A DNA stretch of 64,000 nucleotides from Planctomycetota bacterium (GCA_035527715.1 DATKZY010000096.1:4350-68349); one strand, 5' to 3'. Numbered from the stretch's first letter, positions 1 through 64,000 are shown. Program-made: numbers and translations. Notes: generated by a model not told the origin, from the letters alone.

Positions 1-2
1 TG

Positions 3-290
3 TTCTACACGATCACCAGCACCACCCCCGACAAGCGCCGCGCGACCCGCCTCAGGAGCTTCGTCCTCGACCCTGCCTCGCGACCCGCCGTCGTGGACCA
101 CGGCGAGCTGACCGACCAGGACGGCCGCGCCTGCCACGGCATCTGGGGAATGGACGTCCGCGACGGACGCGTCTTCATGATCGGCCGCTGGCTCGCCAGG
201 CCGGGCGAGGAGAAGACCATCGGCGTGGACCGCCACGGCACCTTCTTCACCGTCATCTTCTCCGTCGCGGATGTTTCGGCGGACCGGTGA
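3..290 (+). CDS. C-terminal fragment of an upstream gene (partial, unknown function)
   Basis: Frame 3 is open from the window edge to TGA at 288-290. The translation (...ACHGIWGMDVRDGRVFMIGRWLARPGEEKTIGVDRHGTFFTVIFSVADVSADR*) has mixed, protein-like composition. The stop overlaps the start region of the next gene. Confidence 0.4.
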   Translation, partial: FYTITSTTPDKRRATRLRSFVLDPASRPAVVDHGELTDQDGRACHGIWGMDVRDGRVFMIGRWLARPGEEKTIGVDRHGTFFTVIFSVADVSADR

Positions 291-327
291 TCTCGGCACG
301 CGCGGAGGGTGCCTCGACGGGGCACGC

Positions 328-2919
328 ATGGACGATTCGAGGCGGACACTGAGCTTCAGGGCGGTGCTCATCGGCATCGTGGCGATGGTGGCGATGGGCA
401 TGTGGGTCCACTACCACGAGGTGATGGCCCCGCAGCCCAACATCCTGGCGGAGAACAACCCGCCCGCGAGCGCCGTGGGCGTCTTCCTCGGCGTGCTGCT
501 GATCGGCGCCCTCATCGCCAAGTTCCGCCGGACCCTTCGCCTCGCCACGGGCGAGCTGATCGTCGTCTACTCGATGCTCGTCATCGCCGCCCCCCTGATG
601 AGCCAGGGCATGTGGCACCGCTTCCTGGGGCTCGTCATCTCGATCCCCGAGCACCAGGAGAACATGCCGCTGGTGGACAGCTATTCCGACAAGCTCTGGC
701 CGCACGGCGAGCACCTGATCGCCGACCGCCGCTTCGCCGACGGCCTCGGGCCGGCGTGCGCGGCCGAGCCGGCTGGGCACGCAGGAAAACTATCTGTCAC
801 CGAATCTCCCGTGGGGGGAACCACGGGCATGCGCCTGAGGGCCGACGAGGGCGAGGAGACTCGTCTCCGCCTCCGCGTTCCTCGCCGCCGCGATGGCCGC
901 GAGCTGCTCGTGCCCGGCGAGCGCTACTATGCGACCGCGCTCTTCAGGCTCTCGGGCTTTCAGAGCCGCTCGGCGCTCACGATGGAGCTGGTGACCGACA
1001 CGGGGCAGCGGGCGCCCATCGTGACGCTGCGGCGCGACACGAATCGGGCATTCTCGCGGCCGGGGGCGTTCCAGCGGGCCGGCCAGCCCTATCTCACGAT
1101 GCCGCGCGACATCGCGGAGTTCGCCGACCTCGACTTCACGCTCAGCGGGCCGGGCGAGGCGATCATCACGGACGTGGTTTTCTTCAGCAACGAGGCGGTG
1201 GCGCGGCTGCGGAAGGGCGTGGCGGAGATCCGCGAGAGCGACCTGGCGAAGCTGCCCGAGAACGAGCGCGACTCGCTCCTCGTGCGGCCCGACAGCCTGG
1301 CCTCGCCCTCAGGCGTGGCCTACACGCTGAAGGGCTACATCCCCTACCGCCAGTGGCTCACGCCGCTCGTCTACTGGGGCAGCATCGTGATGGCGATGTT
1401 CCTCGGCCTCCTCGGCATCGGCGTCATCTTCCGCAAGCAGTGGTCGGAGAACGAACGCTTTTCGTTCCCAATGGTCGTCCTGCCCCGCATGCTGCTCGAC
1501 GAACGCGAGGAGGGGGGCCGCACGATCCGCCCCATCTGGCGCAAGGCCGCGTTCAAGGCAGGGATCATCGTGGCCCTCGCCTTCTGCCTGCTCCAGGGGC
1601 TGAACCACTACATCCCCGGCATGCCCAATCCCACGGTGGAGGTGGACCTGGCGCAGTACTTCTCGTCGCCTGAGATGAAGGCATTCGTCCGCGGCTTCGG
1701 CGGCGCGCAGTTCAAGATCATCCTGCTCTTCACCGCCATCGCGTTCTTCGTGGACCTCGATATGCTGCTGAGCATCATCCTGTTCTTCTGGCTCGCCAAG
1801 GTGCCGTTCTATTTCGGCGAGCTGTTCGGCTGGAAGACGATCAAGGGGCCGATGGACGACTTTCCGTTCCCGCACGAGCAGCACATCGGGGCGTTCCTGA
1901 GCCTGGCGCTCGTCGTGCTCTGGACCTCGCGCAAACACCTGGCAGGCGTGGGCCGCCGCATCCTGGGCCTGAAGGGCGGCGTGGACGACTCGGGCGAGGG
2001 GATGAGCTATCGCGCCGCGGCGCTGCTCATCGTCGGGGCGTTCGTGTTCTTCGGCGTGTGGGGCGCGATGTCGGGCCTGGGGGCCGGCTCGGCGCTCCTT
2101 TTTTTCGGGTTCCTCACCGTGTGCGGGTTGTCGGCCTCGCGGATACGCACGGAGTGCGGTGCGCCGGCGACGTATTTCACGCCCTACTTCCCCTACCTCA
2201 TCTTCTTCCTGCTCGGAGGGCTGTTCACGTTCGGGGCGCCGACGATGGTGCTGGCCTACGCGGCGGGCGGGTTCATGGCCGTCGCGCAGTTCCTCCTCTT
2301 CGCCCCGACGCAGGTCGAGATGCTCCACCTGGCTGACCAGCAGAAGGCCAGCCCGCGCGGCGTGCGCTGGGCGCTCATCGTGGGCGCGCTCGGCGGCGTG
2401 CTCATCGGCGGCTACGTGATGATGGTATGGGCCTACGGGAGGGGGGCCGACAACATTCCGTACATGAAGAACTGGGCGGCCGGCCAGAACTGGTATTTCA
2501 CCACGCTACGCAACGCCACGGCCGAGGCCGACGCCGAGGTAGTCGCGGCGGACAAGCAGGGCGAAAAGCCGAAGCCGCGGTACCCCACCGGGCCGCTCGT
2601 CGGCGTGGGCGTCGGCACGACCATCACGCTGCTCCTGGCGTTCTTGCGGACGCATTTCGTGGGCTTCTGGCTCCACCCGATCGGCTACATTCTGGCGAAC
2701 AGCTATTTCTGCTACATGTGCTGGGGATCGCTGCTCGCCGCGTGGCTCATCAAGTGGGTGGGCTTGAAGATCGGCGGCCCGCGAGCCGTCCGCGAGCAGA
2801 TGACGCCGTTCTTCGGCGGCATCTTCGTCGGATGCGTGGTCGGCATGCTGGTCTGGGATGTCGTCGCCCTCGTGGGCATGGCCCGGGGCGTGAGCGATGT
2901 GTTCACCTGTTTCCCATAG
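328..2919 (+). CDS. Polytopic integral membrane protein A (unknown function) with a roughly 250-aa soluble insertion; paralogous to protein C (8292-10319)
   Basis: Long ORF with many hydrophobic helices. The ATG at 328 (MDDSRRTLSFRAVLIGIVAMVAMGMWV) follows the upstream stop; the ORF-track start at 271 would overlap the previous CDS. The N-terminal region aligns with protein C (RLATGELIVVYSMLVIAAPLMSQGMWHRFLGLV vs RAMTREEMVILLMVASAMIGGSALIPGGPFGQLIWRQFLV). Confidence 0.7.
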   Translation: MDDSRRTLSFRAVLIGIVAMVAMGMWVHYHEVMAPQPNILAENNPPASAVGVFLGVLLIGALIAKFRRTLRLATGELIVVYSMLVIAAPLMSQGMWHRFLGLVISIPEHQENMPLVDSYSDKLWPHGEHLIADRRFADGLGPACAAEPAGHAGKLSVTESPVGGTTGMRLRADEGEETRLRLRVPRRRDGRELLVPGERYYATALFRLSGFQSRSALTMELVTDTGQRAPIVTLRRDTNRAFSRPGAFQRAGQPYLTMPRDIAEFADLDFTLSGPGEAIITDVVFFSNEAVARLRKGVAEIRESDLAKLPENERDSLLVRPDSLASPSGVAYTLKGYIPYRQWLTPLVYWGSIVMAMFLGLLGIGVIFRKQWSENERFSFPMVVLPRMLLDEREEGGRTIRPIWRKAAFKAGIIVALAFCLLQGLNHYIPGMPNPTVEVDLAQYFSSPEMKAFVRGFGGAQFKIILLFTAIAFFVDLDMLLSIILFFWLAKVPFYFGELFGWKTIKGPMDDFPFPHEQHIGAFLSLALVVLWTSRKHLAGVGRRILGLKGGVDDSGEGMSYRAAALLIVGAFVFFGVWGAMSGLGAGSALLFFGFLTVCGLSASRIRTECGAPATYFTPYFPYLIFFLLGGLFTFGAPTMVLAYAAGGFMAVAQFLLFAPTQVEMLHLADQQKASPRGVRWALIVGALGGVLIGGYVMMVWAYGRGADNIPYMKNWAAGQNWYFTTLRNATAEADAEVVAADKQGEKPKPRYPTGPLVGVGVGTTITLLLAFLRTHFVGFWLHPIGYILANSYFCYMCWGSLLAAWLIKWVGLKIGGPRAVREQMTPFFGGIFVGCVVGMLVWDVVALVGMARGVSDVFTCFP

Positions 2920-2924
2920 CCTGA

Positions 2925-2954
2925 CCTCCCGCAGGTTCCAATACCTGCGGGAGG
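2925..2954. promoter_or_regulatory. Intergenic hairpin (CCTCCCGCAGG-TTCCAATAC-CTGCGGGAGG)
   Basis: Perfect 10-11 bp inverted repeat lying between membrane protein A and protein B. Confidence 0.5.
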
Positions 2955-2989
2955 TTGGCGGGGACAGCGGGTGCCTTGTTCCGACATTA

Positions 2990-3021
2990 CCCTCCCGCGG
3001 GTATTGGAACCCGCGGGAGGG
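2990..3021. promoter_or_regulatory. Second intergenic hairpin (CCCTCCCGCGG-GTATTGGAA-CCCGCGGGAGGG); its loop is the reverse complement of the first hairpin's loop
   Basis: Same stem family as 2925-2954 in the opposite orientation, about 35 bp away, just upstream of the RBS-like GGGAGGGAATAGG and the ATG at 3034. Confidence 0.5.
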
Positions 3022-3033
3022 AATAGGTGAGCG

Positions 3034-6000
3034 ATGCGGAAGCTGTTGAGCAACGCGGCGCTGACGCTGGTCCTGGGCGGCCTGTGCATCGCTGCGCTGT
3101 TCGCGTTCAACCGTGCTGCCGCGCCGCAGCCGTGCATCCTGCCGCCCTCGGGCGTCGAGCCGCCCGACTACAAGGCCATCGCCGCCTCCGTGACCGAGGA
3201 GGGTCTCCTCAATGGCCTGCGATCGCTCTGCTCGGGGCCGAGCCGCTGCCCCGGTGTGCTCGTGAGGGACCCCCAGAATCCTGGCCCTGATGTGCCGGAG
3301 GATTGGCGCTGGACCGCCGAGGAGCGGTACGTCAAGCACACGCTCAGGGGGCTAGGCTTCGCCGTGTACCTCCAACCATTTGAGGTCACTGTTCCCAGAG
3401 GCGAGGCCACCATTGAATCGAGCGTGGAGCTGAAGGGCATAGAGATCCACCCCATGGAGCCCAACTGGTTTCGGACCGCGTGCACGCCGCATCTGGGGCT
3501 CACTGGCAAGGTGTTTAGGGGCGAGAAGGGGCTGGCACGCGAGTTCAGGGATGTTGATCTTCGCAGCAACTTCGTCCTCCTGCCGCTTGGCACACCGTGG
3601 ATTACTGTGGCGGGAATGGGCGCGGCTGCCGTACTCTACTACGACGACGGCAAACAGCTCGCGGGCGCGCGCTGGGGCGACCACGTGGACGCCTCGGTGA
3701 GTGTGCCCCGCTTCTTCGTGACGGGGGACGCGGCCAGCCTCGTGGGCAACACTGTCACAATCCGGTCGAAGGTGTGGTGGACGGAGTGGGGCGACCCTAA
3801 TCTCGTCGCGGTTCTGGACGTGCCGAATCCCGAAGGCGAGGCCGTTGTCGTGAACGCTTACTGCGACTCCTACAGCTACGTCCCCAACCTGGCTCCCGGG
3901 GCACAGCAGGCGTGTGGCGCGGCGGCGCTATTGTCCCTGGCGCGGCATCTATCAGACGAGAAGGGGCGCCTCAAGCGCTCCGTGATCCTCCTCGCCACAC
4001 AGGGCCACGGGCAGGGTCTTGCGGGCATCCGGGAGTTCTTCCGCGTTCTCGGCGCCCGCGAGCGCCGGGAGGAGGCGATCCGTGAGGCGGAGGCCGAGGA
4101 ACAAGAGACCCTCGTCGGCTATAGGCTGGCCAGAGACGTCGCAAAGGTGGCGATGGACGACGCCTATTGGACCGCGACGACACGAGAAACTGAGAATGCC
4201 TTTTGGGTGGGCAAGGATGACAGCGTGCGCCGCGCCTTCTACGATGTCCTCGCCGGCTTCGCGGACCGCGAGCTGATGGCGTCCGTCGAGGAAGTGACCC
4301 AACGGAGGGTGGATTGGGTCCGCGACAACCTGGCAGTGCGCGACACCGAGGGCAATGAGACAAACAGCTTTTCAGCCTACAATGAAGCGAGGAAGCGCCA
4401 ACTGGCGGCCCAGGCTGCCTTGGCCAGGCCCCCCTGGAGGCTGAAGGAGCAGTGGCTGAACCCCTTGGGGACGCCGGCTGACGAGACCCGGGATAGGCCG
4501 CAAGTGGTGAAGAACCTGATCTTCGACGCGGGGTGCAGAGCGGCGGAGGCAAGCCATCGCAACGACAAAGCCATAGCTCGCCGCAAGCTGGCCAGGGCCC
4601 TCGGCCGGTACCAGCGCCTCCTTTTCCTCGGCCTCGACCTCACGGCGCGGAGCGGGCGAATCGGGCTGGTGTGCGGCGAGCCGAAGCAGGTGTCGGCGTG
4701 CATGCCCGCCGATGCCGAGGTGGCCGCGCAGTTCCGCCTCGCCGCCGACCGGCTCCAGGCCGCCGACCCGTCGCTCGACTACGCGAAGACGAAGAAGGGG
4801 CAGCGCCGCTTCGCCAATCTGCTCCGCGGCAACGACACGAAAGACCTCGGCTTTGCGACCGAATGGTACGGCGCGCCGAGCTACTTCGAGTCGCTCGCCG
4901 CGCTCTGGGCGGGCTATCCCGCGTTCAGCCTCGTGACCCTCGACGACAACCGCGAGACCCTCGGCACGCCGTTCGACACGCTGGATGCGCTCCTGAAGCC
5001 CCCCGCATCGCCCGACGAGGAGCCGCCGCTGCGGAACCTGTGCGTCGTCACCCGCCTCGTGACCGCAGCGGTGAGCCAGCTCGCCCGCGGCCACGGCCGC
5101 ATCGTGCCCCTCGCACGCGGGAGCGACCTGACGACGATTCGCGGCGAGGTCGTGAGCCAGGTGGGCGACAGCCTGACGCCCAACCACCCGATGCCGGGGG
5201 CACTCGTCCGCTTCGGCCCCCCGCTCGTCTCGGGCAGGCCGACCGTCGTCCCGCCCGGCGTGGGCACCGACTGGGTGGTGACGGCCGACTGGCGAGGCCG
5301 CTTCGAGCTGCCGTGCGTCTGGCCCACCGCCCTGTCGCAGGACTGGGGGGCGGAGGTGGACATTGACGCCGCCGTGGTGCGGCCTGAGGATGGCGAAGTG
5401 ACCTGGACCCTCTCGACGCCGAAGAGCGGCGAGGGGGCGCCCTACGCCGTGCGACGCGTGCGGCTGGCGCAGTATCAGAAGAGCCAGGCCACGGCGGTCG
5501 TCTTCCGCGCGGCGCCCGTGCAGATGTTCCCGATGGCCGACCCCGCGACGCTGCGGCCCTACGCAGGCTTCGACTTCCTCGAGACGAAGAGCATGGCCCC
5601 GCCGCAGGACTTCAAGACCGAGTCGTCGGGTGGCACCCACGTCTGCTTCGTCCCGCCCGATTCGCGCCTCTACTTCACGTTCAAGAAGGGCCAGCGGCGG
5701 AACCCGAGCCTGATGGAGATACGGGCCTTCGCGCTGGGCGCCTCCGGCCCCGCCGACGGCTCGCAGCTCGAAGGCGCCCCCGAGATCACGGGCAACGGCT
5801 ACTTCGCCGCGGACAGCCCGAGCATCACGAACCTCGAGCTGGACGCCTCGCTGAGCATGGCCCAGGTCAACGCCCGCCGCACGCGGCTCCAGGACCGCTA
5901 CGGGATGGCGGACGACATGGTGCTGCGCTACAACGAGAAGGCGGAGGGCCTGGCGGACGAGGCGCAGAAGCTCGCCGCCGCCGGCCGCATGGTCGAGGCC

Positions 6001-8202
6001 AAGCGCCTCGCCTCCGAATCCCTCGCCTACAGCTCGAACATCCATCCCGTCATCCGCAAGAATGCGTCCGACGCGGTCGTCGGCATCCTGTTCTACCTCC
6101 TCCTGGCCGTCCCGTTCGCCCTCTTCGCCGAGAAGCTGCTCGTCGGCCACCCCGACCTGCGGGTGCAGGTGGCGGTCCAGGGCCTCATCTTCCTGCTGTT
6201 CTTCCTGGCGTTGCGGGCGGTGCACCCGGCGGTGCAGCTCGTCCGCAGCCCGTACGTGATCCTGCTGGGCTTCATCACGTTCGCCCTCGCCGCGATGGTC
6301 ACGGCGTTCCTCGGCGGGCGGTTCAAGAAGAACCTGGCGGAGTTGAGCCGCCGTCGCCAGGAGCGCGCCGAGGCGGCCGACGTGTCGCGCGCGGGCGCGG
6401 CGGCCACGGCGTTCGTCCTCGGGCTGTCGAACCTGCGCAAGCGCCCCGTCCGCACCGGCCTCACCATCGGCACCCTCATCCTCACGACGTTCGTCATGCT
6501 CTGCTTCGCGTCGTTCAGCTCGGACGTTGTTGACGTGGAGTTCGCGCTCGGCAAGGCGCCCTACACGGGCCTCCTGGTGCGGGACCGTGGCCTGAAGAAC
6601 GTAGCGGATGCCGCGGCGCCGCTCCGAGAACTCTACGGCGAGGACCACGTGATCGTCCAGCGCGACTGGGCTGGGAACCTCGAGATTCCCTGGGGGAAGG
6701 CGCCCGAGCTGGCCGCGTTCACCGTCGCGTCGGTGGCAGGCGAGAAGACGTTCGAGGCCACGGCGAACGCGATTCTCGGCCTCAGCCGCCGCGAGCCCGA
6801 CGTGACGCCGGTCAAGGGAGCCTTCGACGTGCTCGTCCGTTGGTTCGAATCGAACACCGAGCTGTCGTGCTTCCTGTCGCGGGCGATGGCCGACCAGTTG
6901 CGGGTGGCCGACGAGGCGGTGGAGAAGGGCACGGCGACGGCCAGCGTCGGCGGCCGCAGCTACACGGTGCTCGGCATCTTCGACGGGGCCCGGCTCGACC
7001 GGGTGACCGACCTCGACGGCCAGCCGCTCTTGCCCGTGGACATCTTGTCGGTCCGCAGCCCCGCGCAGGGCGCAGCGGCCTACAGCGAGGAGGCGACGGA
7101 AATCCCCGAGAACGTGCCTCGGCTCGCCGCCGACCGCGTGGTCATCACGCCGGTCGAGGCCATGCCCTCGCGGACCCTCACCGCCTCGGTCGCCGTGGCG
7201 TTCCAGGGCATGGACTACCGTGCGGCGCGGCAGGCGATCACCACGCACCTCGAGCGGTCCGCCGAGCCGACCTATTACGGCCTCGACGGCGTGGCCTTCT
7301 ACGGCGGCAAGTTCCGCATGCAGTCGCTCGAGGGCGTGCTCGACCTCATCCTCCCCATCATCATCGCGGCGCTCACGGTGCTGAACACCATGCGGGGCAG
7401 CGTTTACGAGCGGCGGGGCGAGCTGTACGTCTTCAACGCCGTGGGGCTTTCGCCGAACCACATTCGGTCGCTGTTCCTCGCCGAGGCATCGGTCTACGCC
7501 GTGGTGGGCGCGGTGGGCGGCTACCTGCTGGCACAGGGCGCGAGCACGGCCCTCAGGGCCGCCGGCCTCACGGCGGGGCTGGCGATGAACTACTCGAGCC
7601 TGTCCAGCGTGCTCGTGAGCGTGGTGATCATCCTGGTCGTGCTCGGCTCGAGCCTGTATCCCGCGCGAATGGCCGCGCGCCTCGCCGCCCCCGCCGAGAC
7701 GATGACCCGCCGCCGCGAGACCGCGGCGGGCGATGCCATCGAGCTGGATCTGCCTTTCACCTTCAACCGCCGCGACCGCGTGGCGATTGTGCCCTACTTT
7801 GTGGACTGGTTCGGGGACTACGGCGAGGGCTCGGCGGGCGAGTTCTTCTGCTCGCCGCCCGAGTGCGGCATTCGGGCCGACGAGGCGGGCCAGGCCGAGC
7901 CCTTCGTCGAGACGACCACCTGGCTCAAGCCCTACGACCTCGGCGTGAGCCAGGCGGTGAGCCTGGTTGTGCGGACGATACGCGGCGTGGGGACACGCCG
8001 CCCACAACAGACGGGCGACAACGTGGCCACGGTGGTGATGACGCGCAAGAGCGGCGACAAGGAGTCGTGGGAGCGCTGCTGCCACGCCTTCGTCGGCCTG
8101 CTCCGCAAGCGCTTCCTCACCTGGCGAGCCATCCCCGATGAGGAACGCGAACGCTTGCTCGAAAGGGGGAGGCGGATGTTGGAGGCTGGCCAAGACGCGT
8201 GA
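3034..8202 (+). CDS. Giant (1722 aa) MacB/FtsX-type ABC permease with a large periplasmic N-terminal region that includes a degenerate M28-like pseudo-peptidase domain
   Basis: N-terminal signal/TM (MRKLLSNAALTLVLGGLCIAALFAF). An M28-like stretch DSYSYVPNLAPGAQQACGAAALLSLARHL...ATQGHGQGLAG parallels the M28 motifs H-x-D, GADDNASG and EExGLxGS, but with DD->QQ and EE->GH. The C-terminal part has the FtsX/MacB signatures LRKRPVRTGLTIGTLILTTFVMLCFASFSS, a large periplasmic loop, and then MRGSVYERRGELYVFNAVGLSPNHIRSLFLAEASVYAVVGAVGGYLLAQG. Confidence 0.75.
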   Translation: MRKLLSNAALTLVLGGLCIAALFAFNRAAAPQPCILPPSGVEPPDYKAIAASVTEEGLLNGLRSLCSGPSRCPGVLVRDPQNPGPDVPEDWRWTAEERYVKHTLRGLGFAVYLQPFEVTVPRGEATIESSVELKGIEIHPMEPNWFRTACTPHLGLTGKVFRGEKGLAREFRDVDLRSNFVLLPLGTPWITVAGMGAAAVLYYDDGKQLAGARWGDHVDASVSVPRFFVTGDAASLVGNTVTIRSKVWWTEWGDPNLVAVLDVPNPEGEAVVVNAYCDSYSYVPNLAPGAQQACGAAALLSLARHLSDEKGRLKRSVILLATQGHGQGLAGIREFFRVLGARERREEAIREAEAEEQETLVGYRLARDVAKVAMDDAYWTATTRETENAFWVGKDDSVRRAFYDVLAGFADRELMASVEEVTQRRVDWVRDNLAVRDTEGNETNSFSAYNEARKRQLAAQAALARPPWRLKEQWLNPLGTPADETRDRPQVVKNLIFDAGCRAAEASHRNDKAIARRKLARALGRYQRLLFLGLDLTARSGRIGLVCGEPKQVSACMPADAEVAAQFRLAADRLQAADPSLDYAKTKKGQRRFANLLRGNDTKDLGFATEWYGAPSYFESLAALWAGYPAFSLVTLDDNRETLGTPFDTLDALLKPPASPDEEPPLRNLCVVTRLVTAAVSQLARGHGRIVPLARGSDLTTIRGEVVSQVGDSLTPNHPMPGALVRFGPPLVSGRPTVVPPGVGTDWVVTADWRGRFELPCVWPTALSQDWGAEVDIDAAVVRPEDGEVTWTLSTPKSGEGAPYAVRRVRLAQYQKSQATAVVFRAAPVQMFPMADPATLRPYAGFDFLETKSMAPPQDFKTESSGGTHVCFVPPDSRLYFTFKKGQRRNPSLMEIRAFALGASGPADGSQLEGAPEITGNGYFAADSPSITNLELDASLSMAQVNARRTRLQDRYGMADDMVLRYNEKAEGLADEAQKLAAAGRMVEAKRLASESLAYSSNIHPVIRKNASDAVVGILFYLLLAVPFALFAEKLLVGHPDLRVQVAVQGLIFLLFFLALRAVHPAVQLVRSPYVILLGFITFALAAMVTAFLGGRFKKNLAELSRRRQERAEAADVSRAGAAATAFVLGLSNLRKRPVRTGLTIGTLILTTFVMLCFASFSSDVVDVEFALGKAPYTGLLVRDRGLKNVADAAAPLRELYGEDHVIVQRDWAGNLEIPWGKAPELAAFTVASVAGEKTFEATANAILGLSRREPDVTPVKGAFDVLVRWFESNTELSCFLSRAMADQLRVADEAVEKGTATASVGGRSYTVLGIFDGARLDRVTDLDGQPLLPVDILSVRSPAQGAAAYSEEATEIPENVPRLAADRVVITPVEAMPSRTLTASVAVAFQGMDYRAARQAITTHLERSAEPTYYGLDGVAFYGGKFRMQSLEGVLDLILPIIIAALTVLNTMRGSVYERRGELYVFNAVGLSPNHIRSLFLAEASVYAVVGAVGGYLLAQGASTALRAAGLTAGLAMNYSSLSSVLVSVVIILVVLGSSLYPARMAARLAAPAETMTRRRETAAGDAIELDLPFTFNRRDRVAIVPYFVDWFGDYGEGSAGEFFCSPPECGIRADEAGQAEPFVETTTWLKPYDLGVSQAVSLVVRTIRGVGTRRPQQTGDNVATVVMTRKSGDKESWERCCHAFVGLLRKRFLTWRAIPDEERERLLERGRRMLEAGQDA

Positions 8203-8278
8203 CGCGTGACGCGTGATCAGAGAAGAACAGAACCGCGCTCTTCTGGTCACGGGTCACGCGTCACAGGTCACGCATCAG
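8197..8278. repeat. Long imperfect hairpin built on the GTGACGCGTGAC motif (arms GTGACGCGTGACGCGTGATCAGAGAAGA and TCTTCTGGTCACGGGTCACGCGTCAC)
   Basis: An inverted repeat of about 28 bp with a 12-nt loop, sitting exactly at the junction between the stop of gene B (8200-8202) and the start of gene C. Same family as 12262-12345 and 41905-41925. Confidence 0.6.
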
Positions 8279-8291
8279 ACGGGCGAACACA

Positions 8292-10319
8292 GTGAGCGAC
8301 GAGCAACCCAACCCGAACCCCTCCCACCTTGTCGTTGACAAGGAACTGGAGGAATACCGGAACCTCGTGGAGACGCCCACGAGCTTCGGCTCGGGGTTCA
8401 CGTGGACCTCGGTGTTCGGCGCGCTGTTCTGCGGCCTGCTGATGTTCCCGGGCGCGATCTACCTGGGGCTGCTGTCGGGCATGGGGATGAACGCCGCGGC
8501 CACGTGGGTGACGGTGATCGTGTTCTCCGAGCTGGCGCGGCGGGCGCTGCGGGCGATGACGCGGGAGGAGATGGTCATCCTGCTGATGGTGGCGAGCGCG
8601 ATGATCGGCGGCAGCGCGCTCATCCCCGGCGGGCCGTTCGGCCAGCTCATCTGGCGGCAGTTCCTTGTCACGTCCGACGCGGCGCGGGACGCCGGGCTCT
8701 ACGGCCGTTTCCCGTCGTGGTTCGCCCCCGCGCCCGATTCGCCGGCGCTGGTGGACCGCACGTTCCTGCACTCCGACTGGGCCGTGCCCATCGCCCTGCT
8801 GGTGTTCATGACCGTCATCGGCTTTGTGAAGCAGTTCACGCTCGGCTACGCGCTGTTCCGCCTGTGCTCGGACGTCGAGAAGCTGCCCTTTCCGATGGCG
8901 CCCGTGGGCGCGCAAGGCGTCACGGCCCTCTGCGAGGGCGAGAAGGGCGAGCGCACGTGGCGCTGGACGACTTTCTCGCTGGGCGCCATGCTCGGCGTGG
9001 CCTTCGGCATCGTCCAGGTCGGCGTGCCCGCCGTGTCCAGCGCCTTCCTCGAGAAGCCGATCCTCATCCTGCCCATTCCGTGGTTCGACCTCACGCGGGT
9101 CACCGAGAGCATCCTGCCCGCGACGCCGACCGGGATCATCGTGGACATCGGGCTGATCCTGGTGGGCTTCGTCATCCCGTTCTGGGCCGTCGTCGGCTCG
9201 GCGCTCTCGGTGGGCATGACCTTCGTGCTCAACCCCATCCTCTACCGCGTCGGCGTGCTGGCCTCGTGGAAGCCGGGGATGGACACGATCAACACGCAGA
9301 TCTGCAACTCGATTGATTTCTATTTCAGCGCGGGGATCGGCATGGCGCTGGGCGTGGCGGCGGTGAGCGTGTTCCAGACGGTGCGCCAGCTCCGCAAGTC
9401 GCTGCGGGAGCTGCGGGCGCGGCGGCGGGAGGGCGGGGGCGGCTCGCTCTGGGCGACGCCGCCTGGGCGTGGCGACTGGTCGCTGAAGCTGTGCCTCGCC
9501 GGCTACGCCCTGGCGGCGGGGGCGGTGGTGGTCGCCTGCAAGCTCCTCGTGCCCGGCTTCCCGGTGTTCTTCCTCATCCTGTTCGCTTTCGTCTACACGC
9601 CGCTGACGTCGTACCTGAACGCGCGGATCTCGGGCATCGCGGGGCTGCACATAGACATCCCATTCGTCCGCGAGGCATTCATCCTCCTCTCGGGCGCGCG
9701 CGGCGTGGACCCCTGGATCGCGCCGATCCCCATCGAGAACTACGGCGGCATGGCCCAGAGCCTCCGCACCCTCGAGCTGACCGGCACGAAGCTGACCGGC
9801 CAGGTGAAGGCCTGGCTGCTCACGACCCCGCTCATCTTCGTCCTGTCGTTCGTGTTCTGGAGCTTCCTGTGGAAGGACGCGCCGATCCCCTCCGACCTCT
9901 ATCCCTACGCGCAGAAGATGTGGGACCTCAATGCCAAGAGCACGATGATCCTCTGGACGGCCACGACGGGCGAGCCGGGCACGGTGACGCTCTTCGAGCG
10001 GTCGTTCCATCCCGAGTTTCTGGGGGCAGGTTTCGGCTTCTCGGTGCTGCTCTTCACGGTGCTCTCGACGTTCGGGCTGCCGACGATGCTGGTCTACGGC
10101 CTCGCGCGGGGCTTGGGCGCGATGCCGCACGGGCTGTTGCTGGAGTTGACGGGCGCCCTCCTCGCGCGCTTCTATCTCCACAAGCGGTTCGGCCGCAAGC
10201 CGTTCCTGCTCGCCGCCCCGATTCTGCTGGCGGGCTACCTGGTGGGCACCGGCCTCATTGGCATGGCCGGCGTTGCCATTCGCCTGATCACCTCGGCCAT
10301 CTCGATGGCCCCGTTCTGA
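8292..10319 (+). CDS. Polytopic integral membrane protein C (unknown function), paralogue of protein A
   Basis: GTG start at 8292 (MSDEQPNPNPSHLVVDKELEEY). At least 12 predicted TM helices. The N-terminal and C-terminal regions both align with protein A. Confidence 0.7.
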   Translation: MSDEQPNPNPSHLVVDKELEEYRNLVETPTSFGSGFTWTSVFGALFCGLLMFPGAIYLGLLSGMGMNAAATWVTVIVFSELARRALRAMTREEMVILLMVASAMIGGSALIPGGPFGQLIWRQFLVTSDAARDAGLYGRFPSWFAPAPDSPALVDRTFLHSDWAVPIALLVFMTVIGFVKQFTLGYALFRLCSDVEKLPFPMAPVGAQGVTALCEGEKGERTWRWTTFSLGAMLGVAFGIVQVGVPAVSSAFLEKPILILPIPWFDLTRVTESILPATPTGIIVDIGLILVGFVIPFWAVVGSALSVGMTFVLNPILYRVGVLASWKPGMDTINTQICNSIDFYFSAGIGMALGVAAVSVFQTVRQLRKSLRELRARRREGGGGSLWATPPGRGDWSLKLCLAGYALAAGAVVVACKLLVPGFPVFFLILFAFVYTPLTSYLNARISGIAGLHIDIPFVREAFILLSGARGVDPWIAPIPIENYGGMAQSLRTLELTGTKLTGQVKAWLLTTPLIFVLSFVFWSFLWKDAPIPSDLYPYAQKMWDLNAKSTMILWTATTGEPGTVTLFERSFHPEFLGAGFGFSVLLFTVLSTFGLPTMLVYGLARGLGAMPHGLLLELTGALLARFYLHKRFGRKPFLLAAPILLAGYLVGTGLIGMAGVAIRLITSAISMAPF

Positions 10320-10320
10320 G

Positions 10321-10443
10321 GAAGACAGGAGGAGGAATGATAGGGAACGCAGGAATGCAGGAAAGGAGAAGAGGCATGGGGACCGCGAAGCCAGTCGGCC
10401 TGGCCGCTCATCTTTCTTCTCCTGGTTTCCTGGCTTCCTTATA
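10321..10443. promoter_or_regulatory. Intergenic purine-rich / pyrimidine-rich complementary tract (potential long stem-loop)
   Basis: GGAAGACAGGAGGAGGAATGATAGGGAACGCAGGAATGCAGGAAAGGAGAAGAGG is followed by CTCATCTTTCTTCTCCTGGTTTCCTGGCTTCCTTATAGG. The two halves are broadly complementary. The tract lies between gene C and the FtsX gene. Confidence 0.35.
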
Positions 10444-10456
10444 GGATCTCTTGACG

Positions 10457-11467
10457 ATGCAGGAGCAGACCATCCTCTCAAGCGCCGACGTGCAGGACCA
10501 GGTGATCCTGCCCCTTCGGGTCGCCGTGGGCATGTGCCTGCGGGGCATTCGCACGCGGCTGGGGCGGTCGGCCATCACGCTGTTCGGCGTGGGGCTGGGC
10601 ATCGCGTTCCTGATGGCCGTGCTGTCGGGCTTCCACATTCAGCGGGCGATGACGGCCGAGGCAGCGAAGGCGCGCGACGTCGAGCGGCGCCTCGCCACGC
10701 TGCGGAGCGAGGTCGGCACGCTCAAGGGCAAGGCGTTCCTCGTGGCGGCACGCGAGCCGGGCGAGGCCGACTCGGCCTTCCTTCGCGCCCTCGCCGCGCA
10801 GGGCGCGGCCGTCCACGCGACCACGCTCGCCCAGCCGTCGGACGTCAGAGTCAGCGGCGCCCTGCTCCTGGGCAACTACGAGCCGCTGCTCGCGTCCGCC
10901 CCACCTGCCGTGCTCGCGGCGCAGCCGCTCTTCGCCTTCGGGAAGCCGACGCCAAAGGCAGCCGAGCGCGTGGCGGCAGCCAGCGGGCGGCTGCGGCATC
11001 TCGGCATCGAGCTGCGTCCCGAGGAAGTCGCCCAGGCGGCCCGCCGCGAGCGTCAGGCCACGTATCGCATGGCCTGGATCGTCGCGGTGTCGCTCCTCAT
11101 CACGGTCGGCTGCATCGCCAACGCGATGTTGATGTCGGTCACTGAGCGCTTCCGCGAGATCGGCACGATGAAGTGCCTGGGGGCGCTCTCCAGCTTCGTC
11201 GTCAAGCTCTTCCTCATCGAGAGTCTGCTGATGGGCCTGGTGGGCGCGGTGCTGGGCGTGCTGCTCGGCGTCGCCTTCCCGCTGCTGGCCTACGGCTACA
11301 CGTTTGGCGCGGCCAAGGTGTTCGTGGCCGTGGATTTCGCGACGCTCGGCCTCTACGCCCTGCTGTGCGTGGCGGCGGGGGTCGTGCTGGCCATTGTGGC
11401 GGCGATCTATCCCGCACGGGTCGCGGCGAAAATGGTGCCCGCCGCGGCCCTGGCGTCGCATGTCTGA
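10457..11467 (+). CDS. FtsX-family ABC transporter permease (second, conventional-size permease subunit)
   Basis: ATG at 10457 (MQEQTIL...); an in-frame TTG at 10451 is the alternative start. The N-terminal TM (RSAITLFGVGLGIAFLMAVLSG) and the C-terminal FtsX motif (FREIGTMKCLGALSSFVVKLFLIESLLMGLVGAVLGVLLG) are both present. Confidence 0.75.
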   Translation: MQEQTILSSADVQDQVILPLRVAVGMCLRGIRTRLGRSAITLFGVGLGIAFLMAVLSGFHIQRAMTAEAAKARDVERRLATLRSEVGTLKGKAFLVAAREPGEADSAFLRALAAQGAAVHATTLAQPSDVRVSGALLLGNYEPLLASAPPAVLAAQPLFAFGKPTPKAAERVAAASGRLRHLGIELRPEEVAQAARRERQATYRMAWIVAVSLLITVGCIANAMLMSVTERFREIGTMKCLGALSSFVVKLFLIESLLMGLVGAVLGVLLGVAFPLLAYGYTFGAAKVFVAVDFATLGLYALLCVAAGVVLAIVAAIYPARVAAKMVPAAALASHV

Positions 11468-11481
11468 TCTGGAAGCAATCT

Positions 11482-12261
<780 letters not shown>

Positions 12262-12264
<3 letters not shown>

Positions 12265-12345
12265 CTCGTGACGCGTGACGCGTGGTCGGAACGCAAGCTG
12301 GCTTGCTCTCTTCCTGTCACGCGTCACGGGTCACGCGTCACGATG
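12262..12345. repeat. Long hairpin of the GTGACGCGTGAC family between the two ABC ATPase genes
   Basis: Arms CGTGACGCGTGACGCGTGGTCGGAA and TTCCTGTCACGCGTCACGGGTCACGCGTCACG, with an inner small hairpin GCAAGCTGGCTTGC. It begins at the stop of ATPase 1. Confidence 0.6.
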
Positions 12346-12373
12346 CCTGAACCGAAGGGATTGGCTGGAGCAA

Positions 12374-13120
<747 letters not shown>

Positions 13121-13131
13121 CACGAGCGCGG

Positions 13132-13152
13132 AAAAGACACCCGCTGTCTTTT
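13132..13152 (+). terminator. Stem-loop AAAAGACAcccgcTGTCTTTT followed by a T-run (intrinsic terminator-like)
   Basis: Perfect 8-bp stem with a TTTTGCC tail, 12 bp after the stop of ATPase 2. Confidence 0.6.
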
Positions 13153-13181
13153 GCCGGAACGGCCCTGCGGGTGCTTCGCAC

Positions 13182-13202
13182 AAAAGACAGCGGGTGTCTT
13201 TT
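13182..13202. terminator. Second copy of the hairpin (CAAAAGACAgcgggTGTCTTTTCC), inverted relative to the first; the pair looks like a bidirectional terminator
   Basis: It is the reverse complement of the 13132-13152 hairpin arms, so the two together can also form a longer cruciform. Confidence 0.5.
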
Positions 13203-13271
13203 CCGCTTGCCTCTCTGTGGCGCGAATGTGCTACTCACAGTCCCTGCTCGCATCCGACACGAGCCGCGCGC

Positions 13272-13300
13272 TTGACCGCGGCGAACGGGATGCCTATGAT
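13272..13300 (+). promoter_or_regulatory. Sigma70-like promoter: TTGACC, 17-nt spacer, TATGAT
   Basis: Exact -35 TTGACC at 13272-13277 and -10 TATGAT at 13295-13300 with a 17-nt spacer, upstream of the GH32 gene. Confidence 0.6.
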
Positions 13301-13512
13301 GGCTCACCGAGGTCCCGCGAGCGCAGCGGTCCACGGGGCCAAACGTCCAGCCTGGCGGCTCCGAGCACCTGAGCTGGCACTGCTGGGACGTGACGGACCT
13401 CGCCGGCAGAGAGGCTGCGATCCAGGTCGCGGACAAGCGCACCGGCGGCTGGGGCCACATCAACGTGGACCACATCATTCAGAGCGACAGGAAACGCGAG
13501 GAGAAGCCTGCC

Positions 13513-15144
13513 ATGCGGGAACTCGTCGTCGAGAAACGCTACCTCCACCTGCCCGTGAAGAACGGCGCGGCCAAGCAGCGGATGAAGGTGTCGGTGGGTG
13601 ACAAGATCGTGGACGAGTTCGACATCGAGCTGGCCGACGGCGAGCCCGACTTCTGGGTGTTCCTCGACATGGCCCCCTACAAGGGCCAGAAGGCCACGAT
13701 TGATGTCGGCCGTCTGCCCGAGGAATCCAAGGGCCTCGCCGCCATCACCCAGGCCGACGACGTGCCCGACGCGGCGAACCTCTACAAGGAGAAGTACCGC
13801 CCGCAGTTCCACTTCTCGTCGCGCCGCGGCTGGAACAACGACCCGAACGGCCTCGTCTTCCATAAGGGCGAGTACCACCTCTTCTACCAGCACAACCCCT
13901 ACGGCTGGAACTGGGGCAACATGCACTGGGGCCACGCCGTCAGCAAGGACCTGGTGCACTGGACCGAGCTGCCCGTCGCCATCTACCCCTTCCGCTATGG
14001 CGACTGGGTCTACAGCGGCAGCGCCATCGTGGACAAGGAGAACGCGGCGGGGTGGAAGAAAGGCGACGAGGACGTGATCGTCGCCGCCTACACCAGCACC
14101 GGCCGCGGCGAGGCCATCGCTTACTCGCTCAACCGCGGCCGCACCTTCACCGACTACGAGGGCAACCCCGTCGTCAAGCACAGCGGCCGCGACCCCAAGC
14201 TCATCTGGTACGCGGGGTCACATCTTCATTTCGCACTTGGCGGCAAAGTGCCAAATGAAGATGTGACCCCCGGACACTGGGTCATGGCCGTCTACGACGA
14301 GCACGAGGGCAAGCGCTGGATCGCCTTCCACACCTCGCCGAACCTGAAGGACTGGACGTTCCAGAGCCGCACCGAGGGCTATTTCGAGTGCCCCGAAATC
14401 TTCGAGCTGCCGGTGGATGGCGACAAGTCGAAGACCCGCTGGGTCATCTACGCCGCCGACGGGGCCTACGCCGTCGGCTCGTTCGACGGGAAGACCTTCA
14501 CGCCCGACCACCAGGGCAAGCACCGCTTCAACTGGGGCAATTGCTTCTACGCCTCGCAGACCTTCAGCGACATCCCCCCTGAGGATGGCCGCCGCATCCA
14601 GATCGCCTGGGGCCGCATCGGCCACAAGGACATGCCCTTCAACCAGATGATGAACTTCCCCGTCGTCCTCACCCTGCGGACGACCGACGAAGGCGTCCGC
14701 ATGTTCGCCGAGCCGGTCAAGGAGATCGCGCTTCTGCACGCGAAGAAGCATTCGTGGAATGGGCTGACGCTGAAGGAGGGCGAGAACCCGCTCAAAGGCA
14801 TCGAGGGCGACCTGTTCCACATCGTCGCCGAGTTCGAGCCGGGCGACGCGGCGCAGGTCGGCTTCAGCCTCCGGGGCACCCCCGTGGCCTACGACGCCAA
14901 GGCCCAGCAACTCGATGCCAAGGGCTGCAAGGCCGCGCTGAAGCCCGAGGGCGGGAAGATTCGCCTGGAGATGCTCGTGGACCGCACGTCGGTCGAGGTC
15001 TTCGGCAATCGGGGGCGCGTCTACATGCCCGTGGGTGTCATCCCGCCCGAGGACAATCGCTCGATCGAGGTCTTCGCCCGAGGCGGCGCCGCGAAGATCG
15101 TCTCGCTCGAGGTCAACAAGTTGCGTTCCGCCTGGCAGAAATGA
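13513..15144 (+). CDS. Glycoside hydrolase family 32 (beta-fructofuranosidase / levanase-like) carrying an in-frame 57-bp palindromic insertion
   Basis: GH32 motifs are present: WNNDPNGLVFHKGEYHLFYQHNP (NDPNG catalytic block), WGHAVSKDLVHWTELPVA, the RDP block (GRDPKLIWY) and the EC block (YFECPEIFEL). The ATG at 13513 follows a GGAG-rich stretch. An in-frame GTG at 13390 would add 41 aa of protein-like sequence, so the start is uncertain. Confidence 0.75.
   Translation: MRELVVEKRYLHLPVKNGAAKQRMKVSVGDKIVDEFDIELADGEPDFWVFLDMAPYKGQKATIDVGRLPEESKGLAAITQADDVPDAANLYKEKYRPQFHFSSRRGWNNDPNGLVFHKGEYHLFYQHNPYGWNWGNMHWGHAVSKDLVHWTELPVAIYPFRYGDWVYSGSAIVDKENAAGWKKGDEDVIVAAYTSTGRGEAIAYSLNRGRTFTDYEGNPVVKHSGRDPKLIWYAGSHLHFALGGKVPNEDVTPGHWVMAVYDEHEGKRWIAFHTSPNLKDWTFQSRTEGYFECPEIFELPVDGDKSKTRWVIYAADGAYAVGSFDGKTFTPDHQGKHRFNWGNCFYASQTFSDIPPEDGRRIQIAWGRIGHKDMPFNQMMNFPVVLTLRTTDEGVRMFAEPVKEIALLHAKKHSWNGLTLKEGENPLKGIEGDLFHIVAEFEPGDAAQVGFSLRGTPVAYDAKAQQLDAKGCKAALKPEGGKIRLEMLVDRTSVEVFGNRGRVYMPVGVIPPEDNRSIEVFARGGAAKIVSLEVNKLRSAWQK
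14214..14270. mobile_element. 57-bp palindromic MITE-like element, copy 1, inserted in frame inside the GH32 gene
   Basis: GGGGTCACATCTTCATTTCGCACTTGGCGGCAAAGTGCCAAATGAAGATGTGACCCC is a near-perfect inverted repeat. At 57 bp it is exactly 19 codons and encodes AGSHLHFALGGKVPNEDVT, which splits the RDPKLIWY and PGHWVMAV blocks that are contiguous in GH32 enzymes. Confidence 0.75.
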
Positions 15145-15151
15145 GGGAGCC

Positions 15152-16465
15152 ATGACGATGAAGCGACGGGATTTCCTCAAGGCGACAGGTCTGGGCGTCG
15201 CGCTGCTGCCCGCGGGCCAGCAGCTCGCACGGGCGGGCGAGGCGCCGACGGCCGCCAGGCCCAACGTCGTCCTCATCATTTCGGACGACCAGGGCTTCGG
15301 CGACCACGGCTTCATGGGCCACGACGCCATCCAGACGCCGCGGCTGGACCGCCTGGCCTCCGGGAGCGTGGTCTTCACGCGCGGCTACGTGACGGCGCCG
15401 CTGTGCGGCCCGTCGCTCGCCACGCTGCTCACGGGGCTGTATCCCCATCAGCACCGCATCACGGGCAACGACCCCGGCGGGCGCGGCCCGCGCGCGCCGT
15501 TCTTCGAGGCATTCGAGAAATGCCCCCGGCTGCCCGAGATCCTAGGCCGCGCGGGCTACGCGAGCTTCCAGTCGGGCAAGTTCTGGATGGCGCACTACTC
15601 GCGTGCCGGCTTCACGGACGGCATGACGGTCAAAGGCCGCCACGGCGAGGCCGGCCTGAGCATCGGGCGCCAGACGATGAAGCCGGTCCTCGACTTCGTG
15701 GACAAGGCGAAGGCGGACGGCAAGCCGTTCTTCCTCTGGTACGCGCCCATGATGCCCCACCTGCCGCACAACCCCCCGCCCCGCCTGCTCGACAAGTACA
15801 AGGCGAAGACCGACAACCTGCCCCTGGCCAAGTACTGGGCGATGTGCGAGTGGTTCGACGAATCGTGCGGCCAGCTCCTCGACCACCTCGACCAGCAGGG
15901 CCTGCGCGAGAACACGCTCGTGGTCTACGTGTGCGACAACGGCTGGGTGCAGCCCGACCCCAAGCGGCCCGGGCACGGCGCCGGCCGCGGCAAGCTCACG
16001 CCCTACGATGGCGGCCTTCGCACCCCCATCATGCTCCGCTGGCCGGGCAGGCTCGCGCCGCGGATGGACCGCGAGCACCTCGCCAGCAGCCTCGACCTCG
16101 TGCCCACCATCCTCGCCGCCTGCGGCCTGAAGCCGCCCCCCGAGATGCCGGGCCTCAGCCTGCTGGACGAGAAGGCCGTCGGCGCGCGCGACGCGGTCTT
16201 CGCCGAGTACTACACTCACGACATGGCCGACGTCGCCGCCCCGGCCAAGAGCCTGCGGGCGCGCGTGTGCATCCAGGGCGACTGGAAGCTCATCCTCTGG
16301 CAAGGCCTGCAGCCCAAGGTCGGCAGGCCAGCCGCTGCGCCGCCGGCGAAGGCGGAGCTGTACCACCTGAAGGACGACCCCTTCGAGAAAGCGAACCTCG
16401 CAGAGAAGCACCCCGACAAGGTGGCCGCCCTCACGAAGCGCCTCGACGAATGGTGGCGCCCCTGA
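15152..16465 (+). CDS. Sulfatase-family (alkaline phosphatase superfamily) protein with a Tat signal and a non-canonical CGPSL active-site motif
   Basis: Twin-arginine signal MTMKRRDFLKATGLGVALLPAG. Sulfatase N-terminal block VVLIISDDQGFGDHGF and TAPLCGPSLATLLTG are present; the canonical motif is C-x-P-x-R, and here Arg is replaced by Leu. The start follows GAGGGAGCC, 7 bp after the GH32 stop. Confidence 0.8.
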   Translation: MTMKRRDFLKATGLGVALLPAGQQLARAGEAPTAARPNVVLIISDDQGFGDHGFMGHDAIQTPRLDRLASGSVVFTRGYVTAPLCGPSLATLLTGLYPHQHRITGNDPGGRGPRAPFFEAFEKCPRLPEILGRAGYASFQSGKFWMAHYSRAGFTDGMTVKGRHGEAGLSIGRQTMKPVLDFVDKAKADGKPFFLWYAPMMPHLPHNPPPRLLDKYKAKTDNLPLAKYWAMCEWFDESCGQLLDHLDQQGLRENTLVVYVCDNGWVQPDPKRPGHGAGRGKLTPYDGGLRTPIMLRWPGRLAPRMDREHLASSLDLVPTILAACGLKPPPEMPGLSLLDEKAVGARDAVFAEYYTHDMADVAAPAKSLRARVCIQGDWKLILWQGLQPKVGRPAAAPPAKAELYHLKDDPFEKANLAEKHPDKVAALTKRLDEWWRP

Positions 16466-16487
16466 TCCCGTAAGGACTCCACGGCCC

Positions 16488-18182
16488 ATGGCAGACTCGC
16501 GCGCCGCGTTTCGGAACCTGAAGCAGGATGCCGAGGTGCCTGTGCTCATCCTCGGCGGCGGCGTGAACGGCGCCGGCCTGTTCCGCGAGCTGGCGCTCCA
16601 GGGCGTCGAGTGCCTGCTGGTGGACAAGGCGGACTTCGTCGCGGGCGCCAGCTCGAAGTCGTCGCGGATGATCCACGGCGGCCTCCGCTACCTGGAGAGC
16701 CGCGAGTTCAAGCTCGTCCGCGAGTCGCTCCTCGAGCGCAACCGCCTGCTCGACAACGCGCCCCACTACGTCACGCCGCTGAAGACGACGATTCCCCTGT
16801 TCTCCTGGCTCGGCGGCGCGCTCCACTCCGTCCTGATCTTCCTCGGCTGCGACGTGCGGCCCGGCGGGCGCGGCGCGCTCCTGGTCAAGCTCGGCCTGTC
16901 CTTCTACGACTTCGTCACCCGCAAGAACCGCCGCACGCCCCGCCACTTCCTCACAGGCAGAGCGAAGTCCCTCCGCGAGCTGCCCGGCCTGAACCCCCAC
17001 ATCAAGGCCACCGCGACCTACTGGGACGCGCAGATTTCCGAGGCCGAGCGCCTGTGCATCGAGATGCTCCAGGACGCCTGCTCCGCCAACCCCGCCTGCC
17101 GCGCGCTCAACTACGTGCGGCCCGAGAAGGTCGAGGGCGGAGCCGTCGTCCTCCGCGACGAGGTGACGGGCGAGACCGCCACCGTACGGCCCCGCATCGT
17201 GGTGAACGCCACGGGGGCGTGGGTGGACCTCGCCAACGCGGCCCTCGGGCTGGCGACGCACTTCATGGGCGGCACCAAGGGCTCGCACCTGGTCGTGGAC
17301 TGCCCAGAGCTCCACAAGACGCTCGGCGACCGAATGGTCTACTACGAGCACAAGGACGGCCGCGTCTGCATCGCCTTCACTTTCATGGGCAAGGTGCTGA
17401 TGGGCTCGACCGACCTCCGCGTGGACGACCCCGACGCGGCGCACTGCGAGGAGGACGAGATCGCGTACATGCTGACGACCCTGCGGGGCGTGTTCCCAGG
17501 CATCGAGATTCGCCGCGAGCAGATCGCCTACGTCTTCTGCGGCGTCCGTCCCCTGCCCGCGAGCGGCAAGGGGGTCACGGCCATCATCAGCCGCGGCCAC
17601 AGCATCCGCGTCGTCGAGCCCGAGGGGGAGCGGCCCTTCCCCGTCTTCTGCCTCATCGGCGGCAAGTGGACGACGTTCCGCGCCTTCGCCGAGCAGGTCG
17701 CCGACCAGATTCTGCCCCGCCTGGGCGTCGAGCGCCGCTGCTCGACCCACGACCTCCCCATCGGTGGCGGGGGCAACTTTCCCGCTGATGGGCACGCGAA
17801 GGAGCAGTGGATCTCACGCCTCGCCGAGGAGTCGGGCGCGAGCCGCGAGCGCGTCGCCGCTCTCCTCGCACGCTACGGCACGGTCGCCGAGGCGTACCTG
17901 GCGAAGGCCGACGCCCGGGCCGAGAGCCCGCTGAAGTCCCTCCCCGACTACACCGTTGGCGAGATCGAGCGGATCGCCGCGACCGAGCAGGTCGTGCACC
18001 TGGCCGACCTCCTCTGCCGTCGCAGCACCATCGCCATCCGCGGCCTGGCCACTGCCCCCGTGCTCGGGGAACTGGCCGACATCGTCGGCTCGGTGCTCGG
18101 CTGGGCCCCCCCCCGTCGGCAGGCGGAGGTCGCCCTCGCGCTCGGCGAGATGGCGGTCCCCAAGCTCCCCCCGGCACGATGA
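16488..18182 (+). CDS. glpD: FAD-dependent glycerol-3-phosphate dehydrogenase (GlpD-like)
   Basis: GGGVNGAG FAD fold, SSKSSRMIHGGLRYLE, VVNATGAWV, KGSHLVV, FCGVRPL and LIGGKWTTFR all match conserved GlpD blocks. Confidence 0.85.
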   Translation: MADSRAAFRNLKQDAEVPVLILGGGVNGAGLFRELALQGVECLLVDKADFVAGASSKSSRMIHGGLRYLESREFKLVRESLLERNRLLDNAPHYVTPLKTTIPLFSWLGGALHSVLIFLGCDVRPGGRGALLVKLGLSFYDFVTRKNRRTPRHFLTGRAKSLRELPGLNPHIKATATYWDAQISEAERLCIEMLQDACSANPACRALNYVRPEKVEGGAVVLRDEVTGETATVRPRIVVNATGAWVDLANAALGLATHFMGGTKGSHLVVDCPELHKTLGDRMVYYEHKDGRVCIAFTFMGKVLMGSTDLRVDDPDAAHCEEDEIAYMLTTLRGVFPGIEIRREQIAYVFCGVRPLPASGKGVTAIISRGHSIRVVEPEGERPFPVFCLIGGKWTTFRAFAEQVADQILPRLGVERRCSTHDLPIGGGGNFPADGHAKEQWISRLAEESGASRERVAALLARYGTVAEAYLAKADARAESPLKSLPDYTVGEIERIAATEQVVHLADLLCRRSTIAIRGLATAPVLGELADIVGSVLGWAPPRRQAEVALALGEMAVPKLPPAR

Positions 18183-18623
18183 CTCCACCCCCCCGCTCAC
18201 CGCGACGCGTTTGGAGGCGATTTGGGGCCTCCGGCGCCGGCAAAGGGGCTTCGGGGCCGATTTCCACAAGCGTCCCGAGATACTACACTTACGCTCCCGG
18301 GAGCCCTCTCCCCGGGGCTCGAAGGTATCAGGAGCCCAGTGTCCCTCTCCGGACGCGTTGTACGCGTTCCTACGCAGTTTTCCGGAGCAAGGTTGTAAGC
18401 CATTGGCATGCAGATACTTAGCAGTGTCATATAACGGTACGCTCTTGGCTGTGCGGCATGTTGCCCAAATGGGATTGCTCGCCCTTCACGGCGCCACCAC
18501 GACTGGTTCACGCCAGACATTCGTCCCGGGGTCATTCTGAGCGAAGTGGCACGGAGCGAAGAATCTCGGCTCATCCGCCCCGAGCGATCATCCGCGCGGC
18601 TCTCGACCCGCGTCTCGCCCACC

Positions 18624-18662
18624 AGGCGCTCACGTGTGCGCTATGGGGGGTGAGCGCCTAGC
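18624..18662. repeat. Palindromic element copy 1: AGGCGCTCAC-gtgtgcgctatggggg-GTGAGCGCCTAGC
   Basis: 12-bp stem with a 16-nt loop, inside a roughly 1-kb lower-GC noncoding region. A near-identical copy lies at 18759-18797. Confidence 0.6.
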
Positions 18663-18758
18663 TGGGGGCGGCCGAGCAAGCGGCATGGCAGCCCTAAGAG
18701 CCTGATCTGCCAAAGGTTACAGCCAGTGGAGAGTCCCACACAGCTGGCTAGTTGCGCT

Positions 18759-18797
18759 AGGCGCTCACGTGTGCGCTATGGGGGGTGAGCGCCTAGC
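18759..18797. repeat. Palindromic element copy 2 (TAGGCGCTCACGTGTGCGCTATGGGGGGTGAGCGCCTAGC)
   Basis: Identical stem and loop to copy 1, 135 bp downstream. Confidence 0.6.
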
Positions 18798-19166
18798 GCG
18801 GGGCGCCTGGGTGGGCCGCTCCGGGCGATCGCTTGAGGCGGATGAGCCAGATTTGACACCCGTCTATGGGCTTGCACCCCTGGGCCAGGAGAGATGCTTC
18901 GCTTCGCTCAGCATGACCGCGGTCGGCGCTGGCCTCGGGGCGTCGGGGTCGTTCGGGCAGCGTTCGGCGCGTGAGGCGGCTTGGGCAACACGCCCTATGG
19001 ACCCCGGTCGAGGCGGGGTGAAGCGGTGCGGGAGGAGGCGCTGCAATGGATGCCAACCGCGCATCGCCCGGGTTGGCATTCATTGCGGGGCGGGCGTCGC
19101 GGAGGACTTGCCCGGCCCCCAGACGCAGTTCCGCACGGGGAAGCGCAGGCATCCCGCGGCTGCTCC

Positions 19167-20891
19167 TCAGGGCTTCGGTTCCTGGAGCTGACGGGCGAGG
19201 GCGCCGACGGCGGCGTGGTCGGCAAGCGAGCGAGCGAGGGGTTGGGCGCGCTCCAGCGCGGCCCGGGCGGCGTCGCGACGGCCGAGGGCGAGCTCCGCGC
19301 GGCCGAGGGCGAGCCAGGGCTCCAGGCGCTCGGGAGCCAGCTCCGTGCTGCGGCGATAGCCTTCGGCGGCCTCGGCGAGGCGTCCCAGGGCCTCGAGGGC
19401 GCGCCCGAGCGCGAGGTGGCCCTCGGCCGCCTTCGGGTCGAGCTGGATGGCGCGGCGGAAGCACTCGATGGCGCGGTAGAAGCGCCGCTGGCTGTGGTGC
19501 CAGTGGCCGCAGGCGAGGTGCACCTGGGGATTCGCGGGGTCGAGCTGGAGCGCGCGCGCGAAGTCGCGCTGGGCGCCCGTCTCGTCGCGGCGGCTGGCGG
19601 CAAAGGCGGCGAGGCGCAGGCGCACGGCCGGGTCGTCGGGGTGGCGGCTCGCCGCTTCGGCCAGCTCGGCCAGCGCCAGGGCCACGTCGCCGTGGTGCGC
19701 GTAGGCGTCCACCAGGCGCCCGTGGGTGACGGCCGAGCGGTCGCCGAGGTCGAGCGCGCGCTGGTAGGCCCGCGCGGCGTCGCCGAACTGGCCCGCGACC
19801 ATCAGCGCGTCGCCCAGCAGGCGGCGGGCGAGCGGGCTGTCGAGGTCCAGCTCCATCGTCTCCCGGTGCAGGGCCACGGCGCGCTCGGGCTGGCCGAGGC
19901 CCACGTAGGCGTCTCCGAGCAGGGCGCGGGCCTCCATCTGGAGCGGCTCGCGCTTCACCACGCCGTCGAGCACCGCGATGGCCGCCTCGCACTGCCCGCC
20001 GCGGACCAGCGCCGCGCCGAGGCAGAGCTGGCCGGCGAGCGACTGCGGCTCGGCTTCGAGGCCCCGCCGCGCCTCGGCGAGGGCGTCGTCGGTGCGGCCG
20101 ACGGCGAGCAGGCAGGCCGAGAGCTCGAAGCGCAGCGGCGTCCGCTTCGGGTCGCGTGCGAGCAGCTCCGCGAGCAACGCGACGGCCTGCGCGGCCCGGC
20201 CGGTCACGCGCGCGACCCAGGCGAGGCCGCGGCGCGCGGCGAGAGCCGTTTCGGGCACCCCGCTGAGTTCGCGGAACGTGGGTTCGGCCTCCTCGGGCTT
20301 GCCGTTGGCGGCCAGTGCGGTGGCCAGGGCGAGGCGCGCGTGCGGGTCGTCGGGGAACCGCTTTGCGGCGAGCCGGGCCTGGTCGAGCGCCGCCTCGGGG
20401 CGGCCCGCCTGCTGCTGGAGCGCGGCCAGGTTGACGCAGGCCGCGGGATCGCTGGGGTCGGCGCGGATGGCGCGCTGGTACGTGCGCTCGGCCGCGCGGA
20501 GGCGCCCCGCGGCGGCATAGGCGGCGGCGAGGTTGTTGAGGTAAGCGGCTGGCGGGCGCCCGCGGCTGGCGCGGCGGAAGCGGGCGACGGCCTCCTCGAC
20601 GCGTCGCTCCTCGTAGGCGATCAGCCCCAGGCCGTTGTGGGCGGCGGCGAGGTGCGGCGCATCGCCGAGGGCAAGCCGGTAGAGGCGTTGGGCCTCGGCT
20701 CGACGCCCCGCCTCGAGCGCGTGCAGCGCCTCGTCGGCCCGGCGGGCCGCCCGCTCGCGCGCGGCCCGACGGGCCGGCGAGGAGCAGCCGCAGAGCGCGA
20801 GCACCGCAAGGAGCGCCAGCCAACGCCGCGCAGGGGATTCAGGACTCAGGGCTTCGGCGCGGGCGCGCTGTCTCCACTCCGCAATCCGCAT
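19167..20891 (-). CDS. TPR-repeat lipoprotein
   Basis: Start MRIAEWRQRA, with a lipobox-like LAVLALCGCSS, followed by at least 12 TPR-like repeats (AxxxxGxALxxxGRxxEAxxxYxRALxLDP pattern). The real frame lies inside the much longer shadow ORF 19167-21614. Confidence 0.7.
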   Translation of the reverse strand: MRIAEWRQRARAEALSPESPARRWLALLAVLALCGCSSPARRAARERAARRADEALHALEAGRRAEAQRLYRLALGDAPHLAAAHNGLGLIAYEERRVEEAVARFRRASRGRPPAAYLNNLAAAYAAAGRLRAAERTYQRAIRADPSDPAACVNLAALQQQAGRPEAALDQARLAAKRFPDDPHARLALATALAANGKPEEAEPTFRELSGVPETALAARRGLAWVARVTGRAAQAVALLAELLARDPKRTPLRFELSACLLAVGRTDDALAEARRGLEAEPQSLAGQLCLGAALVRGGQCEAAIAVLDGVVKREPLQMEARALLGDAYVGLGQPERAVALHRETMELDLDSPLARRLLGDALMVAGQFGDAARAYQRALDLGDRSAVTHGRLVDAYAHHGDVALALAELAEAASRHPDDPAVRLRLAAFAASRRDETGAQRDFARALQLDPANPQVHLACGHWHHSQRRFYRAIECFRRAIQLDPKAAEGHLALGRALEALGRLAEAAEGYRRSTELAPERLEPWLALGRAELALGRRDAARAALERAQPLARSLADHAAVGALARQLQEPKP

Positions 20892-20916
20892 TCCGCAGTT
20901 CGCAATCCTGAGGGGG

Positions 20917-22044
20917 CTACTTGCCGGGGTAGCTCTCGAACTTGGCGATGAGCCGCCAGAGGCCCTGCACCTCGCCGCGGTGGAAGCACTGCTCGGGGTA
21001 CCAGCTATTGAGGGGGCGCAGCCGCACGACGTTATTGGCGTCGAAGAAGACCTGGCGGAGGGCGCTGCCCTCGCGGGTGACGACGAAGGCGAGGTCGCCG
21101 CTGCGCGCCGGCACGTTGGGCGAGAAGACCACCACGTCGCCCCGGTCGAACGACGGCGCGCCGCTGTGCCGCATCGTGTTGTCGTGGATTTCCAGGGCGA
21201 AGGCATCGCGGTCGGTGATGCCGGGCAGGAGGAGCTGGCCCTTGGGCGCGCCGCGCAGGAGGAGCCCCGCGTCGGCCTTCGTCTCGATGCCGGCGATGAG
21301 GTCGTAGAGGGGGACGGACGCCGGGGGCTCGGGCCTCGACGGCTCCTGGGCCTCGGGCGCGGCCTCGGCTCGGGGGAGGGGCGGCGGCGCGGACTCGGCC
21401 TCCTTCGGCGCTCCCTCGACGGCGGGCGCCTCCTCCTCCGGGGGGGCCGGCGGCGTCTCGGCAGCCGCGGGCGCATCAGGGCCGGCGACGGGAGCGGGCG
21501 GCGCCGACGGCTCGGCCGGCACGCCCGGCGGCGGCGTCTCGCCGCTGGGGGCCTCGGCGGGGGCTGGCGAGGGCTCGCCCTCCGCCGCGTCGTCGTAGAC
21601 CCGGGGCAGCTCACCCGCCGCGGGCGGCTCGATATGGAGTGGGAACCGCCGCGCGAGGGCCGCCTCCATCTCGCGCTTGCGCTGGTCGGGCACCGACCAG
21701 TGGCGCTCCTCGAGCGAGCGCAGCAGGCTGATGTCCTCCGCCGACGGGCTCAGGAAGCGCACGCCCATGCGGTACGAGCTGCGGTCGGCGACGCGCTTCG
21801 CCCACACGACCTCGCCGTGCGCGATCAGCGCCCGGAAGGCGCTGGGGATGATCACCTTCAGGTCCAGCCGCTGCCCGACCTCGTACAGATCGTCGCTGAC
21901 GAACTGGAGCCCTGCGACCGACAGGTCAATGAGGGGGGAAACCTTGGGCGCGCCCTTGAAGAACGACAGGGCCGCATGCTTGCGGTACTCGACCGTGGAG
22001 TCCTCGACCGCAAAACGCCGGTTTCGTCTGCCGCGTATCGGCAT
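20917..22044 (-). CDS. PilZ domain protein fused to a LexA/S24-peptidase-like C-terminal domain whose catalytic residues appear substituted
   Basis: PilZ motifs RGRRNRRF (RxxxR) and DLSVAGLQF (DxSxxG). A Pro/Ala/Glu-rich linker follows, then an S24-like block IHDNTMRHSGAPSFDRGDVVVF (GDSM -> DNTM) and VVRLRP where LexA has the catalytic Lys (K -> R). The start MPIRGRRNRRF corresponds to a CAT at 22042-22044. Confidence 0.65.
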   Translation of the reverse strand: MPIRGRRNRRFAVEDSTVEYRKHAALSFFKGAPKVSPLIDLSVAGLQFVSDDLYEVGQRLDLKVIIPSAFRALIAHGEVVWAKRVADRSSYRMGVRFLSPSAEDISLLRSLEERHWSVPDQRKREMEAALARRFPLHIEPPAAGELPRVYDDAAEGEPSPAPAEAPSGETPPPGVPAEPSAPPAPVAGPDAPAAAETPPAPPEEEAPAVEGAPKEAESAPPPLPRAEAAPEAQEPSRPEPPASVPLYDLIAGIETKADAGLLLRGAPKGQLLLPGITDRDAFALEIHDNTMRHSGAPSFDRGDVVVFSPNVPARSGDLAFVVTREGSALRQVFFDANNVVRLRPLNSWYPEQCFHRGEVQGLWRLIAKFESYPGK

Positions 22045-22138
22045 GCCCTCTGCCCTCCGTCGCGGCTCAGCAGCCGCGGACAGCCCGCCCGATGCCCCAT
22101 TATTGTAGTGCTGGCCGCGGCGCGTGTCAATAGCAGCC

Positions 22139-22166
22139 TTGACGTTTGCGGGCGCGCCACTATAAT
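22139..22166 (+). promoter_or_regulatory. Strong sigma70-like promoter: TTGACG, 16-nt spacer, TATAAT
   Basis: TTGACG at 22139-22144 and consensus TATAAT at 22161-22166, in the divergent intergenic region between the PilZ gene and the GspE-like ATPase. Confidence 0.65.
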
Positions 22167-22197
22167 CAGGGTGTTCCCACGGGTAGGGGCAACGACA

Positions 22198-23259
22198 GTG
22201 GAGCGCTCTGCGCCCGAAGTGCTCGAGGAGCTGGTGCGATGCGCCGAGGCCGGCGGCGCCAGCGACATCCACCTCCACAGGGGGCCGGAGCGCACCGAGG
22301 TGGCCTTCCGCCTCGACGGCTGCCTGGCCCGCGTGGAGGCCCTGCCCGACGAATTGGCCCGGCACGTCTTCGGGCGCATCAAGTACCTCGCCCGGCTGAA
22401 GACCTACCAGGAGTCGCTCCCCCAGGAGGGGCGGATCGAGAAGGCCAACCTCGGGGCGCGGAGCGACGTCCGCGTGGCCACGTACCCCACCGTGACGGGC
22501 GAGAAGATCGTCCTGCGGCTCTTCTCGTCGTGCGAGGTGCTGGCCCTCGAGCAGCTCGGCCTGCGACCCGACGCCCGGGCGGCCCTCGAGGGCTTCCTGG
22601 CCCGCCCCGCCGGCACGCTGCTGCTGACCGGGCCGGCCGGCAGCGGCAAGACCACCACCATCTACGCCTGCCTCCAGCACCTGGCCGCCCGCACCGGCCG
22701 CCACATCATCACCATCGAGGACCCCGTCGAGCAGGTGGTCCCCGGCGTGATGCAGACCGAGGTGAACCCGGCGGTGGGCCTCGACTTCGCCAAGGCGGCG
22801 CGGCACCTGCTGCGCCAGGACCCCCAGGTGCTGGTCCTCGGCGAAATCCGCGACGAGGAGACCGCCAACCTCGCGCTCCGGGCCGCCTTCACCGGCCACA
22901 TGGTCATCTCCACCCTCCACGCCGGGTCGTGCCGGGGCGTGTTCGAGCGCCTGTTCGGCATGTGCGACGACCGCTACGCCGCCATCGCCGCCGTCGAGAT
23001 GATTCTCAACCAGCGCCTCGTCCGAAAGCTCTGCCCCCAGTGCGGCGGGGAGGGCTGCGACGCCTGCCTCCGCACCGGCTACCGGGGCCGCGTGCCCGCC
23101 GTCGAGTGGCTGGCGCTGGACGAGTCGCTGCGGGCGCGGCTCCGCGAGCAGGGCGCCGCCGCCGCGGCCCCGACGCCGCCCCTGGAGGCGGAGGGGCGGC
23201 GCCTCGTCGCCCAGGGCATCACCAACGAAGCCGAATATGCGAGGGTCTTCGGGCCGTGA
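22198..23259 (+). CDS. GspE/PilB-family secretion ATPase, core domain only (no N-terminal N1E/N2E domains), with a C-terminal CxxC...CxxC
   Basis: ASDIHLHRG (compare ASDIHIEP), Walker A LLLTGPAGSGKTTT, Asp box, Walker B VLVLGEIRDEE and His box TGHMVISTLHAG are all present. The GTG at 22198 lies about 30 nt past the -10 box; the start is uncertain and an in-frame GTG at 22171 is the alternative. Confidence 0.8.
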   Translation: MERSAPEVLEELVRCAEAGGASDIHLHRGPERTEVAFRLDGCLARVEALPDELARHVFGRIKYLARLKTYQESLPQEGRIEKANLGARSDVRVATYPTVTGEKIVLRLFSSCEVLALEQLGLRPDARAALEGFLARPAGTLLLTGPAGSGKTTTIYACLQHLAARTGRHIITIEDPVEQVVPGVMQTEVNPAVGLDFAKAARHLLRQDPQVLVLGEIRDEETANLALRAAFTGHMVISTLHAGSCRGVFERLFGMCDDRYAAIAAVEMILNQRLVRKLCPQCGGEGCDACLRTGYRGRVPAVEWLALDESLRARLREQGAAAAAPTPPLEAEGRRLVAQGITNEAEYARVFGP

Positions 23260-24251
23260 AGCACGACGAATTCGCCTTCTTCAACGAGCAACTCGCCCAC
23301 ATGCTCCGCGACGGCATTCCGCTGGAGGGCGCCATGGCGGCGCTTTGCCGCAGCATGCGGCGCGGCCGGCTGCGGGCCGAGCTGGACGCCTTGCGGGCCG
23401 CCCTCGCCAGCGGCACGCCCATCGAGGAGGCGCTCGCGAGCCGCCGCCTGCCGACCCTCTACACGAGCATGGTCAAGGTCGGCGTCAAGGCCAACAACCT
23501 CCCCGCCGTCCTCACGCGGCTGGCCGACCACTACCGCGAGACGGGCGCCGTGTGGGCGCGGCTCAAGGGCCTGCTCGTCTACCCCGCGCTCGTCCTGGCG
23601 CTGGCGTTGGGCGTCTCGGTGTTCCTGGCGCTCTACCTGGGGCCGGCGTTCGCCGAGTTCGCTGAGGATAGCGGCTTCCTCAGTCTCGGGGGCGGTTCGT
23701 CCCTCCTGGGCGTGCGGCTCGTGGCCGCGCCGGCGATCGTGGCCGGGCTGCTGGTGGCCCTGGTGGCGGCGCTCGCGCTGCGGCCGGTGCGGCGGTGGCT
23801 GCGGTGGCGCCTGTCGCCGCTCAAGGAGGCCAGCCTGGCGCAACTGGCGTCGGGCCTGGCCTTGATGCTCCGCGGCGGGTGCAGCCTGGCCGATGCCGTG
23901 GCCCTTCAGCGCGAGCTCGAGGGGCGCACCCTGGCGGGGGCCGACCTCGCCCGCATCGGCGAGCGCCTGGCCGACGGCGCCACGCACTTCAGCGAGATGG
24001 CCGAGGACGCCGTGGCGCTCCCGCGGCTGTTCGTGTGGATGGTCGAGAACGCCGGCGAGGACATGGCGGGCGGCTTCGAGCGTGCCGCGCTGCTCTACCG
24101 CACGCGCGCCGGCCATCGCACCGAGATGCTCCTCTACGCCGCGCTCCCGTGCTCGATCCTGGTGCTGGGCGGCATGCTCCTCGCCCAGGTCTCCGCGGTC
24201 CTCCTGCCGCTCATCGAGCTGATGCGGCAGATCGGCGGGGGTGGAATGTGA
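23256..24251 (+). CDS. Type II secretion system F-family (GspF/PilC-like) inner-membrane protein 1
   Basis: GTG start that overlaps the GspE stop as GTGA. The N-terminus FFNEQLAHMLRDGIPLEGAM resembles the T2SSF domain, and three TM segments are predicted. Confidence 0.75.
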   Translation: MKHDEFAFFNEQLAHMLRDGIPLEGAMAALCRSMRRGRLRAELDALRAALASGTPIEEALASRRLPTLYTSMVKVGVKANNLPAVLTRLADHYRETGAVWARLKGLLVYPALVLALALGVSVFLALYLGPAFAEFAEDSGFLSLGGGSSLLGVRLVAAPAIVAGLLVALVAALALRPVRRWLRWRLSPLKEASLAQLASGLALMLRGGCSLADAVALQRELEGRTLAGADLARIGERLADGATHFSEMAEDAVALPRLFVWMVENAGEDMAGGFERAALLYRTRAGHRTEMLLYAALPCSILVLGGMLLAQVSAVLLPLIELMRQIGGGGM

Positions 24252-24261
24252 GTGCACGCCC

Positions 24262-25560
24262 ATGATGCCCGTGGCCTGCCCCCTGGCGCCGCCCGCCTTC
24301 ATTCACCCATACACCACGGTCGTGGTCACCGACGGGCTTCTGGCCCTCCTGAAGGTGCTCCTGTGGGTGTTCGTCACGGTCGTGGTGCCGTACGTGGTCT
24401 ATCGCCTCATGTCGCTGCCGCTGCGGCGGCAGGAGCGGGCGCGGCTGTTCCTCGACGTGCTGGAGAGCGCCGTGGCGCGCGGCAAGAGCGCGGAGGAGGC
24501 GCTCGTGTCGCTCGCCGCGATCGAGCCGCTCGGCGTGCTGGCGCGGTTCGGGTGGCTCGGCGCCCTGCTCTTCCGCTGGCCGTATCACCTCTTCTGCGGC
24601 GTGTTCGGCATCCGGCGCGACGAGGTGGTGTTCGGCAGGGGCGTCCGCAACGTCGGCGAGCGGCTGATGAACGGCGTGCCGCTGCACGAGGCGGTCGAGC
24701 CGCGCGACAACCTGCTGCCCGCCCAGGTGATCGCCACGCTGCGCGTGGGCGGCGAGGTGGGCGACCTCACGAAGGTGCTGCCGGCGTGCCGGCAGGTGCT
24801 GGCCGACGCGGCCTCGCGCACGCGGGCCGCGATGAACTACCTGGCGCTGATGCTCATCGGCGCCTCGTTCCTGGCGCTGCCCGTGCTCGCCTGGATGAGC
24901 CTCCGCGTGACCCCCCTGTTCGAGGAGATGATGGGGGACATGCGGTTCTCGATGCCGCCGGTCTTCGGCCTCCTGCGGGGGCCGGGGGACTACCCGTGGG
25001 TCTTCCTCGCCATGCTCGCCGTGGCAGCCGTGCTGTTCGTCGGGGCGCTGCTCTACATGGGCGGGCCGAGGCTCGTGCGGGCGCTGCGGCTGGGCCCGGC
25101 CGCGGGCTGGCTCCAGTACCACCTGCCCTGGCGGCGGAAACGGCTCCAGCGCGACTTCTCGGCCATGCTCGCCATCCTGCTCGACGCCGGGGCGCCTGAG
25201 CCCGACGCCGTGGCGAAGGCGGCCCAGAGCACGGCCAACCCGCTTCTCCTCCGCCGCGCGACGCGGGCCACGCTGGCGATGAAGCGGGGCGACCCGCTCA
25301 CCGAGGCCGTGGCGCGGCTGGACGACTCGGGCGAGTTCCGCTGGCGCCTGGCCAACGCCGCACACGTGGGCACCGGCTTCGCCGAGGCCCTGGCCGGCTG
25401 GCAGCAGTCGCTCGACGCCCGGGCCTTTCAGCAGGAGCAGGCCGCGGCGCACGTGATCACCAGCGCGATCACGCTCGTCAACGGCCTGGTCGTGGCCCTC
25501 GTGGCCCTTGGAGTGTTCCAGTGCCTCATGACCGTCATCAACGCGTGTCTGCCCTGGTGA
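24262..25560 (+). CDS. Type II secretion system F-family (GspF/PilC-like) protein 2
   Basis: Start MMPVACPLAPP, with GTG 24241 as the alternative start. TM helices alternate with cytoplasmic T2SSF-like helical bundles (LPAQVIATLRVGGEVGDLTKVL). Confidence 0.7.
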   Translation: MMPVACPLAPPAFIHPYTTVVVTDGLLALLKVLLWVFVTVVVPYVVYRLMSLPLRRQERARLFLDVLESAVARGKSAEEALVSLAAIEPLGVLARFGWLGALLFRWPYHLFCGVFGIRRDEVVFGRGVRNVGERLMNGVPLHEAVEPRDNLLPAQVIATLRVGGEVGDLTKVLPACRQVLADAASRTRAAMNYLALMLIGASFLALPVLAWMSLRVTPLFEEMMGDMRFSMPPVFGLLRGPGDYPWVFLAMLAVAAVLFVGALLYMGGPRLVRALRLGPAAGWLQYHLPWRRKRLQRDFSAMLAILLDAGAPEPDAVAKAAQSTANPLLLRRATRATLAMKRGDPLTEAVARLDDSGEFRWRLANAAHVGTGFAEALAGWQQSLDARAFQQEQAAAHVITSAITLVNGLVVALVALGVFQCLMTVINACLPW

Positions 25561-25916
25561 GAGGGCGCCGCTCGGGGTTCGCCCTGATCGAGCTGACGGT
25601 CGCCGTGGGCGTCCTGGCGGTCGTGATGGCGGCGTTCGCCGTCGCCTGCCACACCGACCAGCAGGCCCTCCGCGCGAACTACTACCGGGCCATCGCCATC
25701 GAGATCGTGGACGGCGAGATGGAGGCGCTGGTCGCGGGCGAATGGCGCGCGGTTCCCGAGGGCGCCCACGCCTACCCGGTGCGCGCCGACGCCGCACGGA
25801 ACCTGCCCGACGGGCGTTTCACCCTCACCCTCGCGGGGCGGCACCTGCGCCTCGAATGGGCGCCCGCGCGCTCCGGCAACGGCGGATGCGTCGTCAGGGA
25901 GGCCGAGGTCCGATGA
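25557..25916 (+). CDS. Pseudopilin with a prepilin-type N-terminal cleavage/methylation motif
   Basis: RRSGFALIELTVAVGVLAVV is the classic GF-x-LIE type IV pilin class III signal. Its start overlaps the upstream stop as GTGA. Confidence 0.7.
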   Translation: MRGRRSGFALIELTVAVGVLAVVMAAFAVACHTDQQALRANYYRAIAIEIVDGEMEALVAGEWRAVPEGAHAYPVRADAARNLPDGRFTLTLAGRHLRLEWAPARSGNGGCVVREAEVR

Positions 25917-26395
25917 ACGTCGCACGCTCATCCCGCCGCGGCTTGACCCTCATCGAGCTGCTCGTCTACATGGGCGTGCTCACCATCGTCGTCGGGGTCG
26001 CCTGGCTCGTCTACTACCGGTGCATCGAGCACTCGCTCGGCGTGCTGCGAAACGTGGACGACATCACCCGCGCGCTCAAGTCGGGCGAGCGGTGGCGGAC
26101 CGAGGTCCGCCGTGCCACGGCCCCGCCGCGGCTGGTGGACGGCGTGCTGCACGTCGCCACGCCTGACGGCGACGTGCTGTTCAAGTTCGCCGGCGACGCC
26201 GTGCTGCGGAAGGGGGCCGCGGAGGCCAGGTGGGCGCCCTTCCTCCCGAAGGTCAAGGCATCCAGGATGCAGCTCGACGAGGGCAAGCACGTCAGCTCGT
26301 GGCGCTGGGAGGTGGAGCTGGAGAGCAGGGCGAAGGCGGGCATCCGCCCCCTGTTCTCGTTCCGCGCGGTGCCGAGCGGCCGCGCGCCGAGGTGA
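25913..26395 (+). CDS. Second pseudopilin with a prepilin-type N-terminal motif
   Basis: RRGLTLIELLVYMGVLTIVVGVAWLVYY. Its ATG overlaps the upstream stop as ATGA. Confidence 0.7.
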   Translation: MNVARSSRRGLTLIELLVYMGVLTIVVGVAWLVYYRCIEHSLGVLRNVDDITRALKSGERWRTEVRRATAPPRLVDGVLHVATPDGDVLFKFAGDAVLRKGAAEARWAPFLPKVKASRMQLDEGKHVSSWRWEVELESRAKAGIRPLFSFRAVPSGRAPR

Positions 26396-26398
26396 CCC

Positions 26399-26593
26399 AT
26401 GCTCGAGGGAAAACGCAGGCGGACCCGGCGACGCAGGGGCGTGGGCCTGATCGTGGTCCTCGTGCTCATGGCCGTCACGGCCACCTACGTGTTCACGAAC
26501 GCCGCGGCGCTCCACAGGCTCAAGAGCTACCTCGACCTCGTCGAGCGGCAGCACAGGGCGCGGCACGCGACGCCCCCGCCCGCCAGGCCGTGA
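26399..26593 (+). CDS. Small single-TM protein (64 aa), possibly a minor T2SS-module component
   Basis: ATG 3 bp after the pseudopilin stop. Basic N-terminus plus one TM helix (GVGLIVVLVLMAVTATYVF). Confidence 0.4.
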   Translation: MLEGKRRRTRRRRGVGLIVVLVLMAVTATYVFTNAAALHRLKSYLDLVERQHRARHATPPPARP

Positions 26594-26602
26594 CGGCGGC
26601 CC

Positions 26603-27565
26603 TCACCTCGCGAACGACACAGGCGTCCCCACCCGGATCATCTTCGCCAGCCGCAGCGCGTCCCAGTTCGTCAGCCGGAAGCAGCCGTGCGAGCCGGTCT
26701 TGCCAATCATCTCCGGCATCGGCGTGCCGTGCATGCCGTAGCCCGGCAGGCTCAGGCCGATCCAGCACAGGCCCACGGGGTTCCGCGGGCCGGGCGGGAT
26801 GGTGAGCTTCTGCGTCACGTCCTTCACCTCCGGCCACATCTTCGGGTCGAAGGTGTAGCTCGGGTTCTCCGAGACGACGAGCACGGTGGCCTGGCCCGAG
26901 GGCAGCTTCTCCTTGTCCGTGGCGATCGAGCAGTGGAAGAGGGCGACGGCCTCGCCCGTCTTGCCCCGCGCGCGGATGACCTTCTCGGCCAGGTTGATCT
27001 CGAGGGACTCCGCGCGGGTGGAGGGCGGGGCCTCCGCCACGGCGGGCACCTGAAGGCTCTCGCCGGCCTTGAGCTGGGCGATTTCCTTGCCGGGGTTCAG
27101 CCGCGCCAGCAGCGCCCGCGTGCAGTGGAACTCCTCGGCGAGCACCTCGTCGAGGGAAGGGTACGGGAGACGCTGGAGCTTGCTCTTCTCCAGCCAGGTG
27201 TGTGGCAGCGGCCCCACGGCGGCCAGGTCGCTCGCCTGCACCGTGTAGGCCGCCAGCGCCTTGTCGGGCTCCACGCCGAGGGCCTCGGCGGTCTTGGCGT
27301 CGAGGCCACCCGTGGCGGGCAGGCCGCGGGCGCGCTGGAACTCCTGCGTCCCCAGCCGCCCCTTGGGGCCCACCTTGCCGTCGAGGATGCCGCCCGAGAA
27401 GCCCACGCGGTCCAGCGCGATCTGCCAGGCCAGGTGCGTGCGCCACTCCTCGGCCGGCGCCGCCGCGCCGCCCGCCGCCGAGGCGAGAAGCAGAAGGATG
27501 GTCAGAGGCCCACTCACGCGCTGCTCCACAAAGTCCGACGCGCGCAATCCCTGCGCACGCAACAT
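26603..27565 (-). CDS. L,D-transpeptidase (YkuD domain) with a peptidoglycan-binding-like N-terminal region
   Basis: The YkuD catalytic block is present, including HGTPMPEMIGKTGSHGCFRLTNWDALRL with the catalytic Cys in SHGC. Confidence 0.8.
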   Translation of the reverse strand: MLRAQGLRASDFVEQRVSGPLTILLLLASAAGGAAAPAEEWRTHLAWQIALDRVGFSGGILDGKVGPKGRLGTQEFQRARGLPATGGLDAKTAEALGVEPDKALAAYTVQASDLAAVGPLPHTWLEKSKLQRLPYPSLDEVLAEEFHCTRALLARLNPGKEIAQLKAGESLQVPAVAEAPPSTRAESLEINLAEKVIRARGKTGEAVALFHCSIATDKEKLPSGQATVLVVSENPSYTFDPKMWPEVKDVTQKLTIPPGPRNPVGLCWIGLSLPGYGMHGTPMPEMIGKTGSHGCFRLTNWDALRLAKMIRVGTPVSFAR

Positions 27566-27583
27566 TATACCGCCGGGGCGCCG

Positions 27584-29239
27584 TCATTCAATCAGGAACG
27601 AGCAGCCTCCCTCGCCCGACTTCTCGATGAGGTCGCTGCGGCGGCCGGCCGTGCCCCACCCACCCGGCGTCACGTGCGTGCAGGGCGGCCAGCCGTTGCC
27701 CGAGAAGACCAGGTCGCCCTCGGGGAAGAGCATCCGCCCCCGCCCATCATACGACACGTAGCCCGCGCGCGCCGGCGGCGCCACCTCGCCCAGGCTCCAG
27801 AAGAAGCCGGCCGACGGCTCGGGCGCCAGCGGCAGCTCGCAGCAACGGGTCAGCTTCTCCCCCTCGATGCGCACTTGGGTGAACCGCTCCTGGCTCGAGA
27901 AGAAGGGGCTCAGCGTCTTCAGGCAGAACGAGCCGGCGTGCACGGGCGACACGCCCTCCAGCTCGAACCTCCACCGCACCGTGTGGCCCTCGGCCCAGGC
28001 CTCGAAGAGGACCCGCTTGCCCGCATTCTCGCGCAGGTAGCTGATGCGCGTGCCGCCGCGCGGAGTAGCCACGAACTGACACGAATGGGCACGAACGCCG
28101 AAGCCGCCCGAAGCCGGTCTCCCGGAACTTCGTGCGGGTTCGTGTGCTTTCGTGGCTATTCCCTCCACTTTCCACGGGATGAACCAGTCGGCCCGCGGCC
28201 GGCTCGGCCACGAGTTGGCCCCGCCGAACTCGTCCCAGTCGCCCTCGGGGCAGTCGAGCACCCACATGCTCTGGGGGAACCAGGGGACGAAGATCGAGAG
28301 CGTCGCCCACTCGGTGGGCACGAGGCGGATGGGCGCCTTGAGATACAGGTCTTCGCGGATGGCGACGGGCTTCGGCGGGTCGAAGCGCTCGACGCGATAG
28401 GCGGCAGGTGTCGCATCTTCATTTGGCACATGGCGGCTATGTGCGAAATGAAGATGCGACACCTCAGCGGGCGGCCCGTCGGCGACGCAGCGGAAGCCGC
28501 TGTCGTAGATGCGCATCTGGTGCGACCACGAGAGCCGGTTCGACGGCAGGAAGGAGTACGCCTGCTTGTGGCAGAAGGCGCCGCCCGCGAGGACCGCGGG
28601 ATTGGGGTCGGCCGAGGCGCCCGCCCGGTTGGTCTGCGGATAGACGACCTTCACCCACTCGCCGACCAGGCCGTAGCTGCCGAGGCCGAAGGGACCGCAG
28701 TCGGCATAGGCGCCCACGGGGATCGCGACGCCGAGGCCCACGTTGCCCGGGTTGCGAAGGCAGAAGCCGTCGCGCCACTCGTTGCCCCAGGGGAAGAGCC
28801 GGCCGTCGTCGCCGCGCCACGCCCGTTCCCACTCGACCTCGGTCGGCAGGCGCTTGCCGAGCCACGCCGCGTAGGCGGCCGCATCCTCCGAGTTGACGCC
28901 GACCATCGGCAGTGCGAGGTTCTCCGGGCTGAAGTGGTGCCAGCCGGTCAGCTCCGCCCAGCCCACGAGCCAACCGTTGTAGAGGATGCTGTAGCCCGTC
29001 TCTTGCATGAAGCGCAGGAACTGGCCGCGCGTGACGGGGTGCTTATCCATCCAGAACTCGCCCGTCTCCAGCTCGCGGCGGTCGGCGTGGAAGTGGAGCA
29101 TGTCGGGATGCACACCGGCCTTCCGCGCCTGCTCGGCCTTCTCGTCGGGCGTGAGGCCGAAGAGCACGTCGCCCGCCGGCACGTGCACCATGGCCCGGTC
29201 GAGTTCCTGGGGGTCGTAGTTGGCAACTGTGTGCCACAT
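27584..29239 (-). CDS. Formylglycine-generating enzyme (SUMF1/FGE) family protein with a roughly 280-aa C-terminal extension that carries an in-frame palindromic insertion
   Basis: FGE blocks MVHVPAGDVLFG, HPVTRGQFLRFMQETGY, RLPTEVEWERAWRG, GLVGEWV, GGAFCHKQ and RIYDSGFRCV. Start at MWHTVANY (CAT at 29237-29239); the longer ORF-track start at 29440 reads through a pseudogene remnant in another frame. Confidence 0.75.
   Translation of the reverse strand: MWHTVANYDPQELDRAMVHVPAGDVLFGLTPDEKAEQARKAGVHPDMLHFHADRRELETGEFWMDKHPVTRGQFLRFMQETGYSILYNGWLVGWAELTGWHHFSPENLALPMVGVNSEDAAAYAAWLGKRLPTEVEWERAWRGDDGRLFPWGNEWRDGFCLRNPGNVGLGVAIPVGAYADCGPFGLGSYGLVGEWVKVVYPQTNRAGASADPNPAVLAGGAFCHKQAYSFLPSNRLSWSHQMRIYDSGFRCVADGPPAEVSHLHFAHSRHVPNEDATPAAYRVERFDPPKPVAIREDLYLKAPIRLVPTEWATLSIFVPWFPQSMWVLDCPEGDWDEFGGANSWPSRPRADWFIPWKVEGIATKAHEPARSSGRPASGGFGVRAHSCQFVATPRGGTRISYLRENAGKRVLFEAWAEGHTVRWRFELEGVSPVHAGSFCLKTLSPFFSSQERFTQVRIEGEKLTRCCELPLAPEPSAGFFWSLGEVAPPARAGYVSYDGRGRMLFPEGDLVFSGNGWPPCTHVTPGGWGTAGRRSDLIEKSGEGGCSFLIE
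28407..28463. mobile_element. 57-bp palindromic MITE-like element, copy 2, in frame inside the FGE-like gene
   Basis: GGTGTCGCATCTTCATTTGGCACATGGCGGCTATGTGCGAAATGAAGATGCGACACC. It encodes SHLHFAHSRHVPNEDATP on the minus (gene) strand; because it is palindromic the plus strand encodes SHLHLAHGGYVRNEDATP. Confidence 0.75.
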
Positions 29240-29306
29240 GGGTTCTCTCCTGGCTGTGTGGATTGCTCCGACTGCCCGCAGGCCGCGTGCGAAGACCGAA
29301 GCTCTA

Positions 29307-29456
29307 TCAAGCAGCTCCCTGCCGCAGCCCCATCGCGGTGCGGAACAGGGCCTCGACGTTAGGATACGGGAAACCTGGGTCAATCTCAATGTAGAGCCAG
29401 GAGCCGCCATCGGCCAGCGCCCAGTCGGCCAGAACGCCATAGCCGAAGGCTGCGCA
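29307..29456 (-). pseudogene. Remnant duplicate of the C-terminus of the URO-D-like gene (31684-32730), lying between the LRR gene and the FGE-like gene
   Basis: The translation ...GGSWLYIEIDPGFPYPNVEALFRTAMGLRQGAA* matches the C-terminus ...AGGSWLYIEIDPGFPWPNVEALFRVAMELRQGATV* of 31684-32730. DNA identity is evident across 29312-29430 vs 31690-31810. No start codon and only about 45 codons. Confidence 0.6.
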
Positions 29457-31667
29457 TCAGTGGTCCGAGCCGCCGATCCACTGCATCAACTGGACGCCCC
29501 GTTTCTTCAGCTCGTCGAGCACCGAGTAGTCCTTCACCTTGCCGCACCCGCAGATGGCCAGGGTTCGGAGCTTGGCGATCTTGGCCAGGGGCGCCAGATC
29601 GGTCACGCCAGAGCAGTAGGTGAGCGTGAGATCGCCCAGATTCTCCAACCGGGCCAGCGGAGTGAGGTCTGTGACCTTGGGGCACCCGTTGAGCTGGAGG
29701 CTGCGCAGGCCTTTCATCTCAGCGACAGGCGACAGGTCGGAGACGTTCCCGCAACACGACAGGGACAACTGTGAGACCTCCGGGAGGCTTGCCAGCGGCG
29801 CAAGGTCGTTGAGCTTCGTGGTCGTGAACAGGCTCAGGGAGCGCAGTTCACCCAGGTTCGCCAGGGGGGAGAGATCCGTCAAGTGCCTGAAGTTGTCGAG
29901 GTAAAGCCACTGGAGGCGGGCGAGATTCCCCAGTGGCTTCAGGTCGGTGGCATTGAGGGCGCTCCTGGCCGAAAGGCTGAGCGAGGTCAGCGCCGTGAGG
30001 TCCGACAGGAAGGAGATGTCGGCCGCGTCGAGTTCAGCGAGATCAAGCGATTTGAGGCGGGTGAGCCTTCCGAGGGGCGCGAGCGGGCCGCGGACCGCCT
30101 TCCCGCGCAGCCTCAGGGATGTGAGTTGCGTGAGGTTGCCCAGCGGAGCAACGTCGGCGCCCTCGCCGATCTCGTGGAGTGTGAGGCTTCCAAGCTCGAC
30201 CAGGCTGCCCAGCGGGGCGAGATCACCCACCTGCGTCTGCGAGAGCTCGAGACGGGTCAGCTTCGTCAGGTGGCCGATGGGCCTCAGGTCGAGTGGCCCG
30301 GTGCAGTGGGTGAGTTCAAGGTGGGTGAGCTTGGTGAGGTGGCGGAGCGGCCCGAGGTCACTCACACCAGAGCAGTTAGTCAGGCTCAGGGAATCGAGTT
30401 CTCGGAGGCCGGCAAGCGGCGTGAGGTCGCTCACACCAGAGGAGTTCACCAGGTTCAGGGACTCGAGTTCTCGAAGACCGGCGAACGGGGCGAGGTCGGC
30501 AATGGTGTCCTTGAGGCGAACATTGAGCTTCCGCAGCCTGGTCAGCCCGGCCAGGGGAGCAATGGTGCTGACCTCGGGCAGGTCGAGTTCCTCGAGTTCC
30601 GTGAGGCCGGCGAGTGGCGTGATGTCCAAGGCCTCGGCGGCCCGGTGAATCTGGAGCCGTCGCAGCCGCTTCAGCCTGGCCAGGGGACCGAGATCGTGCG
30701 GCGCTGGCGGGGATAGTTCGAGCGCGGTCGTGAACTCCGGCAGCTCGTGAAGAAACGAGGCCGGCAGCGCCTCGTACCCGCGGACGTCGAGGCTGAGCGA
30801 TGTCAACTGCTTCAGCTTGCGCAGCGCGCCCAGGCCAGTCTTCGGCTCGCGGCAATTCACGCTGAGGTGGCGAAGACGCGAAACCTTGGCCAGAGCGTCG
30901 GCGTCCCGGTCACGCCAATCGAGGGTCAGGGAGGTCAGCTTCGGCAAGTCGGCGAGGGGCGAGAGGTCGCGGAAACTGCATCCCCCGATGTTGAGCGCCC
31001 GCAGTTCCTTCATCGCCCCCAGGGGGTGGAGATCAGTGACCCGGGAGAGCGAGTACAGAGAAAGGGCACGCAACTGGCGGAGGCCCGCGAGCGGTGAGAT
31101 ATCTGCCACGTCCCCCAACCGACAAAGCACCAGGGAACGCAGCGCGGTGAGGTTTCCCAGAGTCGCAATGTCCGTAGCGCTCATGGGCCGGGAGAGATAG
31201 AGGTACGCCGCGGACACGCCCGGTTGCGTGGTCAGGGGCGCCAGGTCGGGCTTGCCGGTCACCACGAGGGCATACTCGCGGCCCGCCGGCAACCGCGGCA
31301 GCGCCCCCAAGTCGTCCCCAATGCCCCAGATTGTCAGGGGGCTGGTTCCTGTGGCGATGGCCTCGTGGAGTGGGGCCATGCCTTCCGGGGTGTCGAGCGC
31401 AACCCCGGCCAGCCGCATCGGCCCGCCGTCCACGCTGACGAACACCCGCGGGCCGCGCTCCTCGATCCTCAGCTCCCTGCCGCCATGATAGGGCAGCGCC
31501 CGCCGCGGAGGGTGGCCCGCCACGATCCATTCGTGCGGGAGGAGTTTCTGCATCCGCACGTCGCCAGCCGTGGTGTGAACCGTCACCTGGGCCGGCCCGA
31601 GGACTCTTCCGGCGCACCCGGCCGCGAGGAAGGCGACCACGACCCACAGCGCGTTCCGCCTCTCCAT
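29457..31667 (-). CDS. Leucine-rich repeat (LRR) lipoprotein with about 25 tandem 22-24-residue repeats
   Basis: Start MERRNALWVVVAFLAAGCAG (signal plus lipobox), with an AAGGAG RBS 7 nt upstream and 16 bp after the URO-D-like stop. Repeats follow the pattern L..L..L.L..C..V.DLSPLA.L and end in ...KDYSVLDELKKRGVQLMQWIGGSDH*. Confidence 0.8.
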   Translation of the reverse strand: MERRNALWVVVAFLAAGCAGRVLGPAQVTVHTTAGDVRMQKLLPHEWIVAGHPPRRALPYHGGRELRIEERGPRVFVSVDGGPMRLAGVALDTPEGMAPLHEAIATGTSPLTIWGIGDDLGALPRLPAGREYALVVTGKPDLAPLTTQPGVSAAYLYLSRPMSATDIATLGNLTALRSLVLCRLGDVADISPLAGLRQLRALSLYSLSRVTDLHPLGAMKELRALNIGGCSFRDLSPLADLPKLTSLTLDWRDRDADALAKVSRLRHLSVNCREPKTGLGALRKLKQLTSLSLDVRGYEALPASFLHELPEFTTALELSPPAPHDLGPLARLKRLRRLQIHRAAEALDITPLAGLTELEELDLPEVSTIAPLAGLTRLRKLNVRLKDTIADLAPFAGLRELESLNLVNSSGVSDLTPLAGLRELDSLSLTNCSGVSDLGPLRHLTKLTHLELTHCTGPLDLRPIGHLTKLTRLELSQTQVGDLAPLGSLVELGSLTLHEIGEGADVAPLGNLTQLTSLRLRGKAVRGPLAPLGRLTRLKSLDLAELDAADISFLSDLTALTSLSLSARSALNATDLKPLGNLARLQWLYLDNFRHLTDLSPLANLGELRSLSLFTTTKLNDLAPLASLPEVSQLSLSCCGNVSDLSPVAEMKGLRSLQLNGCPKVTDLTPLARLENLGDLTLTYCSGVTDLAPLAKIAKLRTLAICGCGKVKDYSVLDELKKRGVQLMQWIGGSDH

Positions 31668-31683
31668 TGGGCGCTCCTTGCTC

Positions 31684-32730
31684 TCAGACCGTGGCGCCTT
31701 GCCGCAGTTCCATCGCCACGCGGAACAGGGCTTCCACGTTGGGCCAGGGGAAGCCGGGGTCAATCTCGATGTAGAGCCAGGAGCCGCCGGCGGCGGGGCG
31801 GAAGATGTCCACGAGGCGCAGCACGTGGTCGCGCACCTCGGCGGGCGAGCGGCGCTGCATCAGGTCGCCGCGGTCGGGGTGAAGTTCGAGGGCAATGCCC
31901 ATCTCGCGGCAGCGCCTGGCGAGCTCGGGCAGGTCGAAGACCGTAAGCTGAGGCCAAAGGGCGTCCACGCCAAGCTCCGAGAAGTCCTCCAGGATGTCGC
32001 CGATCTGGCCGCAGCAGTGGAAGAAGATGTGTTTGCCCGCCTTGCGGATCGGCTCGAAGAGGGCCTCATAGCGCGGCTTGTAGAAGCGGCGCCACACCTT
32101 CGGCGGCAGGAGCAACGCCTCCTGCGTGCCGAAGTCGTCGCCGAACGCCACGCCGTCCACGTCGAGCGCGAGCGAGCGGCGGACGCCCGCGGCGGTGTGC
32201 TCGACGAGCAGGTCGGCCAGGCGGTTGATCTCCGGCGTGTCGCGGAGGATGTCCACCAGCGTGTCCTCGAAGCCGCGGAGCGACCAGAGCTTCTCCATCA
32301 GGCTCCCGCTGCCGCCGAGGGTGAACCAGCGGCGCTTCTGGGCGGCGACGCTGGCCCGGACCTTCTCCACGTCCGGCCCCTCGGCCGTCGGTGGCGGAGG
32401 CGGCTTGTAGGCGTCGAGCCGGCCCATGTCGCGCAGCGGCCAGTCAATCAGGTGGCCCCAGACGCCGAAGATGCGATACTCCCAGGTCGAGCCCCACTCG
32501 TCGGTCTTGATCGTGTGGTAGCGGCCGTCGGGGTCGAAATCGCCGGGCGGCGGCCCGGCGGGGAGCGTCACGCCGCTCAGGTCGCCGAAGTCGTGGCCAC
32601 AGGCCCTCGTGAGGTCGAGCAGCTTCTGCCCGTGCTCGTAGAGGCCGCCCACGGCCGGCAGAATCCGCAGCGGCACCACGTCGGGCGGGCGGAAGTCGAG
32701 GGCGGCGAGGACGCGTTCGCGGGGCAGCAT
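31684..32730 (-). CDS. Uroporphyrinogen decarboxylase (URO-D) family protein (MtaA/CmuA-like)
   Basis: 348-aa protein with URO-D-like fold signatures. It abuts the IMPase stop (stop at 32731-32733, start at 32728-32730). Confidence 0.75.
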   Translation of the reverse strand: MLPRERVLAALDFRPPDVVPLRILPAVGGLYEHGQKLLDLTRACGHDFGDLSGVTLPAGPPPGDFDPDGRYHTIKTDEWGSTWEYRIFGVWGHLIDWPLRDMGRLDAYKPPPPPTAEGPDVEKVRASVAAQKRRWFTLGGSGSLMEKLWSLRGFEDTLVDILRDTPEINRLADLLVEHTAAGVRRSLALDVDGVAFGDDFGTQEALLLPPKVWRRFYKPRYEALFEPIRKAGKHIFFHCCGQIGDILEDFSELGVDALWPQLTVFDLPELARRCREMGIALELHPDRGDLMQRRSPAEVRDHVLRLVDIFRPAAGGSWLYIEIDPGFPWPNVEALFRVAMELRQGATV

Positions 32731-33534
32731 TCACCTTCCCCTCACCAAGTCGCGGAGCACCTCGTGGATGCCGGGAGCGGCGGCGAGGGTGTTCCACTCG
32801 GCCTCGGAGGTCTCGATGGCGTCGAGTACGGCGCCCGCCTCGCGCAGGACCACGGCCGCCGCCGCGATGTCCCAGCTCCGCAGCCGCTGCTCGTAGAAGC
32901 CGGTGAAGCGGCCGCAGGCGACGTTGCACAAATCGTAGGCGGCCGAGCCCATGGCCCGCACCTTGCGCACGCGGGGCGCGAGGCGCCCAGTCTGCTCCAC
33001 AAAGTGGGCCACCGCCCCCGGCCGCGCGCCAAAGCCCGTGCCGACGATGGACTCCTCGAGCGTCGCGACCGTGCTCGGCCGGATGGGCTTGCCGTTGAGC
33101 GTCGCCCCCTTGCCCGTCTCGGCGACGAACAGCTCATCCGTCGGCGGGGCGTAGACCACGCCGACCAGCGGCTCGCCGAGCGACTCGAGGCCGCGCGGGA
33201 ATGCCGCCGCCGTGCCCGTTGGCCGGCGATAGCAGGCGACCGAGGTGCAGAAGTAGGGCAGGCCGTAGAAGAAGCTCACCGTGCCGTCGAGCGGGTCAAT
33301 CAGCCACCAGCAGTCGCCCTCGCCGCCGAGGGCGCCGGCCTCCTCGGTGAGGATGGCGTCGTCGGGCCAGTCGCGGCGAATCGTCTCGACGATGGCCTGC
33401 TCGCACAGGCGGTCGGCCTCGAGCTTCACGTCGTTCCGCGTCGCCTGGTCCACGGCCAGCAGCGTGCCCCAGAGGCGCTTCTGAATCTCGCCCGCGGCCC
33501 GCGCCGCGGCAAGGGCGGTGTCTTTGGTGGTCAT
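32731..33534 (-). CDS. Inositol monophosphatase family protein
   Basis: WLIDPLDGT metal-binding motif, plus EEAG...GG and the C-terminal GSAAYDLCNVACGRFTGFYE block typical of IMPase/SuhB. Confidence 0.85.
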   Translation of the reverse strand: MTTKDTALAAARAAGEIQKRLWGTLLAVDQATRNDVKLEADRLCEQAIVETIRRDWPDDAILTEEAGALGGEGDCWWLIDPLDGTVSFFYGLPYFCTSVACYRRPTGTAAAFPRGLESLGEPLVGVVYAPPTDELFVAETGKGATLNGKPIRPSTVATLEESIVGTGFGARPGAVAHFVEQTGRLAPRVRKVRAMGSAAYDLCNVACGRFTGFYEQRLRSWDIAAAAVVLREAGAVLDAIETSEAEWNTLAAAPGIHEVLRDLVRGR

Positions 33535-33547
33535 TGCGCCCCTTCTC

Positions 33548-34411
33548 TCAGTCGCCGGATGCGGCGCCTCGTGCCGGCCGCACGCAGCGGAAGCCGATCA
33601 GGCCGTTGCGGTCGGCGGCGAAGCAGACGTCGGTGAACTGCGGATACTCCTGGTCGCGGTAGGAGGAGCGGCACTGGCTGGCCTTGGAGCTCCAGGCCCC
33701 GCCGCGAATCACCCGCGTGTTGCCCTTCGCCGGGCCGCGCGGGTCGCGCTCCGGGCTCTTCCTGTAGTAATCCTCGGCATAGAAGTCGTGGCACCATTCC
33801 CACACGTTGCCGTAAAGGTCGTGGAGGCCCCAGGGATTGATGCGCTTCTGGCCGACGGCTTGGGGGGTGCGCATGCAGTTGTCGCGGAACCAGGCGTAGT
33901 CGCCAAGCTTCGCGCGGTCGTTTCCGAAGAAGTAAGTGGTCGTGGTGCCGGCGCGGCAGGCGAACTCCCATTCGGCCTCGGTGGGGAGGCGGTAGCCGCT
34001 CGCCGTGAAGTCGCACGCCCACGACTGCTCGTCATACGCGGGCGCGAGGCCGTCGCGCCGCGACCGCGCGTTGCAGTAGGCCGCGGCCTGGCTCCAGCGG
34101 ATCTGCTCGACGGGGTTCTTCGGGTCCTTCCACAGCGAGGGGTTCTTGCCCATCAGCCTCTCGTAGGCTTCCTGGGTCACCTCGTGCGTATCAATGTAGA
34201 ACGGGCCGACGAAGACCTTGTGCGGCGGCTCGTCCACCTCGTCGCTGGCGTCGCTGCCCATCACGAACGAGCCGCCGGGAATGTGGACCATCAATTCAAG
34301 GTGCCCCGCAATTGTCGCGTTCGGGCTCGTCGCCGTCGGCTCCTGCGTCTCGCTGCACGAGAGGAGCGCTGGAGCCAGGAATAGGAGCAACATGGCCGCG
34401 CACGATTTCAC
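33548..34411 (-). CDS. Formylglycine-generating enzyme (SUMF1/FGE) family lipoprotein
   Basis: Signal MKSCAAMLLLFLAPALLSCS. FGE blocks MVHIPGGSFVMGSD, HKVFVGPFYIDTHEVTQ, RLPTEAEWEFACRAG, GNVWEWCHD, RVIRGGAW and GFRCV are present. Confidence 0.8.
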   Translation of the reverse strand: MKSCAAMLLLFLAPALLSCSETQEPTATSPNATIAGHLELMVHIPGGSFVMGSDASDEVDEPPHKVFVGPFYIDTHEVTQEAYERLMGKNPSLWKDPKNPVEQIRWSQAAAYCNARSRRDGLAPAYDEQSWACDFTASGYRLPTEAEWEFACRAGTTTTYFFGNDRAKLGDYAWFRDNCMRTPQAVGQKRINPWGLHDLYGNVWEWCHDFYAEDYYRKSPERDPRGPAKGNTRVIRGGAWSSKASQCRSSYRDQEYPQFTDVCFAADRNGLIGFRCVRPARGAASGD

Positions 34412-34415
34412 GGCG

Positions 34416-35408
34416 TCACTTCTCCTCCGGCGGCAGCCAATCGTAGTCCCAGTGGTGCCCCACCCAGCCCTTGGGGCTGACGGTGATCGTGGCCCCGTCG
34501 GCGACGCGCACGATGCACAGGGGGCTGTGGACCCGCCAACTGCCCCTGAGTGGGATCTTCACATAGGCGATGTAGCGCCCGCAGTGCGACCAGCGGCCGC
34601 ACGGGTCCTGGCCGATGGCCTCGGGCGGCAGGGTGACGATCTTGCCGTCCGTGCCGTCGGGCAGCGACGGGTCGAAGCGGCGGACGCCGAGCGAATCGCC
34701 CGCGTTCCAGCACATCCACGCCCCGTCGGGCGAGAAGGCGGGGTGGCACTCGCCCTTCTTGACGGGATGGTTGGGCAGCTTGCGGATCGGGCCGCCCTCG
34801 GCCGGCATGAAGTCAATCGTGTACTTGGAGCCCAGGTAGTCGCGGATCTCGAAGATGAACCACTTGCCGTCGGGCGAGAGGTCCACGACGCTCACGCGGC
34901 GCTCGACCTTGATCGGCTCGGTCGCCTTGCCCGTCTCGACGTCCTTGTAGACGATGCCGCGCTTCTCGCACGCGACGGTGCGCTTGCTGTCGGGCGTCCA
35001 GACGTAGAAGCCGTCGAGCGGGCGGGTCTTGAGCGACTTCACGTCCACCACGAGGTCGCCGTAGTTGTGGGTGAACATCGAGCCGTCGGGCGACGTGCGG
35101 GGCGTGCGCTCGTCCTTGTCGGGCGTGTTGGTGAGCTGCTTGAGGCCCGAGCCGTCGGCGTTGACGATGTAGAGGTCGCGGGGCGGGTAGGCCCCCTTCG
35201 GGTCGGGCGGCTTCTCGGGGTGGATGGAGACGACGAGGCGGTAGCCGGTCGCCCGAAGCTCCTCCTTGAGGTCCTTGATGCGCGGCTCGCCGAAGGGGTC
35301 GCATTTCGGCGGCATCTCCCACCGGGCTCGGAGGGACGGCGCGTCGGCGGCCTGGGCCGCCACGGCGGCGCCGAGCAGGAACAGGGCAAGGCGGGCCACA
35401 GCGTTCAT
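34416..35408 (-). CDS. TolB-like beta-propeller periplasmic protein
   Basis: Signal MNAVARLALFLLGAAVAAQA, with repeated PxFSPDG-type blades (SPDGSMF, TPDSK, SPDGKW, SPDGAW). Confidence 0.7.
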   Translation of the reverse strand: MNAVARLALFLLGAAVAAQAADAPSLRARWEMPPKCDPFGEPRIKDLKEELRATGYRLVVSIHPEKPPDPKGAYPPRDLYIVNADGSGLKQLTNTPDKDERTPRTSPDGSMFTHNYGDLVVDVKSLKTRPLDGFYVWTPDSKRTVACEKRGIVYKDVETGKATEPIKVERRVSVVDLSPDGKWFIFEIRDYLGSKYTIDFMPAEGGPIRKLPNHPVKKGECHPAFSPDGAWMCWNAGDSLGVRRFDPSLPDGTDGKIVTLPPEAIGQDPCGRWSHCGRYIAYVKIPLRGSWRVHSPLCIVRVADGATITVSPKGWVGHHWDYDWLPPEEK

Positions 35409-35415
35409 CGTTGCT

Positions 35416-36879
35416 TCACTCCTTGGCGGCGGCGGGACCCGCCGCGGCGCTTTCCGTGGGGACCCAGTGGAGGCTTCCGCAGCGGAGCGTGAGGTCCTGC
35501 ATCTGCGGGAGCTTGTCGGTCTCGGGGAGAGCGACCTCGAAGGTGCACGGGCACTCGGCAATCGGCTTCTCGACGACCTTGTCGTTCTTCCAGTCGGGGG
35601 CCTCTTTGTAGCGGTAGATGAGGGTCAGCGGATTGGCCTTGACGGCCTCGGGGTTGGCCACGGTGAGGGTCACCCTGTTCTTGCCGGGCATCAGGTGCGG
35701 GGCGGCCATGGCGTTGTGGGTGAAGACGGTCTTCACGTGGAGGCGGTGGAGCGTGGCCTTGCCGCTGAGCTTGAGCCTCACCTCGTACGTGTGGCGGCCG
35801 CGGCTGGGGCGCACGACCGCCTTGTCCAGCTCGGCACGATACTCCTTCTTCCCTGCGTCGCTCGCCGTCAGGACCGGCGTCCAGTCCTTCTCCACGCGGA
35901 CCGCGACGTCCACGCGGTCGCCCTCGCCGGGGCAGGTGGCCTCGAAGGCGACCGTCGCGGCAGTGATGTAGAAGGGGCACTTGACGGGGACGATGAGCTC
36001 GCCGGCGGCCAGGGCGTCCTTGAGCGGCGCCTGGCCCAGGTCGGGCGAGTAGCTCATCCAGCCGTTGAAGAAGTGGCGGTAGCTGACCGACACGCCGCCG
36101 TACTTGGGGATGCCGTAGGGCTCCCAGACCCTGAACAGCTCGGGCGGGCCTTTGCGGTCCTTGCCGCCGCAGGTGTGGATGGGGCCGGGGTCCCTGGCGC
36201 GGTGGGTGTTGGGCAGCGGCTTGCCGTGGGGCCACCAGGAGCGCACGATCTCCTCGCCTGGGCGCAGCCCGTAGCCCTTCACCGACCAGTCGCTCTTCTG
36301 GACCTGGTAGTCGAGGGTCTTGATCTTCTGGGCGAAGGCCATCGGCTCGTCGCCGCAGGGGCAGAGGCCGGGGCACGCGCGGCCCTCCTTCACCGCGTCG
36401 CGGATGAGCGAGGGGTCCTGATTCAGCTCCTCGAACGACGCGACGTGGCGCTTCTCGCCGCGGGTGAAGACGTAGAAGTTGGTCATCGTGTCGAAGCCGT
36501 GCCACGCCCCGTCGTAGAATGCCTCGTAGAAGGTGTGGCCGGGGTGCGACACGATGCGCATTTTGATCCCGGCGGCGCCGAGCAGCCCCTTCATGCACGT
36601 GGCCTGCGAGCCGCACAGCGTGTTGCCGATCGCGTTCACGCACTTCAGCGGGTCCCGGCTCTCGGGGATGTTCTGGTAGTGGTAGACCCGCTGGTAGTAG
36701 AAGTCGTACATGGCGATGGCCTTCTGCTCGTCGGTCATGCCCGGCTGGACGACGCCGGCGACGATCGACTCGAAGCTCGAGCAGTCCACCGTCCTGTCCG
36801 TCGTCACCCAGGGCTCCTTCACCTCGGCCCCCGCGAGTGCGCCGATGCCCAGCAAGAGAAGCGGCAGAAGCCATCTCAT
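35416..36879 (-). CDS. Secreted Cys-rich hypothetical protein
   Basis: Signal peptide MRWLLPLLLLGIGALAGA and mixed globular composition. I recognised no family. Confidence 0.6.
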   Translation of the reverse strand: MRWLLPLLLLGIGALAGAEVKEPWVTTDRTVDCSSFESIVAGVVQPGMTDEQKAIAMYDFYYQRVYHYQNIPESRDPLKCVNAIGNTLCGSQATCMKGLLGAAGIKMRIVSHPGHTFYEAFYDGAWHGFDTMTNFYVFTRGEKRHVASFEELNQDPSLIRDAVKEGRACPGLCPCGDEPMAFAQKIKTLDYQVQKSDWSVKGYGLRPGEEIVRSWWPHGKPLPNTHRARDPGPIHTCGGKDRKGPPELFRVWEPYGIPKYGGVSVSYRHFFNGWMSYSPDLGQAPLKDALAAGELIVPVKCPFYITAATVAFEATCPGEGDRVDVAVRVEKDWTPVLTASDAGKKEYRAELDKAVVRPSRGRHTYEVRLKLSGKATLHRLHVKTVFTHNAMAAPHLMPGKNRVTLTVANPEAVKANPLTLIYRYKEAPDWKNDKVVEKPIAECPCTFEVALPETDKLPQMQDLTLRCGSLHWVPTESAAAGPAAAKE

Positions 36880-37151
36880 GCCTTGTTCCTTTCAGGCCAG
36901 CGGAAGTGGAGGAAGAGGCGGCCCCAGTTCTTCGAATCGTGGTCAATGTTGCGCGTGACGGCTTTGACCTGCGGCTCCTTGAGGAAGCGGTCCACGCGGC
37001 GCTTGAGCTGTCCCGTGCCCTTGCCGTGGACGATCTGGAGACATTTTACCCGGAGGCGCCGGGCCTCGTCGAATGCCTCGCGCAGGGTCGCCTCAATCGC
37101 CCGCCCGTCGCGGGCCACCGCGTGCAGGTCAATCTTGACCTCGCTGGGCAT
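36876..37151 (-). CDS. Smr-domain protein
   Basis: KIDLHAV...LQIVHGKGTGQLKRRVDRFLK matches the Smr consensus (DLHG...IIHGKGTG.L). Start at MPSEVKIDLH (CAT at 37149-37151). Confidence 0.65.
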   Translation of the reverse strand: MPSEVKIDLHAVARDGRAIEATLREAFDEARRLRVKCLQIVHGKGTGQLKRRVDRFLKEPQVKAVTRNIDHDSKNWGRLFLHFRWPERNKA

Positions 37152-37379
37152 GGAGCGCCTCCTCGATGTCCTGCCCAATCCAGAGCGGCGTCGAGCCGCC
37201 GCACTCCGAAGGGCTGCCGCACGTTCTAGGAGGCGGCGCCGGTTCGAGGGCGGAGCAGCCTCGACTGTGCCCCCATGATAGCCACCCACGTCTTGAGACG
37301 CCAATCCGCTCCAGGAGATGCGTGAGCCTTTGGGAGTGCGGCGGCTCGACGCCGCTTTTTCTCAGGGACGCGCTTCCCC

Positions 37380-38459
37380 CTATCGCTTCCGCCCACGCGC
37401 CTCCTCGTCAATCACCCGCGAGATGGCCAGCATGTTGGCCTGCCAGCGGCCATCGGGAATGTCCTCGGTGATGCCGATGATCAGGCGATTACCCGGGGCA
37501 GCCTCGCGGAGGACCTGCCGCGTCGTCGCCTCGATCTTCTCGATCGAGGCCAGGTGGAGCGACGAGGGGAAGTTGATCCAGAGCACCTTGCCCGGCCAGG
37601 CGGCCAACGCGTCGGTCGCGCTCATGTCCGTGTCGGGCGACGGGGTGAATGCCTCGACGTAGTCGAGGCCCGAGCCCGCCACGGCCTTCGCCCAGAGGCG
37701 GTTGTTGCCGTCGAGGTGGGCGCCCACGAGCTTGCCGTGGCGGTGGAAGACTTCCGCCGCCTCGTTGTAGAGGGGCACGACGTATCGCTCGAAGCGCTCC
37801 TTGCCCATGACCTCGGGCACCTCGTTGCCGCCGTAGTTGGCGTGGAGCGCGGGCGAGGCGGCGACGAGGGGGTAGATGCGGCGCTGCTGCTCGACCATGG
37901 CGTCGTAGAGCCGCAGCACCTCGTCGCGGCGCTCGGCCCACTCGACGGCGAACGCCTCGTGGCCCATCCAGTGGATCATGATCTCGTGGAGCGGCGTGAG
38001 GCCAATGCCGGCGCGGAGGATGAAGTCCTCGCCGAGCATCGCTTCGGCCTCGGCAAACGCCTCGTAGGCCGGCTCGTGGCGCTGGTCGTTGACCAGGAAG
38101 AGCAGCGGCCTGTAGTCCTCGGGCCGCTTGAAGAGTCGCTCGAGCTTCCACGACGTGAAGCCCGCGGGCTGGTCGAGGCTCGTGAGGTCCCCGACGGGCG
38201 TGTGGATGAGCGTCCGCACCCGCTCCTTGCCGTCCTCGGTGTAGCGGCGGGACTCGGTGGTCACGTTGGGCCGGGTGGTGTTTACCACGCCGCAGCGGTG
38301 GACGATGCAGAGGCCGTCGTTCCGCAGTTGCCGCTCGACGACGCACTGGGGCACCATGCCCTGGTACATCGTCAGCGGCGTCTTGTCGGGCACTTCCTGC
38401 CGCAGCACCATCTCGACCCGGCGGCGGGGGGTGGTTTCGGCTGGCGAGCGTTTCCTCAT
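37380..38459 (-). CDS. URO-D family protein, paralogue 2
   Basis: 359-aa ORF similar in style to 31684-32730. The start is uncertain; an internal MVLRQEV is the alternative. Confidence 0.65.
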   Translation of the reverse strand: MRKRSPAETTPRRRVEMVLRQEVPDKTPLTMYQGMVPQCVVERQLRNDGLCIVHRCGVVNTTRPNVTTESRRYTEDGKERVRTLIHTPVGDLTSLDQPAGFTSWKLERLFKRPEDYRPLLFLVNDQRHEPAYEAFAEAEAMLGEDFILRAGIGLTPLHEIMIHWMGHEAFAVEWAERRDEVLRLYDAMVEQQRRIYPLVAASPALHANYGGNEVPEVMGKERFERYVVPLYNEAAEVFHRHGKLVGAHLDGNNRLWAKAVAGSGLDYVEAFTPSPDTDMSATDALAAWPGKVLWINFPSSLHLASIEKIEATTRQVLREAAPGNRLIIGITEDIPDGRWQANMLAISRVIDEEARGRKR

Positions 38460-38503
38460 GGGGGTTCCTCGGCCGTCGGGGGGCGTTCAAAGCTTCCCGC
38501 GTC

Positions 38504-38845
38504 TCACTTGTCCCCAACGATCTCGTTGAGGCCCTCGACCACCTGGCTGACTTCTTCGGGGGAGAGGCGACCGAGGCGGGCGCCAAGGCGCTGGATGGAC
38601 AGTGTGCGAATCTGGCTGATCTTCACCCACGATTGCTTGGGAAGCCGCGCGCTGTGGATTTCAAGCGTGAGCGGGAAACCCAGGCGCGAAGGCTGGCTGG
38701 TGATAGCCACTGCAATGACAATTCCCATGCGCTCGTTGAACACCTCATGGCTCAGGATCAGCACGGGGCGGAACCCGGCTTGCTCGTGGCCTCGCACAGG
38801 GTCAAGGTCGGCCCAGAAGACGTCCCCTCTCAGTATTCGGGCCAT
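38504..38845 (-). CDS. mazF: MazF/PemK-family endoribonuclease toxin
   Basis: MARILRGDVFWADLDPVRGHEQAGFRPVLILS is the classic PemK/MazF N-terminus. 113 aa. Confidence 0.8.
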   Translation of the reverse strand: MARILRGDVFWADLDPVRGHEQAGFRPVLILSHEVFNERMGIVIAVAITSQPSRLGFPLTLEIHSARLPKQSWVKISQIRTLSIQRLGARLGRLSPEEVSQVVEGLNEIVGDK

Positions 38846-39072
38846 TCCTCCATGTCCTTGGCAAAGCCCTCCTCCGCCATGGCTTGCTCGAGCTTGGGGT
38901 CTGCTTTGGCGCACTCGCGGGCCAGCCGGGTGTGTTCCAGCCTCTCGATCTTCTCGCGCAGGGCGCTGCGCACGGCCTGGCTGCGATTGGGGAAGACGCG
39001 GGTCTTGACCAGGCGGTCCACCTTGGCCAGAAGCTCGCTCTCCAGGGAAATGGCGATCTTTGCGGTGCTCAT
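38830..39072 (-). CDS. RHH/CopG-like antitoxin (MazE-like) partner of MazF
   Basis: 80-aa protein MSTAKIAISLESELLAKVDRLVKTRVFPNRSQAVRSALRE (ribbon-helix-helix), overlapping the toxin start by 16 nt. Confidence 0.75.
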   Translation of the reverse strand: MSTAKIAISLESELLAKVDRLVKTRVFPNRSQAVRSALREKIERLEHTRLARECAKADPKLEQAMAEEGFAKDMEEWPEY

Positions 39073-39137
39073 GGCCTGCCTCCGGTAGTACCAGCCATCA
39101 TACCACGACTGGGCCGCCTGTCAAGTGCCATCGGCGC

Positions 39138-40511
39138 TCATGGCTGCTCGTCCCGCTCGAGGGGCGCGGAGTACGGTTCGCCGGCGAAGAAGCCCCTGGT
39201 GAGCTTGACGACGAGCCCGCTGAGGACGACGAGCGCGATCAGGTTCGGGATGGCCATGAACGTGTTGAGCAGGTCGGAGACCTCCCACACCCGCTCGAGC
39301 TTCCAGAGCGCGCCGACGATGATCAGCGGCAGCCAGAGGACGCGGTAGGCCATGCGGGTGGCGCGTCCGTGGCCGAGCAGGTACGCGGCGCACGTCTCGC
39401 CGTAGAAGCACCAGGCGAGGTTGGTGTCGTAGGCCGTGAGGATCATGGAGAGCACGACGAGGGAGAAGCCGATCTTGTCGCCGAACGTGTGGGCGAAGGC
39501 GTTCATGGTGAGGGTGGCGCCGGTCTCGCCGCTCTCCCACGCGCCGGTGAGCAGGATGACGAGGGCGGTCATCGAGCAGATGACGAGGGTGTCGACGAAG
39601 ACCTCGAAGATGCCCCACATGCCCTGGCGGGCGGGATGGTCGGTCATGGCGGTGGCGTGGGCGATGGGGGCGCTGCCGAGGCCGGCCTCGTTGCTGAACG
39701 CCCCGCGCGCCAGGCCGTAGCGCATGGCCCTCATTATCGCCATGCCGAGGAAGCCGCCGCCTGCCGCCTTCAGCGAGAACGCCTCCCTGACCACCAGCCC
39801 AAGCACGCCAGGGATCTTGCCCGCGTGGAGCAGGATCACCACGAAGGCGGCGAGCATGTAGAGGATGCACATGAACGGGACGCACACGATGGCCACATGG
39901 GCGATGCGCTTGATCCCACCGACCGTCACCAGGCCCACCGCCACGACGAGGAGGAGGCCGGTGAGCCAGGGCGCCACGCCGAACCTCTTCATGCCGTCGG
40001 CCACCGAGTTCGACTGCACCATGTTGCCGATGCCGAAGGCGGCGGCGGCGCCGAAGATCGCGAAGGCCGCCGCCAGCCACCCCCACGCACGGCCCATGCC
40101 GCGGCGGATGTACATCATCGGGCCGCCCACCATCGGCCCGCCCGGCTCGCGCCGCCGGTAGTGCAGGCCGAGAACGACCTCCGCGAACTTCGTCCCCATC
40201 CCCAACAGGCCCGAGATCCACATCCAGAAGATGGCCCCCGGCCCGCCCGAGGCGATCGCGGTCGCCACCCCCGCGATGTTCCCAACCCCCACCGTGCCGC
40301 CCATGGCCACAGTCATGGCCTGGAATGGCGTCACGTCCCCTTCCGCTCCCGGCTCATGACGGAACGCCCTGCCGATCGTCTCCCGCCACATCCGGCCGAA
40401 CCGTGCAAACTGGATGAACCGCGTGCGGATGGCGAGGAACACTCCGACGCCGACCAGCGCGATCCACACCCCCGCATCAACGTTGTTCTTCAGGCACGTC
40501 AGCCAGTCCAT
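39138..40511 (-). CDS. Alanine/glycine:cation symporter (AGCS family)
   Basis: MDWLTCLKNNVDAGVWIALVGVGVFLAIRTRFIQF, GGPGAIFWMWISGLLGMGTKFAE and at least 11 TM helices, as in AGCS transporters. Confidence 0.85.
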   Translation of the reverse strand: MDWLTCLKNNVDAGVWIALVGVGVFLAIRTRFIQFARFGRMWRETIGRAFRHEPGAEGDVTPFQAMTVAMGGTVGVGNIAGVATAIASGGPGAIFWMWISGLLGMGTKFAEVVLGLHYRRREPGGPMVGGPMMYIRRGMGRAWGWLAAAFAIFGAAAAFGIGNMVQSNSVADGMKRFGVAPWLTGLLLVVAVGLVTVGGIKRIAHVAIVCVPFMCILYMLAAFVVILLHAGKIPGVLGLVVREAFSLKAAGGGFLGMAIMRAMRYGLARGAFSNEAGLGSAPIAHATAMTDHPARQGMWGIFEVFVDTLVICSMTALVILLTGAWESGETGATLTMNAFAHTFGDKIGFSLVVLSMILTAYDTNLAWCFYGETCAAYLLGHGRATRMAYRVLWLPLIIVGALWKLERVWEVSDLLNTFMAIPNLIALVVLSGLVVKLTRGFFAGEPYSAPLERDEQP

Positions 40512-41827
40512 CAGCGGGTCCCTTTCCTGAATTGCCGGAGCCGCGGGCCCTGCGCCTCGATGAGGGCGTCGAGGAGGGGCTCGACCTCGCGGAAGTTGAG
40601 GACCATGGGGTCGCAGGCTAATGCCTGAAGGGCCTTGGCGCGGCTGCCCTCGAGGGCGGCGTCCACGAGAAGCTCGTGGGCGTGGACCTGGGCGAGGCTC
40701 CAGCGGGCGGCCTGCGGGGGCAGGTCGCCGACGAAGAGGGGCGTCGCGCCCCGCGAGCTGATGACGGCCTTCAGCTCGATCACCGCCCAGTCGGGCAGGT
40801 TCGGCACGGCGCCGCGATTGGGGGTGTTGACGTAGTGCAGCTTCTCGATGCCAAGGGCGAGGGAGCGGATCTGCTCGCCCATGCTCTCGGGCGACACGCC
40901 GGTCGGCACCGCGGGCGGGAGCTTGCCTTTCGCGCGAAGCTCGATGTTCAGCGGCTCCTTGCTCAGCTCGCGTGCGAGGGCGCCCTCCTCGATGGTCTTC
41001 GACCGCCAGCGCATGCCGTAGAGCAGCTCCTCGGGCTTCGTGGCGAGGCGCGCGTGGGGGAAGAACTCGACCATGTGGCGGTCGCCCGCGATGGGATAGA
41101 GGTCGAGGAGCGCGAGCACCTCGCGGGCGAAGGTGCGCGTCGGCTCGGGCGCCGCGGCCAGGATGCGGCGTTTCAGTTCGGGATAGACGTCGCGCCCCTC
41201 GTGGCGGATGCCCAGCAGCCAGAGGATGTGGTTCGGGCCGACGGCGGTGACCTCCAGCTCCCCGGCCGGCACCCCGAGCACCTTGGCGAACCACTGGGTC
41301 TCGTGGGCCACGTTGTGGCAGTAGCCGATGGTCTCGATGCCCGTGGCCTTGATCACCGCGCGGCAAATGGGGTCCATCGGGTTCGAGTGGTTGAGCAGGA
41401 CGACGCCGGGGCAGTAGCGCGTCATCTGGACGGCGATGTCAACGAAAATCGGGATGATGCGCAGGCCCTGCGAGATGCCCGCGGGGCCGACCGTGTCGCC
41501 CGTGGTGTGGACGATGCCGAGGCGGGCGACGGCATCCACGTCGGCCTTGTGCCAGCGCTGGCCCGGGCCGTGGACGCCGATGGAGGCGATGGCGAAGTCG
41601 GCGCCGTCGAGCGCGCGCGGCAGGTCGGTCGTCGCCGTGAGCTTGAGCTTCGCCCCAACCGCCTCGACGATGCGCTGCCCCGCTCGGCGCACGAGGCTCA
41701 TCCGCCTCGGGTCAATGTCGTAGAGCACGACCGAGCAGCCGGCCAGCTCGGGCGTGGTCGCCAGTTCGCCGATGACCGTCTCGAAATAGTGGCTGCCGCC
41801 GCCGAGGAGCACGATCTTGCGCTTCAT
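40511..41827 (-). CDS. Glycoside hydrolase family 4 (NAD+/Mn2+-dependent glycosidase)
   Basis: MKRKIVLLGGGSHYF Rossmann N-terminus, GYCHN, and a GH4-like C-terminal domain. One-nucleotide overlap with the symporter start. Confidence 0.85.
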   Translation of the reverse strand: MKRKIVLLGGGSHYFETVIGELATTPELAGCSVVLYDIDPRRMSLVRRAGQRIVEAVGAKLKLTATTDLPRALDGADFAIASIGVHGPGQRWHKADVDAVARLGIVHTTGDTVGPAGISQGLRIIPIFVDIAVQMTRYCPGVVLLNHSNPMDPICRAVIKATGIETIGYCHNVAHETQWFAKVLGVPAGELEVTAVGPNHILWLLGIRHEGRDVYPELKRRILAAAPEPTRTFAREVLALLDLYPIAGDRHMVEFFPHARLATKPEELLYGMRWRSKTIEEGALARELSKEPLNIELRAKGKLPPAVPTGVSPESMGEQIRSLALGIEKLHYVNTPNRGAVPNLPDWAVIELKAVISSRGATPLFVGDLPPQAARWSLAQVHAHELLVDAALEGSRAKALQALACDPMVLNFREVEPLLDALIEAQGPRLRQFRKGTR

Positions 41828-41863
41828 CAGGGCCTCTCTTCCCACGGAGCACGCGCCGCACTC

Positions 41864-41899
41864 GATGGGACGCATGGGACGAATGGGACCGATGGGACC
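41864..41899. repeat. 4 x 9-bp tandem repeat (GATGGGACG CATGGGACG AATGGGACC GATGGGACC) in the 5' region of the GH4 gene
   Basis: Direct visual repeat between the GH4 start (41827) and the WD40 stop (41925). Confidence 0.6.
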
Positions 41900-41904
41900 C
41901 GTCT

Positions 41905-41925
41905 TGCGAGTCACGGGTCACGCGT
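41905..41925. repeat. GTCACGGGTCACGCGTCA motif, a member of the GTGACGCGTGAC hairpin family
   Basis: Same sequence as the arms of the 8197-8278 and 12262-12345 hairpins. It lies directly after the WD40 stop. Confidence 0.5.
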
Positions 41926-42878
41926 CATTTCCTCACCTCCCACAGGTTGATCGTGCGGTCCTCGCTCCCGCTGGCGAGGGTCTTGCCGTCGGGGGAGAAG
42001 GCGAGGGCCGAGATGGCGCCCTTGTGGCCCTTGAGCGTGGCAAGGAGCTGCGCGGTCTGCGGGCACCAGAGCTTCACGGCGCCCTCGGGGCCGCCGGTGG
42101 CCAGGAGCTTGCTGTCGGGCGAGAAGGCGAGCGGCGTGTTGGGCGCGCAGTGGGGCAGCGTGCGGAGGAGCTTGCCGCCCCGGGGGGCGAAGAGCCGCAC
42201 GGTGGCCGAATCGCTGCCGCTGGCCAGCATCGTGCCGTCGGGGGAGAAGGCGACGGTGACTTTGCCCTTTCCGATGTAGGGCGAGGCGGCCGGGGTGCCC
42301 GTGCCCACGCCCCAGAGGATGAGCCTGCCGAAGCGCCCCCCGCCCGCGAGCACCATCCCGTCGGGCGAGAAGGCCACCGAGTGCGCGCCCCAGCGAATGG
42401 TCATCGCGTGGAGCACCTCGCCTTTGTCCACGCCCCAGAGCCGCACCGCCTCATCGCCGTCGCAGGCGGTGGCGAGCAGCTTGCCGTCGCGGGAGATGGC
42501 CACGGCATTCACCCCGCCCTTGTGCCTGGCGAGGGCGCGGAGCGTCTTGCCCGAGGCGGGGTCGAGGAGGCGCAGCGTCGCGTCCCCGCCACCCACCGCC
42601 AGCGTCTTGCCGTCGCGCGACAGGGCGAGGCACGACACGCTGCCCTTCTCGCCCCGGATGCTCTGCTTCAGCTCGCCCGACGCAGCGTCCCAGAGGCACA
42701 GCGTCGCGTCCACGTAGCTCCCCGCGCTCAGGAGCGTCTTGCCGTCGGGCGTGAAGGCCAGGCCGCCGATGAGCGACATGTGGCCCTCGAGCGTCAGCAC
42801 CGGCTCGGGCGAGGCCGGTTCCTCCCCGGCGAACGCGGCGGAGAGCGCCGCAAGCGCAAGCAGCAGCGTCCTCGACAT
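41925..42878 (-). CDS. WD40-repeat secreted protein
   Basis: Signal MSRTLLLALAALSAAFAGE. Seven WD-like blades follow (LAFSPDGKTLASGS, LWDAASG, LWEV). Confidence 0.75.
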   Translation of the reverse strand: MSRTLLLALAALSAAFAGEEPASPEPVLTLEGHMSLIGGLAFTPDGKTLLSAGSYVDATLCLWDAASGELKQSIRGEKGSVSCLALSRDGKTLAVGGGDATLRLLDPASGKTLRALARHKGGVNAVAISRDGKLLATACDGDEAVRLWGVDKGEVLHAMTIRWGAHSVAFSPDGMVLAGGGRFGRLILWGVGTGTPAASPYIGKGKVTVAFSPDGTMLASGSDSATVRLFAPRGGKLLRTLPHCAPNTPLAFSPDSKLLATGGPEGAVKLWCPQTAQLLATLKGHKGAISALAFSPDGKTLASGSEDRTINLWEVRK

Positions 42879-43044
42879 TCTGGCCACCCAGCCAACCCTC
42901 CATTCATCCACCCATCCATTCCCTTGGCGGCCCCTATGGTATGCAGAACGGGGCGGGCCGTCAACACGGGGGGACGCCTGAGACTACTGCCCACTCTCCC
43001 GCCAGCGCCTTTGCTCTCCCCCGGCCGTCGCTCTCTCAGATTCA

Positions 43045-43084
43045 CAGAATGCCAACTGCCCCTCTCAGGGGTTGGCATTCTGAG
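43045..43084. promoter_or_regulatory. Hairpin CAGAATGCCAAC-tgcccctctcagggg-TTGGCATTCTGAG
   Basis: 12-bp perfect stem in the divergent intergenic region between the WD40 gene and the large heparinase II/III-like gene. Confidence 0.5.
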
Positions 43085-43124
43085 AACTCCTGGCCGGACG
43101 CAGCCGGATCGCCGATTTGCACAC

Positions 43125-43164
43125 AATGCCAACATCGCCCGGGCGAGGAGCTTGGCATTCTGAG
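43125..43164. promoter_or_regulatory. Second hairpin sharing the TTGGCATTCTGAGA arm (AATGCCAAC...CTTGGCATTCTGAG)
   Basis: Imperfect copy of the first hairpin 80 bp downstream. Confidence 0.45.
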
Positions 43165-43339
43165 ACCGGCGGAGGGGGCCTGGCGCCCCATTCGGAAGAC
43201 CCGTCGCGTAACCATATCGCGTGCTTGATCTTACGCCGACACGCCCGCGAATCGCCGATTCCACGCCTTCTGCCTGGCCCGTATCTCCTCTCCCTTCCCT
43301 GAGGGCGATGCACACCGGCGGCAGGCGGAGTAAAGGCGA

Positions 43340-43368
43340 CTTGACCCGCCCGTGCTGGGCAGCTATGC
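43340..43368 (+). promoter_or_regulatory. Sigma70-like promoter: TTGACC, 17-nt spacer, TATGCT
   Basis: TTGACC at 43340-43345 and TATGCT at 43363-43368, upstream of the heparinase II/III-like gene. Confidence 0.55.
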
Positions 43369-43387
43369 TCAGAGGGCGATGCAGCAA

Positions 43388-43415
43388 GTTCCGCGTGCAA
43401 GTGTGCACGCCCTAC
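43388..43415 (-). repeat. Solo REP element (reverse orientation) of the family that flanks the RAYT gene
   Basis: GTTCCGCGTGCAAGTGTGCACGCCCTAC is the reverse complement of GTAGGGCGTGCATACTTGCACGCGGAAC with 2 mismatches. It lies in the 5' UTR between the promoter and the start. Confidence 0.7.
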
Positions 43416-43441
43416 CCAAGAACGGATAGGAGGTCCCTGCC

Positions 43442-46400
43442 TTGTCAAGAACTCTGACCTCACTATTGGCCGTGATGATTCTCGCTTCAATGCTAGCGCT
43501 TACTCGCGCCGGGGAGTACGACACCGGCGGCGCGCTGGCGGGCTACAGGCTGCCGCCGTTCCCGACACAACACGGCGAGAAGCCAGGACAGCCAGGGGAG
43601 CTGCCAGGGAAGCATGACAGCGACCCGCTCGCGCCCTGCTTCGAGCTGAACCCCGGCTCGCCCGAGCTGTACCGCAACTACTGGTTCAAGTACTGCCCGT
43701 CCCGCAGCTTCTTCGACCGGCAGAGCAAGCTCAAGGGCTGGGTGGCGCCGAACATCCCCGGGGCGGCGAAGGCCGAGGACTACGCCACGCCGCTCTACTG
43801 GGTGCCGCGCCACGAGGCCGTGGTGAACACGGGGCTGAAGTGGAAGGCCCTGCCAGTCGTCCGCTGCTCCGTCGGCTCGCCCGTCCTCAAGCTCGACCTC
43901 GGGGAACTGGAGATCGGCGTCTACGCCATTCGGCTCGTCGCCGCCGTGCCCACGGAGCAGCTCAAGCCGTTCCGCACCCCGCTCTACGTGCGGGCGAAGA
44001 TCAACGACGGGCCGAAGGGCGCGACCAACACCTATCGCCTGCGCCTCGGCTATTGCGACGAGTTCTACAGCATCGCCGAAATCTACTTTCACGCCGACGA
44101 GAAGCGGCGGTTCAACGCCGAGGTCGCGGTGGACGAGGGGAGCGGAGTGGAGATGCTGCTCCACGAAATCTCGCTGGACGATGCGCTGGCGGGCGTCGAG
44201 CGCCGCGCCATCAAGTCGCGCACCACCCTGCCCGAGGCCCGGCCGCCCGCGCCTTCCAACGTGGAGCCGCCGAAGGAGCAGCGGCTCTCCCGCGACGCCG
44301 AGGTCTGGCTCGCCTTCCCCCACGACAACGCCCAGGCATTCGGCCACGGCTGGATGGGCGGCGACGAGCACACCCTCCGCCGGAACGTCGCCATCGGCGT
44401 CCCAGGCAAGACCGCGAGGGAAATCGCCGACGAGTTCGGCGACTGGCGGCCCGGCAAGGGCGACGTCTTCCTCGTCAACAAGAAGCTCCAGCTCGAATAT
44501 ACCGTGGCCGACTACCGCAAGGGCCTGCCCCTGCCCGCCCCCTATCCCTATCGCGACGACGGCGCCGGCCTCTTCTTCCCCGACCCCGCCGATCCGGGCA
44601 AGGGGCACCTCTGGGCGCCCATCGCCAACGAGGTGCAGAGCCGCTTCCGCAACTACTGCGGCACCCTCGTGCGGCGGAACGTGGACAAGTTTCTCAAGAC
44701 GGGCGACACCAACGCCGCCCGCGAGGCCGCCGTCGCCCTGGCCCGCTGGGCCTACGCCTTCCCCACCATTGACGCCGCGAACTTCCTCCTCTACGTCACC
44801 CGCGACCCCGGCCCCTACGGCCGCGACATCCGCTGCCGCCGCCGCGACTCCACGGCCACCTTCTACCCCCACTACCCGCTCTACGTGGACCCCATTCTCT
44901 ACGACTACGACCGTCTGTTCGACTTCATCAAGGGCAACGCCGAGCTGGCCGAATCCATCGGCCGCTTCGTCCCCTGGGTCAAGACGCCGCAGGACGTGGT
45001 GAAGCTGATTGACGCCTATCTCGTGCAGACGACGGCCAAGCGCATCCTCCGCTATCACTACTACACCGACCCGATGGACATCGCGAATGCGGCGGCAGTC
45101 GTTGGCGACACAAAGGTTACAGACCCGTGGATGGAGTGGCTGTTCTCCAAGACCTTCATCTACCCCCTGCCGCCGGTCGGCATCGCCGACGCGATGATCA
45201 CGGGGTGCTGCCGCGACGGCTGCGAGTACATCGGCTCGACCTTCTACGCCGGGGGCGAGGGGGCGTCGCGCGTGGCCGAATCGCTCGAGCGCTATCTCAC
45301 GGCCGGTGGCAACCGCAAGTACGACCTCAGCGACAAGGCGCGCTACCCGAAGCCCGTCGCCCACTGCACCTGGCGGCTCAAGAACGTCGTGGCCGGCTGG
45401 GACTTCGTGCGCATCGGCGACGTCTGCGGCCCCGACAAGGTGGCGGGCCACACCCTTCGCGACCTCGGCTTCGCCCGCAACGGCTGGGAGTGGACGGCCG
45501 ATCCCCGCTTCGCCTTCATCCTCAAGCACACCATCGGCCGCAAGGAGGAATCGGACGACGATTGGGCGAAGATCGAGGCGGCCGCGGCCAAGCTCAAGCG
45601 CGCCCCGTGGCTCGACCTCCGCTCGCGCGTCATGCCCATGTGGGCGGGCGTGCTCGAGAGCGGCCTCGAGCACGACGACCCGCGTTTCCGCCGCGCCGCC
45701 TACGTGCGCGTCGGCTTCGGCATCGGCCACCAGCACGCCGACACGATGGACCTCCAGGTCATCGCCCAGGGCTGCCCCGCGACGATGGACGGCGGCCAGC
45801 GGCCCGGCTACTCCAGCCCGGGCGACGGCACGACTCGCGTGCACAACGTCGTCGAGGTGGATGGCAAGGGCTTCCAGGGCTACTCGTGGGTGCGGGCCCT
45901 CGCCGACACCCCCGGCGCCCGCTACCTCGCGGCCGAGGCCGAGCCGCCGGAGGGGGCGACGCTCTTCCGCCGCCAGGTCGCGCTCATTGACGTGGACGAG
46001 GGGCAAGGCTCAAAGCCCCTGCCCATCGAGGCCCAGAAGCCCGGCTCCAAGCTGCCCGCGGGCGTGACGCCCGCGAACTCCTACGTCTTCGACGTCTTCC
46101 GCGTCGCCGGCGGCAAGACCCACACCTACTGCTTCCACGCGACGGTCGAGGACGACTTCCAGTGGAACGTGGCCGACGCGAAGCCCGTGGCCGAAGACGA
46201 CGCGAGCGAGGTCGGCCAGTACCTCGACAGGTTCAAGAGCCTGCCCCAGAAGCGCTTCGCGGGCACCGCGCCCGACCTCCTGGAGGCCACCTGGCGCCAG
46301 ACGCGCGAGCCGCGGCTCTTCGGCAACGAGGGCATGCACCGCCGCCCGAACTTCTCCGACGACCTGCCCCGCCGCTTCACCCGCCTCCACCTGCTCGATG

Positions 46401-47437
46401 CCAAGGGTGCCCGCGCCATGCGCGGCAGCCTCAACTGCCGCAACTTCAAGTACGACTTCGCCAACCTCTTCGTCCAGAAAGTCGCCGAGAAGGACTCGCA
46501 GGACGCTGCCTTCGTCGCCCTCATCGAGCCCTTCGTCGGCGAGCCGTTCATCACCGGCAAACGGCTGCTCAACGTGCAGGTGGGCAACATGAACGGCACG
46601 CCGAAGAACCTGGGGAACGCGGCCTACAAGGCCGTCGCCGTCGAGGTGAAGACGGCGAATGGCCACACCGACATCTGTTTCGCCGATGGGCTGCCCTTTG
46701 TGGACCGCCTCATCCCGGAGGCCAAGATGCACCTGTCGGGCGAGTTCGCCTGCGTCTCGACCGACAAGGAGGGCTTGCGCCTGGCCACCCTTGCTGGCGG
46801 CATGCTCCTCGAAGCGCCGGGCATCAAGCTCGTGCCCGCCCAGCGCGTGCGGACGGGCAGGGTCGTGAAGGTGGATTACCTTACGAAGACGCTGTGGATT
46901 GACCAGCCCTGGCCCGCGAGCGCGCGGCCGAGCGTCTTCGAGATCGGCGTGCCCGGCCACTGGACCACCTACACGGCGCTCGACGTGAAGCCCGATGGGA
47001 ACCTGACCCGCATCACGGTCGAGAATGGCGCCGACTACTTCCGCTCGGGGATCGAAGAGATCAAGCCCGAGGAGGGCATTGTCCGCTGCGCCCTCGGCCC
47101 CACGATGGGCAACCGCCCCGGCATCAACAAGGGCTGGGTCGCCTCGGACGACGAGATGACGACCTTCTGGCGGGCCGACCTCGTGGGCGACAAGACGTTC
47201 AAGCTCACCGGCGCGCCCGTGACGAAGGAGGCGTTCGGCAAGGCGGGCGTCCTGCGCCTGTGGGAGTATGGCGTCGGCGACACCGTGCGCCAGAGCACGT
47301 TTGTCAACGTCCGCCGCACCGCCGCCGGCCAGTTCGAGCTGACCGCCGATGTAGATGTCACCATCACCCTCCCCGACGGCAAGCCGCGCACCGTCACCGC
47401 CAAGGAGCTGGACGCAGAGGGGAAGGTGCGATGGTAG
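43442..47437 (+). CDS. Large secreted heparinase II/III-like (polysaccharide lyase superfamily) protein, 1331 aa
   Basis: TTG start preceded by AGGAGG at an 8-nt spacing. Signal MSRTLTSLLAVMILASMLALTRA. GFGIGHQHADTMDLQVIAQG matches the Hepar_II_III GHxHxD...F.L...G motif. The stop TAG overlaps the first REP. Confidence 0.8.
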   Translation: MSRTLTSLLAVMILASMLALTRAGEYDTGGALAGYRLPPFPTQHGEKPGQPGELPGKHDSDPLAPCFELNPGSPELYRNYWFKYCPSRSFFDRQSKLKGWVAPNIPGAAKAEDYATPLYWVPRHEAVVNTGLKWKALPVVRCSVGSPVLKLDLGELEIGVYAIRLVAAVPTEQLKPFRTPLYVRAKINDGPKGATNTYRLRLGYCDEFYSIAEIYFHADEKRRFNAEVAVDEGSGVEMLLHEISLDDALAGVERRAIKSRTTLPEARPPAPSNVEPPKEQRLSRDAEVWLAFPHDNAQAFGHGWMGGDEHTLRRNVAIGVPGKTAREIADEFGDWRPGKGDVFLVNKKLQLEYTVADYRKGLPLPAPYPYRDDGAGLFFPDPADPGKGHLWAPIANEVQSRFRNYCGTLVRRNVDKFLKTGDTNAAREAAVALARWAYAFPTIDAANFLLYVTRDPGPYGRDIRCRRRDSTATFYPHYPLYVDPILYDYDRLFDFIKGNAELAESIGRFVPWVKTPQDVVKLIDAYLVQTTAKRILRYHYYTDPMDIANAAAVVGDTKVTDPWMEWLFSKTFIYPLPPVGIADAMITGCCRDGCEYIGSTFYAGGEGASRVAESLERYLTAGGNRKYDLSDKARYPKPVAHCTWRLKNVVAGWDFVRIGDVCGPDKVAGHTLRDLGFARNGWEWTADPRFAFILKHTIGRKEESDDDWAKIEAAAAKLKRAPWLDLRSRVMPMWAGVLESGLEHDDPRFRRAAYVRVGFGIGHQHADTMDLQVIAQGCPATMDGGQRPGYSSPGDGTTRVHNVVEVDGKGFQGYSWVRALADTPGARYLAAEAEPPEGATLFRRQVALIDVDEGQGSKPLPIEAQKPGSKLPAGVTPANSYVFDVFRVAGGKTHTYCFHATVEDDFQWNVADAKPVAEDDASEVGQYLDRFKSLPQKRFAGTAPDLLEATWRQTREPRLFGNEGMHRRPNFSDDLPRRFTRLHLLDAKGARAMRGSLNCRNFKYDFANLFVQKVAEKDSQDAAFVALIEPFVGEPFITGKRLLNVQVGNMNGTPKNLGNAAYKAVAVEVKTANGHTDICFADGLPFVDRLIPEAKMHLSGEFACVSTDKEGLRLATLAGGMLLEAPGIKLVPAQRVRTGRVVKVDYLTKTLWIDQPWPASARPSVFEIGVPGHWTTYTALDVKPDGNLTRITVENGADYFRSGIEEIKPEEGIVRCALGPTMGNRPGINKGWVASDDEMTTFWRADLVGDKTFKLTGAPVTKEAFGKAGVLRLWEYGVGDTVRQSTFVNVRRTAAGQFELTADVDVTITLPDGKPRTVTAKELDAEGKVRW

Positions 47438-48175
47438 GGCGTGCATACTTGCACGCGGAACGAATTGGGGTGACCTCGGCTATCGAAGATTCCGCGTGCA
47501 GGTATGCACGCCCTACCAAGGAGACCGGGCATGCCGCAATATCGCAGGTGGCGGGTCGAGGGCGGCATGTACTTCCTGACGGTTGTGACCCATGAACGGC
47601 GGCGAGTCTTCGCCGCGGAGTGGACGCGACAACTGCTCCGCGAGGCGATCTCAAAGGTGCGAGCCATTCGACCCTTTGAGGTGACGGCGATGGCTCTCAT
47701 GCCCGATCACTTCCACATGCTCTGGCAACTCCCCGATGGTGACGACGATTTCTCAACGCGTCTCGGCTCCATCAAGTACGCGTTCACCCGCGCATACTTG
47801 GCAGCCGGTGGGGAGGAAGGCGCGACAAGCGTGGGGCGGACTCGCCACAGGAATCGCGGGGTGTGGCAGAAGCGGTTCCACGAGCACCGCATCCGCGATG
47901 ACCAGGACTTCACCCGGCATGTGGAGTACATCCACTACAATCCCGTGAAGCACGAATACGCGGATTCCCCGGCGAAGTGGCCGTGGTCGAGCTTCCACCG
48001 TTACGTGAAGCTCGGGCTCTACGGCGAGCAGTGGTGTGACCCGGAGAACGCCGCTGAACTCGGGCCAGAGCCGGGCTTTGAGTGAAGCACGGTAGGGCGT
48101 GCATACTTGCACGCGGAACGAATCGGCGCCGGCGCCAGGGACAAGGGATTCCGCGTGCAAGTATGCACGCCCTAC
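47434..48175 (+). mobile_element. REP-RAYT unit: a tyrosine transposase gene flanked on each side by a convergent pair of REP hairpins
   Basis: REPs at 47434-47461 (+), 47489-47516 (-), 48092-48119 (+) and 48148-48175 (-), all variants of GTAGGGCGTGCATACTTGCACGCGGAAC, which contains the hairpin CGTGCA-TACT-TGCACG. The RAYT CDS lies between them. Confidence 0.85.
47531..48085 (+). CDS. REP-associated tyrosine transposase (RAYT, IS200/IS605 Y1 family)
   Basis: HuH motif PDHFHMLW and the catalytic Tyr block EYIHYNPVKH. 184 aa. Confidence 0.85.
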   Translation: MPQYRRWRVEGGMYFLTVVTHERRRVFAAEWTRQLLREAISKVRAIRPFEVTAMALMPDHFHMLWQLPDGDDDFSTRLGSIKYAFTRAYLAAGGEEGATSVGRTRHRNRGVWQKRFHEHRIRDDQDFTRHVEYIHYNPVKHEYADSPAKWPWSSFHRYVKLGLYGEQWCDPENAAELGPEPGFE

Positions 48176-48192
48176 CGAAGAGGGAAGAGCTG

Positions 48193-49344
48193 ATGGCAAT
48201 GGACTTCGCGGCCCACAACGCCGAGGTGAAAGAGGTGTGGAAGCGCTTCCGCGACGGGAAGCCCTCGCGGGTGCCGATGGTGCTCGGCATCTCGTCGCGC
48301 TTCACGATCCTCAACCCCGCCATCAACACGAAGAGCGTCGCCTACGAGGAGTACTTCAACGACCCCGACGTGATGTTCGAGACGCAGCTCCGCCACCAGC
48401 ACTGGATTCGCCACAACCTGGTCCAGGACGCCGAGATGGGCCTGCCCGAGGCGTGGACGGTGAGCGTGGATTTCCAGAACAGCTACGAGGCGCTCTGGTG
48501 GGGCGCGCCGCTGCGGTTCATCGAGGGCAACGTGCCCGACTCGCCGCCCTGCATCACCGACGCGACGAAGGCGGCCTTCATCGCCCGCGGCATCCCAAGC
48601 CCTTTCGGCGGCTGGATGGGGCGGAACTGGGACTATCTCGAGCACTTCAAGGAGCGGGGGAAGAGCTACGAGTTCTGCGGCCGGCCCGTGAAGGCCGGCT
48701 CGCCGACCGGCTGCGGCACCGACGGGCCGTTCACCATCGCCTGCGCGCTGCGCGGCCCGACCGGCATCTGCCTCGACATGTACGCCGACCCCGCCTTCTA
48801 CCACGGCCTGATGAGCCTGCTCGTCGAGGGGGCGATCCGCCGCATCCGCGCCTATCGCGAGCGGCTCGGGCAGCCGGTCGAGAGCAAGGCCTGGGGCTTC
48901 GCCGACGACAGCATCGCGCTCCTCTCGCTGGACACCTACCGTGAGCTTGTGCTACCTTACCACAAGCGGCTCATCGAGGCGTTCGGCCCGGAGGGGCCGA
49001 ACTCGATTCACCTGTGCGGCGACGCGACGCGCCACTTCAGGACCATCCGCGACGAGTTGAAGGTGACGAGCTTCGACACCGGCTTCCCCGTGGACCACGG
49101 GGCGCTGCGGCGCGAGTTGGGGCCTGACGTGACGATTCAGGGCGGGCCGCACGTCGAGCTGCTGCGGACGGGCAGGCCGCGAGCCGTCCGCTCCGAGGCG
49201 AAGCGCATCCTGCGTTCGGGCGTGATGGCGGGCGGCAAGTTCGTGCTGCGCGAGGGGAACAACCTCGCCCCCTTCACCCCCGTCGCCAACGTCGCGGCCA
49301 TGTACGCCGCGTGCAAGGAGTTTGGCAGGTACGAGTCCACGTGA
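48193..49344 (+). CDS. URO-D family protein, paralogue 3
   Basis: MAMDFAAHNAEVKEVWKRFRDGKPSRVPM. RBS AGGGAAGAG. 383 aa. Confidence 0.75.
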   Translation: MAMDFAAHNAEVKEVWKRFRDGKPSRVPMVLGISSRFTILNPAINTKSVAYEEYFNDPDVMFETQLRHQHWIRHNLVQDAEMGLPEAWTVSVDFQNSYEALWWGAPLRFIEGNVPDSPPCITDATKAAFIARGIPSPFGGWMGRNWDYLEHFKERGKSYEFCGRPVKAGSPTGCGTDGPFTIACALRGPTGICLDMYADPAFYHGLMSLLVEGAIRRIRAYRERLGQPVESKAWGFADDSIALLSLDTYRELVLPYHKRLIEAFGPEGPNSIHLCGDATRHFRTIRDELKVTSFDTGFPVDHGALRRELGPDVTIQGGPHVELLRTGRPRAVRSEAKRILRSGVMAGGKFVLREGNNLAPFTPVANVAAMYAACKEFGRYEST

Positions 49345-49368
49345 CGCGCTCTTTGAAAGGAGGACGCG

Positions 49369-50553
49369 ATGGACTGGGTGATGTATCTGCGGCTGTGCCT
49401 GGTGGTGTTCCTTCAGTTCGCCATCTGGGGGGCGTGGTCGCCGGTGCTGGCGGCGCGGCTGTTCGGGCCGCTGAAGTTCACCGGCAAGCAGGTGGGGTGG
49501 ACGTATGGCACGATGTATCTCGGCTGCATCGTGGCGCCGCTCATCGGCGGGCTGATCACCGACCGCTGGGTCGCGACCCAGTGGTTTCTCGCGGCGGCCC
49601 ACCTGGCGGGCGGCGTGCTGCTGCTCCTGGCCGCGACGAAGACGACGTTCCGCAGCCTGTTCGTCGTGATGTGCGGCTACGCCCTCGCGTTCGCGCCGAC
49701 GTTGCCGCTGCTGAACTCGCTGGTGTTCCGCCACGTGACCGCAGCGGGCACGACCTTCTTCGCCGTCACCGTCTGGGGCGTCGTTGCCTGGGTGCTCGCA
49801 GGATGGGGGCTCACGGCGTGGCGGAAGGCGAAGGGCGCGGGCGACGGCAGCGACTGCCTGAAGCTGGCGGGCGGGCTGTCGCTGCTGCTGGCGGCCTACT
49901 GCCTGTTCCTGCCGCACACGCCGCCGCCCGAGACGCCCGGCGAGGTGTTGCCCTTCCTCAAGGCGTTCGGGCTGCTCAGCGACCCCAACTTCCTCGTCTT
50001 CCTCGTCGTCGCGTTCGTGGTCGCCACGCAGCTCCAGTTCTACTTCCTCGGCACCGCGCCGTTCCTGGGCGAGTTGGGGGTCGAGAGCAAGAACATGCCG
50101 GCCGTGATGTCCATCGCCCAGGCCGCGCAGGTGCTGGCAACGCTGTTTGTGGCCTTCAACGAGAAGTGGGTGCTGGAGGCGCTGGGGTTCCGCTGGACTC
50201 TTGCCCTGGGCGTGGCGATGTGGGGGGTGCTCTACGCGGTCTACGCGCTGGGGCGGCCGAAGCCGCTGGTGCTCGCGGCGCAGTCGCTGCACGGCATGGC
50301 CTATGCCTTCTTCATCGGCATCGGGTTCATCTACGTGAACCAGGCGGCGACGGCGGACTTCTCGGCCTCGGCGCAGGCGCTGCTGACGGTGAGCCTGTTC
50401 GGCTTCGGCTTCTTCGGGGGCACGCAGCTCACGGGCGTGGTGATGGATGCCTTGAAGGCGGAGGGGAAGTTCCGCTGGCGCCCGATCTTCCTGGTGCCGT
50501 GCGTGGTGACGCTGGCCGCTGCGGTGGCGTTCGTCAGCCTGTTCCGCGGGTAG
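49369..50553 (+). CDS. MFS transporter (nucleoside:H+ symporter-like, 12 TM)
   Basis: 12 predicted TM helices with MFS-like organisation. Confidence 0.85.
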   Translation: MDWVMYLRLCLVVFLQFAIWGAWSPVLAARLFGPLKFTGKQVGWTYGTMYLGCIVAPLIGGLITDRWVATQWFLAAAHLAGGVLLLLAATKTTFRSLFVVMCGYALAFAPTLPLLNSLVFRHVTAAGTTFFAVTVWGVVAWVLAGWGLTAWRKAKGAGDGSDCLKLAGGLSLLLAAYCLFLPHTPPPETPGEVLPFLKAFGLLSDPNFLVFLVVAFVVATQLQFYFLGTAPFLGELGVESKNMPAVMSIAQAAQVLATLFVAFNEKWVLEALGFRWTLALGVAMWGVLYAVYALGRPKPLVLAAQSLHGMAYAFFIGIGFIYVNQAATADFSASAQALLTVSLFGFGFFGGTQLTGVVMDALKAEGKFRWRPIFLVPCVVTLAAAVAFVSLFRG

Positions 50554-50568
50554 GGCCGCGACAGGCTC

Positions 50569-51432
50569 CTAGCGCCCCTCGCCGCCGCGGACCTGGATCT
50601 GGGCCACGCGGGCGCGGATGCGCAACTCGGCCCTCGCGGGGTCGTGGGTGAGCTTCTCGTTGGGGTTGCCCGCGGCCCGGAGCAGCGCGGGCAGGGCCGA
50701 GGAGGCGGCCGGCCCGATGGCGCCCAGGGCCGTCGCCGCGTTCGAGCGCACCGAGTAGTCGGGGTCGCCCTCCAAGGCGTCCACCAGGGCGCCCACCGCG
50801 GGCGCCGCGGTTGGGCCCAGCTTCGCCAGCGCCGAGGCCGCATGGAAGCGCGCGGCCGGCAAGCGGGACCGCAGGGCGGCGGCCAGCGCCGGGAGGGCCG
50901 AGGCCCCGATGGCCTTCATCGCCTTGCCCACCGCCTGCGAGAACTCGATCTCGCACGACCGCCGCGCCATCGCGTTGAGCAGCGCGGGCACGGCCTCGTA
51001 GGCCCGCGGCCCCAGGGCCGCGAGAGCGTGCGCCGCCTCCACCCGCGAGCGCAGGTCCCCCGCGCGCAGTCGGGCCGCCAGCCGTTGCACGGTGCTGTCC
51101 GCATACCGCACGGGCGGCGGCACCACGATCACGTCGCGCGAGACCGACCCGGCCGTGGTGACGCGCGAGGGGCCTTGCCCCGTCGCGCCGTCGCCTCCGC
51201 CCCCGCGGCACACCAGCCACACGATGCCCAGAGCCGCCAGCACCCCGGCGCCCACTGCCGCCGCGATGATCGGCCGCCGCGAGCGCTGCGCCTCGCGCCG
51301 CCGCCGCTCGCGCAGGCCGCGAATGCCGCGTAGCGGACGCTCCTCGCCCCGGGGCGGCCGCGACGCCGCGCCCCGACTCTCCGCAGGCGCCCCTCTGCTC
51401 CGATGAACGCGGTCTCGGCCAGCCACTATCAA
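50569..51432 (-). CDS. Membrane-anchored HEAT-repeat (PBS-lyase-like) protein
   Basis: N-terminal TM PIIAAAVGAGVLAALGIVWLV, then repeated A..ALG.IGP.A..ALP.LL.A motifs. The start is uncertain. Confidence 0.55.
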   Translation of the reverse strand: MIVAGRDRVHRSRGAPAESRGAASRPPRGEERPLRGIRGLRERRRREAQRSRRPIIAAAVGAGVLAALGIVWLVCRGGGGDGATGQGPSRVTTAGSVSRDVIVVPPPVRYADSTVQRLAARLRAGDLRSRVEAAHALAALGPRAYEAVPALLNAMARRSCEIEFSQAVGKAMKAIGASALPALAAALRSRLPAARFHAASALAKLGPTAAPAVGALVDALEGDPDYSVRSNAATALGAIGPAASSALPALLRAAGNPNEKLTHDPARAELRIRARVAQIQVRGGEGR

Positions 51433-51438
51433 TGCCTC

Positions 51439-53190
51439 TCAGTCAATCCTGAATGTCAGAGTCATTTGCCGGTCGAGTCGTGCAGGCACGAACGCGATGC
51501 GGGTGACCACGGCGTGCTCGCGGCCCTCCTTCGATTCCTCGACGAGTCGCTCCGCGGCGAACCTGCCCGGCGCGCCCGCGCTCGCAATGGTGAGCGAGCG
51601 GCGGCCCTTGCCCACGACGGCCGCCCGCCCGCCCCGCGCGATCCGCACCGGCTCGAAGGTGATGAACGCCTCCTCGATGCTGCGGGGCGTGCGCGAGAAG
51701 GCATAGTCGTCGCGGAGCTCCAGGCCGCCGTCCGCCGCGAGCGTGAAGCGGCGGACGAGGCGCTGGAGGGTCTTCTCGTCGTAGGCGTGCGTTGCGTCTA
51801 TTGTAGCGCACTTGGTGCCCGAGCCGTTTAGGCCCTCGACGGCCAGCGTGCCGTGGTGCTGTGCGCCGGGCGGCTGCTCCTTGCCGTTGATGCGGGGCAC
51901 GGAGTGGCCGCGCGAGCGGCAGAAGAGGATTTCGTAGCGCTTCGGCCCAAAGGTCTTCGCGGTGTACCTGGGCGCCCCCGGGTCGGTCAGCAGGCAGGCG
52001 CCGTGCTTGTGGAGGATGAAGCTGCCGATGTCGTTGTGGTTGTGCGGCACGTCGTTGCGCCCGGCGAGGGCCAGCAGCGTGGTGCCCGCCGCGCGGAGCT
52101 TCACCATGCCGAGGTCGGGCAGCAGGTAATCGCCCGTATCGGGCTTGCCCGCGACCCTCTCGCCGTTGTAGAGGAGCAAGCCGCGCCAGCTTGCGACCGC
52201 CAGGCGGCCATCCTCGGTGTGGGCCGCGACCTCGTACAGCTCGGGGATGCGCAGGAAGCGGTTGATCTGGAGGGCGCTCTCGGCGCTGAGATAGCCGTTC
52301 GAGCTGTCGGCGAAGGTCGAGCGCAGCGGCCCCTCGATGTGCGCGGCCAGCGGGTAGCGGCAGATGCGCTCGATGTGCTCGCCCTGCACCAGGTTCAGCT
52401 TCCCGCCCGTGCGGTGGTGAAGGACGACGGCCGCGTCGAGGAAGTGGCCGAAGCCGTAGTTCCAGTAGCTCGGCCCCTCGAGGCAGCCGCCGTCGGCCGC
52501 GAAGCCCTGGATCGCATAGTCGAGCCGCTGCACGAGCGGGTGGATGAACGCGGCGAGCTGCCCCACGTCGCGGATGCAGTAGAGCGCCGTCGTGAGCAGG
52601 TTCGCGTTGCACACGTGATTCCAGTTCATCGTCACCGTCCACCAGCCGTCGGGGCGCGTCCAGTCGTGGAGGGCGTTGAGGGCGCGGCGCTCGAGCTCGG
52701 CGCCCACGCGCTGCATCACCTCGTCCTCGAGCTGGCCGTCGAGCATCCAGAGGATTTCGGCGAGCAGGCGGGCGATGTGCGACGAGCCGAGGTCAATCGT
52801 GCACCGCTCGTGGGCCGGCCAGATCCAGCTCGTCGTCTCGCACCAGGCCCAGAGCAGGTCCTGGAGCAGGTCGAGGTCGGCGGCGGGGTGGCCGAGCCAG
52901 AGGGCGAGGGCGGCCTGCTCGGTGCGCTGGGCCCGGCCGCGCAGCGCGGCCTCGCCGACGGTGCGGCTGCCGGTGCGGCGGTAGTCGCGATACTCCGACC
53001 GCTTGACGGCAGGGATGGGCTTCTGGGGGTCCAGCTCGCGGCCGAGGCGCTGCCAGATTCCCAGCTTCTTCGCCCACTGCCGCGCCTTCGCCCTGGCCTT
53101 GGCGTCGCGAAGCCCTGGCCAGGCCGGCAGGCCCATGTGGGGCGTGAGCATCTGGGCGAGTTCGTGAACCGTCGTGGATTCAAGGATCAT
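51439..53190 (-). CDS. Heparinase II/III-like protein
   Basis: PHNHNDIGSFILHKHG matches the heparinase II/III signature. Start at MILESTTVHELA (CAT at 53188-53190), with AGGAGCG 6 nt upstream. Confidence 0.75.
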   Translation of the reverse strand: MILESTTVHELAQMLTPHMGLPAWPGLRDAKARAKARQWAKKLGIWQRLGRELDPQKPIPAVKRSEYRDYRRTGSRTVGEAALRGRAQRTEQAALALWLGHPAADLDLLQDLLWAWCETTSWIWPAHERCTIDLGSSHIARLLAEILWMLDGQLEDEVMQRVGAELERRALNALHDWTRPDGWWTVTMNWNHVCNANLLTTALYCIRDVGQLAAFIHPLVQRLDYAIQGFAADGGCLEGPSYWNYGFGHFLDAAVVLHHRTGGKLNLVQGEHIERICRYPLAAHIEGPLRSTFADSSNGYLSAESALQINRFLRIPELYEVAAHTEDGRLAVASWRGLLLYNGERVAGKPDTGDYLLPDLGMVKLRAAGTTLLALAGRNDVPHNHNDIGSFILHKHGACLLTDPGAPRYTAKTFGPKRYEILFCRSRGHSVPRINGKEQPPGAQHHGTLAVEGLNGSGTKCATIDATHAYDEKTLQRLVRRFTLAADGGLELRDDYAFSRTPRSIEEAFITFEPVRIARGGRAAVVGKGRRSLTIASAGAPGRFAAERLVEESKEGREHAVVTRIAFVPARLDRQMTLTFRID

Positions 53191-53398
53191 CCGAGCGCTC
53201 CTGAGAGGTGTGCCACGGAGCGACAGTATAGCATGTTCCGGCAGGAATGCCAGAGGAGAGGGCCGCGCGACCGCCTTAGCGCTTGACACAGCGGCGCCCG
53301 TTGGCTACGCTAGGGGAGGACGCAGCCCCGCCCGATGGCTGGGGCGTTGGCTCGAGCGCCCGTCGCCACCGTGCGGCGGGCAGAAAGGAGGCGGGACG

Positions 53399-53824
53399 AT
53401 GCGTGGATGGATTGCTGTGGCGATGGGGGGCGTGATGGCGCTGGCACTCCTGGCCGGCTGCGGCGAGGAGACGCCCACGCCCACGCCGAAGCCGAAGACC
53501 GGGCCGACGAAGGTGGACACGGCGAAGGACGCGCCGGCCAAGGCTGCCGCCGGCATCACCCTCTGCGGCAAGTGCGGCCAGGTCAAGGACTCCGACGTCT
53601 GCTGCAAGGCCGGCGCCGAGATCTGCGAGAAGTGCGGCCTGGTCGTCGGCTCGCCCGGCTGCTGCCGCATCAAGAAGGGCGACGACGTGACCCTGTGCAC
53701 CAAGTGCGGCCAGATCCTGGGCTCCGACCTCTGCTGCAAGGCCGACGCGGTGAAGTGCGAGGGCTGCGGCCTCGCCAAGGACTCGCCCGGCTGCTGCCGC
53801 ATCAACAACCTCGCGACAAAGTAG
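53399..53824 (+). CDS. Cys-rich tandem-repeat lipoprotein (2 x 8 Cys; putative metal-binding)
   Basis: Signal plus lipobox MRGWIAVAMGGVMALALLAGCG. Two roughly 38-aa repeats of LCxKCGQxxxSDxCCKAxAxxCExCGLxxxSPGCCRI. Confidence 0.65.
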   Translation: MRGWIAVAMGGVMALALLAGCGEETPTPTPKPKTGPTKVDTAKDAPAKAAAGITLCGKCGQVKDSDVCCKAGAEICEKCGLVVGSPGCCRIKKGDDVTLCTKCGQILGSDLCCKADAVKCEGCGLAKDSPGCCRINNLATK

Positions 53825-53851
53825 CACACGACGAAGTCCGCACCCGCCTCT

Positions 53852-53888
53852 GCGCGGCGCCGCCGCTCTCAGCGCGGCGGCGCCGCGC
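53852..53888 (+). terminator. GC-rich perfect hairpin GCGCGGCGCCGCCGC-tctca-GCGCGGCGGCGCCGCGC
   Basis: 15-bp stem immediately after the lipoprotein stop. There is no T-run. Confidence 0.4.
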
Positions 53889-53917
53889 ATGACCGCCCTC
53901 TTGCAGGAGCCGGCCGC

Positions 53918-55219
53918 ATGAGGCGCTGCTCGCGCGCAAGCCGCCGCCAGTTCCTCAAGGCGCTCGGCGCGGCGATGGCCGCGCCCGTCGTCGTGCCCGC
54001 CCGCGTGCTGGGCGCCGCGGCACCCAGCAACCGGATCAACGTCGGCATGATCGGCATGGGGCGCCAGGCCCTCTATGCCAACCTGCGGCCATTCCTCGGC
54101 TCGCCCGACACCCGCGTCGCCGCCGTGTGCGACGTGGATGCCGCCCGCCTCAAGACCGCCCTCGAGGCCGTCGAGAAGCACTACGCCGCGGCCAACGTGT
54201 GCACGGCCCACCGCGACTTCCGCGAGTTGCTCGCCCGGGCCGACGTGGATGCCGTGATGATCTCCACCCCCGACCACTGGCACGTGCCGCAGGCCATCGC
54301 CGCCGTGCGGGCGGGCAAGCACGTGTCGAGCGAGAAGCCCACCACGCTCAGCATCGCCGAGGGCCGCCTGCTGTGCGACGAGGTGGCCCGCCACCAGCGC
54401 GTCTTCCGCACCGACAGCGAGTTTCGCTCGATCGCCGTCTTCCGCCGCGCCTGCGAGCTCGTGCTCAACGGCCGCATCGGCAAGCTCCACACCATCCGCA
54501 CCGGCGTGCCCGGCGGCGACTCCGCCTGCCCGCACCAGCCCACGACGCCCGTGCCCGACGGGCTGGACTACGCGATGTGGCTCGGCCCCGCGCCCGAGGC
54601 GCCCTACACCGAGCGCCGAGTCCACCCCGCCAGCGGCTACGGCCGCCCAGGCTGGATGTGCATCCGCGACTACTGCGACGGCAAGATCTCCAACTGGGGC
54701 ACACACCTGAACGACATCGCCCAGTGGGGCCACGGCACCGACCGGACCGGCCCCGTCGAGGTCGAGGGCCGCGGCGACTACCCCGCCGACGGCCTGTGGA
54801 ACGTCCTCCTGCGCTTCGAGGTCCGCTACAAGTTCGCCGACGGCGTGGACATGATCTACAAGTCCGACGGCGCCTACGTGCGCTTCGAGGGCGCCGACGG
54901 CTGGGTGCACGCCACCTACGGCGGCAAGGGGCTCGACGCCCAGCCCAAGTCGCTCCTCACCGAGGTCATCGGCCCGAGCGAGATCCGCCTGCCGACCCGC
55001 AGCGACAAGGAGGACTTCATCTGGGCCATCAAGCACCACGCCGAGACGATGGAGCCGGCCGAGGTGGGCCACCGCACCAACTCGCTGTGCCAACTCGGCC
55101 TCCTCTCGATTGACCTCGGCCGCAAGCTGCGCTGGGACCCCGCCCGCGAGTGCTTCCCCGACGAGCCCGAGGCCAACCGCCTCCTCTCCCGCCCCTTGCG
55201 CGCCCCGTGGGGGCTGTGA
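53918..55219 (+). CDS. Gfo/Idh/MocA-family oxidoreductase with a Tat signal
   Basis: RRQFLKALGAAMAAP Tat motif. Rossmann segment INVGMIGMG...VAAVCD, then EKP (the family's conserved motif) and the C-terminal alpha/beta domain. Confidence 0.85.
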   Translation: MRRCSRASRRQFLKALGAAMAAPVVVPARVLGAAAPSNRINVGMIGMGRQALYANLRPFLGSPDTRVAAVCDVDAARLKTALEAVEKHYAAANVCTAHRDFRELLARADVDAVMISTPDHWHVPQAIAAVRAGKHVSSEKPTTLSIAEGRLLCDEVARHQRVFRTDSEFRSIAVFRRACELVLNGRIGKLHTIRTGVPGGDSACPHQPTTPVPDGLDYAMWLGPAPEAPYTERRVHPASGYGRPGWMCIRDYCDGKISNWGTHLNDIAQWGHGTDRTGPVEVEGRGDYPADGLWNVLLRFEVRYKFADGVDMIYKSDGAYVRFEGADGWVHATYGGKGLDAQPKSLLTEVIGPSEIRLPTRSDKEDFIWAIKHHAETMEPAEVGHRTNSLCQLGLLSIDLGRKLRWDPARECFPDEPEANRLLSRPLRAPWGL

Positions 55220-55500
55220 CCGCCCCAGTTCGAGATCGTGTGGCACGCATGTCTATGTTTCCCAAGTACTTCGGCGTCTGATAAATCCGACGCACGTAGA
55301 GGGGCCTGGGACGCGACTTCGGGGGCACATGAGACCTACGGGTCATTGGGGCCTGCTTGGCCTTGGCCGCCCGGCTGCAAGTGTATATGTTCACTGCGCT
55401 TGCGGCGCCGGGTCTTTCGCCCGAGTTTGCTCCGCGCGACGCGTCCTGGGCCAAATTTGGCATTAACGAGTCTTCATCGGAACCGACAGCACAGGGCCGG

Positions 55501-55529
55501 TTGACCGCGGGCGCGCGCGCCGATATACT
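55501..55529 (+). promoter_or_regulatory. Sigma70-like promoter: TTGACC, 17-nt spacer, TATACT
   Basis: TTGACC at 55501-55506 and TATACT at 55524-55529, in a lower-GC intergenic region upstream of the C45-like gene. Confidence 0.55.
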
Positions 55530-55573
55530 GGTCCGAGAAGCTGATACCCCGTGGCATTCGTGGAGAGATTCCA

Positions 55574-57490
55574 TTGAGACAACGTGCTTCGGCGTTCCTG
55601 GCCGGGCTCCTCGCCCTGTCCGCGGCCCTCGGCCTCGCAGGGGAGCCGGCCCCGCCGCTGGCCGCGGCCGACATCGAGGCGCTCTCCAAGTCACTCGAGA
55701 AGGTCGTCGCCGTCGTTCAGGGCAAGCTGCCCGTCTACACGGTGACGCTCGCGGGGCGCTACAAGGACGGCGCGCTCGAGCAGGGGGCCGAGCTGACGAT
55801 CGCGCGCCGCGACGCCGACCAGTTCCGCCTCGCGCTCAAGTCCGACCTCCTCAGCTTCACCCTCCAGCGGACGAAGGACGAGACGGCCCTCGTCGTGCCG
55901 CTGCTGAAGGTGGCCGTGGTGGGCAAGGGGCCGCTGCCGGCCGAGTCGGAGCTTCAGCCCGCGCGCCTCTTCGGCCGCATCGCGGGCCTGTGGCCCGCCT
56001 CGCTCACCGTGCTCGGCGTGATGCAGACGGCAGAGCCGGGGGCCGTGGCCGTGATCGTCCAGGCGTTGCTCCAGATCGCGCGGGCGCCCGACAAGCCGGC
56101 GGGGCACTTCGTGGCGAAGCGCGACCTCGGCGGCGGCACGCTCTCCATCGAGCTGGCCGACGACGGGAAGGCGATCCGCCAGCTCCTGTGGCGCGACGCC
56201 GAGGGCGTCGAGGCCGGCGTCGGCATCGCCATCGCCGAAGAGGCGAAGTTGCCCGCGGAGCCGCTGGCCGACGATGTCGTGGTGGTGAACGTGCCGCGCG
56301 ACGAGCTGGAGCGCACGCTCGGCCGCGGCCTGGGCCGCGCCGCCGAAATCCTCGCACACGAGCAGTCGGGCGGCAAGCTCAAGGACGGCGAGCGCATCGC
56401 CGACCGCGGGCGCCTGGTCATCCGCAAGGGGCAGCGGGTCGCCCTGCTCGAGGGCTCGCCCCTCGAAGTCGGCTTCCAGCACGGCAAGCTCCTCGCGGCC
56501 GAGGCGCGGCGGGTGGCCGACTCGGTGCTCTACGTGGCGGGCCTCTACTACACGGTGACGAAGCGGGAGTGGTTCCTCGACACCTTGCGCGGGGCGCTCG
56601 CGCGGCTCGAGCCGCACGTGCCGCAGGAGTACTGGGACGAGGTGCAGGGCCTGGCGAACGGCTCGGGGCTGGCGCCCGAGGAGGCGCGGCTGGCCAGCGT
56701 GTTCCCCGAGCTGTTCCACTGCTCGGGCTTCGCGCTCTTCGGCAAGGCCACGGCGGGCGGCAGACTGCTCCACGGGCGGGTGCTCGACTACATGACCGAG
56801 CTGGGCCTCCAGCGCGAGGCGGTCGTCTTCGTGGTGAAGAAGAAGGGCGCCATCCCCTTCGCCAACGTGGGCTACGCCGGCTTCATCGGCAGCGTGTCGG
56901 GCATGAACGCCGAGCAGGTGGCCTTCGGCGAGATGGGCGGAAAGGGCGAGGGGCAGTGGGACGGCACGCCCATGGCCATCCTGATGCGCATGGGCCTCGA
57001 ACGGGCCAAGACCCTCGACGACGCCATCCGCATCTTCCGCGAGGCGAAGCGGACGTGTGAGTACTACTACGTCATCTCGGACGGCAAGGGCCCGAGCGCC
57101 GTCGGCGTCGCCGCGACGCCCGACCGAATCGAGTTCGTCAAGCCCGGCGAGGCCCACCCCAGGCTCCCGGCGCCCGTGGACGACGCGGTGCTGCTCTCGG
57201 CCGGCACGCGGCTACAGGAGCTGGTGAAGGCGGTGAAGGCGAAGCACGGGCAATTCGACGAGAAGGCGGCCATCGAGCTGATGAAGCGGCCCGTCGCCAT
57301 GCGGGCGAACCTGCACAACGTGCTCTTCGTGCCGCAGGACCTCGTGTTCCACGTGGCCAACGCCAAGGGGCGGTCGCCCGCGTGCGACCAGCCCTACGTC
57401 CGCTACAGCCTCCGCGACCTGCTCGACGAAATGGCCAGGCCCCTCCCCCCGCCCGGCAGGAAGCCCCGCCGAGGCGGGGATTCCTTCTAG
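55574..57490 (+). CDS. Secreted protein with a C-terminal peptidase C45 (acyl-CoA:6-APA acyltransferase-like) Ntn-hydrolase domain
   Basis: TTG start 45 nt after the -10 box. Signal peptide LRQRASAFLAGLLALSAALGLAG. FHCSGFALFG resembles the C45 autoproteolytic site with a nucleophilic Cys. Confidence 0.7.
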   Translation: MRQRASAFLAGLLALSAALGLAGEPAPPLAAADIEALSKSLEKVVAVVQGKLPVYTVTLAGRYKDGALEQGAELTIARRDADQFRLALKSDLLSFTLQRTKDETALVVPLLKVAVVGKGPLPAESELQPARLFGRIAGLWPASLTVLGVMQTAEPGAVAVIVQALLQIARAPDKPAGHFVAKRDLGGGTLSIELADDGKAIRQLLWRDAEGVEAGVGIAIAEEAKLPAEPLADDVVVVNVPRDELERTLGRGLGRAAEILAHEQSGGKLKDGERIADRGRLVIRKGQRVALLEGSPLEVGFQHGKLLAAEARRVADSVLYVAGLYYTVTKREWFLDTLRGALARLEPHVPQEYWDEVQGLANGSGLAPEEARLASVFPELFHCSGFALFGKATAGGRLLHGRVLDYMTELGLQREAVVFVVKKKGAIPFANVGYAGFIGSVSGMNAEQVAFGEMGGKGEGQWDGTPMAILMRMGLERAKTLDDAIRIFREAKRTCEYYYVISDGKGPSAVGVAATPDRIEFVKPGEAHPRLPAPVDDAVLLSAGTRLQELVKAVKAKHGQFDEKAAIELMKRPVAMRANLHNVLFVPQDLVFHVANAKGRSPACDQPYVRYSLRDLLDEMARPLPPPGRKPRRGGDSF

Positions 57491-57819
57491 GAGCCTGTCC
57501 AGAAATCCACGTGCGGCTGCGACGCCGCGATTGAGGCCGCGGGCGGGGTCCTCCTCCTGCGCCGTCGCGCGGCGAAGTGGAGGGCGATGGCGCCGAGGGC
57601 GATGGCGAGGCCGAGCGCGCCGACGAGGAGGCCGGCCTGGGTGGGCGCCAGGGCGCGGACGACCGCGGTGGCGAGGTCGGGCGGCGAGCCGTCGGTGTGG
57701 GCCTGCGCGAGGGCGACGACGGCGGTCATGCGCCGCACGGCGAGAAACAGCCCGAGGGCCGGCCCGCCGAACGTGACGGCCAGCCCGGCGATCAGGGCGA
57801 AGAAGTGAGCTTTCTTCAT
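57487..57819 (-). CDS. Small membrane protein (110 aa), convergent with the C45 gene
   Basis: MKKAHFFALIAGLAVTFGGPALGLFLAV, followed by a second hydrophobic helix and an Arg-rich tail. GGAG lies 9 nt upstream. Confidence 0.45.
   Translation of the reverse strand: MKKAHFFALIAGLAVTFGGPALGLFLAVRRMTAVVALAQAHTDGSPPDLATAVVRALAPTQAGLLVGALGLAIALGAIALHFAARRRRRRTPPAASIAASQPHVDFWTGS
57488..57535. repeat. Roughly 48-bp conserved element that starts at a stop codon (TAGGAGCCTGTCCAGAAATCCACGTGCGGCTGCGACGCCGCGATT); a second copy lies at 61389-61437
   Basis: Aligns with 61389-61437 (TAGGAGCCTGTCCGAGAATCCGCGTGAGGCTGCGACGCCGGCGATT) with few mismatches. Both copies start exactly at the TAG of unrelated genes. 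Confidence 0.6.
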
Positions 57820-57889
57820 CCTCGGCTCCAAGGGGGTAACCGGGGGAATCCTACCATGAACCGCAGCGCGCGGCAAACGCCCCCGGCCA

Positions 57890-57946
57890 GGGGTCACATC
57901 TTCATTTCGCACATGGCGGCTATGTGCCAAGTGAAGATGTAACCCC
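57890..57946. mobile_element. 57-bp palindromic MITE-like element, copy 3 (intergenic)
   Basis: GGGGTCACATCTTCATTTCGCACATGGCGGCTATGTGCCAAGTGAAGATGTAACCCC, located upstream of the small membrane protein gene. Confidence 0.75.
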
Positions 57947-57987
57947 GGCGTGCGGCCCGCGGGCAGCGATTCTCGCCGTGCGCCGTG

Positions 57988-58016
57988 TTGCAAAGGAGGT
58001 GGGGCGCTAGTATAAT
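57988..58016 (+). promoter_or_regulatory. Strong sigma70-like promoter: TTGCAA, 17-nt spacer, TATAAT
   Basis: TTGCAA at 57988-57993 and consensus TATAAT at 58011-58016. The AGGAGG sits inside the spacer and so is not an RBS. Confidence 0.6.
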
Positions 58017-58068
58017 CGGGAGCCTGCGTGGGTGTGTCCTCCGCGCGTGGGGCGTTGGAGACAGAGCG

Positions 58069-60555
58069 TTGGCAGGGTTCACGTTCGTTGGCCGCGAGGC
58101 TCAAGTCGCCGCGTTCCGGCAGATGCTGGAGCGCCCGGAGGGGGAGGCGCTGCTGGTGGCGGGCGCGGAGGGCTGCGGCAAGTCGCACCTGCTGCGTCAG
58201 TTGCGGCACGAGGCCGAGCGCGTGGGACGCCACGTGGTGCTGCACTGCTGCCTGGGGCACCTGCTGGACGCGGACCTGCGGCAGTATGCCATCCTGAGCT
58301 CGGTGGCGGCGGCCCATGAGCCGGCCGCGCTGCACGCGGGGGGGATGCCGTCGGAGAGAGGCCCCGCGGGGCGGCTGGTGCCCAATCCCCGCGAGTTCTT
58401 CGGCCACCTGCTGGGCGAGGACCACCGCCCCGTGAGCGAGAAGCTGCTGGGGCTGCTCTCGGTGGCCTCGGGCCACCTGGCCCCCGAGAGCCGCCTCGTG
58501 CTGCTGCTCGACCTGGGGCGCGCCCAGAGCGGGAATGCCTTTCCCGTGGAGTACCTGACCCGGCGCCTGCCCGAGAACGTGAAGCTGGTGATCGCGGCAG
58601 GCGTGGTCCCCGAGGGTTTGGCCGACCTGCGGAACGCGGCGATCGTGCCCGAGCTGCCGCCCTTCGGCGAGGCAGAGGTCGCGCGGCTGCTGGACTTCCA
58701 TCTGCCGCGCGGGACGGCGGTGCAGCCGCTGGCGGCGGTGGCCCTCGAGGTGTTCCAGGGCTCCCCCCTGCTGACCGATCTGGCGGCGAAGCTGGTCGCG
58801 GACTCGGCGAGCCCCGCGGCCGCCCTGGGCACCCTGCCGGCGTCGGCCCCGGACCTCTGCCAGCAACTGCTGGCCCACCTGAGCGAGGAGCAGCGCGCGC
58901 TGGTGGACTGCCTGGCCCGCGTGCCGTCGGGGCTGGATGCGACGGCGCTGCGCGTGCTGCTGGGCCTCTCGGAGGCGGATCTCCAGCGGCTGTTGCTGTG
59001 CGAGGAGATCCGCAACGTGGTGGTGCTGCAGCGCGGGCCGCGGGGCATCGATGCCTGCCTCTCCCACGAGAGCCTGGGCGACCTGTACCTCGGCGAGAAG
59101 GACCCGCAGACCGCGGTCTTCCACAAGCGCGTGGCCGCGCACTTCCTGGGCCTCGTGCACAAGGACCCCCACCACGTCGAGGCCCTCAGCGCGCATTCCT
59201 ACCACATCCGGCTCTCGGGCGACCCCACGCAGTTCATGCAGGACTTTCCCAGGACTCTCAGGCTCAAGCAGGGCCTGGGCCTCCTGCACCTGCTGGCCAG
59301 CGAGTACCGGCTGCTGCTGATGTGGTCCAGGACGAGCGACACCCCGATCAACCGCGCGCTGTGCACGGCCAACCTCGCCCGCATCTACCAGCAGCTCGGG
59401 GCGCACCAGGAGGCCCTCCGGCACCACAAGGAGGCCCTCGACACCTATCAGAAGCAGCGCGACCGCAGCGGCACGGCCGTGCAGCTCGGCTGCATCGCCT
59501 CGGCGCTGTGCGACCTCGGGCACCACGACGAGGCCATCAAGTCGCTCCAGCAGGCCATGGCCATCAACGAGGCCCTGGGCAGCAAGGCGGCCCTGGCCTC
59601 GGACCTCACGAGCCTGGGGACGCTTCAGGAGCGCCTGGGGCGCCTTCACGACGCCCTGCACTCGCACCAGCGGGCGCTCGACCTCTATCGCGGCCTCAAG
59701 GACGAGTTGGACGCCGCGACCCAGCTCAGCCGCATCGCGGCCATCCACCGCAAGCTCGGCAACCGGCGCGAGGCCGTGGCCCGGTTCCAGGAGGCCTGGC
59801 GCCTCAACAGCCGCAACGGCGCCGCGCGGGCCGAGATTGACGACCTGTGCAACCTCGGCTTCGTCTTCGAGGAACTCAAGGAGACGGGCAAGGCCGTCAC
59901 CTGCGTGCAGCAGGCCATCGAGCTGGACCACTCGCTGGGCGACCGCCACGCGGAGGGCAGCCACCTGCGCATCCTGGGCTCCATGCACCTCGAGCAGCAC
60001 GAGCCCGCCGAAGCGGTGCGGTGCCTCGAGCAGGCGGTCACGCTCGCCCGGTCGTTCGGCGACCCGGGCGGCGAGGCGGCCGGGCTGCTCGCCCTGGCCA
60101 AGGCCCAGCGCGCCGCGGGCCGCCCGGCCGACGCCCGGCAGGCCCTCGAGCAGGCCGCGGCTCTCGCCGCGCGCCTGAGCGATGCCGACACGGCAGAGCA
60201 GGTGCGCACCGCCCTCGGAGAACTCGGCAGCGCGTCCGGCGAGCAGGTGGAGTCCCAGGAGAAGGAGGAGTCCGAGTCGGGCGCGTCGAAGGCCGCCGCC
60301 GACGCGCCCGCCGTGGAACCTCCGCCCGAGGAGGTGGGCATCGAGGAGGCCCACACCCCGCTCGCCGAGGAGCCCGAGTTGGTCCCCGCGGCGGAAGCCG
60401 CCGAGATCCTCGGCGGCGAGGACGTGGCGGCCCTGCGCGCCGAGCTTGCCGAGGCCCGCCGCGAGATCGCCGAGCTCAAGGCCGAAGTCGAGCAACAGAA
60501 GCAGATCGCGGACGCCCTCAAGGAAGTCATGGCCAAGGCCATGCAAGACCGCTGA
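58069..60555 (+). CDS. STAND-type P-loop NTPase with C-terminal TPR repeats and an acidic coiled-coil tail
   Basis: FVGREAQVAAFRQMLERPEGEALLVAGAEGCGKSHLLRQL (Walker A) and LVLLLDLG (Walker B). At least 8 TPR units and a C-terminal EAEVEQQKQIADALKE coiled coil. A TTG start at 58069 fits the promoter; ATG 58123 and the ORF-track start 57985, which lies upstream of the -10 box, are the alternatives. Confidence 0.7.
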   Translation: MAGFTFVGREAQVAAFRQMLERPEGEALLVAGAEGCGKSHLLRQLRHEAERVGRHVVLHCCLGHLLDADLRQYAILSSVAAAHEPAALHAGGMPSERGPAGRLVPNPREFFGHLLGEDHRPVSEKLLGLLSVASGHLAPESRLVLLLDLGRAQSGNAFPVEYLTRRLPENVKLVIAAGVVPEGLADLRNAAIVPELPPFGEAEVARLLDFHLPRGTAVQPLAAVALEVFQGSPLLTDLAAKLVADSASPAAALGTLPASAPDLCQQLLAHLSEEQRALVDCLARVPSGLDATALRVLLGLSEADLQRLLLCEEIRNVVVLQRGPRGIDACLSHESLGDLYLGEKDPQTAVFHKRVAAHFLGLVHKDPHHVEALSAHSYHIRLSGDPTQFMQDFPRTLRLKQGLGLLHLLASEYRLLLMWSRTSDTPINRALCTANLARIYQQLGAHQEALRHHKEALDTYQKQRDRSGTAVQLGCIASALCDLGHHDEAIKSLQQAMAINEALGSKAALASDLTSLGTLQERLGRLHDALHSHQRALDLYRGLKDELDAATQLSRIAAIHRKLGNRREAVARFQEAWRLNSRNGAARAEIDDLCNLGFVFEELKETGKAVTCVQQAIELDHSLGDRHAEGSHLRILGSMHLEQHEPAEAVRCLEQAVTLARSFGDPGGEAAGLLALAKAQRAAGRPADARQALEQAAALAARLSDADTAEQVRTALGELGSASGEQVESQEKEESESGASKAAADAPAVEPPPEEVGIEEAHTPLAEEPELVPAAEAAEILGGEDVAALRAELAEARREIAELKAEVEQQKQIADALKEVMAKAMQDR

Positions 60556-60578
60556 GCCCGAATCCCGGAGTGCTGGCC

Positions 60579-61391
60579 ATGCTCAAGTGGCTGTTCGCAC
60601 GCAAGCACAAGAGGCCAAGTGGCCCCGAGCCCGAACGCACGCCGCACGCGGCCGCCGCGGCGGCCCCCGCCAGCCGGCCCGAGGCCCCGACGCCGCTGCC
60701 CCTGGAACCCGCACCCCTGCCCCCTGCCGAGGACGCGCACAGCCGCACGGCCGACGACGTGCTCCGCATGCTCGCCACGGGCGACGAGACCCCGCCCCCC
60801 GGGGAAGCCGTCGAGGAGCCGGTGGACCCCAACCTGGGGCGGCACCTGCTCGCCGAGGGGCCGGTCACGCGGGAGTTCCTCCACCAGCAGCTCGCGGTGA
60901 GCGGCAAGGCCGACTCGTATCTGGGCCACCTGCTCGCCACCGTGCACGCCCCGGGCGAAGCGCGGCTCGTCAGGCTGCTCGCGGTGGACTATCGCGTGCC
61001 GGACGTGGACCTGAAGCAGTGCAAGATTCCCATCGCGGTGGCACGCCTCGTGCCGCTGGAGATCCTGACCAAGTACAAGATGATCCCCATCGACCGGATC
61101 GGCGACCTGTTGTGCGTCGCGTTCGCGGGCGAGGTCAACCCGAAGGCCACGGAGGCGGTCCGCCGAGCCACGGGGCTGCGCGTGAAGGCGCTCCGATGCC
61201 CCCCGCACCACATCGAAATCCTGTTGAGGCGGCTCATGCACGAGCCTGCTGCCGCCAAGCCGGCCGTCCAGGCCGTCCGCGCCCTCCCCATCTCGGATGC
61301 CGAGTACGAGGAGGCGGCCCGCGGGCCGGAGGACCGGTGGGAGGCCGTCCACGCCTCGCGAGGCCCACTCCGCGCCGTGCGGATTGCCTAG
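60579..61391 (+). CDS. Standalone T2SSE_N (GspE N-terminal / MshEN-like) domain protein with a Pro/Ala-rich N-terminus
   Basis: LGRHLLAEGPVTREFLHQQLAV...LGHLL...LLAVDYRVPDVDL...PIAVARLVPLEILTKYKMIPIDRIGDLLCVAFAGEVNPKATEAVRRATGLRVKALRCPPHHIEILLRRL follows the T2SSE_N pattern. Confidence 0.65.
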   Translation: MLKWLFARKHKRPSGPEPERTPHAAAAAAPASRPEAPTPLPLEPAPLPPAEDAHSRTADDVLRMLATGDETPPPGEAVEEPVDPNLGRHLLAEGPVTREFLHQQLAVSGKADSYLGHLLATVHAPGEARLVRLLAVDYRVPDVDLKQCKIPIAVARLVPLEILTKYKMIPIDRIGDLLCVAFAGEVNPKATEAVRRATGLRVKALRCPPHHIEILLRRLMHEPAAAKPAVQAVRALPISDAEYEEAARGPEDRWEAVHASRGPLRAVRIA

Positions 61392-61437
61392 GAGCCTGTC
61401 CGAGAATCCGCGTGAGGCTGCGACGCCGGCGATTCTG
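61389..61437. repeat. Second copy of the post-stop conserved element (see 57488-57535)
   Basis: Direct alignment to copy 1, beginning at the TAG of the T2SSE_N gene. Confidence 0.6.
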
Positions 61438-61488
61438 GCCGCACGCGAGGCAGGCGGCACCCCACGACACCAGGGATTGCACACAGCC

Positions 61489-62337
61489 ATGGGAGACACT
61501 GACCCCGCCGGCGCCGCGAAGCGCTGCATCCTCCTGGCCGTCCCCGAGGACGGCCTTTTCGCGCCCATCATCCAGGCGGCACTCACCCGCGGCGGGTGGG
61601 AGGCGCGCCTGGTGGACGGTGCCGAGGCCCTCCTGGCCGCGGCCGAGGAGCGCCGAGCGGCCCTGGTGGTGCTCGACATGGGGCACCGCTGGGCCCAGGA
61701 GGCCCTGGAGGCCCTGAAGATTCAGGCGGAGACCAACTGGGTGCCGGTGGTGGCCCTGTTCCCGCGCGAGCGCGACCCGCGCCGCCCCCAGGAGCTCCGC
61801 GTGCGGGCCGACGTCGAGCTGGTCGAGCCGGTCGCCATCCACGACCTCGTCGCCGCGGCCGAGAGCAAGGCCATCCGCTCCAGCCAGCCGCCTTCGGCCC
61901 GGAAGGTGCGCATGATCCTGCCCAGCCGCCCGGCCGACCTCGCGCGCGCCGTCGAGCTCACCGTGCCGCTCCTGCACGCCAGCGGCCTCGACGAGGCGGC
62001 CCAGGCCTCCCTCCAGGCCGCACTCCGCGAGGCCATCGGCAACGCCATCCAGCACGGAAACCGCCGCGACCCCGCCAAGAGCGTCCGCGTCGAGTACCGC
62101 CAGAACCCCGCCGCCGTCACCCTCGCCGTGCGCGACGAAGGCCCCGGCTTCGACGCCGAGCACTACCTGCGCCTGGCCGCGGCCACCGACGCCGCCGCCG
62201 CCGCGCGCAACCGACACGCCGAAGGCGGCCAGGGCGGACTCGGCATCCTCATGCTCACCCGCCTCACCGACCGCGTGCGCTACAACAAGGCGGGCAATCT
62301 CGTCAACCTCACCAAGTTCGTCCGACGCCGCAGTTGA
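61489..62337 (+). CDS. Receiver (CheY-like) domain fused to an RsbW/SpoIIAB-like anti-sigma-factor serine kinase (HATPase_c) domain
   Basis: Receiver-like CILLAVPED...ALVVLDMG...VPVVALF, followed by the GHKL blocks EAIGNAIQHGN (N box), VRDEGPGFD (G1) and GGLGILMLTRLTD (G2). Confidence 0.7.
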   Translation: MGDTDPAGAAKRCILLAVPEDGLFAPIIQAALTRGGWEARLVDGAEALLAAAEERRAALVVLDMGHRWAQEALEALKIQAETNWVPVVALFPRERDPRRPQELRVRADVELVEPVAIHDLVAAAESKAIRSSQPPSARKVRMILPSRPADLARAVELTVPLLHASGLDEAAQASLQAALREAIGNAIQHGNRRDPAKSVRVEYRQNPAAVTLAVRDEGPGFDAEHYLRLAAATDAAAAARNRHAEGGQGGLGILMLTRLTDRVRYNKAGNLVNLTKFVRRRS

Positions 62338-62428
62338 ATTCCCTGCCCCATAGTTGTACTCTATGGATACGCTGGATCGCTCCAGGCCACCTTTGTCGCG
62401 GCGCGGTCGCGCCCGGAGGAGATTGGAC

Positions 62429-64000
62429 ATGACGACGATGCCATTTCGGATCTCGGGTTTCGGATTTCGGACTGACAATCGCCCATCCGCAATCCGCAAT
62501 CGGCAATGGTGGCTCCTGGCCTGCCTCGGCCTCTGCTGCCTGCTCACCCCCTGCGTCCCCGCGCGAGCCGCCACCTGCGTGGACCAGGCCATACAGCAGG
62601 TCGTGGCCCAACTCGAGGACGGCGCTCCCGAGGAAACCATCAACGGCATCGCCATCTGGCTCTGGCTCGACGACAAGCTCCCCGAGCCCGTGCGCCGCGC
62701 CTTCCGCGACGACCTCGAGATCGCGCTCATCAACTCCCCCCGCTTCCAGTACTTCAACCGCGACCGCTTCCGCCAAATCCTCCGCGAGCACCAGGTCACC
62801 CTCGCCCAGGTCGCCGACCCCGCCACCATGAAGGCATTCGCCGCCGCGGGCATTGACGGCTTCCTCTCCATCGAGGTGCTCGACACCTCCTTCGCGCACC
62901 CCGAGTTCCAGGAGCAGGACGCCTATTGCGTCATCCTTGCCAAGCTCACCGACGCGAAGACCGCCTCGATCGCCTGGGCCAACTTCATCGAAGGCGCCAA
63001 CCCCGTGGCCCTCAAGGCACTCCTGGGCGACGTGCGAGCCGCCAAGGGCTCGACCCGCTACCGCGAGCTGGCCACGGCCATCGCCGAGAGCCTCCGCAAG
63101 GCCGACCCCCTCCAGCCGCCCCCCGCTCCCGCCGAGGGCGCCGAGCCCGACCCCACCGCCCCCGCCCCTGCCCCTGCCCCCGCTCCCGAGGCCGCCGAGG
63201 AGACCGAGCCCGCCCCCAAGGTCATCACCCTCTCCACCCCCGCCAAGGACGGCTCCGCCGGCATCGGCGTCCAGAACCCCATCAACGCCTCCTTCGACCT
63301 CAAGGCCTTCCAGGACGAGCTCCTCGTCGCCGTCTCGAAGACGCGAAACCACGCCTACGTGGACCCCACGCACATCGCGCGCCTGGTCGCGGCGTGGACC
63401 CGCGACAGCGAGGCGACCGCCACGGCGAACAAGCAGTCGCTCGCCCAGGCATTCGCCCTCGACGGCTATCTGTTTGGGGAAATCCGCAGCGCCGACGACC
63501 GCTCCATCGAGCTCTCCATGCGCCTGACCAGCCTCGCCGATGGCTCCGAGGCCTGGGCCGGCAAGTTCCACGGCGCCGACTCCTTCCTCCAGATCGAGCC
63601 CAAGCCCCTGCCCGATCCCCCCGTGCCACGCGAGGACCCCAAGGAGCCGGCCCCGCTGACCCTCGAGGACATCGAGCGCCCCCTCAAGCCCCCCGTCCCG
63701 CAGCCCGAGCTCCTTCCCCTGCCCGAAATCCCCGCCCCGCCCCGATGCTTCAACCCCCTCGCCGCGCTCCTCTACCTCCCCATCGGCCTCCCGCGCGACG
63801 CACTCGACGCCGTGTTCATGACCACCGACCGCGTCCCGCTCCTCGGCGCCGCCACCTCGGCCCTCTACCGCTACAGCGGCCTCTCCCTCCTGTGCCGGGC
63901 CGGCACCCACGAACGCTTCCGCGAGGACATCACGACCGGCCGCGCCCTGACCTTTGGGCAACTCGCCTCGACCGACCCCTTCCCCACCTTCTTCCCCCTC
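62429..64000 (+). CDS. Lipoprotein/secreted hypothetical protein with a Pro-rich linker, partial (continues past the window end)
   Basis: ATG at 62429 preceded by GGAGGA. This frame is open for 1572 nt to the window edge and is absent from the ORF track because it has no stop. The N-terminus MTTMPFRISGFGFRTDNRPSAIRNRQWWLLACLGLCCLLTPCVPARAATC is signal-like, and the composition is mixed and protein-like. Confidence 0.55.
   Translation, partial: MTTMPFRISGFGFRTDNRPSAIRNRQWWLLACLGLCCLLTPCVPARAATCVDQAIQQVVAQLEDGAPEETINGIAIWLWLDDKLPEPVRRAFRDDLEIALINSPRFQYFNRDRFRQILREHQVTLAQVADPATMKAFAAAGIDGFLSIEVLDTSFAHPEFQEQDAYCVILAKLTDAKTASIAWANFIEGANPVALKALLGDVRAAKGSTRYRELATAIAESLRKADPLQPPPAPAEGAEPDPTAPAPAPAPAPEAAEETEPAPKVITLSTPAKDGSAGIGVQNPINASFDLKAFQDELLVAVSKTRNHAYVDPTHIARLVAAWTRDSEATATANKQSLAQAFALDGYLFGEIRSADDRSIELSMRLTSLADGSEAWAGKFHGADSFLQIEPKPLPDPPVPREDPKEPAPLTLEDIERPLKPPVPQPELLPLPEIPAPPRCFNPLAALLYLPIGLPRDALDAVFMTTDRVPLLGAATSALYRYSGLSLLCRAGTHERFREDITTGRALTFGQLASTDPFPTFFPL

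Follow-up and report, generated by a model that had tools for sequence, protein, structure and literature searches.

How does a nearly perfect palindrome come to be translated in the middle of an ordinary protein, and what keeps it there? This question is raised by a 64,000-nucleotide stretch of DNA from a Planctomycetota bacterium, referred to below as the window. One of its genes, coding for a protein with an FGE-sulfatase domain, contains a 57-nt palindromic element that is read in frame. The same element occurs twice more in the window, once in frame in a GH32 gene and once between genes. The features are collected in Table 1.

Table 1. Copies of the palindromic element in the window and the genes that carry two of them
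Feature	Position	Strand	Description
GH32 gene, host of copy 1	13390..15144	+	DUF4980 + Glyco_hydro_32N + Glyco_hydro_32C
Palindromic element, copy 1	14214..14270	+	In frame in GH32 fructosidase gene, encodes GSHLHFALGGKVPNEDVTP
FGE-sulfatase-domain protein gene, host of copy 2	27584..29242	-	PF03781, E 2.9e-34; conserved C-terminal beta-rich domain
Palindromic element, copy 2	28407..28463	-	57 nt; in frame in FGE-like gene, linker after FGE domain
Palindromic element, copy 3	57890..57946		Extragenic, between gene 55505-57490 and gene starting 57985

The palindrome in two host genes

Copy 2 has the sequence GGTGTCGCATCTTCATTTGGCACATGGCGGCTATGTGCGAAATGAAGATGCGACACC in the window. Of its 57 positions, 52 agree with the reverse complement, and its GC content is 52.6%, compared with 69.7% for the window. 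On the gene (minus) strand it encodes (E)VSHLHFAHSRHVPNEDATP(A), while the opposite (plus) strand at the equivalent offset would give (M/V)SHLHLAHGGYVRNEDATP. An earlier note on this DNA had described a repeated in-frame palindrome here, and sequence and translation bear out its coordinates and both of its peptides. As single-stranded DNA, copy 2 forms one hairpin, with a folding energy of -25.4 kcal/mol on the gene strand (z = -10.2 relative to shuffles) and -27.7 kcal/mol on the other strand (z = -11.5). The 18-nt arm of the element matches the window five times, where 0.01 matches are expected, and these matches lead to the three full copies. Copy 3 is the most degraded of them, being self-complementary at 48 of 57 positions.

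The host open reading frame (27584-29440, minus strand) is 618 amino acids long. Its homologues, 91 of 91, cover 89% of this frame. Because all of them begin at the position of M67 (MWHTV..., window 29242), this is probably the true start. No database record holds the exact protein of the window under either choice of start.

The FGE-sulfatase domain as delimited by Pfam comprises residues 83-319 of the 618-residue frame. The element encodes residues 327-345 (261-279 when counted from M67), beginning 8 residues past the GFRCV end of the FGE domain and ahead of the C-terminal domain. It had been placed within an uncharacterised C-terminal extension; its actual position is the linker between two domains, since the C-terminal 270 or so residues are conserved, beta-rich and confidently modelled. 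The AlphaFold2 model, built with 77 homologues in the alignment, has a mean pLDDT of 90.5 and a pTM of 0.90. Three segments alone have a pLDDT below 50: residues 261-273 of the element, residues 372-392 of a second insert, and residues 529-533.

Because only the protein of the window and P0001, a VGYV-type orthologue, carry the segment when 25 homologues are aligned, the segment is a derived insertion. The earlier note had suggested a comparison with orthologues, and segment-free orthologues do exist: 24 of the 25 aligned homologues are without it, including five that are equally close (P0002-P0006, 83-85% identity) and 19 remoter ones. These have a short linker at this place, about PPDGLVxxPAY. 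In the DNA, ...GAC GGC CTC GTG ACC GCG CCA..., the ancestral sequence, has become ...GAC GA[57 nt]T GCG CCC.... The in-frame copy of the orthologue recurs in four independent assemblies (L044, L057, L109, L165).

Copy 1 provides a second example. It occupies the turn between the RDPKLIWY and HWVMAVY strands in the catalytic beta-propeller of GH32. The Glyco_hydro_32N match of Pfam is broken into two stretches in this protein, and the alignment with exo-inulinase (PDB 8i12) has a gap immediately after RDPKxxWY. The window reads YA[GSHLHFALGGKVPNEDVTP]GHW where the 17 close homologues listed, P0122 excepted, have YAPGKHW or a near variant, and DNA from locus L170 shows the corresponding empty site. 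Copy 1 likewise is a derived insertion, its close orthologues being without it. P0122 carries a different insert of 33 residues in the same turn, which points to tolerance of the loop rather than to site-specific targeting. A protein 100% identical to that of the window (P0108) was assembled independently in two JGI samples (3300031566 and 3300031539).

In the AlphaFold2 model of the GH32 protein (pLDDT 87.6), the sole long stretch of low confidence (below 50) is 278-290, flanked by strands at 267-274 and 296-305. In both proteins, then, the segment lies in a linker or turn of low model confidence. A self-contained beta-hairpin, with Gly-Gly at the dyad centre, was considered but is not supported: in either host AlphaFold2 predicts a coil whose pLDDT is below 50, from alignments in which one or two rows carry the insert.

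A hairpin family read in one phase

The family was surveyed with a two-arm DNA pattern that requires 32 intact positions. In the genome collection, 53 stretches match. They come from two Planctomycetota MAGs, VGYV01 from Lake Tanganyika and JBGLNR01, a single scaffold of 5.97 Mb, with the exception of one 2.5-kb contig binned as Chloroflexota. More than 112 further stretches match in metagenomes. After deduplication, 126 distinct sites of the family remain in MAGs of related Planctomycetota and in metagenomes. The window represents a third related population (JGI 3300031566 / 3300031539), with DNA 77-92% identical to the related loci compared. Copy density varies about ten-fold, from 3 per 64 kb in the window to 18 per 5.97 Mb in JBGLNR.

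A profile of the 19 residues was also compared with 1.84 billion representative proteins. Because only 16 of these reach E <= 0.001, the family is restricted to a narrow lineage. Two of the 16, P0103 and P0106, are partial profile matches in repeated stretches. A 60-residue query of concatenated segments returned only one candidate from an index of 5.8 billion proteins. The 14 profile-matched proteins that were retrieved are mutually unrelated, and one of them, P0093, carries four copies. Hosts include FGE, GH32, histidine kinase, helicase-nuclease and TPR proteins. The clade of Planctomycetota in which the element has spread is narrow and lives in fresh water and sediment.

The consensus is GGGGTCACATCTTCATTT-S-GCACAT-G-GCSGC-C-ATGTGC-S-AAATGAAGATGTGACCCC. 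In effect, the element consists of two abutting terminal inverted repeats of about 23 bp around a GCSGC centre, with GGGGTCAC and GTGACCCC as its consensus termini. Size variants of 66 and 99 nt have the same termini and other centres, and an internally deleted copy of 27 nt is also found. Element positions 8-23 and 35-50 are set by the search pattern, so that invariance there is uninformative. The GCSGC centre is invariant although the pattern left it free.

A strong hairpin is kept intact by compensatory changes. In 82 distinct sequences, pairing is intact in 98.5% of the stem cells. Changes on both sides of a pair occur in 64 cells, compared with 17.1 +/- 2.8 after shuffling, and none of 500 shuffles reaches 64. 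For instance, 94 copies have G-C at pair 3/55 and the other 32 have T-A, intermediates being absent; pair 24/34 occurs in four Watson-Crick states, and pair 7/51 is either A-T or G-C. The consensus, copy 1 and copy 2 have hairpin z-scores between -9 and -11.5, and copy 3 has -6.7. Integrity of the hairpin is alike in genic and non-genic copies. A search of Rfam 15 gave no match at gathering score; the best hits, to hairpins resembling miRNA precursors, reach 22 bits against a threshold of 67.

One position in the stem departs from pairing. The 19/39 mismatch is conserved in 111 of 126 copies, as C.C in 57 and G.G in 54, and is paired in only 13 of 126. It is the only mark of orientation that the element has. 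The peptides of the two strands differ only at the imperfections of the palindrome, namely 19/39, 26/32 and the centre. They are similar because the element is a palindrome, in which the same offset on either strand gives the same sequence. The earlier note had taken the element to be constrained to be translatable in both orientations. Both strands are indeed open, but palindromy suffices to account for this, one open phase serving both, and no separate constraint is called for.

The variable positions of the DNA (3, 7, 19, 24, 26, 29, 32, 34, 39, 51 and 55) are paired in the hairpin or lie in its loop. Most of them alter a residue, giving G/V, F/L, P/R, H/L, G/S, G/R and H/Y/N/D/K/E. Because the variable positions track hairpin pairing and not codon position, the constraint acts on the DNA of the element, not on the peptide.

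Only one phase of the element, offset 1, is free of stop codons. Offset 0 has TGA on both strands, and offset 2 has TGA within GTGACC in consensus copies. Coding signal was defined as GC3 >= 0.80 together with GC1 > GC2, so that gene calls are compositional and involve no gene finder. So defined, the signal is present on both sides of 59 of the 126 copies, whose coding sequence continues through offset 1. It is one-sided in a further 42, which are at the end of a gene or contig, and absent from 25. A gene interrupted in a closed phase is found in none of the 126 copies. This exclusive use of offset 1 is what is expected from purifying selection against stop-containing insertions.

Both orientations are used in genes. 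On the sense strand, 40 copies show C..C (F...P) and 49 show G..G (L...R), p = 0.40. Along the single-scaffold JBGLNR genome, the 18 copies show no polarity of orientation or replichore.

Integration sites and known palindromic repeats

Filled and empty sites can be compared between related genomes in 27 independent cases. The empty allele has 6 extra bases at 11 sites, 9 at 10 sites and 12 at three sites; losses of 3, 5 and 7 nt occur once each. The two losses that are not multiples of three are at gene ends. None of the 27 comparisons shows a target-site duplication, and the length of missing target is never 0. Because outgroups show the empty state to be ancestral for the FGE and GH32 sites, insertion deletes target bases there. 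Nested copies, in which the element has entered another copy and the target is known, give a similar picture: in four such cases, 9-10 nt of the target element are replaced. All four nested insertions fall in the AAATGAAGA/TCTTCATTT box. At the base that adjoins the element, T (or A on the other side) is enriched, with a frequency of 27% where 15.5% is expected (p = 2e-6).

Two simpler accounts of the lost bases were considered and rejected. At some empty sites the target resembles the element termini (GTGACC/GGGGTC), but anchored matches number 69 against a null of 75.9 +/- 5.5. The missing 6-9 nt might also survive as a variable centre of the element, but the centre is invariant GCSGC and the replaced stretches are unlike it.

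In 1.25 Mb examined, neither a transposase or autonomous parent with these termini nor a solo pair of arms enclosing an open reading frame was found. A 478-bp stretch with similar arms in locus L024 was considered as a parent IS and set aside, as it has no convincing open reading frame.

Several known systems resemble the element in part. The closest are the coding palindromes of the families RPE-1 to RPE-10, together with those of Wolbachia and Methanocaldococcus jannaschii (Ogata et al. 2000, 2002, 2005; Claverie & Ogata 2003; PMC10969869, PMC2996958, PMC1779305). For such palindromic repeats an open frame on the opposite strand has been predicted (PMC2996958, citing Claverie & Ogata 2003). 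As far as these accounts describe them, RPEs are likewise dispersed palindromes, both intergenic and coding, which are in frame in many unrelated genes, occupy non-structured sites of proteins and have proliferated in a lineage-specific way. For guanylate kinase of R. conorii, the effect of such an insert has been examined by enzyme assay (Abergel et al. 2006, cited in PMC2996958). By the same accounts, there are several differences. RPEs are 100-150 bp long, whereas the element has 57 bp and forms a single near-perfect hairpin. Their hosts have AT-rich reduced genomes, whereas the present hosts are free-living Planctomycetota with 70% GC. Finally, orthologous copies of the element are almost invariant, and 3-12 nt of target are lost at integration.

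The element is a dispersed palindrome that lies in frame in unrelated genes, and its insertions are derived and at non-structured surface sites. By functional kind it can therefore be regarded as RPE-like; the comparison is one of description, length and phylum, and membership by descent is not claimed.

REP and REPIN sequences are imperfect palindromes of 20-40 bp in GTAG- and CGTC-tagged families (Di Nocera et al. 2013, PMC3733652). Some REP families lie inside open reading frames, to which they contribute 20-30 residues; Opitutus terrae, a member of the PVC superphylum, is a notable example (PMC3733652). The element shares with them the form of a short hairpin palindrome, and REPINs are also long-lived, vertically inherited and conserved. 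In contrast to them, neither end of the element (GGGGTCAC, GTGACCCC) has a GTAG or CGTC tag, a single hairpin spans the element in place of two inverted REP units, and its copies are mostly intragenic rather than mostly extragenic. No RAYT gene was found in the loci examined, which are a small part of each genome.

Bacterial MITEs such as Correia, ERIC, RUP and others are small, non-coding elements bounded by terminal inverted repeats, with occasional in-frame fusions (review PMC10969869). The element resembles them in its terminal inverted repeats, its small size, its lack of coding capacity for a transposase and the termini shared by its size variants of 57, 66 and 99 nt. MITEs duplicate their target, whereas the element does so at 0 of 27 sites and loses bases instead; nor was a parent IS found in the 1.25 Mb.

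The coding DNA of PARCELs also has dyad symmetry, but PARCELs are tandem arrays of 25-residue domains in dedicated open reading frames, whereas the element is found as single dispersed insertions in housekeeping enzymes. Integron attC sites have R''/L''...L'/R' boxes with RYYYAAC and GTTRRRY ends and lie between gene cassettes. An attC site was rejected as an identity for the element, since its ends do not fit and its copies lie inside genes; only the length and a conserved unpaired base are similar. No published description of this palindromic family was found in the literature searched.

Old copies and competing explanations

The best reading of these observations, and a likely one, is an RPE-like, non-autonomous hairpin element that enters genes and survives there only when it is in the open phase and at a permissive loop. 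Its mobility is indicated by the sites filled in one genome and empty in another, by the copies nested in other copies, by the ten-fold range of copy density and by the longer elements with common termini. In this model, the element would move as a hairpin, or by way of one, with the help of an enzyme encoded elsewhere. This enzyme would recognise the conserved termini, the 19/39 mismatch and the GCSGC centre. Integration would not be directed to a particular phase; instead, insertions in a stop-containing phase or in structured regions would be purged by selection. The phase statistics suggest that the segment is then translated, forming a 19-residue surface loop that may have no function of its own.

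Two features of the integration data count against this reading, namely that the parent element was not found in 1.25 Mb and that loss of target replaces the MITE type of duplication. A third concerns old copies. Long-resident copies of a purely selfish element are expected to degenerate, yet those shared by orthologues are near-identical where flanks have diverged by 12%.

The clearest case is copy 2. The earlier note had proposed a comparison of dN/dS between the inserted segment and its flanks, and the outcome was not the expected one. Copy 2 and its orthologous copy in L044 differ at 0 of 57 positions, and five copy-specific variants are common to both. Outside the element, the same FGE genes differ with dS 0.50 and dN 0.097, and dS is 0.40 when the 60 flanking codons in either direction are taken; because of this divergence of the host gene, about 8.8 differences would be expected within the element. 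Over about nine inter-genome pairs of orthologous elements, a small set in which both members were selected by the pattern, about 10 of 513 nt differ (2%), compared with 12% in the flanks. At the positions that the pattern left free, 7 of 225 differ (3%). In one pair, L010 against L034/L110, the asymmetric core is inverted.

Other observations are of the same kind. A sensitive nhmmer scan of 1.25 Mb found intact, truncated and nested copies and essentially no decayed full-length ones. The A- or T-ending codons of the element persist, its GC3 being 39% where that of the genome exceeds 90%. The other palindromic insert in the FGE gene evolves fast (dN 0.23). The near-invariance of orthologous copies is left unexplained by a purely selfish model and is regarded as a real but unconfirmed anomaly. 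Hairpin-templated correction was rejected as its cause, as it would give covariation without slower divergence. Gene conversion was rejected as well, as it would erase private variants, and these persist.

A more far-reaching reading, which can be entertained only tentatively, combines an undescribed integration chemistry with maintenance. Here, a hairpin element would replace about 6-9 bp of target, with the AAATGAAGA box preferred in nested landings, and its copies would be under nucleotide-level purifying selection across species-level divergence. A trans-acting protein would read the termini, the C.C/G.G mismatch and GCSGC, in a partnership like that of REPIN and RAYT that operates mainly inside coding sequence.

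Maintenance may also be the primary fact and mobile origin secondary. In this rather unlikely alternative, the element is a structural motif kept by the host: its hairpin, as DNA or mRNA, is bound or processed by a protein of the host or the element, as in REPIN-like domestication. It would account for the identity of copy 2 with its L044 counterpart and for the 2% divergence of pairs against 12% in flanks. The retention of copy-specific variants speaks against simple homogenisation and so favours it too, as do the persistence of AT-ending codons in a high-GC3 genome and the near absence of decayed copies in 1.25 Mb. It would also fit the conserved mismatch, the invariant GCSGC and the contrast with the other, fast-evolving palindromic insert. 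A maintained motif should not, however, be free to vary in presence and absence between close genomes, nor range about ten-fold in copy number. Orientation bias is absent, both relative to genes and along the JBGLNR chromosome, and copies lie in unrelated genes at positions that are best fitted by tolerance. The conserved pairs are moreover few, with both members selected by the 32-position pattern.

The peptide might instead be the object of selection, as a His-rich 19-residue module (SHLHxAHGGH...NEDVTP) serving, for instance, as a metal-binding or interaction loop. Its conservation, its three to four histidines and the four copies in P0093 would agree with this, but the explanation is very improbable. 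The variable DNA positions are those of the hairpin and loop and mostly change residues, synonymous sites are equally frozen, and extragenic copies are equally intact. Both AlphaFold2 models have pLDDT below 50 and no secondary structure at the segment, and the hosts are unrelated.

Still less probable is an intervening sequence, excised from mRNA or DNA under guidance of the hairpin before translation, so that the protein would be without the 19 residues. This would explain why a hairpin is conserved at the nucleotide level inside genes. Any phase should then be tolerated, yet 59 of 59 internal copies are in the stop-free phase, and excision would leave unrestored the 2-4 residues lost at integration. 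Bacterial mRNA splicing of this hairpin-excision kind is not known.

A chance palindrome or an assembly artefact is hardly credible, given the expectation of 0.01 arm matches and the recurrence of the same copies in independent assemblies (L044, L057, L109 and L165 for the FGE gene, two JGI samples for GH32).

If the element is an RPE-like hairpin that enters genes, selfish DNA of the Rickettsia style in coding genes is not peculiar to reduced intracellular genomes, but occurs also in the large, GC-rich genomes of free-living Planctomycetota. Ordinary enzymes are affected, including a GH32 catalytic propeller two strands from its RDP motif. In annotation, such inserts split domain matches and give rise to apparent "novel extensions". 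They also mark natural permissive sites for the insertion of protein loops. If the deletion of target and the near-invariance of old copies are both true, the family would offer a tractable case for a new mechanism of hairpin transposition and would bear on how non-autonomous repeats are maintained rather than left to decay.

Variants of the 57-mer

The 57-nt near-perfect palindromic element (57-mer) occurs in other sizes. Three of these share its termini: elements of 99 and 66 nt, which have other centres, and a copy of 27 nt with an internal deletion; all three lengths are multiples of three. Copies can also be partially duplicated in tandem, or nested one within another (see table). P0093, a 1219-aa TPR-like protein, contains four copies of the encoded 19-residue segment.

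A typical copy lies on JBFYUV010000337.1 (L035), a 2.5-kb contig that was assigned to a Chloroflexota MAG. The sequence flanking this copy shares 78% identity with L060, a Ga0307380 contig on which a 57-mer is likewise present. L035 is probably a mis-binned contig, and not evidence that the element has spread to another phylum.

Palindromic elements and variants by locus
Feature	Locus	Position	Strand	Product
99-nt variant	L003	275-373		
66-nt variant	L031	138-203		
27-nt copy	L010	1320-1346		
Tandem/nested copies	L039	6292-6363		
Tandem/nested copies	L021	1520-1621		
Tandem/nested copies	L092	2004-2108		
Tandem/nested copies	L030	4724-4828		
Tandem/nested copies	L036	33-129		
Second FGE insert	window	28067-28157	minus	~33 residues, IATKAHEPARSSGRPASGGFGVRAHSCQFVATPR
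Further palindrome	window	8194-8276		
Further palindrome	window	12262-12343		
Further palindrome	window	13128-13206		
Further palindrome	window	47432-47518		
Further palindrome	window	48090-48177		

Other palindromes in the window

The FGE-sulfatase-domain gene contains a second in-frame palindromic insert, which is unrelated to the 57-mer and uses CACGAA/TTCGTG motifs as building blocks (hairpin z = -4.85). It is common to P0001 only, the orthologue that also carries the 57-mer segment. This insert evolves fast (dN 0.23, dS 0.15), and pLDDT is below 50 over it in the structure model.

Five further palindromic repeats are found in the window. They belong to other families: the GACGCGTGAC type, a GCGGAAAAGACACCCGCTGTCTTTTG hairpin of 79 nt, and an 88-nt repeat present twice, whose arms are TGGTAGGGCGTGCATACTTGCACGCGGAA. 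On the compositional gene map all five are intergenic or at gene ends, which is the classical extragenic pattern.

The GH32 gene and its orthologue

Homologues of the GH32 protein have approximately 708 residues, with an N-terminus about 125 residues longer than that of the window's protein. In the stretch ahead of the GH32 ORF (window 12950-13400), stops interrupt the frame that matches these homologues; they lie just upstream of TGPNVQPGG, beside the palindrome at 13128-13206. The gene may be 5'-truncated, or may have lost its signal-peptide region. Upstream of the GH32 gene, window 11590-12251 and 12424-13084 align to the same region of locus L050 (904-1591; 80% and 71% identity), and this shared match indicates a tandemly duplicated gene.

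The GH32 orthologue P0122 (84% identity) has a 33-residue insert, GRDGWMNGGMDGKKEKKPIHPSIQSSTHPAPS, different from that of the window. It occupies exactly the same turn after RDPKLIWY as the window's 57-mer copy and, judging from the peptide, probably represents another palindromic repeat family.

Follow-up and report, generated by a model that had tools for sequence, protein, structure and literature searches.

Among described proteins, the closest known architecture to that of the third protein of the operon reported here is found in LvrC of Leptospira interrogans, where a receiver is fused to an anti-sigma domain. LvrC (9QIH) harbours a canonical Rec domain, which is phosphorylated by LvrB at D53 (PMC13269768). 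The two proteins share 17-18% sequence identity, and both carry an N-terminal receiver fold followed by an RsbW/SpoIIAB-type Bergerat (GHKL) domain of similar length. However, the third protein lacks the acidic pair, the Thr and the Lys of the receiver, its alpha-4 is replaced, and neither a STAND nor an MshEN partner has been reported for LvrC. The RsbW–RsbV and SpoIIAB–SpoIIAA pairs (6M36, 1TH8) provide a second point of comparison, with a GHKL domain, intact N-box, G1 and G2 motifs, and an operon including small partner proteins. Unlike these pairs, neither the present operon nor the surrounding window encodes a STAS antagonist, a PP2C phosphatase or a sigma factor; an MshEN gene adjoins the kinase gene, and a STAND gene heads the operon.

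With regard to the latter, STAND ATPases of the MalT/AfsR type likewise combine an AAA_16 NOD, in which Walker A and B motifs occur, with a C-terminal TPR array. The protein encoded by gene 1 departs from them in its conserved tail, where an acidic linker leads into a coiled coil, and it carries neither a DNA-binding domain nor any other effector. The combination of a receiver with an RsbW-type kinase is also encountered in the multidomain response regulators SypE, HsbR and CrsR, the outputs of which need not be sigma factors. These regulators additionally have a PP2C phosphatase domain, phosphorylatable receivers and STAS targets. In contrast, no PP2C domain, phosphorylatable receiver or STAS target was found for this operon. 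Finally, the second protein shares with the N-domains of MshE, PilB and PilF (5HTL, 8PDK, 9G1W, 7LKO; PMC5013675, PMC12002112) the fold, two helical 24-residue motifs, a five-residue spacer and the alpha/beta subdomain. It differs from them in standing alone, with no ATPase attached, in the absence of the Arg and Gln, in a Pro at position 11, and in a motif II devoid of Gly. This degeneracy of the c-di-GMP motifs resembles that of PilF GSPII-A, a precedent for a GSPII domain without c-di-GMP binding (PMC12002112).

A Conserved Four-Gene Operon in Uncultured Planctomycetota

The analysis of a 64-kb window, which designates the whole stretch of DNA under study, revealed a promoter-driven signalling operon of four co-oriented genes on the + strand (57988-64000), which a small group of uncultured Planctomycetota has retained in full. 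The genes code, in this order, for a STAND NTPase-TPR protein, an MshEN protein, a pseudo-receiver–GHKL protein and an exported protein, so that a standalone pilus-ATPase-type N-domain protein and an anti-sigma-type kinase are paired in one operon. Its features are the following, with the supporting evidence in brackets.

57988..58016, + strand: sigma-70-type promoter TTGCAA-N17-TATAAT, extended -35 TTGCAAAGG (sequence match, shuffles, conservation)
58069..60555, + strand: STAND NTPase-TPR protein, 828 aa, TTG start (Pfam, conserved motifs, N-terminus)
about 58081-58575, + strand: STAND NOD, AAA_16 (Pfam)
about 59317-60174, + strand: STAND TPR array (Pfam)
60220-60552, + strand: STAND acidic linker and C-terminal coiled coil (composition, tail alignment)
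60579..61391, + strand: standalone MshEN/GSPII-domain protein, 270 aa (PF05157, NCBIfam, AF2, Foldseek)
60822-61283, + strand: MshEN domain, residues 82-235 (PF05157, NfrB/PilB alignments)
61489..62337, + strand: predicted pseudo-receiver–GHKL kinase or anti-factor fusion (Pfam, phmmer, AF2, Foldseek)
61525-61878, + strand: predicted pseudo-receiver, residues 13-130 (Response_reg, PrrA alignment, AF2)
61900-62322, + strand: RsbW/SpoIIAB-type GHKL kinase or anti-factor domain, residues 138-278 (HATPase_c_2)
62429..64000, + strand, running past the window end: fourth operon gene, predicted exported protein of ~800 aa (synteny, conservation)

The promoter and the STAND, MshEN and receiver-GHKL genes had been announced by an earlier note on this DNA, and all are present where it placed them. 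Every domain call held in the searches, that of the receiver by phmmer and structure model, below the Pfam cut-off. The three genes of the unit it delimited (57988-62337) are also confirmed, but not its end at 62337, since a fourth co-oriented gene starts at 62429.

Gene order and strand are kept in 25 distinct loci, all from uncultured Planctomycetota. A STAND gene or a STAND tail lies upstream of the MshEN gene in 18 of 19 distinct loci, a GHKL gene lies downstream of it in 23 of 24, and the fourth gene is located 3' of the kinase gene in 9 of the 12 distinct loci with enough sequence. Within the module, intergenic gaps are short (23 bp between the STAND and MshEN genes) or the genes overlap. 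The flanking genes vary among loci, adh_short and Mur ligase being neighbours common to several of them. The module is restricted to one narrow clade, with protein identities ranging from ~48% to ~77%.

The operon is predicted to be driven by a conserved sigma-70-type promoter. With a perfect -10 and a -35 at 4/6, the site agrees with the sigma-70 consensus in 10 of 12 nucleotides; the term consensus promoter was thus slightly generous, but TTGCAA-17-TATAAT is indeed present and conserved. It occurs once in the 64-kb window, where shuffles expect 0.00 occurrences, and 0.1 such promoter sites are expected from shuffles in a 6.7-kb region. The same motif is located 50-68 nt 5' of the STAND start in all ten aligned loci, is found once per locus and always at the operon head (23 loci), and keeps its place in every locus having upstream sequence. 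Its sequence and position are conserved while the DNA around it diverges.

The STAND NTPase-TPR Protein

In the STAND ATPase encoded by gene 1, TPRs form a sensor array, and the N-terminus bears no effector domain. AAA_16 was detected at 45.0 bits (cut-off 32.6) and TPR_12 at 103.8 bits over five stretches, whereas TPR_MalT, at 30.1 bits, did not reach its cut-off of 45. The Walker A (GxxGxGKS) and Walker B (hhhhDLG) motifs are conserved among 10 orthologues. The NOD begins at residue 5, and no effector or adaptor domain, which is usually N-terminal in STAND proteins, was recognised in this protein, the sole additional region being the C-terminal acidic coiled-coil tail. The latter comprises 111 aa with 26% Asp+Glu and a pI of 4.2, and its final 42 aa form a heptad-like helix. 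These features bear out the P-loop STAND ATPase with TPR sensors and acidic coiled-coil tail described earlier. In one locus (L001), the STAND body is swapped for a DUF4838, and the last ~135 aa of the tail are retained in frame, which points to the importance of this tail.

The start of the gene was assigned to TTG 58069 because of the conserved N-terminus xAGFTFVGR, because of a GGAG ribosome-binding site, and because the promoter overlaps position 57985. On the same grounds, the ORF opening at 57985 was ruled out as the STAND start.

The Standalone MshEN Protein

The second protein consists of a basic N-terminal motif, a Pro/Ala-rich disordered region (residues 1-84; 21% Pro, 18% Ala), a domain spanning residues 82-235, and a C-terminal motif RWExxHAxxGPxRA. 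Composition and a PF05157 (T2SSE_N) score of 38.8 bits (cut-off 23.1) support its previous description as a Pro/Ala-rich region plus a T2SSE_N domain. The full domain aligned with the NfrB C-terminus and the PilB N-terminus in NCBIfam, and was modelled by AF2 with a pLDDT above 90. The top Foldseek matches of the model, among them 5HTL, 8PDK, 7LKO and 2D28, were MshE-N (5HTL), the PilF GSPII domain, PilB-N and XpsE-N. Together, PF05157 and Foldseek identify the four-helix N-subdomain and the alpha/beta subdomain of the MshEN fold. The family has 62 members, found in 6 of 185,579 species genomes, and its alignment revealed specific traits, namely the basic N-terminus, three invariant Cys and the conserved short C-terminal motif.

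The protein had also been labelled c-di-GMP-binding and MshEN-like. The MshEN fold stands, but binding is doubtful because the Arg and the Gln of both motifs, as strictly defined in PMC5013675, are absent in all 27 aligned members. In addition, 26 of the 27 lack the turn Gly of motif II, motif position 11 is always Pro, and motif II satisfies 3-6 of the 11 positions that define the strict motif. The motif spacing, the five-residue spacer, the two-motif layout and the hydrophobic positions are retained. In MshE, mutation of Arg9 or Gln32 shifted c-di-GMP affinity less than fivefold (PMC5013675); given this modest effect and the hydrophobic scaffold kept here, c-di-GMP binding, although disfavoured by the sequence, retains some likelihood. 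Judging from the motifs, c-di-GMP is probably not the circuit input.

The Pseudo-Receiver–GHKL Protein

The third protein carries an HATPase_c_2 domain (83.2 bits) and a region scoring 15.7 bits with Response_reg (PF00072), below the cut-off of 30.2. In a phmmer search against the PDB, it matched the PrrA receiver (E=2e-6) and RsbW (E=9e-6). The AF2 model (pLDDT 88.7, pTM 0.86) retrieved LvrC 9QIH as the top Foldseek match (E=2e-12, 318 columns), followed by SpoIIAB and RsbW, with target TM-scores of 0.8-0.9 for the GHKL domain against SpoIIAB/RsbW and of 0.7-0.8 for receiver domains. The HATPase_c_2 score and the SpoIIAB/RsbW structural matches uphold the assignment to the anti-sigma-factor-type GHKL serine kinases. 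Among 26 sequences, the N-box (E181/N185), G1 (D216xGxG, with D216, G218 and G220) and G2 (G246-G252) are invariant; with its ATP-binding motifs intact, the kinase is predicted to be active.

The N-terminal domain was modelled as a receiver fold with the elements beta1-alpha1 to beta5-alpha5, except that a conserved Pro-rich loop stands in for alpha-4. Compared with PrrA, the DD pair is replaced by P/E, the S/T by F91 and the K by E113, and the acidic pair is variable in the family. Of the catalytic quintet, the Asp alone is retained (D63, in 25 of 26 members), the acidic pair, the Thr/Ser and the Lys being lost family-wide. The former designation as a CheY-like receiver is therefore right as to the fold and its fusion to a kinase, but not as to catalysis, with three of five catalytic positions missing throughout the family; from these residues, we classify the domain as a pseudo-receiver. 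As D63 is conserved, the receiver pocket may have some unorthodox use.

These data bear directly on an orthodox pathway of the LvrC type, in which an orphan histidine kinase would phosphorylate the receiver Asp, thereby freeing a sigma factor, and the MshEN protein would be an ordinary c-di-GMP receptor bringing a second signal. The whole-protein match to LvrC, whose canonical Rec is phosphorylated by LvrB (PMC13269768), the retention of D63, and the MshEN fold with its two-motif layout and five-residue spacer are in line with it. However, the receiver is deprived family-wide of the Mg-binding acidic pair, of the Thr/Ser (Phe) and of the Lys (Glu) and reaches 15.7 bits with Response_reg, a search of the module loci found no histidine kinase in the conserved unit, and the c-di-GMP motifs have lost their Arg/Gln in every aligned member, motif II being also devoid of its turn Gly. 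We consider such a pathway unlikely.

The Fourth Gene

Gene 4, usually present, is predicted to encode an exported envelope protein, with a signal peptide, LpoB/CsgG-like regions and Pro-rich linkers. LpoB scored 22.0 bits, just below the cut-off of 22.3, and no relative of a solved structure was found for this protein. The mean column identity among seven orthologues is 60%, and the conserved motifs include LTLEDIERPLKPP and DRVPLLGA.

A Putative STAND-Gated Partner-Switching Circuit

In our view, there is an even chance that this one conserved operon constitutes a cytoplasmic signalling module working as a partner-switching-like circuit. Its most likely function would be that of a STAND-gated circuit of this kind, in which the MshEN protein is the partner of the kinase; we infer the wiring among the four proteins from synteny and domain logic. 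The TPRs of the STAND protein would sense a ligand or a protein, and the protein may then switch or oligomerise with ATP, exposing its acidic coiled-coil tail. On this tail (pI 4.2), the basic MshEN protein (domain pI 9.6) and the basic GHKL protein (pI 9.5) could swap partners. The GHKL domain would sequester its target, or phosphorylate it on Ser/Thr, the MshEN protein being the most likely direct partner in place of a classical STAS antagonist or a sequestered factor. The pseudo-receiver would act as a protein-binding regulatory domain and not as a phospho-acceptor, so that no histidine kinase would feed the system. Its output may be either an envelope process tied to the fourth gene or a sigma factor whose gene lies elsewhere.

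The view of a single signalling or partner-switching circuit, already proposed earlier, is favoured by the gene order kept in 25 loci, by the conserved promoter, and by the STAS neighbours of distant relatives. These distant standalone MshEN relatives share an LLAxGPIT motif and a C-terminal YAxxGPVxA motif, and adjoin proteins with a clear STAS domain, which matches SpoIIAA-type antagonists (E=2e-10). A Zn ribbon is also present in the neighbouring proteins, as is a C-terminus with weak similarity to RsbW (Pfam 20 bits, hhalign probability 30%). As STAS coexists there with an MshEN protein, the latter is not a simple STAS substitute. With regard to the module itself, Pfam found no STAS domain in the ~40 ORFs of the window, and phmmer found none near the module in any locus, the SpoIIAA/RsbV queries being approximate and of limited sensitivity. 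PP2C phosphatase and sigma factor genes were likewise absent from the 64-kb window and from the vicinity of the module, which makes the circuit incomplete by classical standards.

A Proposed Relation to Traffic ATPases

The earlier note further, and tentatively, viewed the MshEN protein as the detached N-domain of an N-less GspE-type ATPase (22198-23259), docking in trans, with the circuit gating secretion or pilus assembly. This GspE core does lack an N1/MshEN domain, since it covers positions 115-386 of 486 of the GspE model and T2SSE alone is detected by Pfam. ATPases of this kind naturally begin with an MshEN domain, to which PilZ partners bind (PDB 7LKO is among the fold matches), and a PilZ-S24 gene (20917-22044) is divergent from the GspE core. 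Furthermore, L046, one of the distant standalone MshEN relatives, has a PilZ-like gene next to it and an ATPase gene ~1.2 kb away, but that ATPase is PilT-like and 33% identical to that of the window. Against a supply of the N-domain in trans, the GspE core and the MshEN gene are located on the same strand at a distance of 36 kb, with ~25 unrelated genes between them, and the remaining 24 distinct loci showed no GspE-core homologue within 10 kb of the module. The N-less GspE family exceeds 6382 proteins and reaches Verrucomicrobia, against the 62 members and 6 species genomes of the MshEN family; truncated GspE and standalone T2SSE_N thus show neither linkage nor a matching distribution. Because the best 120 of these more than 6382 proteins, Verrucomicrobia included, are all 341-415 aa long and contain PF00437 alone, the N-less state is normal and no defect, and the family sizes indicate that the ATPase works without the MshEN protein in most lineages. 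We therefore regard this proposal as quite improbable.

Defence systems often contain STAND NTPases that have TPR sensors. An Avs-like, STAND-based anti-phage system with the downstream genes as effectors, suggested by this protein type and by the differing flanks of the module, is nevertheless very improbable, given that PADLOC returned a generic TPR match alone and none for the other three proteins, that the four proteins contain no effector domain of the nuclease, protease, TIR, SIR2 or pore-forming kind, and that a single narrow clade, identities of ~48% to ~77% and neighbours shared by several loci fit vertical descent.

Within the favoured STAND-gated, partner-switching-like circuit, a bolder version, to which we assign a slim chance, would be a circuit of a new type. 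The GHKL domain, held by the pseudo-receiver and gated by the STAND protein, would sequester or phosphorylate the MshEN protein as an adaptor, which, once freed, would dock on N-less GspE/PilT-type ATPases or on PilZ partners such as that encoded by the PilZ-S24 gene. If true, a secretion or pilus machine would be switched on and off in this way, and the small MshEN proteins found more widely in Planctomycetota would represent detachable, regulated N-domains of traffic ATPases.

Organisation and conservation of the operon

The co-oriented, promoter-driven set of genes headed by the STAND NTPase-TPR gene is shown to be conserved, and the identities of its domains and the states of their catalytic and ligand motifs are also shown. 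It is a four-gene unit, larger than the earlier note had described, with all genes on the + strand:

58069 (TTG start), +: STAND NTPase-TPR gene (AAA_16 and TPR)
60579-61391, +: MshEN protein gene (PF05157)
61489-62337, +: pseudo-receiver-kinase gene (HATPase_c_2)
62429-64000 (the part lying in the window), +: gene 4, exported protein of about 800 aa

The G+C content of the window is about 70%, and the operon proteins are identical to entries from one Planctomycetota metagenome-assembled genome annotated as 'hypothetical' or 'ATP-binding'. A homologue search with the MshEN protein gave 62 sequences of 156 to 280 aa, all from Planctomycetota metagenomes. In a scan of one genome per species, the protein was present in 6 of 185,579 species, and 26 further loci were obtained from a metagenome scan. 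Only a narrow, uncultured clade carries the module, and the assemblies with it include GCA_041320515.1 and GCA_046538415.1.

A profile was built for each of the four gene families and run against every fetched locus, and synteny was counted over 25 distinct loci, the denominator for each gene being the loci with enough sequence. The STAND gene, or its tail, lies directly 5' of the MshEN gene in 18 of 19 loci, and the kinase gene directly 3' of it in 23 of 24, the remaining one being a truncated match, while gene 4 comes next in 9 of 12. Since the flanking genes vary between loci, this is a module and not a mere conserved neighbourhood, and chance adjacency is ruled out by the synteny across the 25 loci. 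At one of them, L007, a URO-D gene is found right 3' of the module. At another (L001/L011, 6619-9975, GCA_041320515.1), the MshEN gene is preceded by a DUF4838 protein in-frame with only the last ~135 aa of the STAND protein, namely, the final TPR helix, the acidic linker and the coiled coil; this fusion arose either by rearrangement in nature or as a chimera during assembly.

Promoter and leader

The TTGCAA-17-TATAAT promoter recognised in the earlier note is present at 57988-58016, although its -35 hexamer matches TTGACA at only 4 of 6 positions. It is the sole such site in the 64 kb, shuffled sequences giving 0.00. The pattern TTGCAA-N17-TATA(A/C)T is located 50-68 nt 5' of the STAND start in all 10 aligned loci, where the surrounding DNA has diverged. 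Each of 23 loci, up to 20 kb long, contains it exactly once, and every time it is where the operon begins; the rearranged L001 lacks it. In L041, a divergent relative with lower GC, the motif (579-607) directly precedes the MshEN gene (733-1323), with no STAND gene between them. Judged from this conservation, the operon promoter is real. The leader is only ~45 nt long, and neither an Rfam family, such as a riboswitch or other leader RNA element, nor a tRNA was found in the window.

Divergently from the operon promoter lies an unannotated-looking 110-aa gene (57487-57819, - strand) with two predicted membrane helices. This gene, which has a GGAG ribosome-binding site and a GC3 of 0.94, shares 4 nt with the end of the upstream AAT-like gene and has no counterpart in the equivalent gap of L003, another locus carrying the module.

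The STAND protein

The STAND open reading frame opens at 57985, which lies within the promoter and cannot therefore be the start. Ten orthologues share an N-terminal xAGFTFVGR, encoded from a TTG or GTG codon following GGAG, so the start was placed at TTG 58069. The initiation codon is TTG in seven loci, GTG in three and ATG in none.

Positions of the STAND start codon in the window and in related loci
Window: 58069
L003: 7544
L005: 7420
L007: 169
L008: 7547
L009: 7504
L010: 2088
L012: 1975
L013: 458
L014: 3834

Non-ATG starts behind a near-consensus promoter suggest a deliberately weak translation of the STAND sensor. The P-loop ATPase with TPR sensors and an acidic coiled-coil tail, as first read from the sequence, was recovered by Pfam (AAA_16, 45.0 bits, and many TPR families). 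Walker A and Walker B motifs are conserved, and the C-terminal 111 residues, of which 26% are acidic (pI 4.2), terminate in a coiled-coil-like helix of 42 residues.

The MshEN protein

The MshEN gene follows after a gap of 23 bp, and its product is organised as the earlier note had described, with Pro/Ala-rich residues 1-84 and a PF05157 (T2SSE_N) domain scoring 38.8 bits, which NCBIfam alignments widen to residues 82-235. The predicted structure is confident for residues 84-221 and disordered elsewhere. Its fold matches include MshE-N with c-di-GMP, the PilF GSPII domains, the PilB-N:PilZ complex and XpsE-N; no STAS protein is among the matches listed.

With regard to the ligand, the domain assignment stands, but the c-di-GMP binding first attributed to it is doubtful. 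The MshEN motif has been defined as two 24-residue motifs joined by a five-residue spacer (Wang et al., PMC5013675), and all three elements can be aligned in the protein. Both motifs, however, are without the Arg at position 1 and the Gln at position 24 in 27 of 27 sequences, and the turn Gly of motif II is missing in 26 of 27; position 11 of motif I is invariably Pro. Small deviations abolish binding in PilF GSPII-A (PMC12002112). In MshE, mutation of the Arg or Gln costs less than fivefold in affinity (PMC5013675), and for this reason we rate binding as unlikely rather than impossible. The family has conserved features of its own, a basic N-terminus (MWPFRRKKR-like) and a C-terminal RWExxHAxxGPxRA motif. 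Furthermore, C148, C179 and C207 are invariant in all 27 members, not in more distant relatives, and may form a redox or metal site.

The pseudo-receiver-kinase protein

The third gene had been described as a CheY-like receiver fused to an anti-sigma-type kinase. The kinase domain is clear (HATPase_c_2, 83.2 bits), whereas the N-terminal domain reaches only 15.7 bits on Response_reg. An alignment-based AlphaFold model (pLDDT 88.7, pTM 0.86) has as its best solved-structure match LvrC of Leptospira, a receiver fused to an anti-sigma domain (9QIH); SpoIIAB, RsbW and numerous receiver domains rank next, and sequence searches concur with the fold (PrrA receiver, E=2e-6; RsbW, 9e-6). The receiver fold is thus retained, but its catalytic residues are not: the Asp is kept in 25 of 26 family members, the acidic pair is lost, Phe replaces Thr/Ser and Glu replaces Lys. 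In the model, a conserved Pro-rich loop takes the place of helix alpha-4. As the N-box, G1 and G2 residues that bind ATP do not vary among the 26 members, we read the product as a probable pseudo-receiver on a putatively active GHKL kinase or anti-factor. A conventional LvrC-like phosphorelay that takes c-di-GMP as an input would accord with the structural match and the retained Asp; given the degenerate receiver and the altered MshEN motifs, we regard it as unlikely.

In a sub-branch of the family, seen in the homologues P0084 and P0086, the protein has an additional HU/IHF-like domain at its N-terminus (PF00216, 30 and 39.8 bits), which hints at nucleoid or DNA association.

The fourth gene

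The gene 4 protein (window 62429-64000; L003 11827-14253) carries a signal peptide, two LpoB/CsgG-like stretches, a coiled-coil segment and a Pro-rich C-terminus. It is strongly conserved, with a mean column identity of 60%, and an invariant LTLE(D/E)IERPLKPP and a repeated DR(V/M)P(L)xGA are found in it. It could be assigned to no family: Pfam gave only sub-threshold LpoB-like matches, and a profile search of the PDB returned low-complexity matches only, with no relative of solved structure.

The GspE core and its surroundings

The earlier note had proposed that the MshEN protein supplies in trans the N-domain missing from a GspE-core ATPase of the same window. This ATPase belongs to a secretion or pilus-like cluster:

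22198-25560, + and 25742-26395, +: T2SS/T4P-like cluster with an N-less GspE core, two GspF-like proteins and a prepilin-type N-methylation-motif protein

The ATPase itself (22198-23259) has the whole T2SSE core but no N1/MshEN domain, and the two GspF-like genes and the pseudopilin-like gene lie 3' of it. A split GspE with the MshEN protein as its detached N-domain would fit these complementary architectures. However, the core has more than 6382 homologues at E<=1e-40, and the best 120 of them, Verrucomicrobia included, are all 341-415 aa long with PF00437 only; being N-less is thus usual for this very large family, which extends across Planctomycetota and Verrucomicrobia and mostly occurs without the module. 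In none of the other loci does the module have a member of this family within 10 kb. Neither of the observations that the earlier note had named as refuting its proposal was made, since the domain assignments hold and the relatives of the core lack the N-domain too. With no positive evidence linking the two loci, we consider the split GspE quite improbable.

Divergent from the core and 153 bp apart is a 375-aa gene (20917-22044, - strand) combining PilZ (38.9 bits), a Pro-rich linker and a C-terminal Peptidase_S24/LexA-like domain (35.3 bits), a fusion unusual beside a traffic ATPase. Elsewhere in the window, ORFs of 1335 aa (43430-47437, +) and 700 aa (8217-10319, +) show coding-type GC3 and no Pfam match. 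Three URO-D-like paralogues (31684-32730, -; 37380-38486, -; 48082-49344, +) share the 64 kb with two FGE-sulfatase genes, a sulfatase and glycoside hydrolases.

Distant relatives and partner switching

No STAS, PP2C or sigma-70 gene was found among ~40 ORFs scanned in the window. When the profile was run against 1.84 billion representative proteins, only ten matches reached E<=1e-30; the next tier consists of small standalone MshEN proteins sharing LLAxGPIT and a C-terminal YAxxGPVxA. Four of their contexts were informative (L042, L044, L045 and L046), including:

L042, 1-2473
L044, 4969-7660
L046, 2585-5981

In L042 and L044, the divergent neighbour of the MshEN gene has a clear STAS domain (E=2e-10 versus anti-sigma-F antagonists), together with a Zn ribbon and, at its C-terminus, a weak similarity to RsbW. 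L046 has a shorter version of this gene, then a PilT-like ATPase. A PilZ-like small gene lies 3' of the MshEN gene in L042 and L046, in conserved synteny with efp and pfk, and L045 has two MshEN genes in tandem. Although the sample is small, these four contexts point to a recurrent link of this MshEN class with partner-switching components.

Possible mechanism and significance

We propose that the STAND protein would act as both sensor and scaffold, its acidic coiled-coil tail engaging the basic MshEN and kinase proteins (pI 9.6 and 9.5, respectively, versus 4.2 for the tail). L001, too, retains this tail, although the remainder of the gene has been replaced there. The GHKL domain would sequester or phosphorylate a partner, most likely the MshEN protein, and the pseudo-receiver would serve for docking. 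As a whole, we give this mechanism an even chance of being correct. A defence system, of which PADLOC finds nothing beyond generic TPR, is very improbable.

The individual domains are all familiar, and the module combines known kinds of parts, namely, RsbW-type partner switching, Rec-anti-sigma regulators, STAND-TPR sensors and GSPII domains. In the searched literature, we found neither the combination of a STAND ATPase, a standalone degenerate-motif MshEN protein and a pseudo-receiver-RsbW-type kinase, nor any description of an MshEN protein together with anti-sigma or partner-switching components. The recurrence of the MshEN-STAS pairing suggests that MshEN/GSPII domains also function in partner-switching networks and do more than serve pilus and secretion ATPases as c-di-GMP-sensing heads. 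Such a role, if confirmed, would bring a new type of partner into a signalling logic that has been studied in depth, and would provide a function for a widespread class of small 'hypothetical' Planctomycetota proteins.
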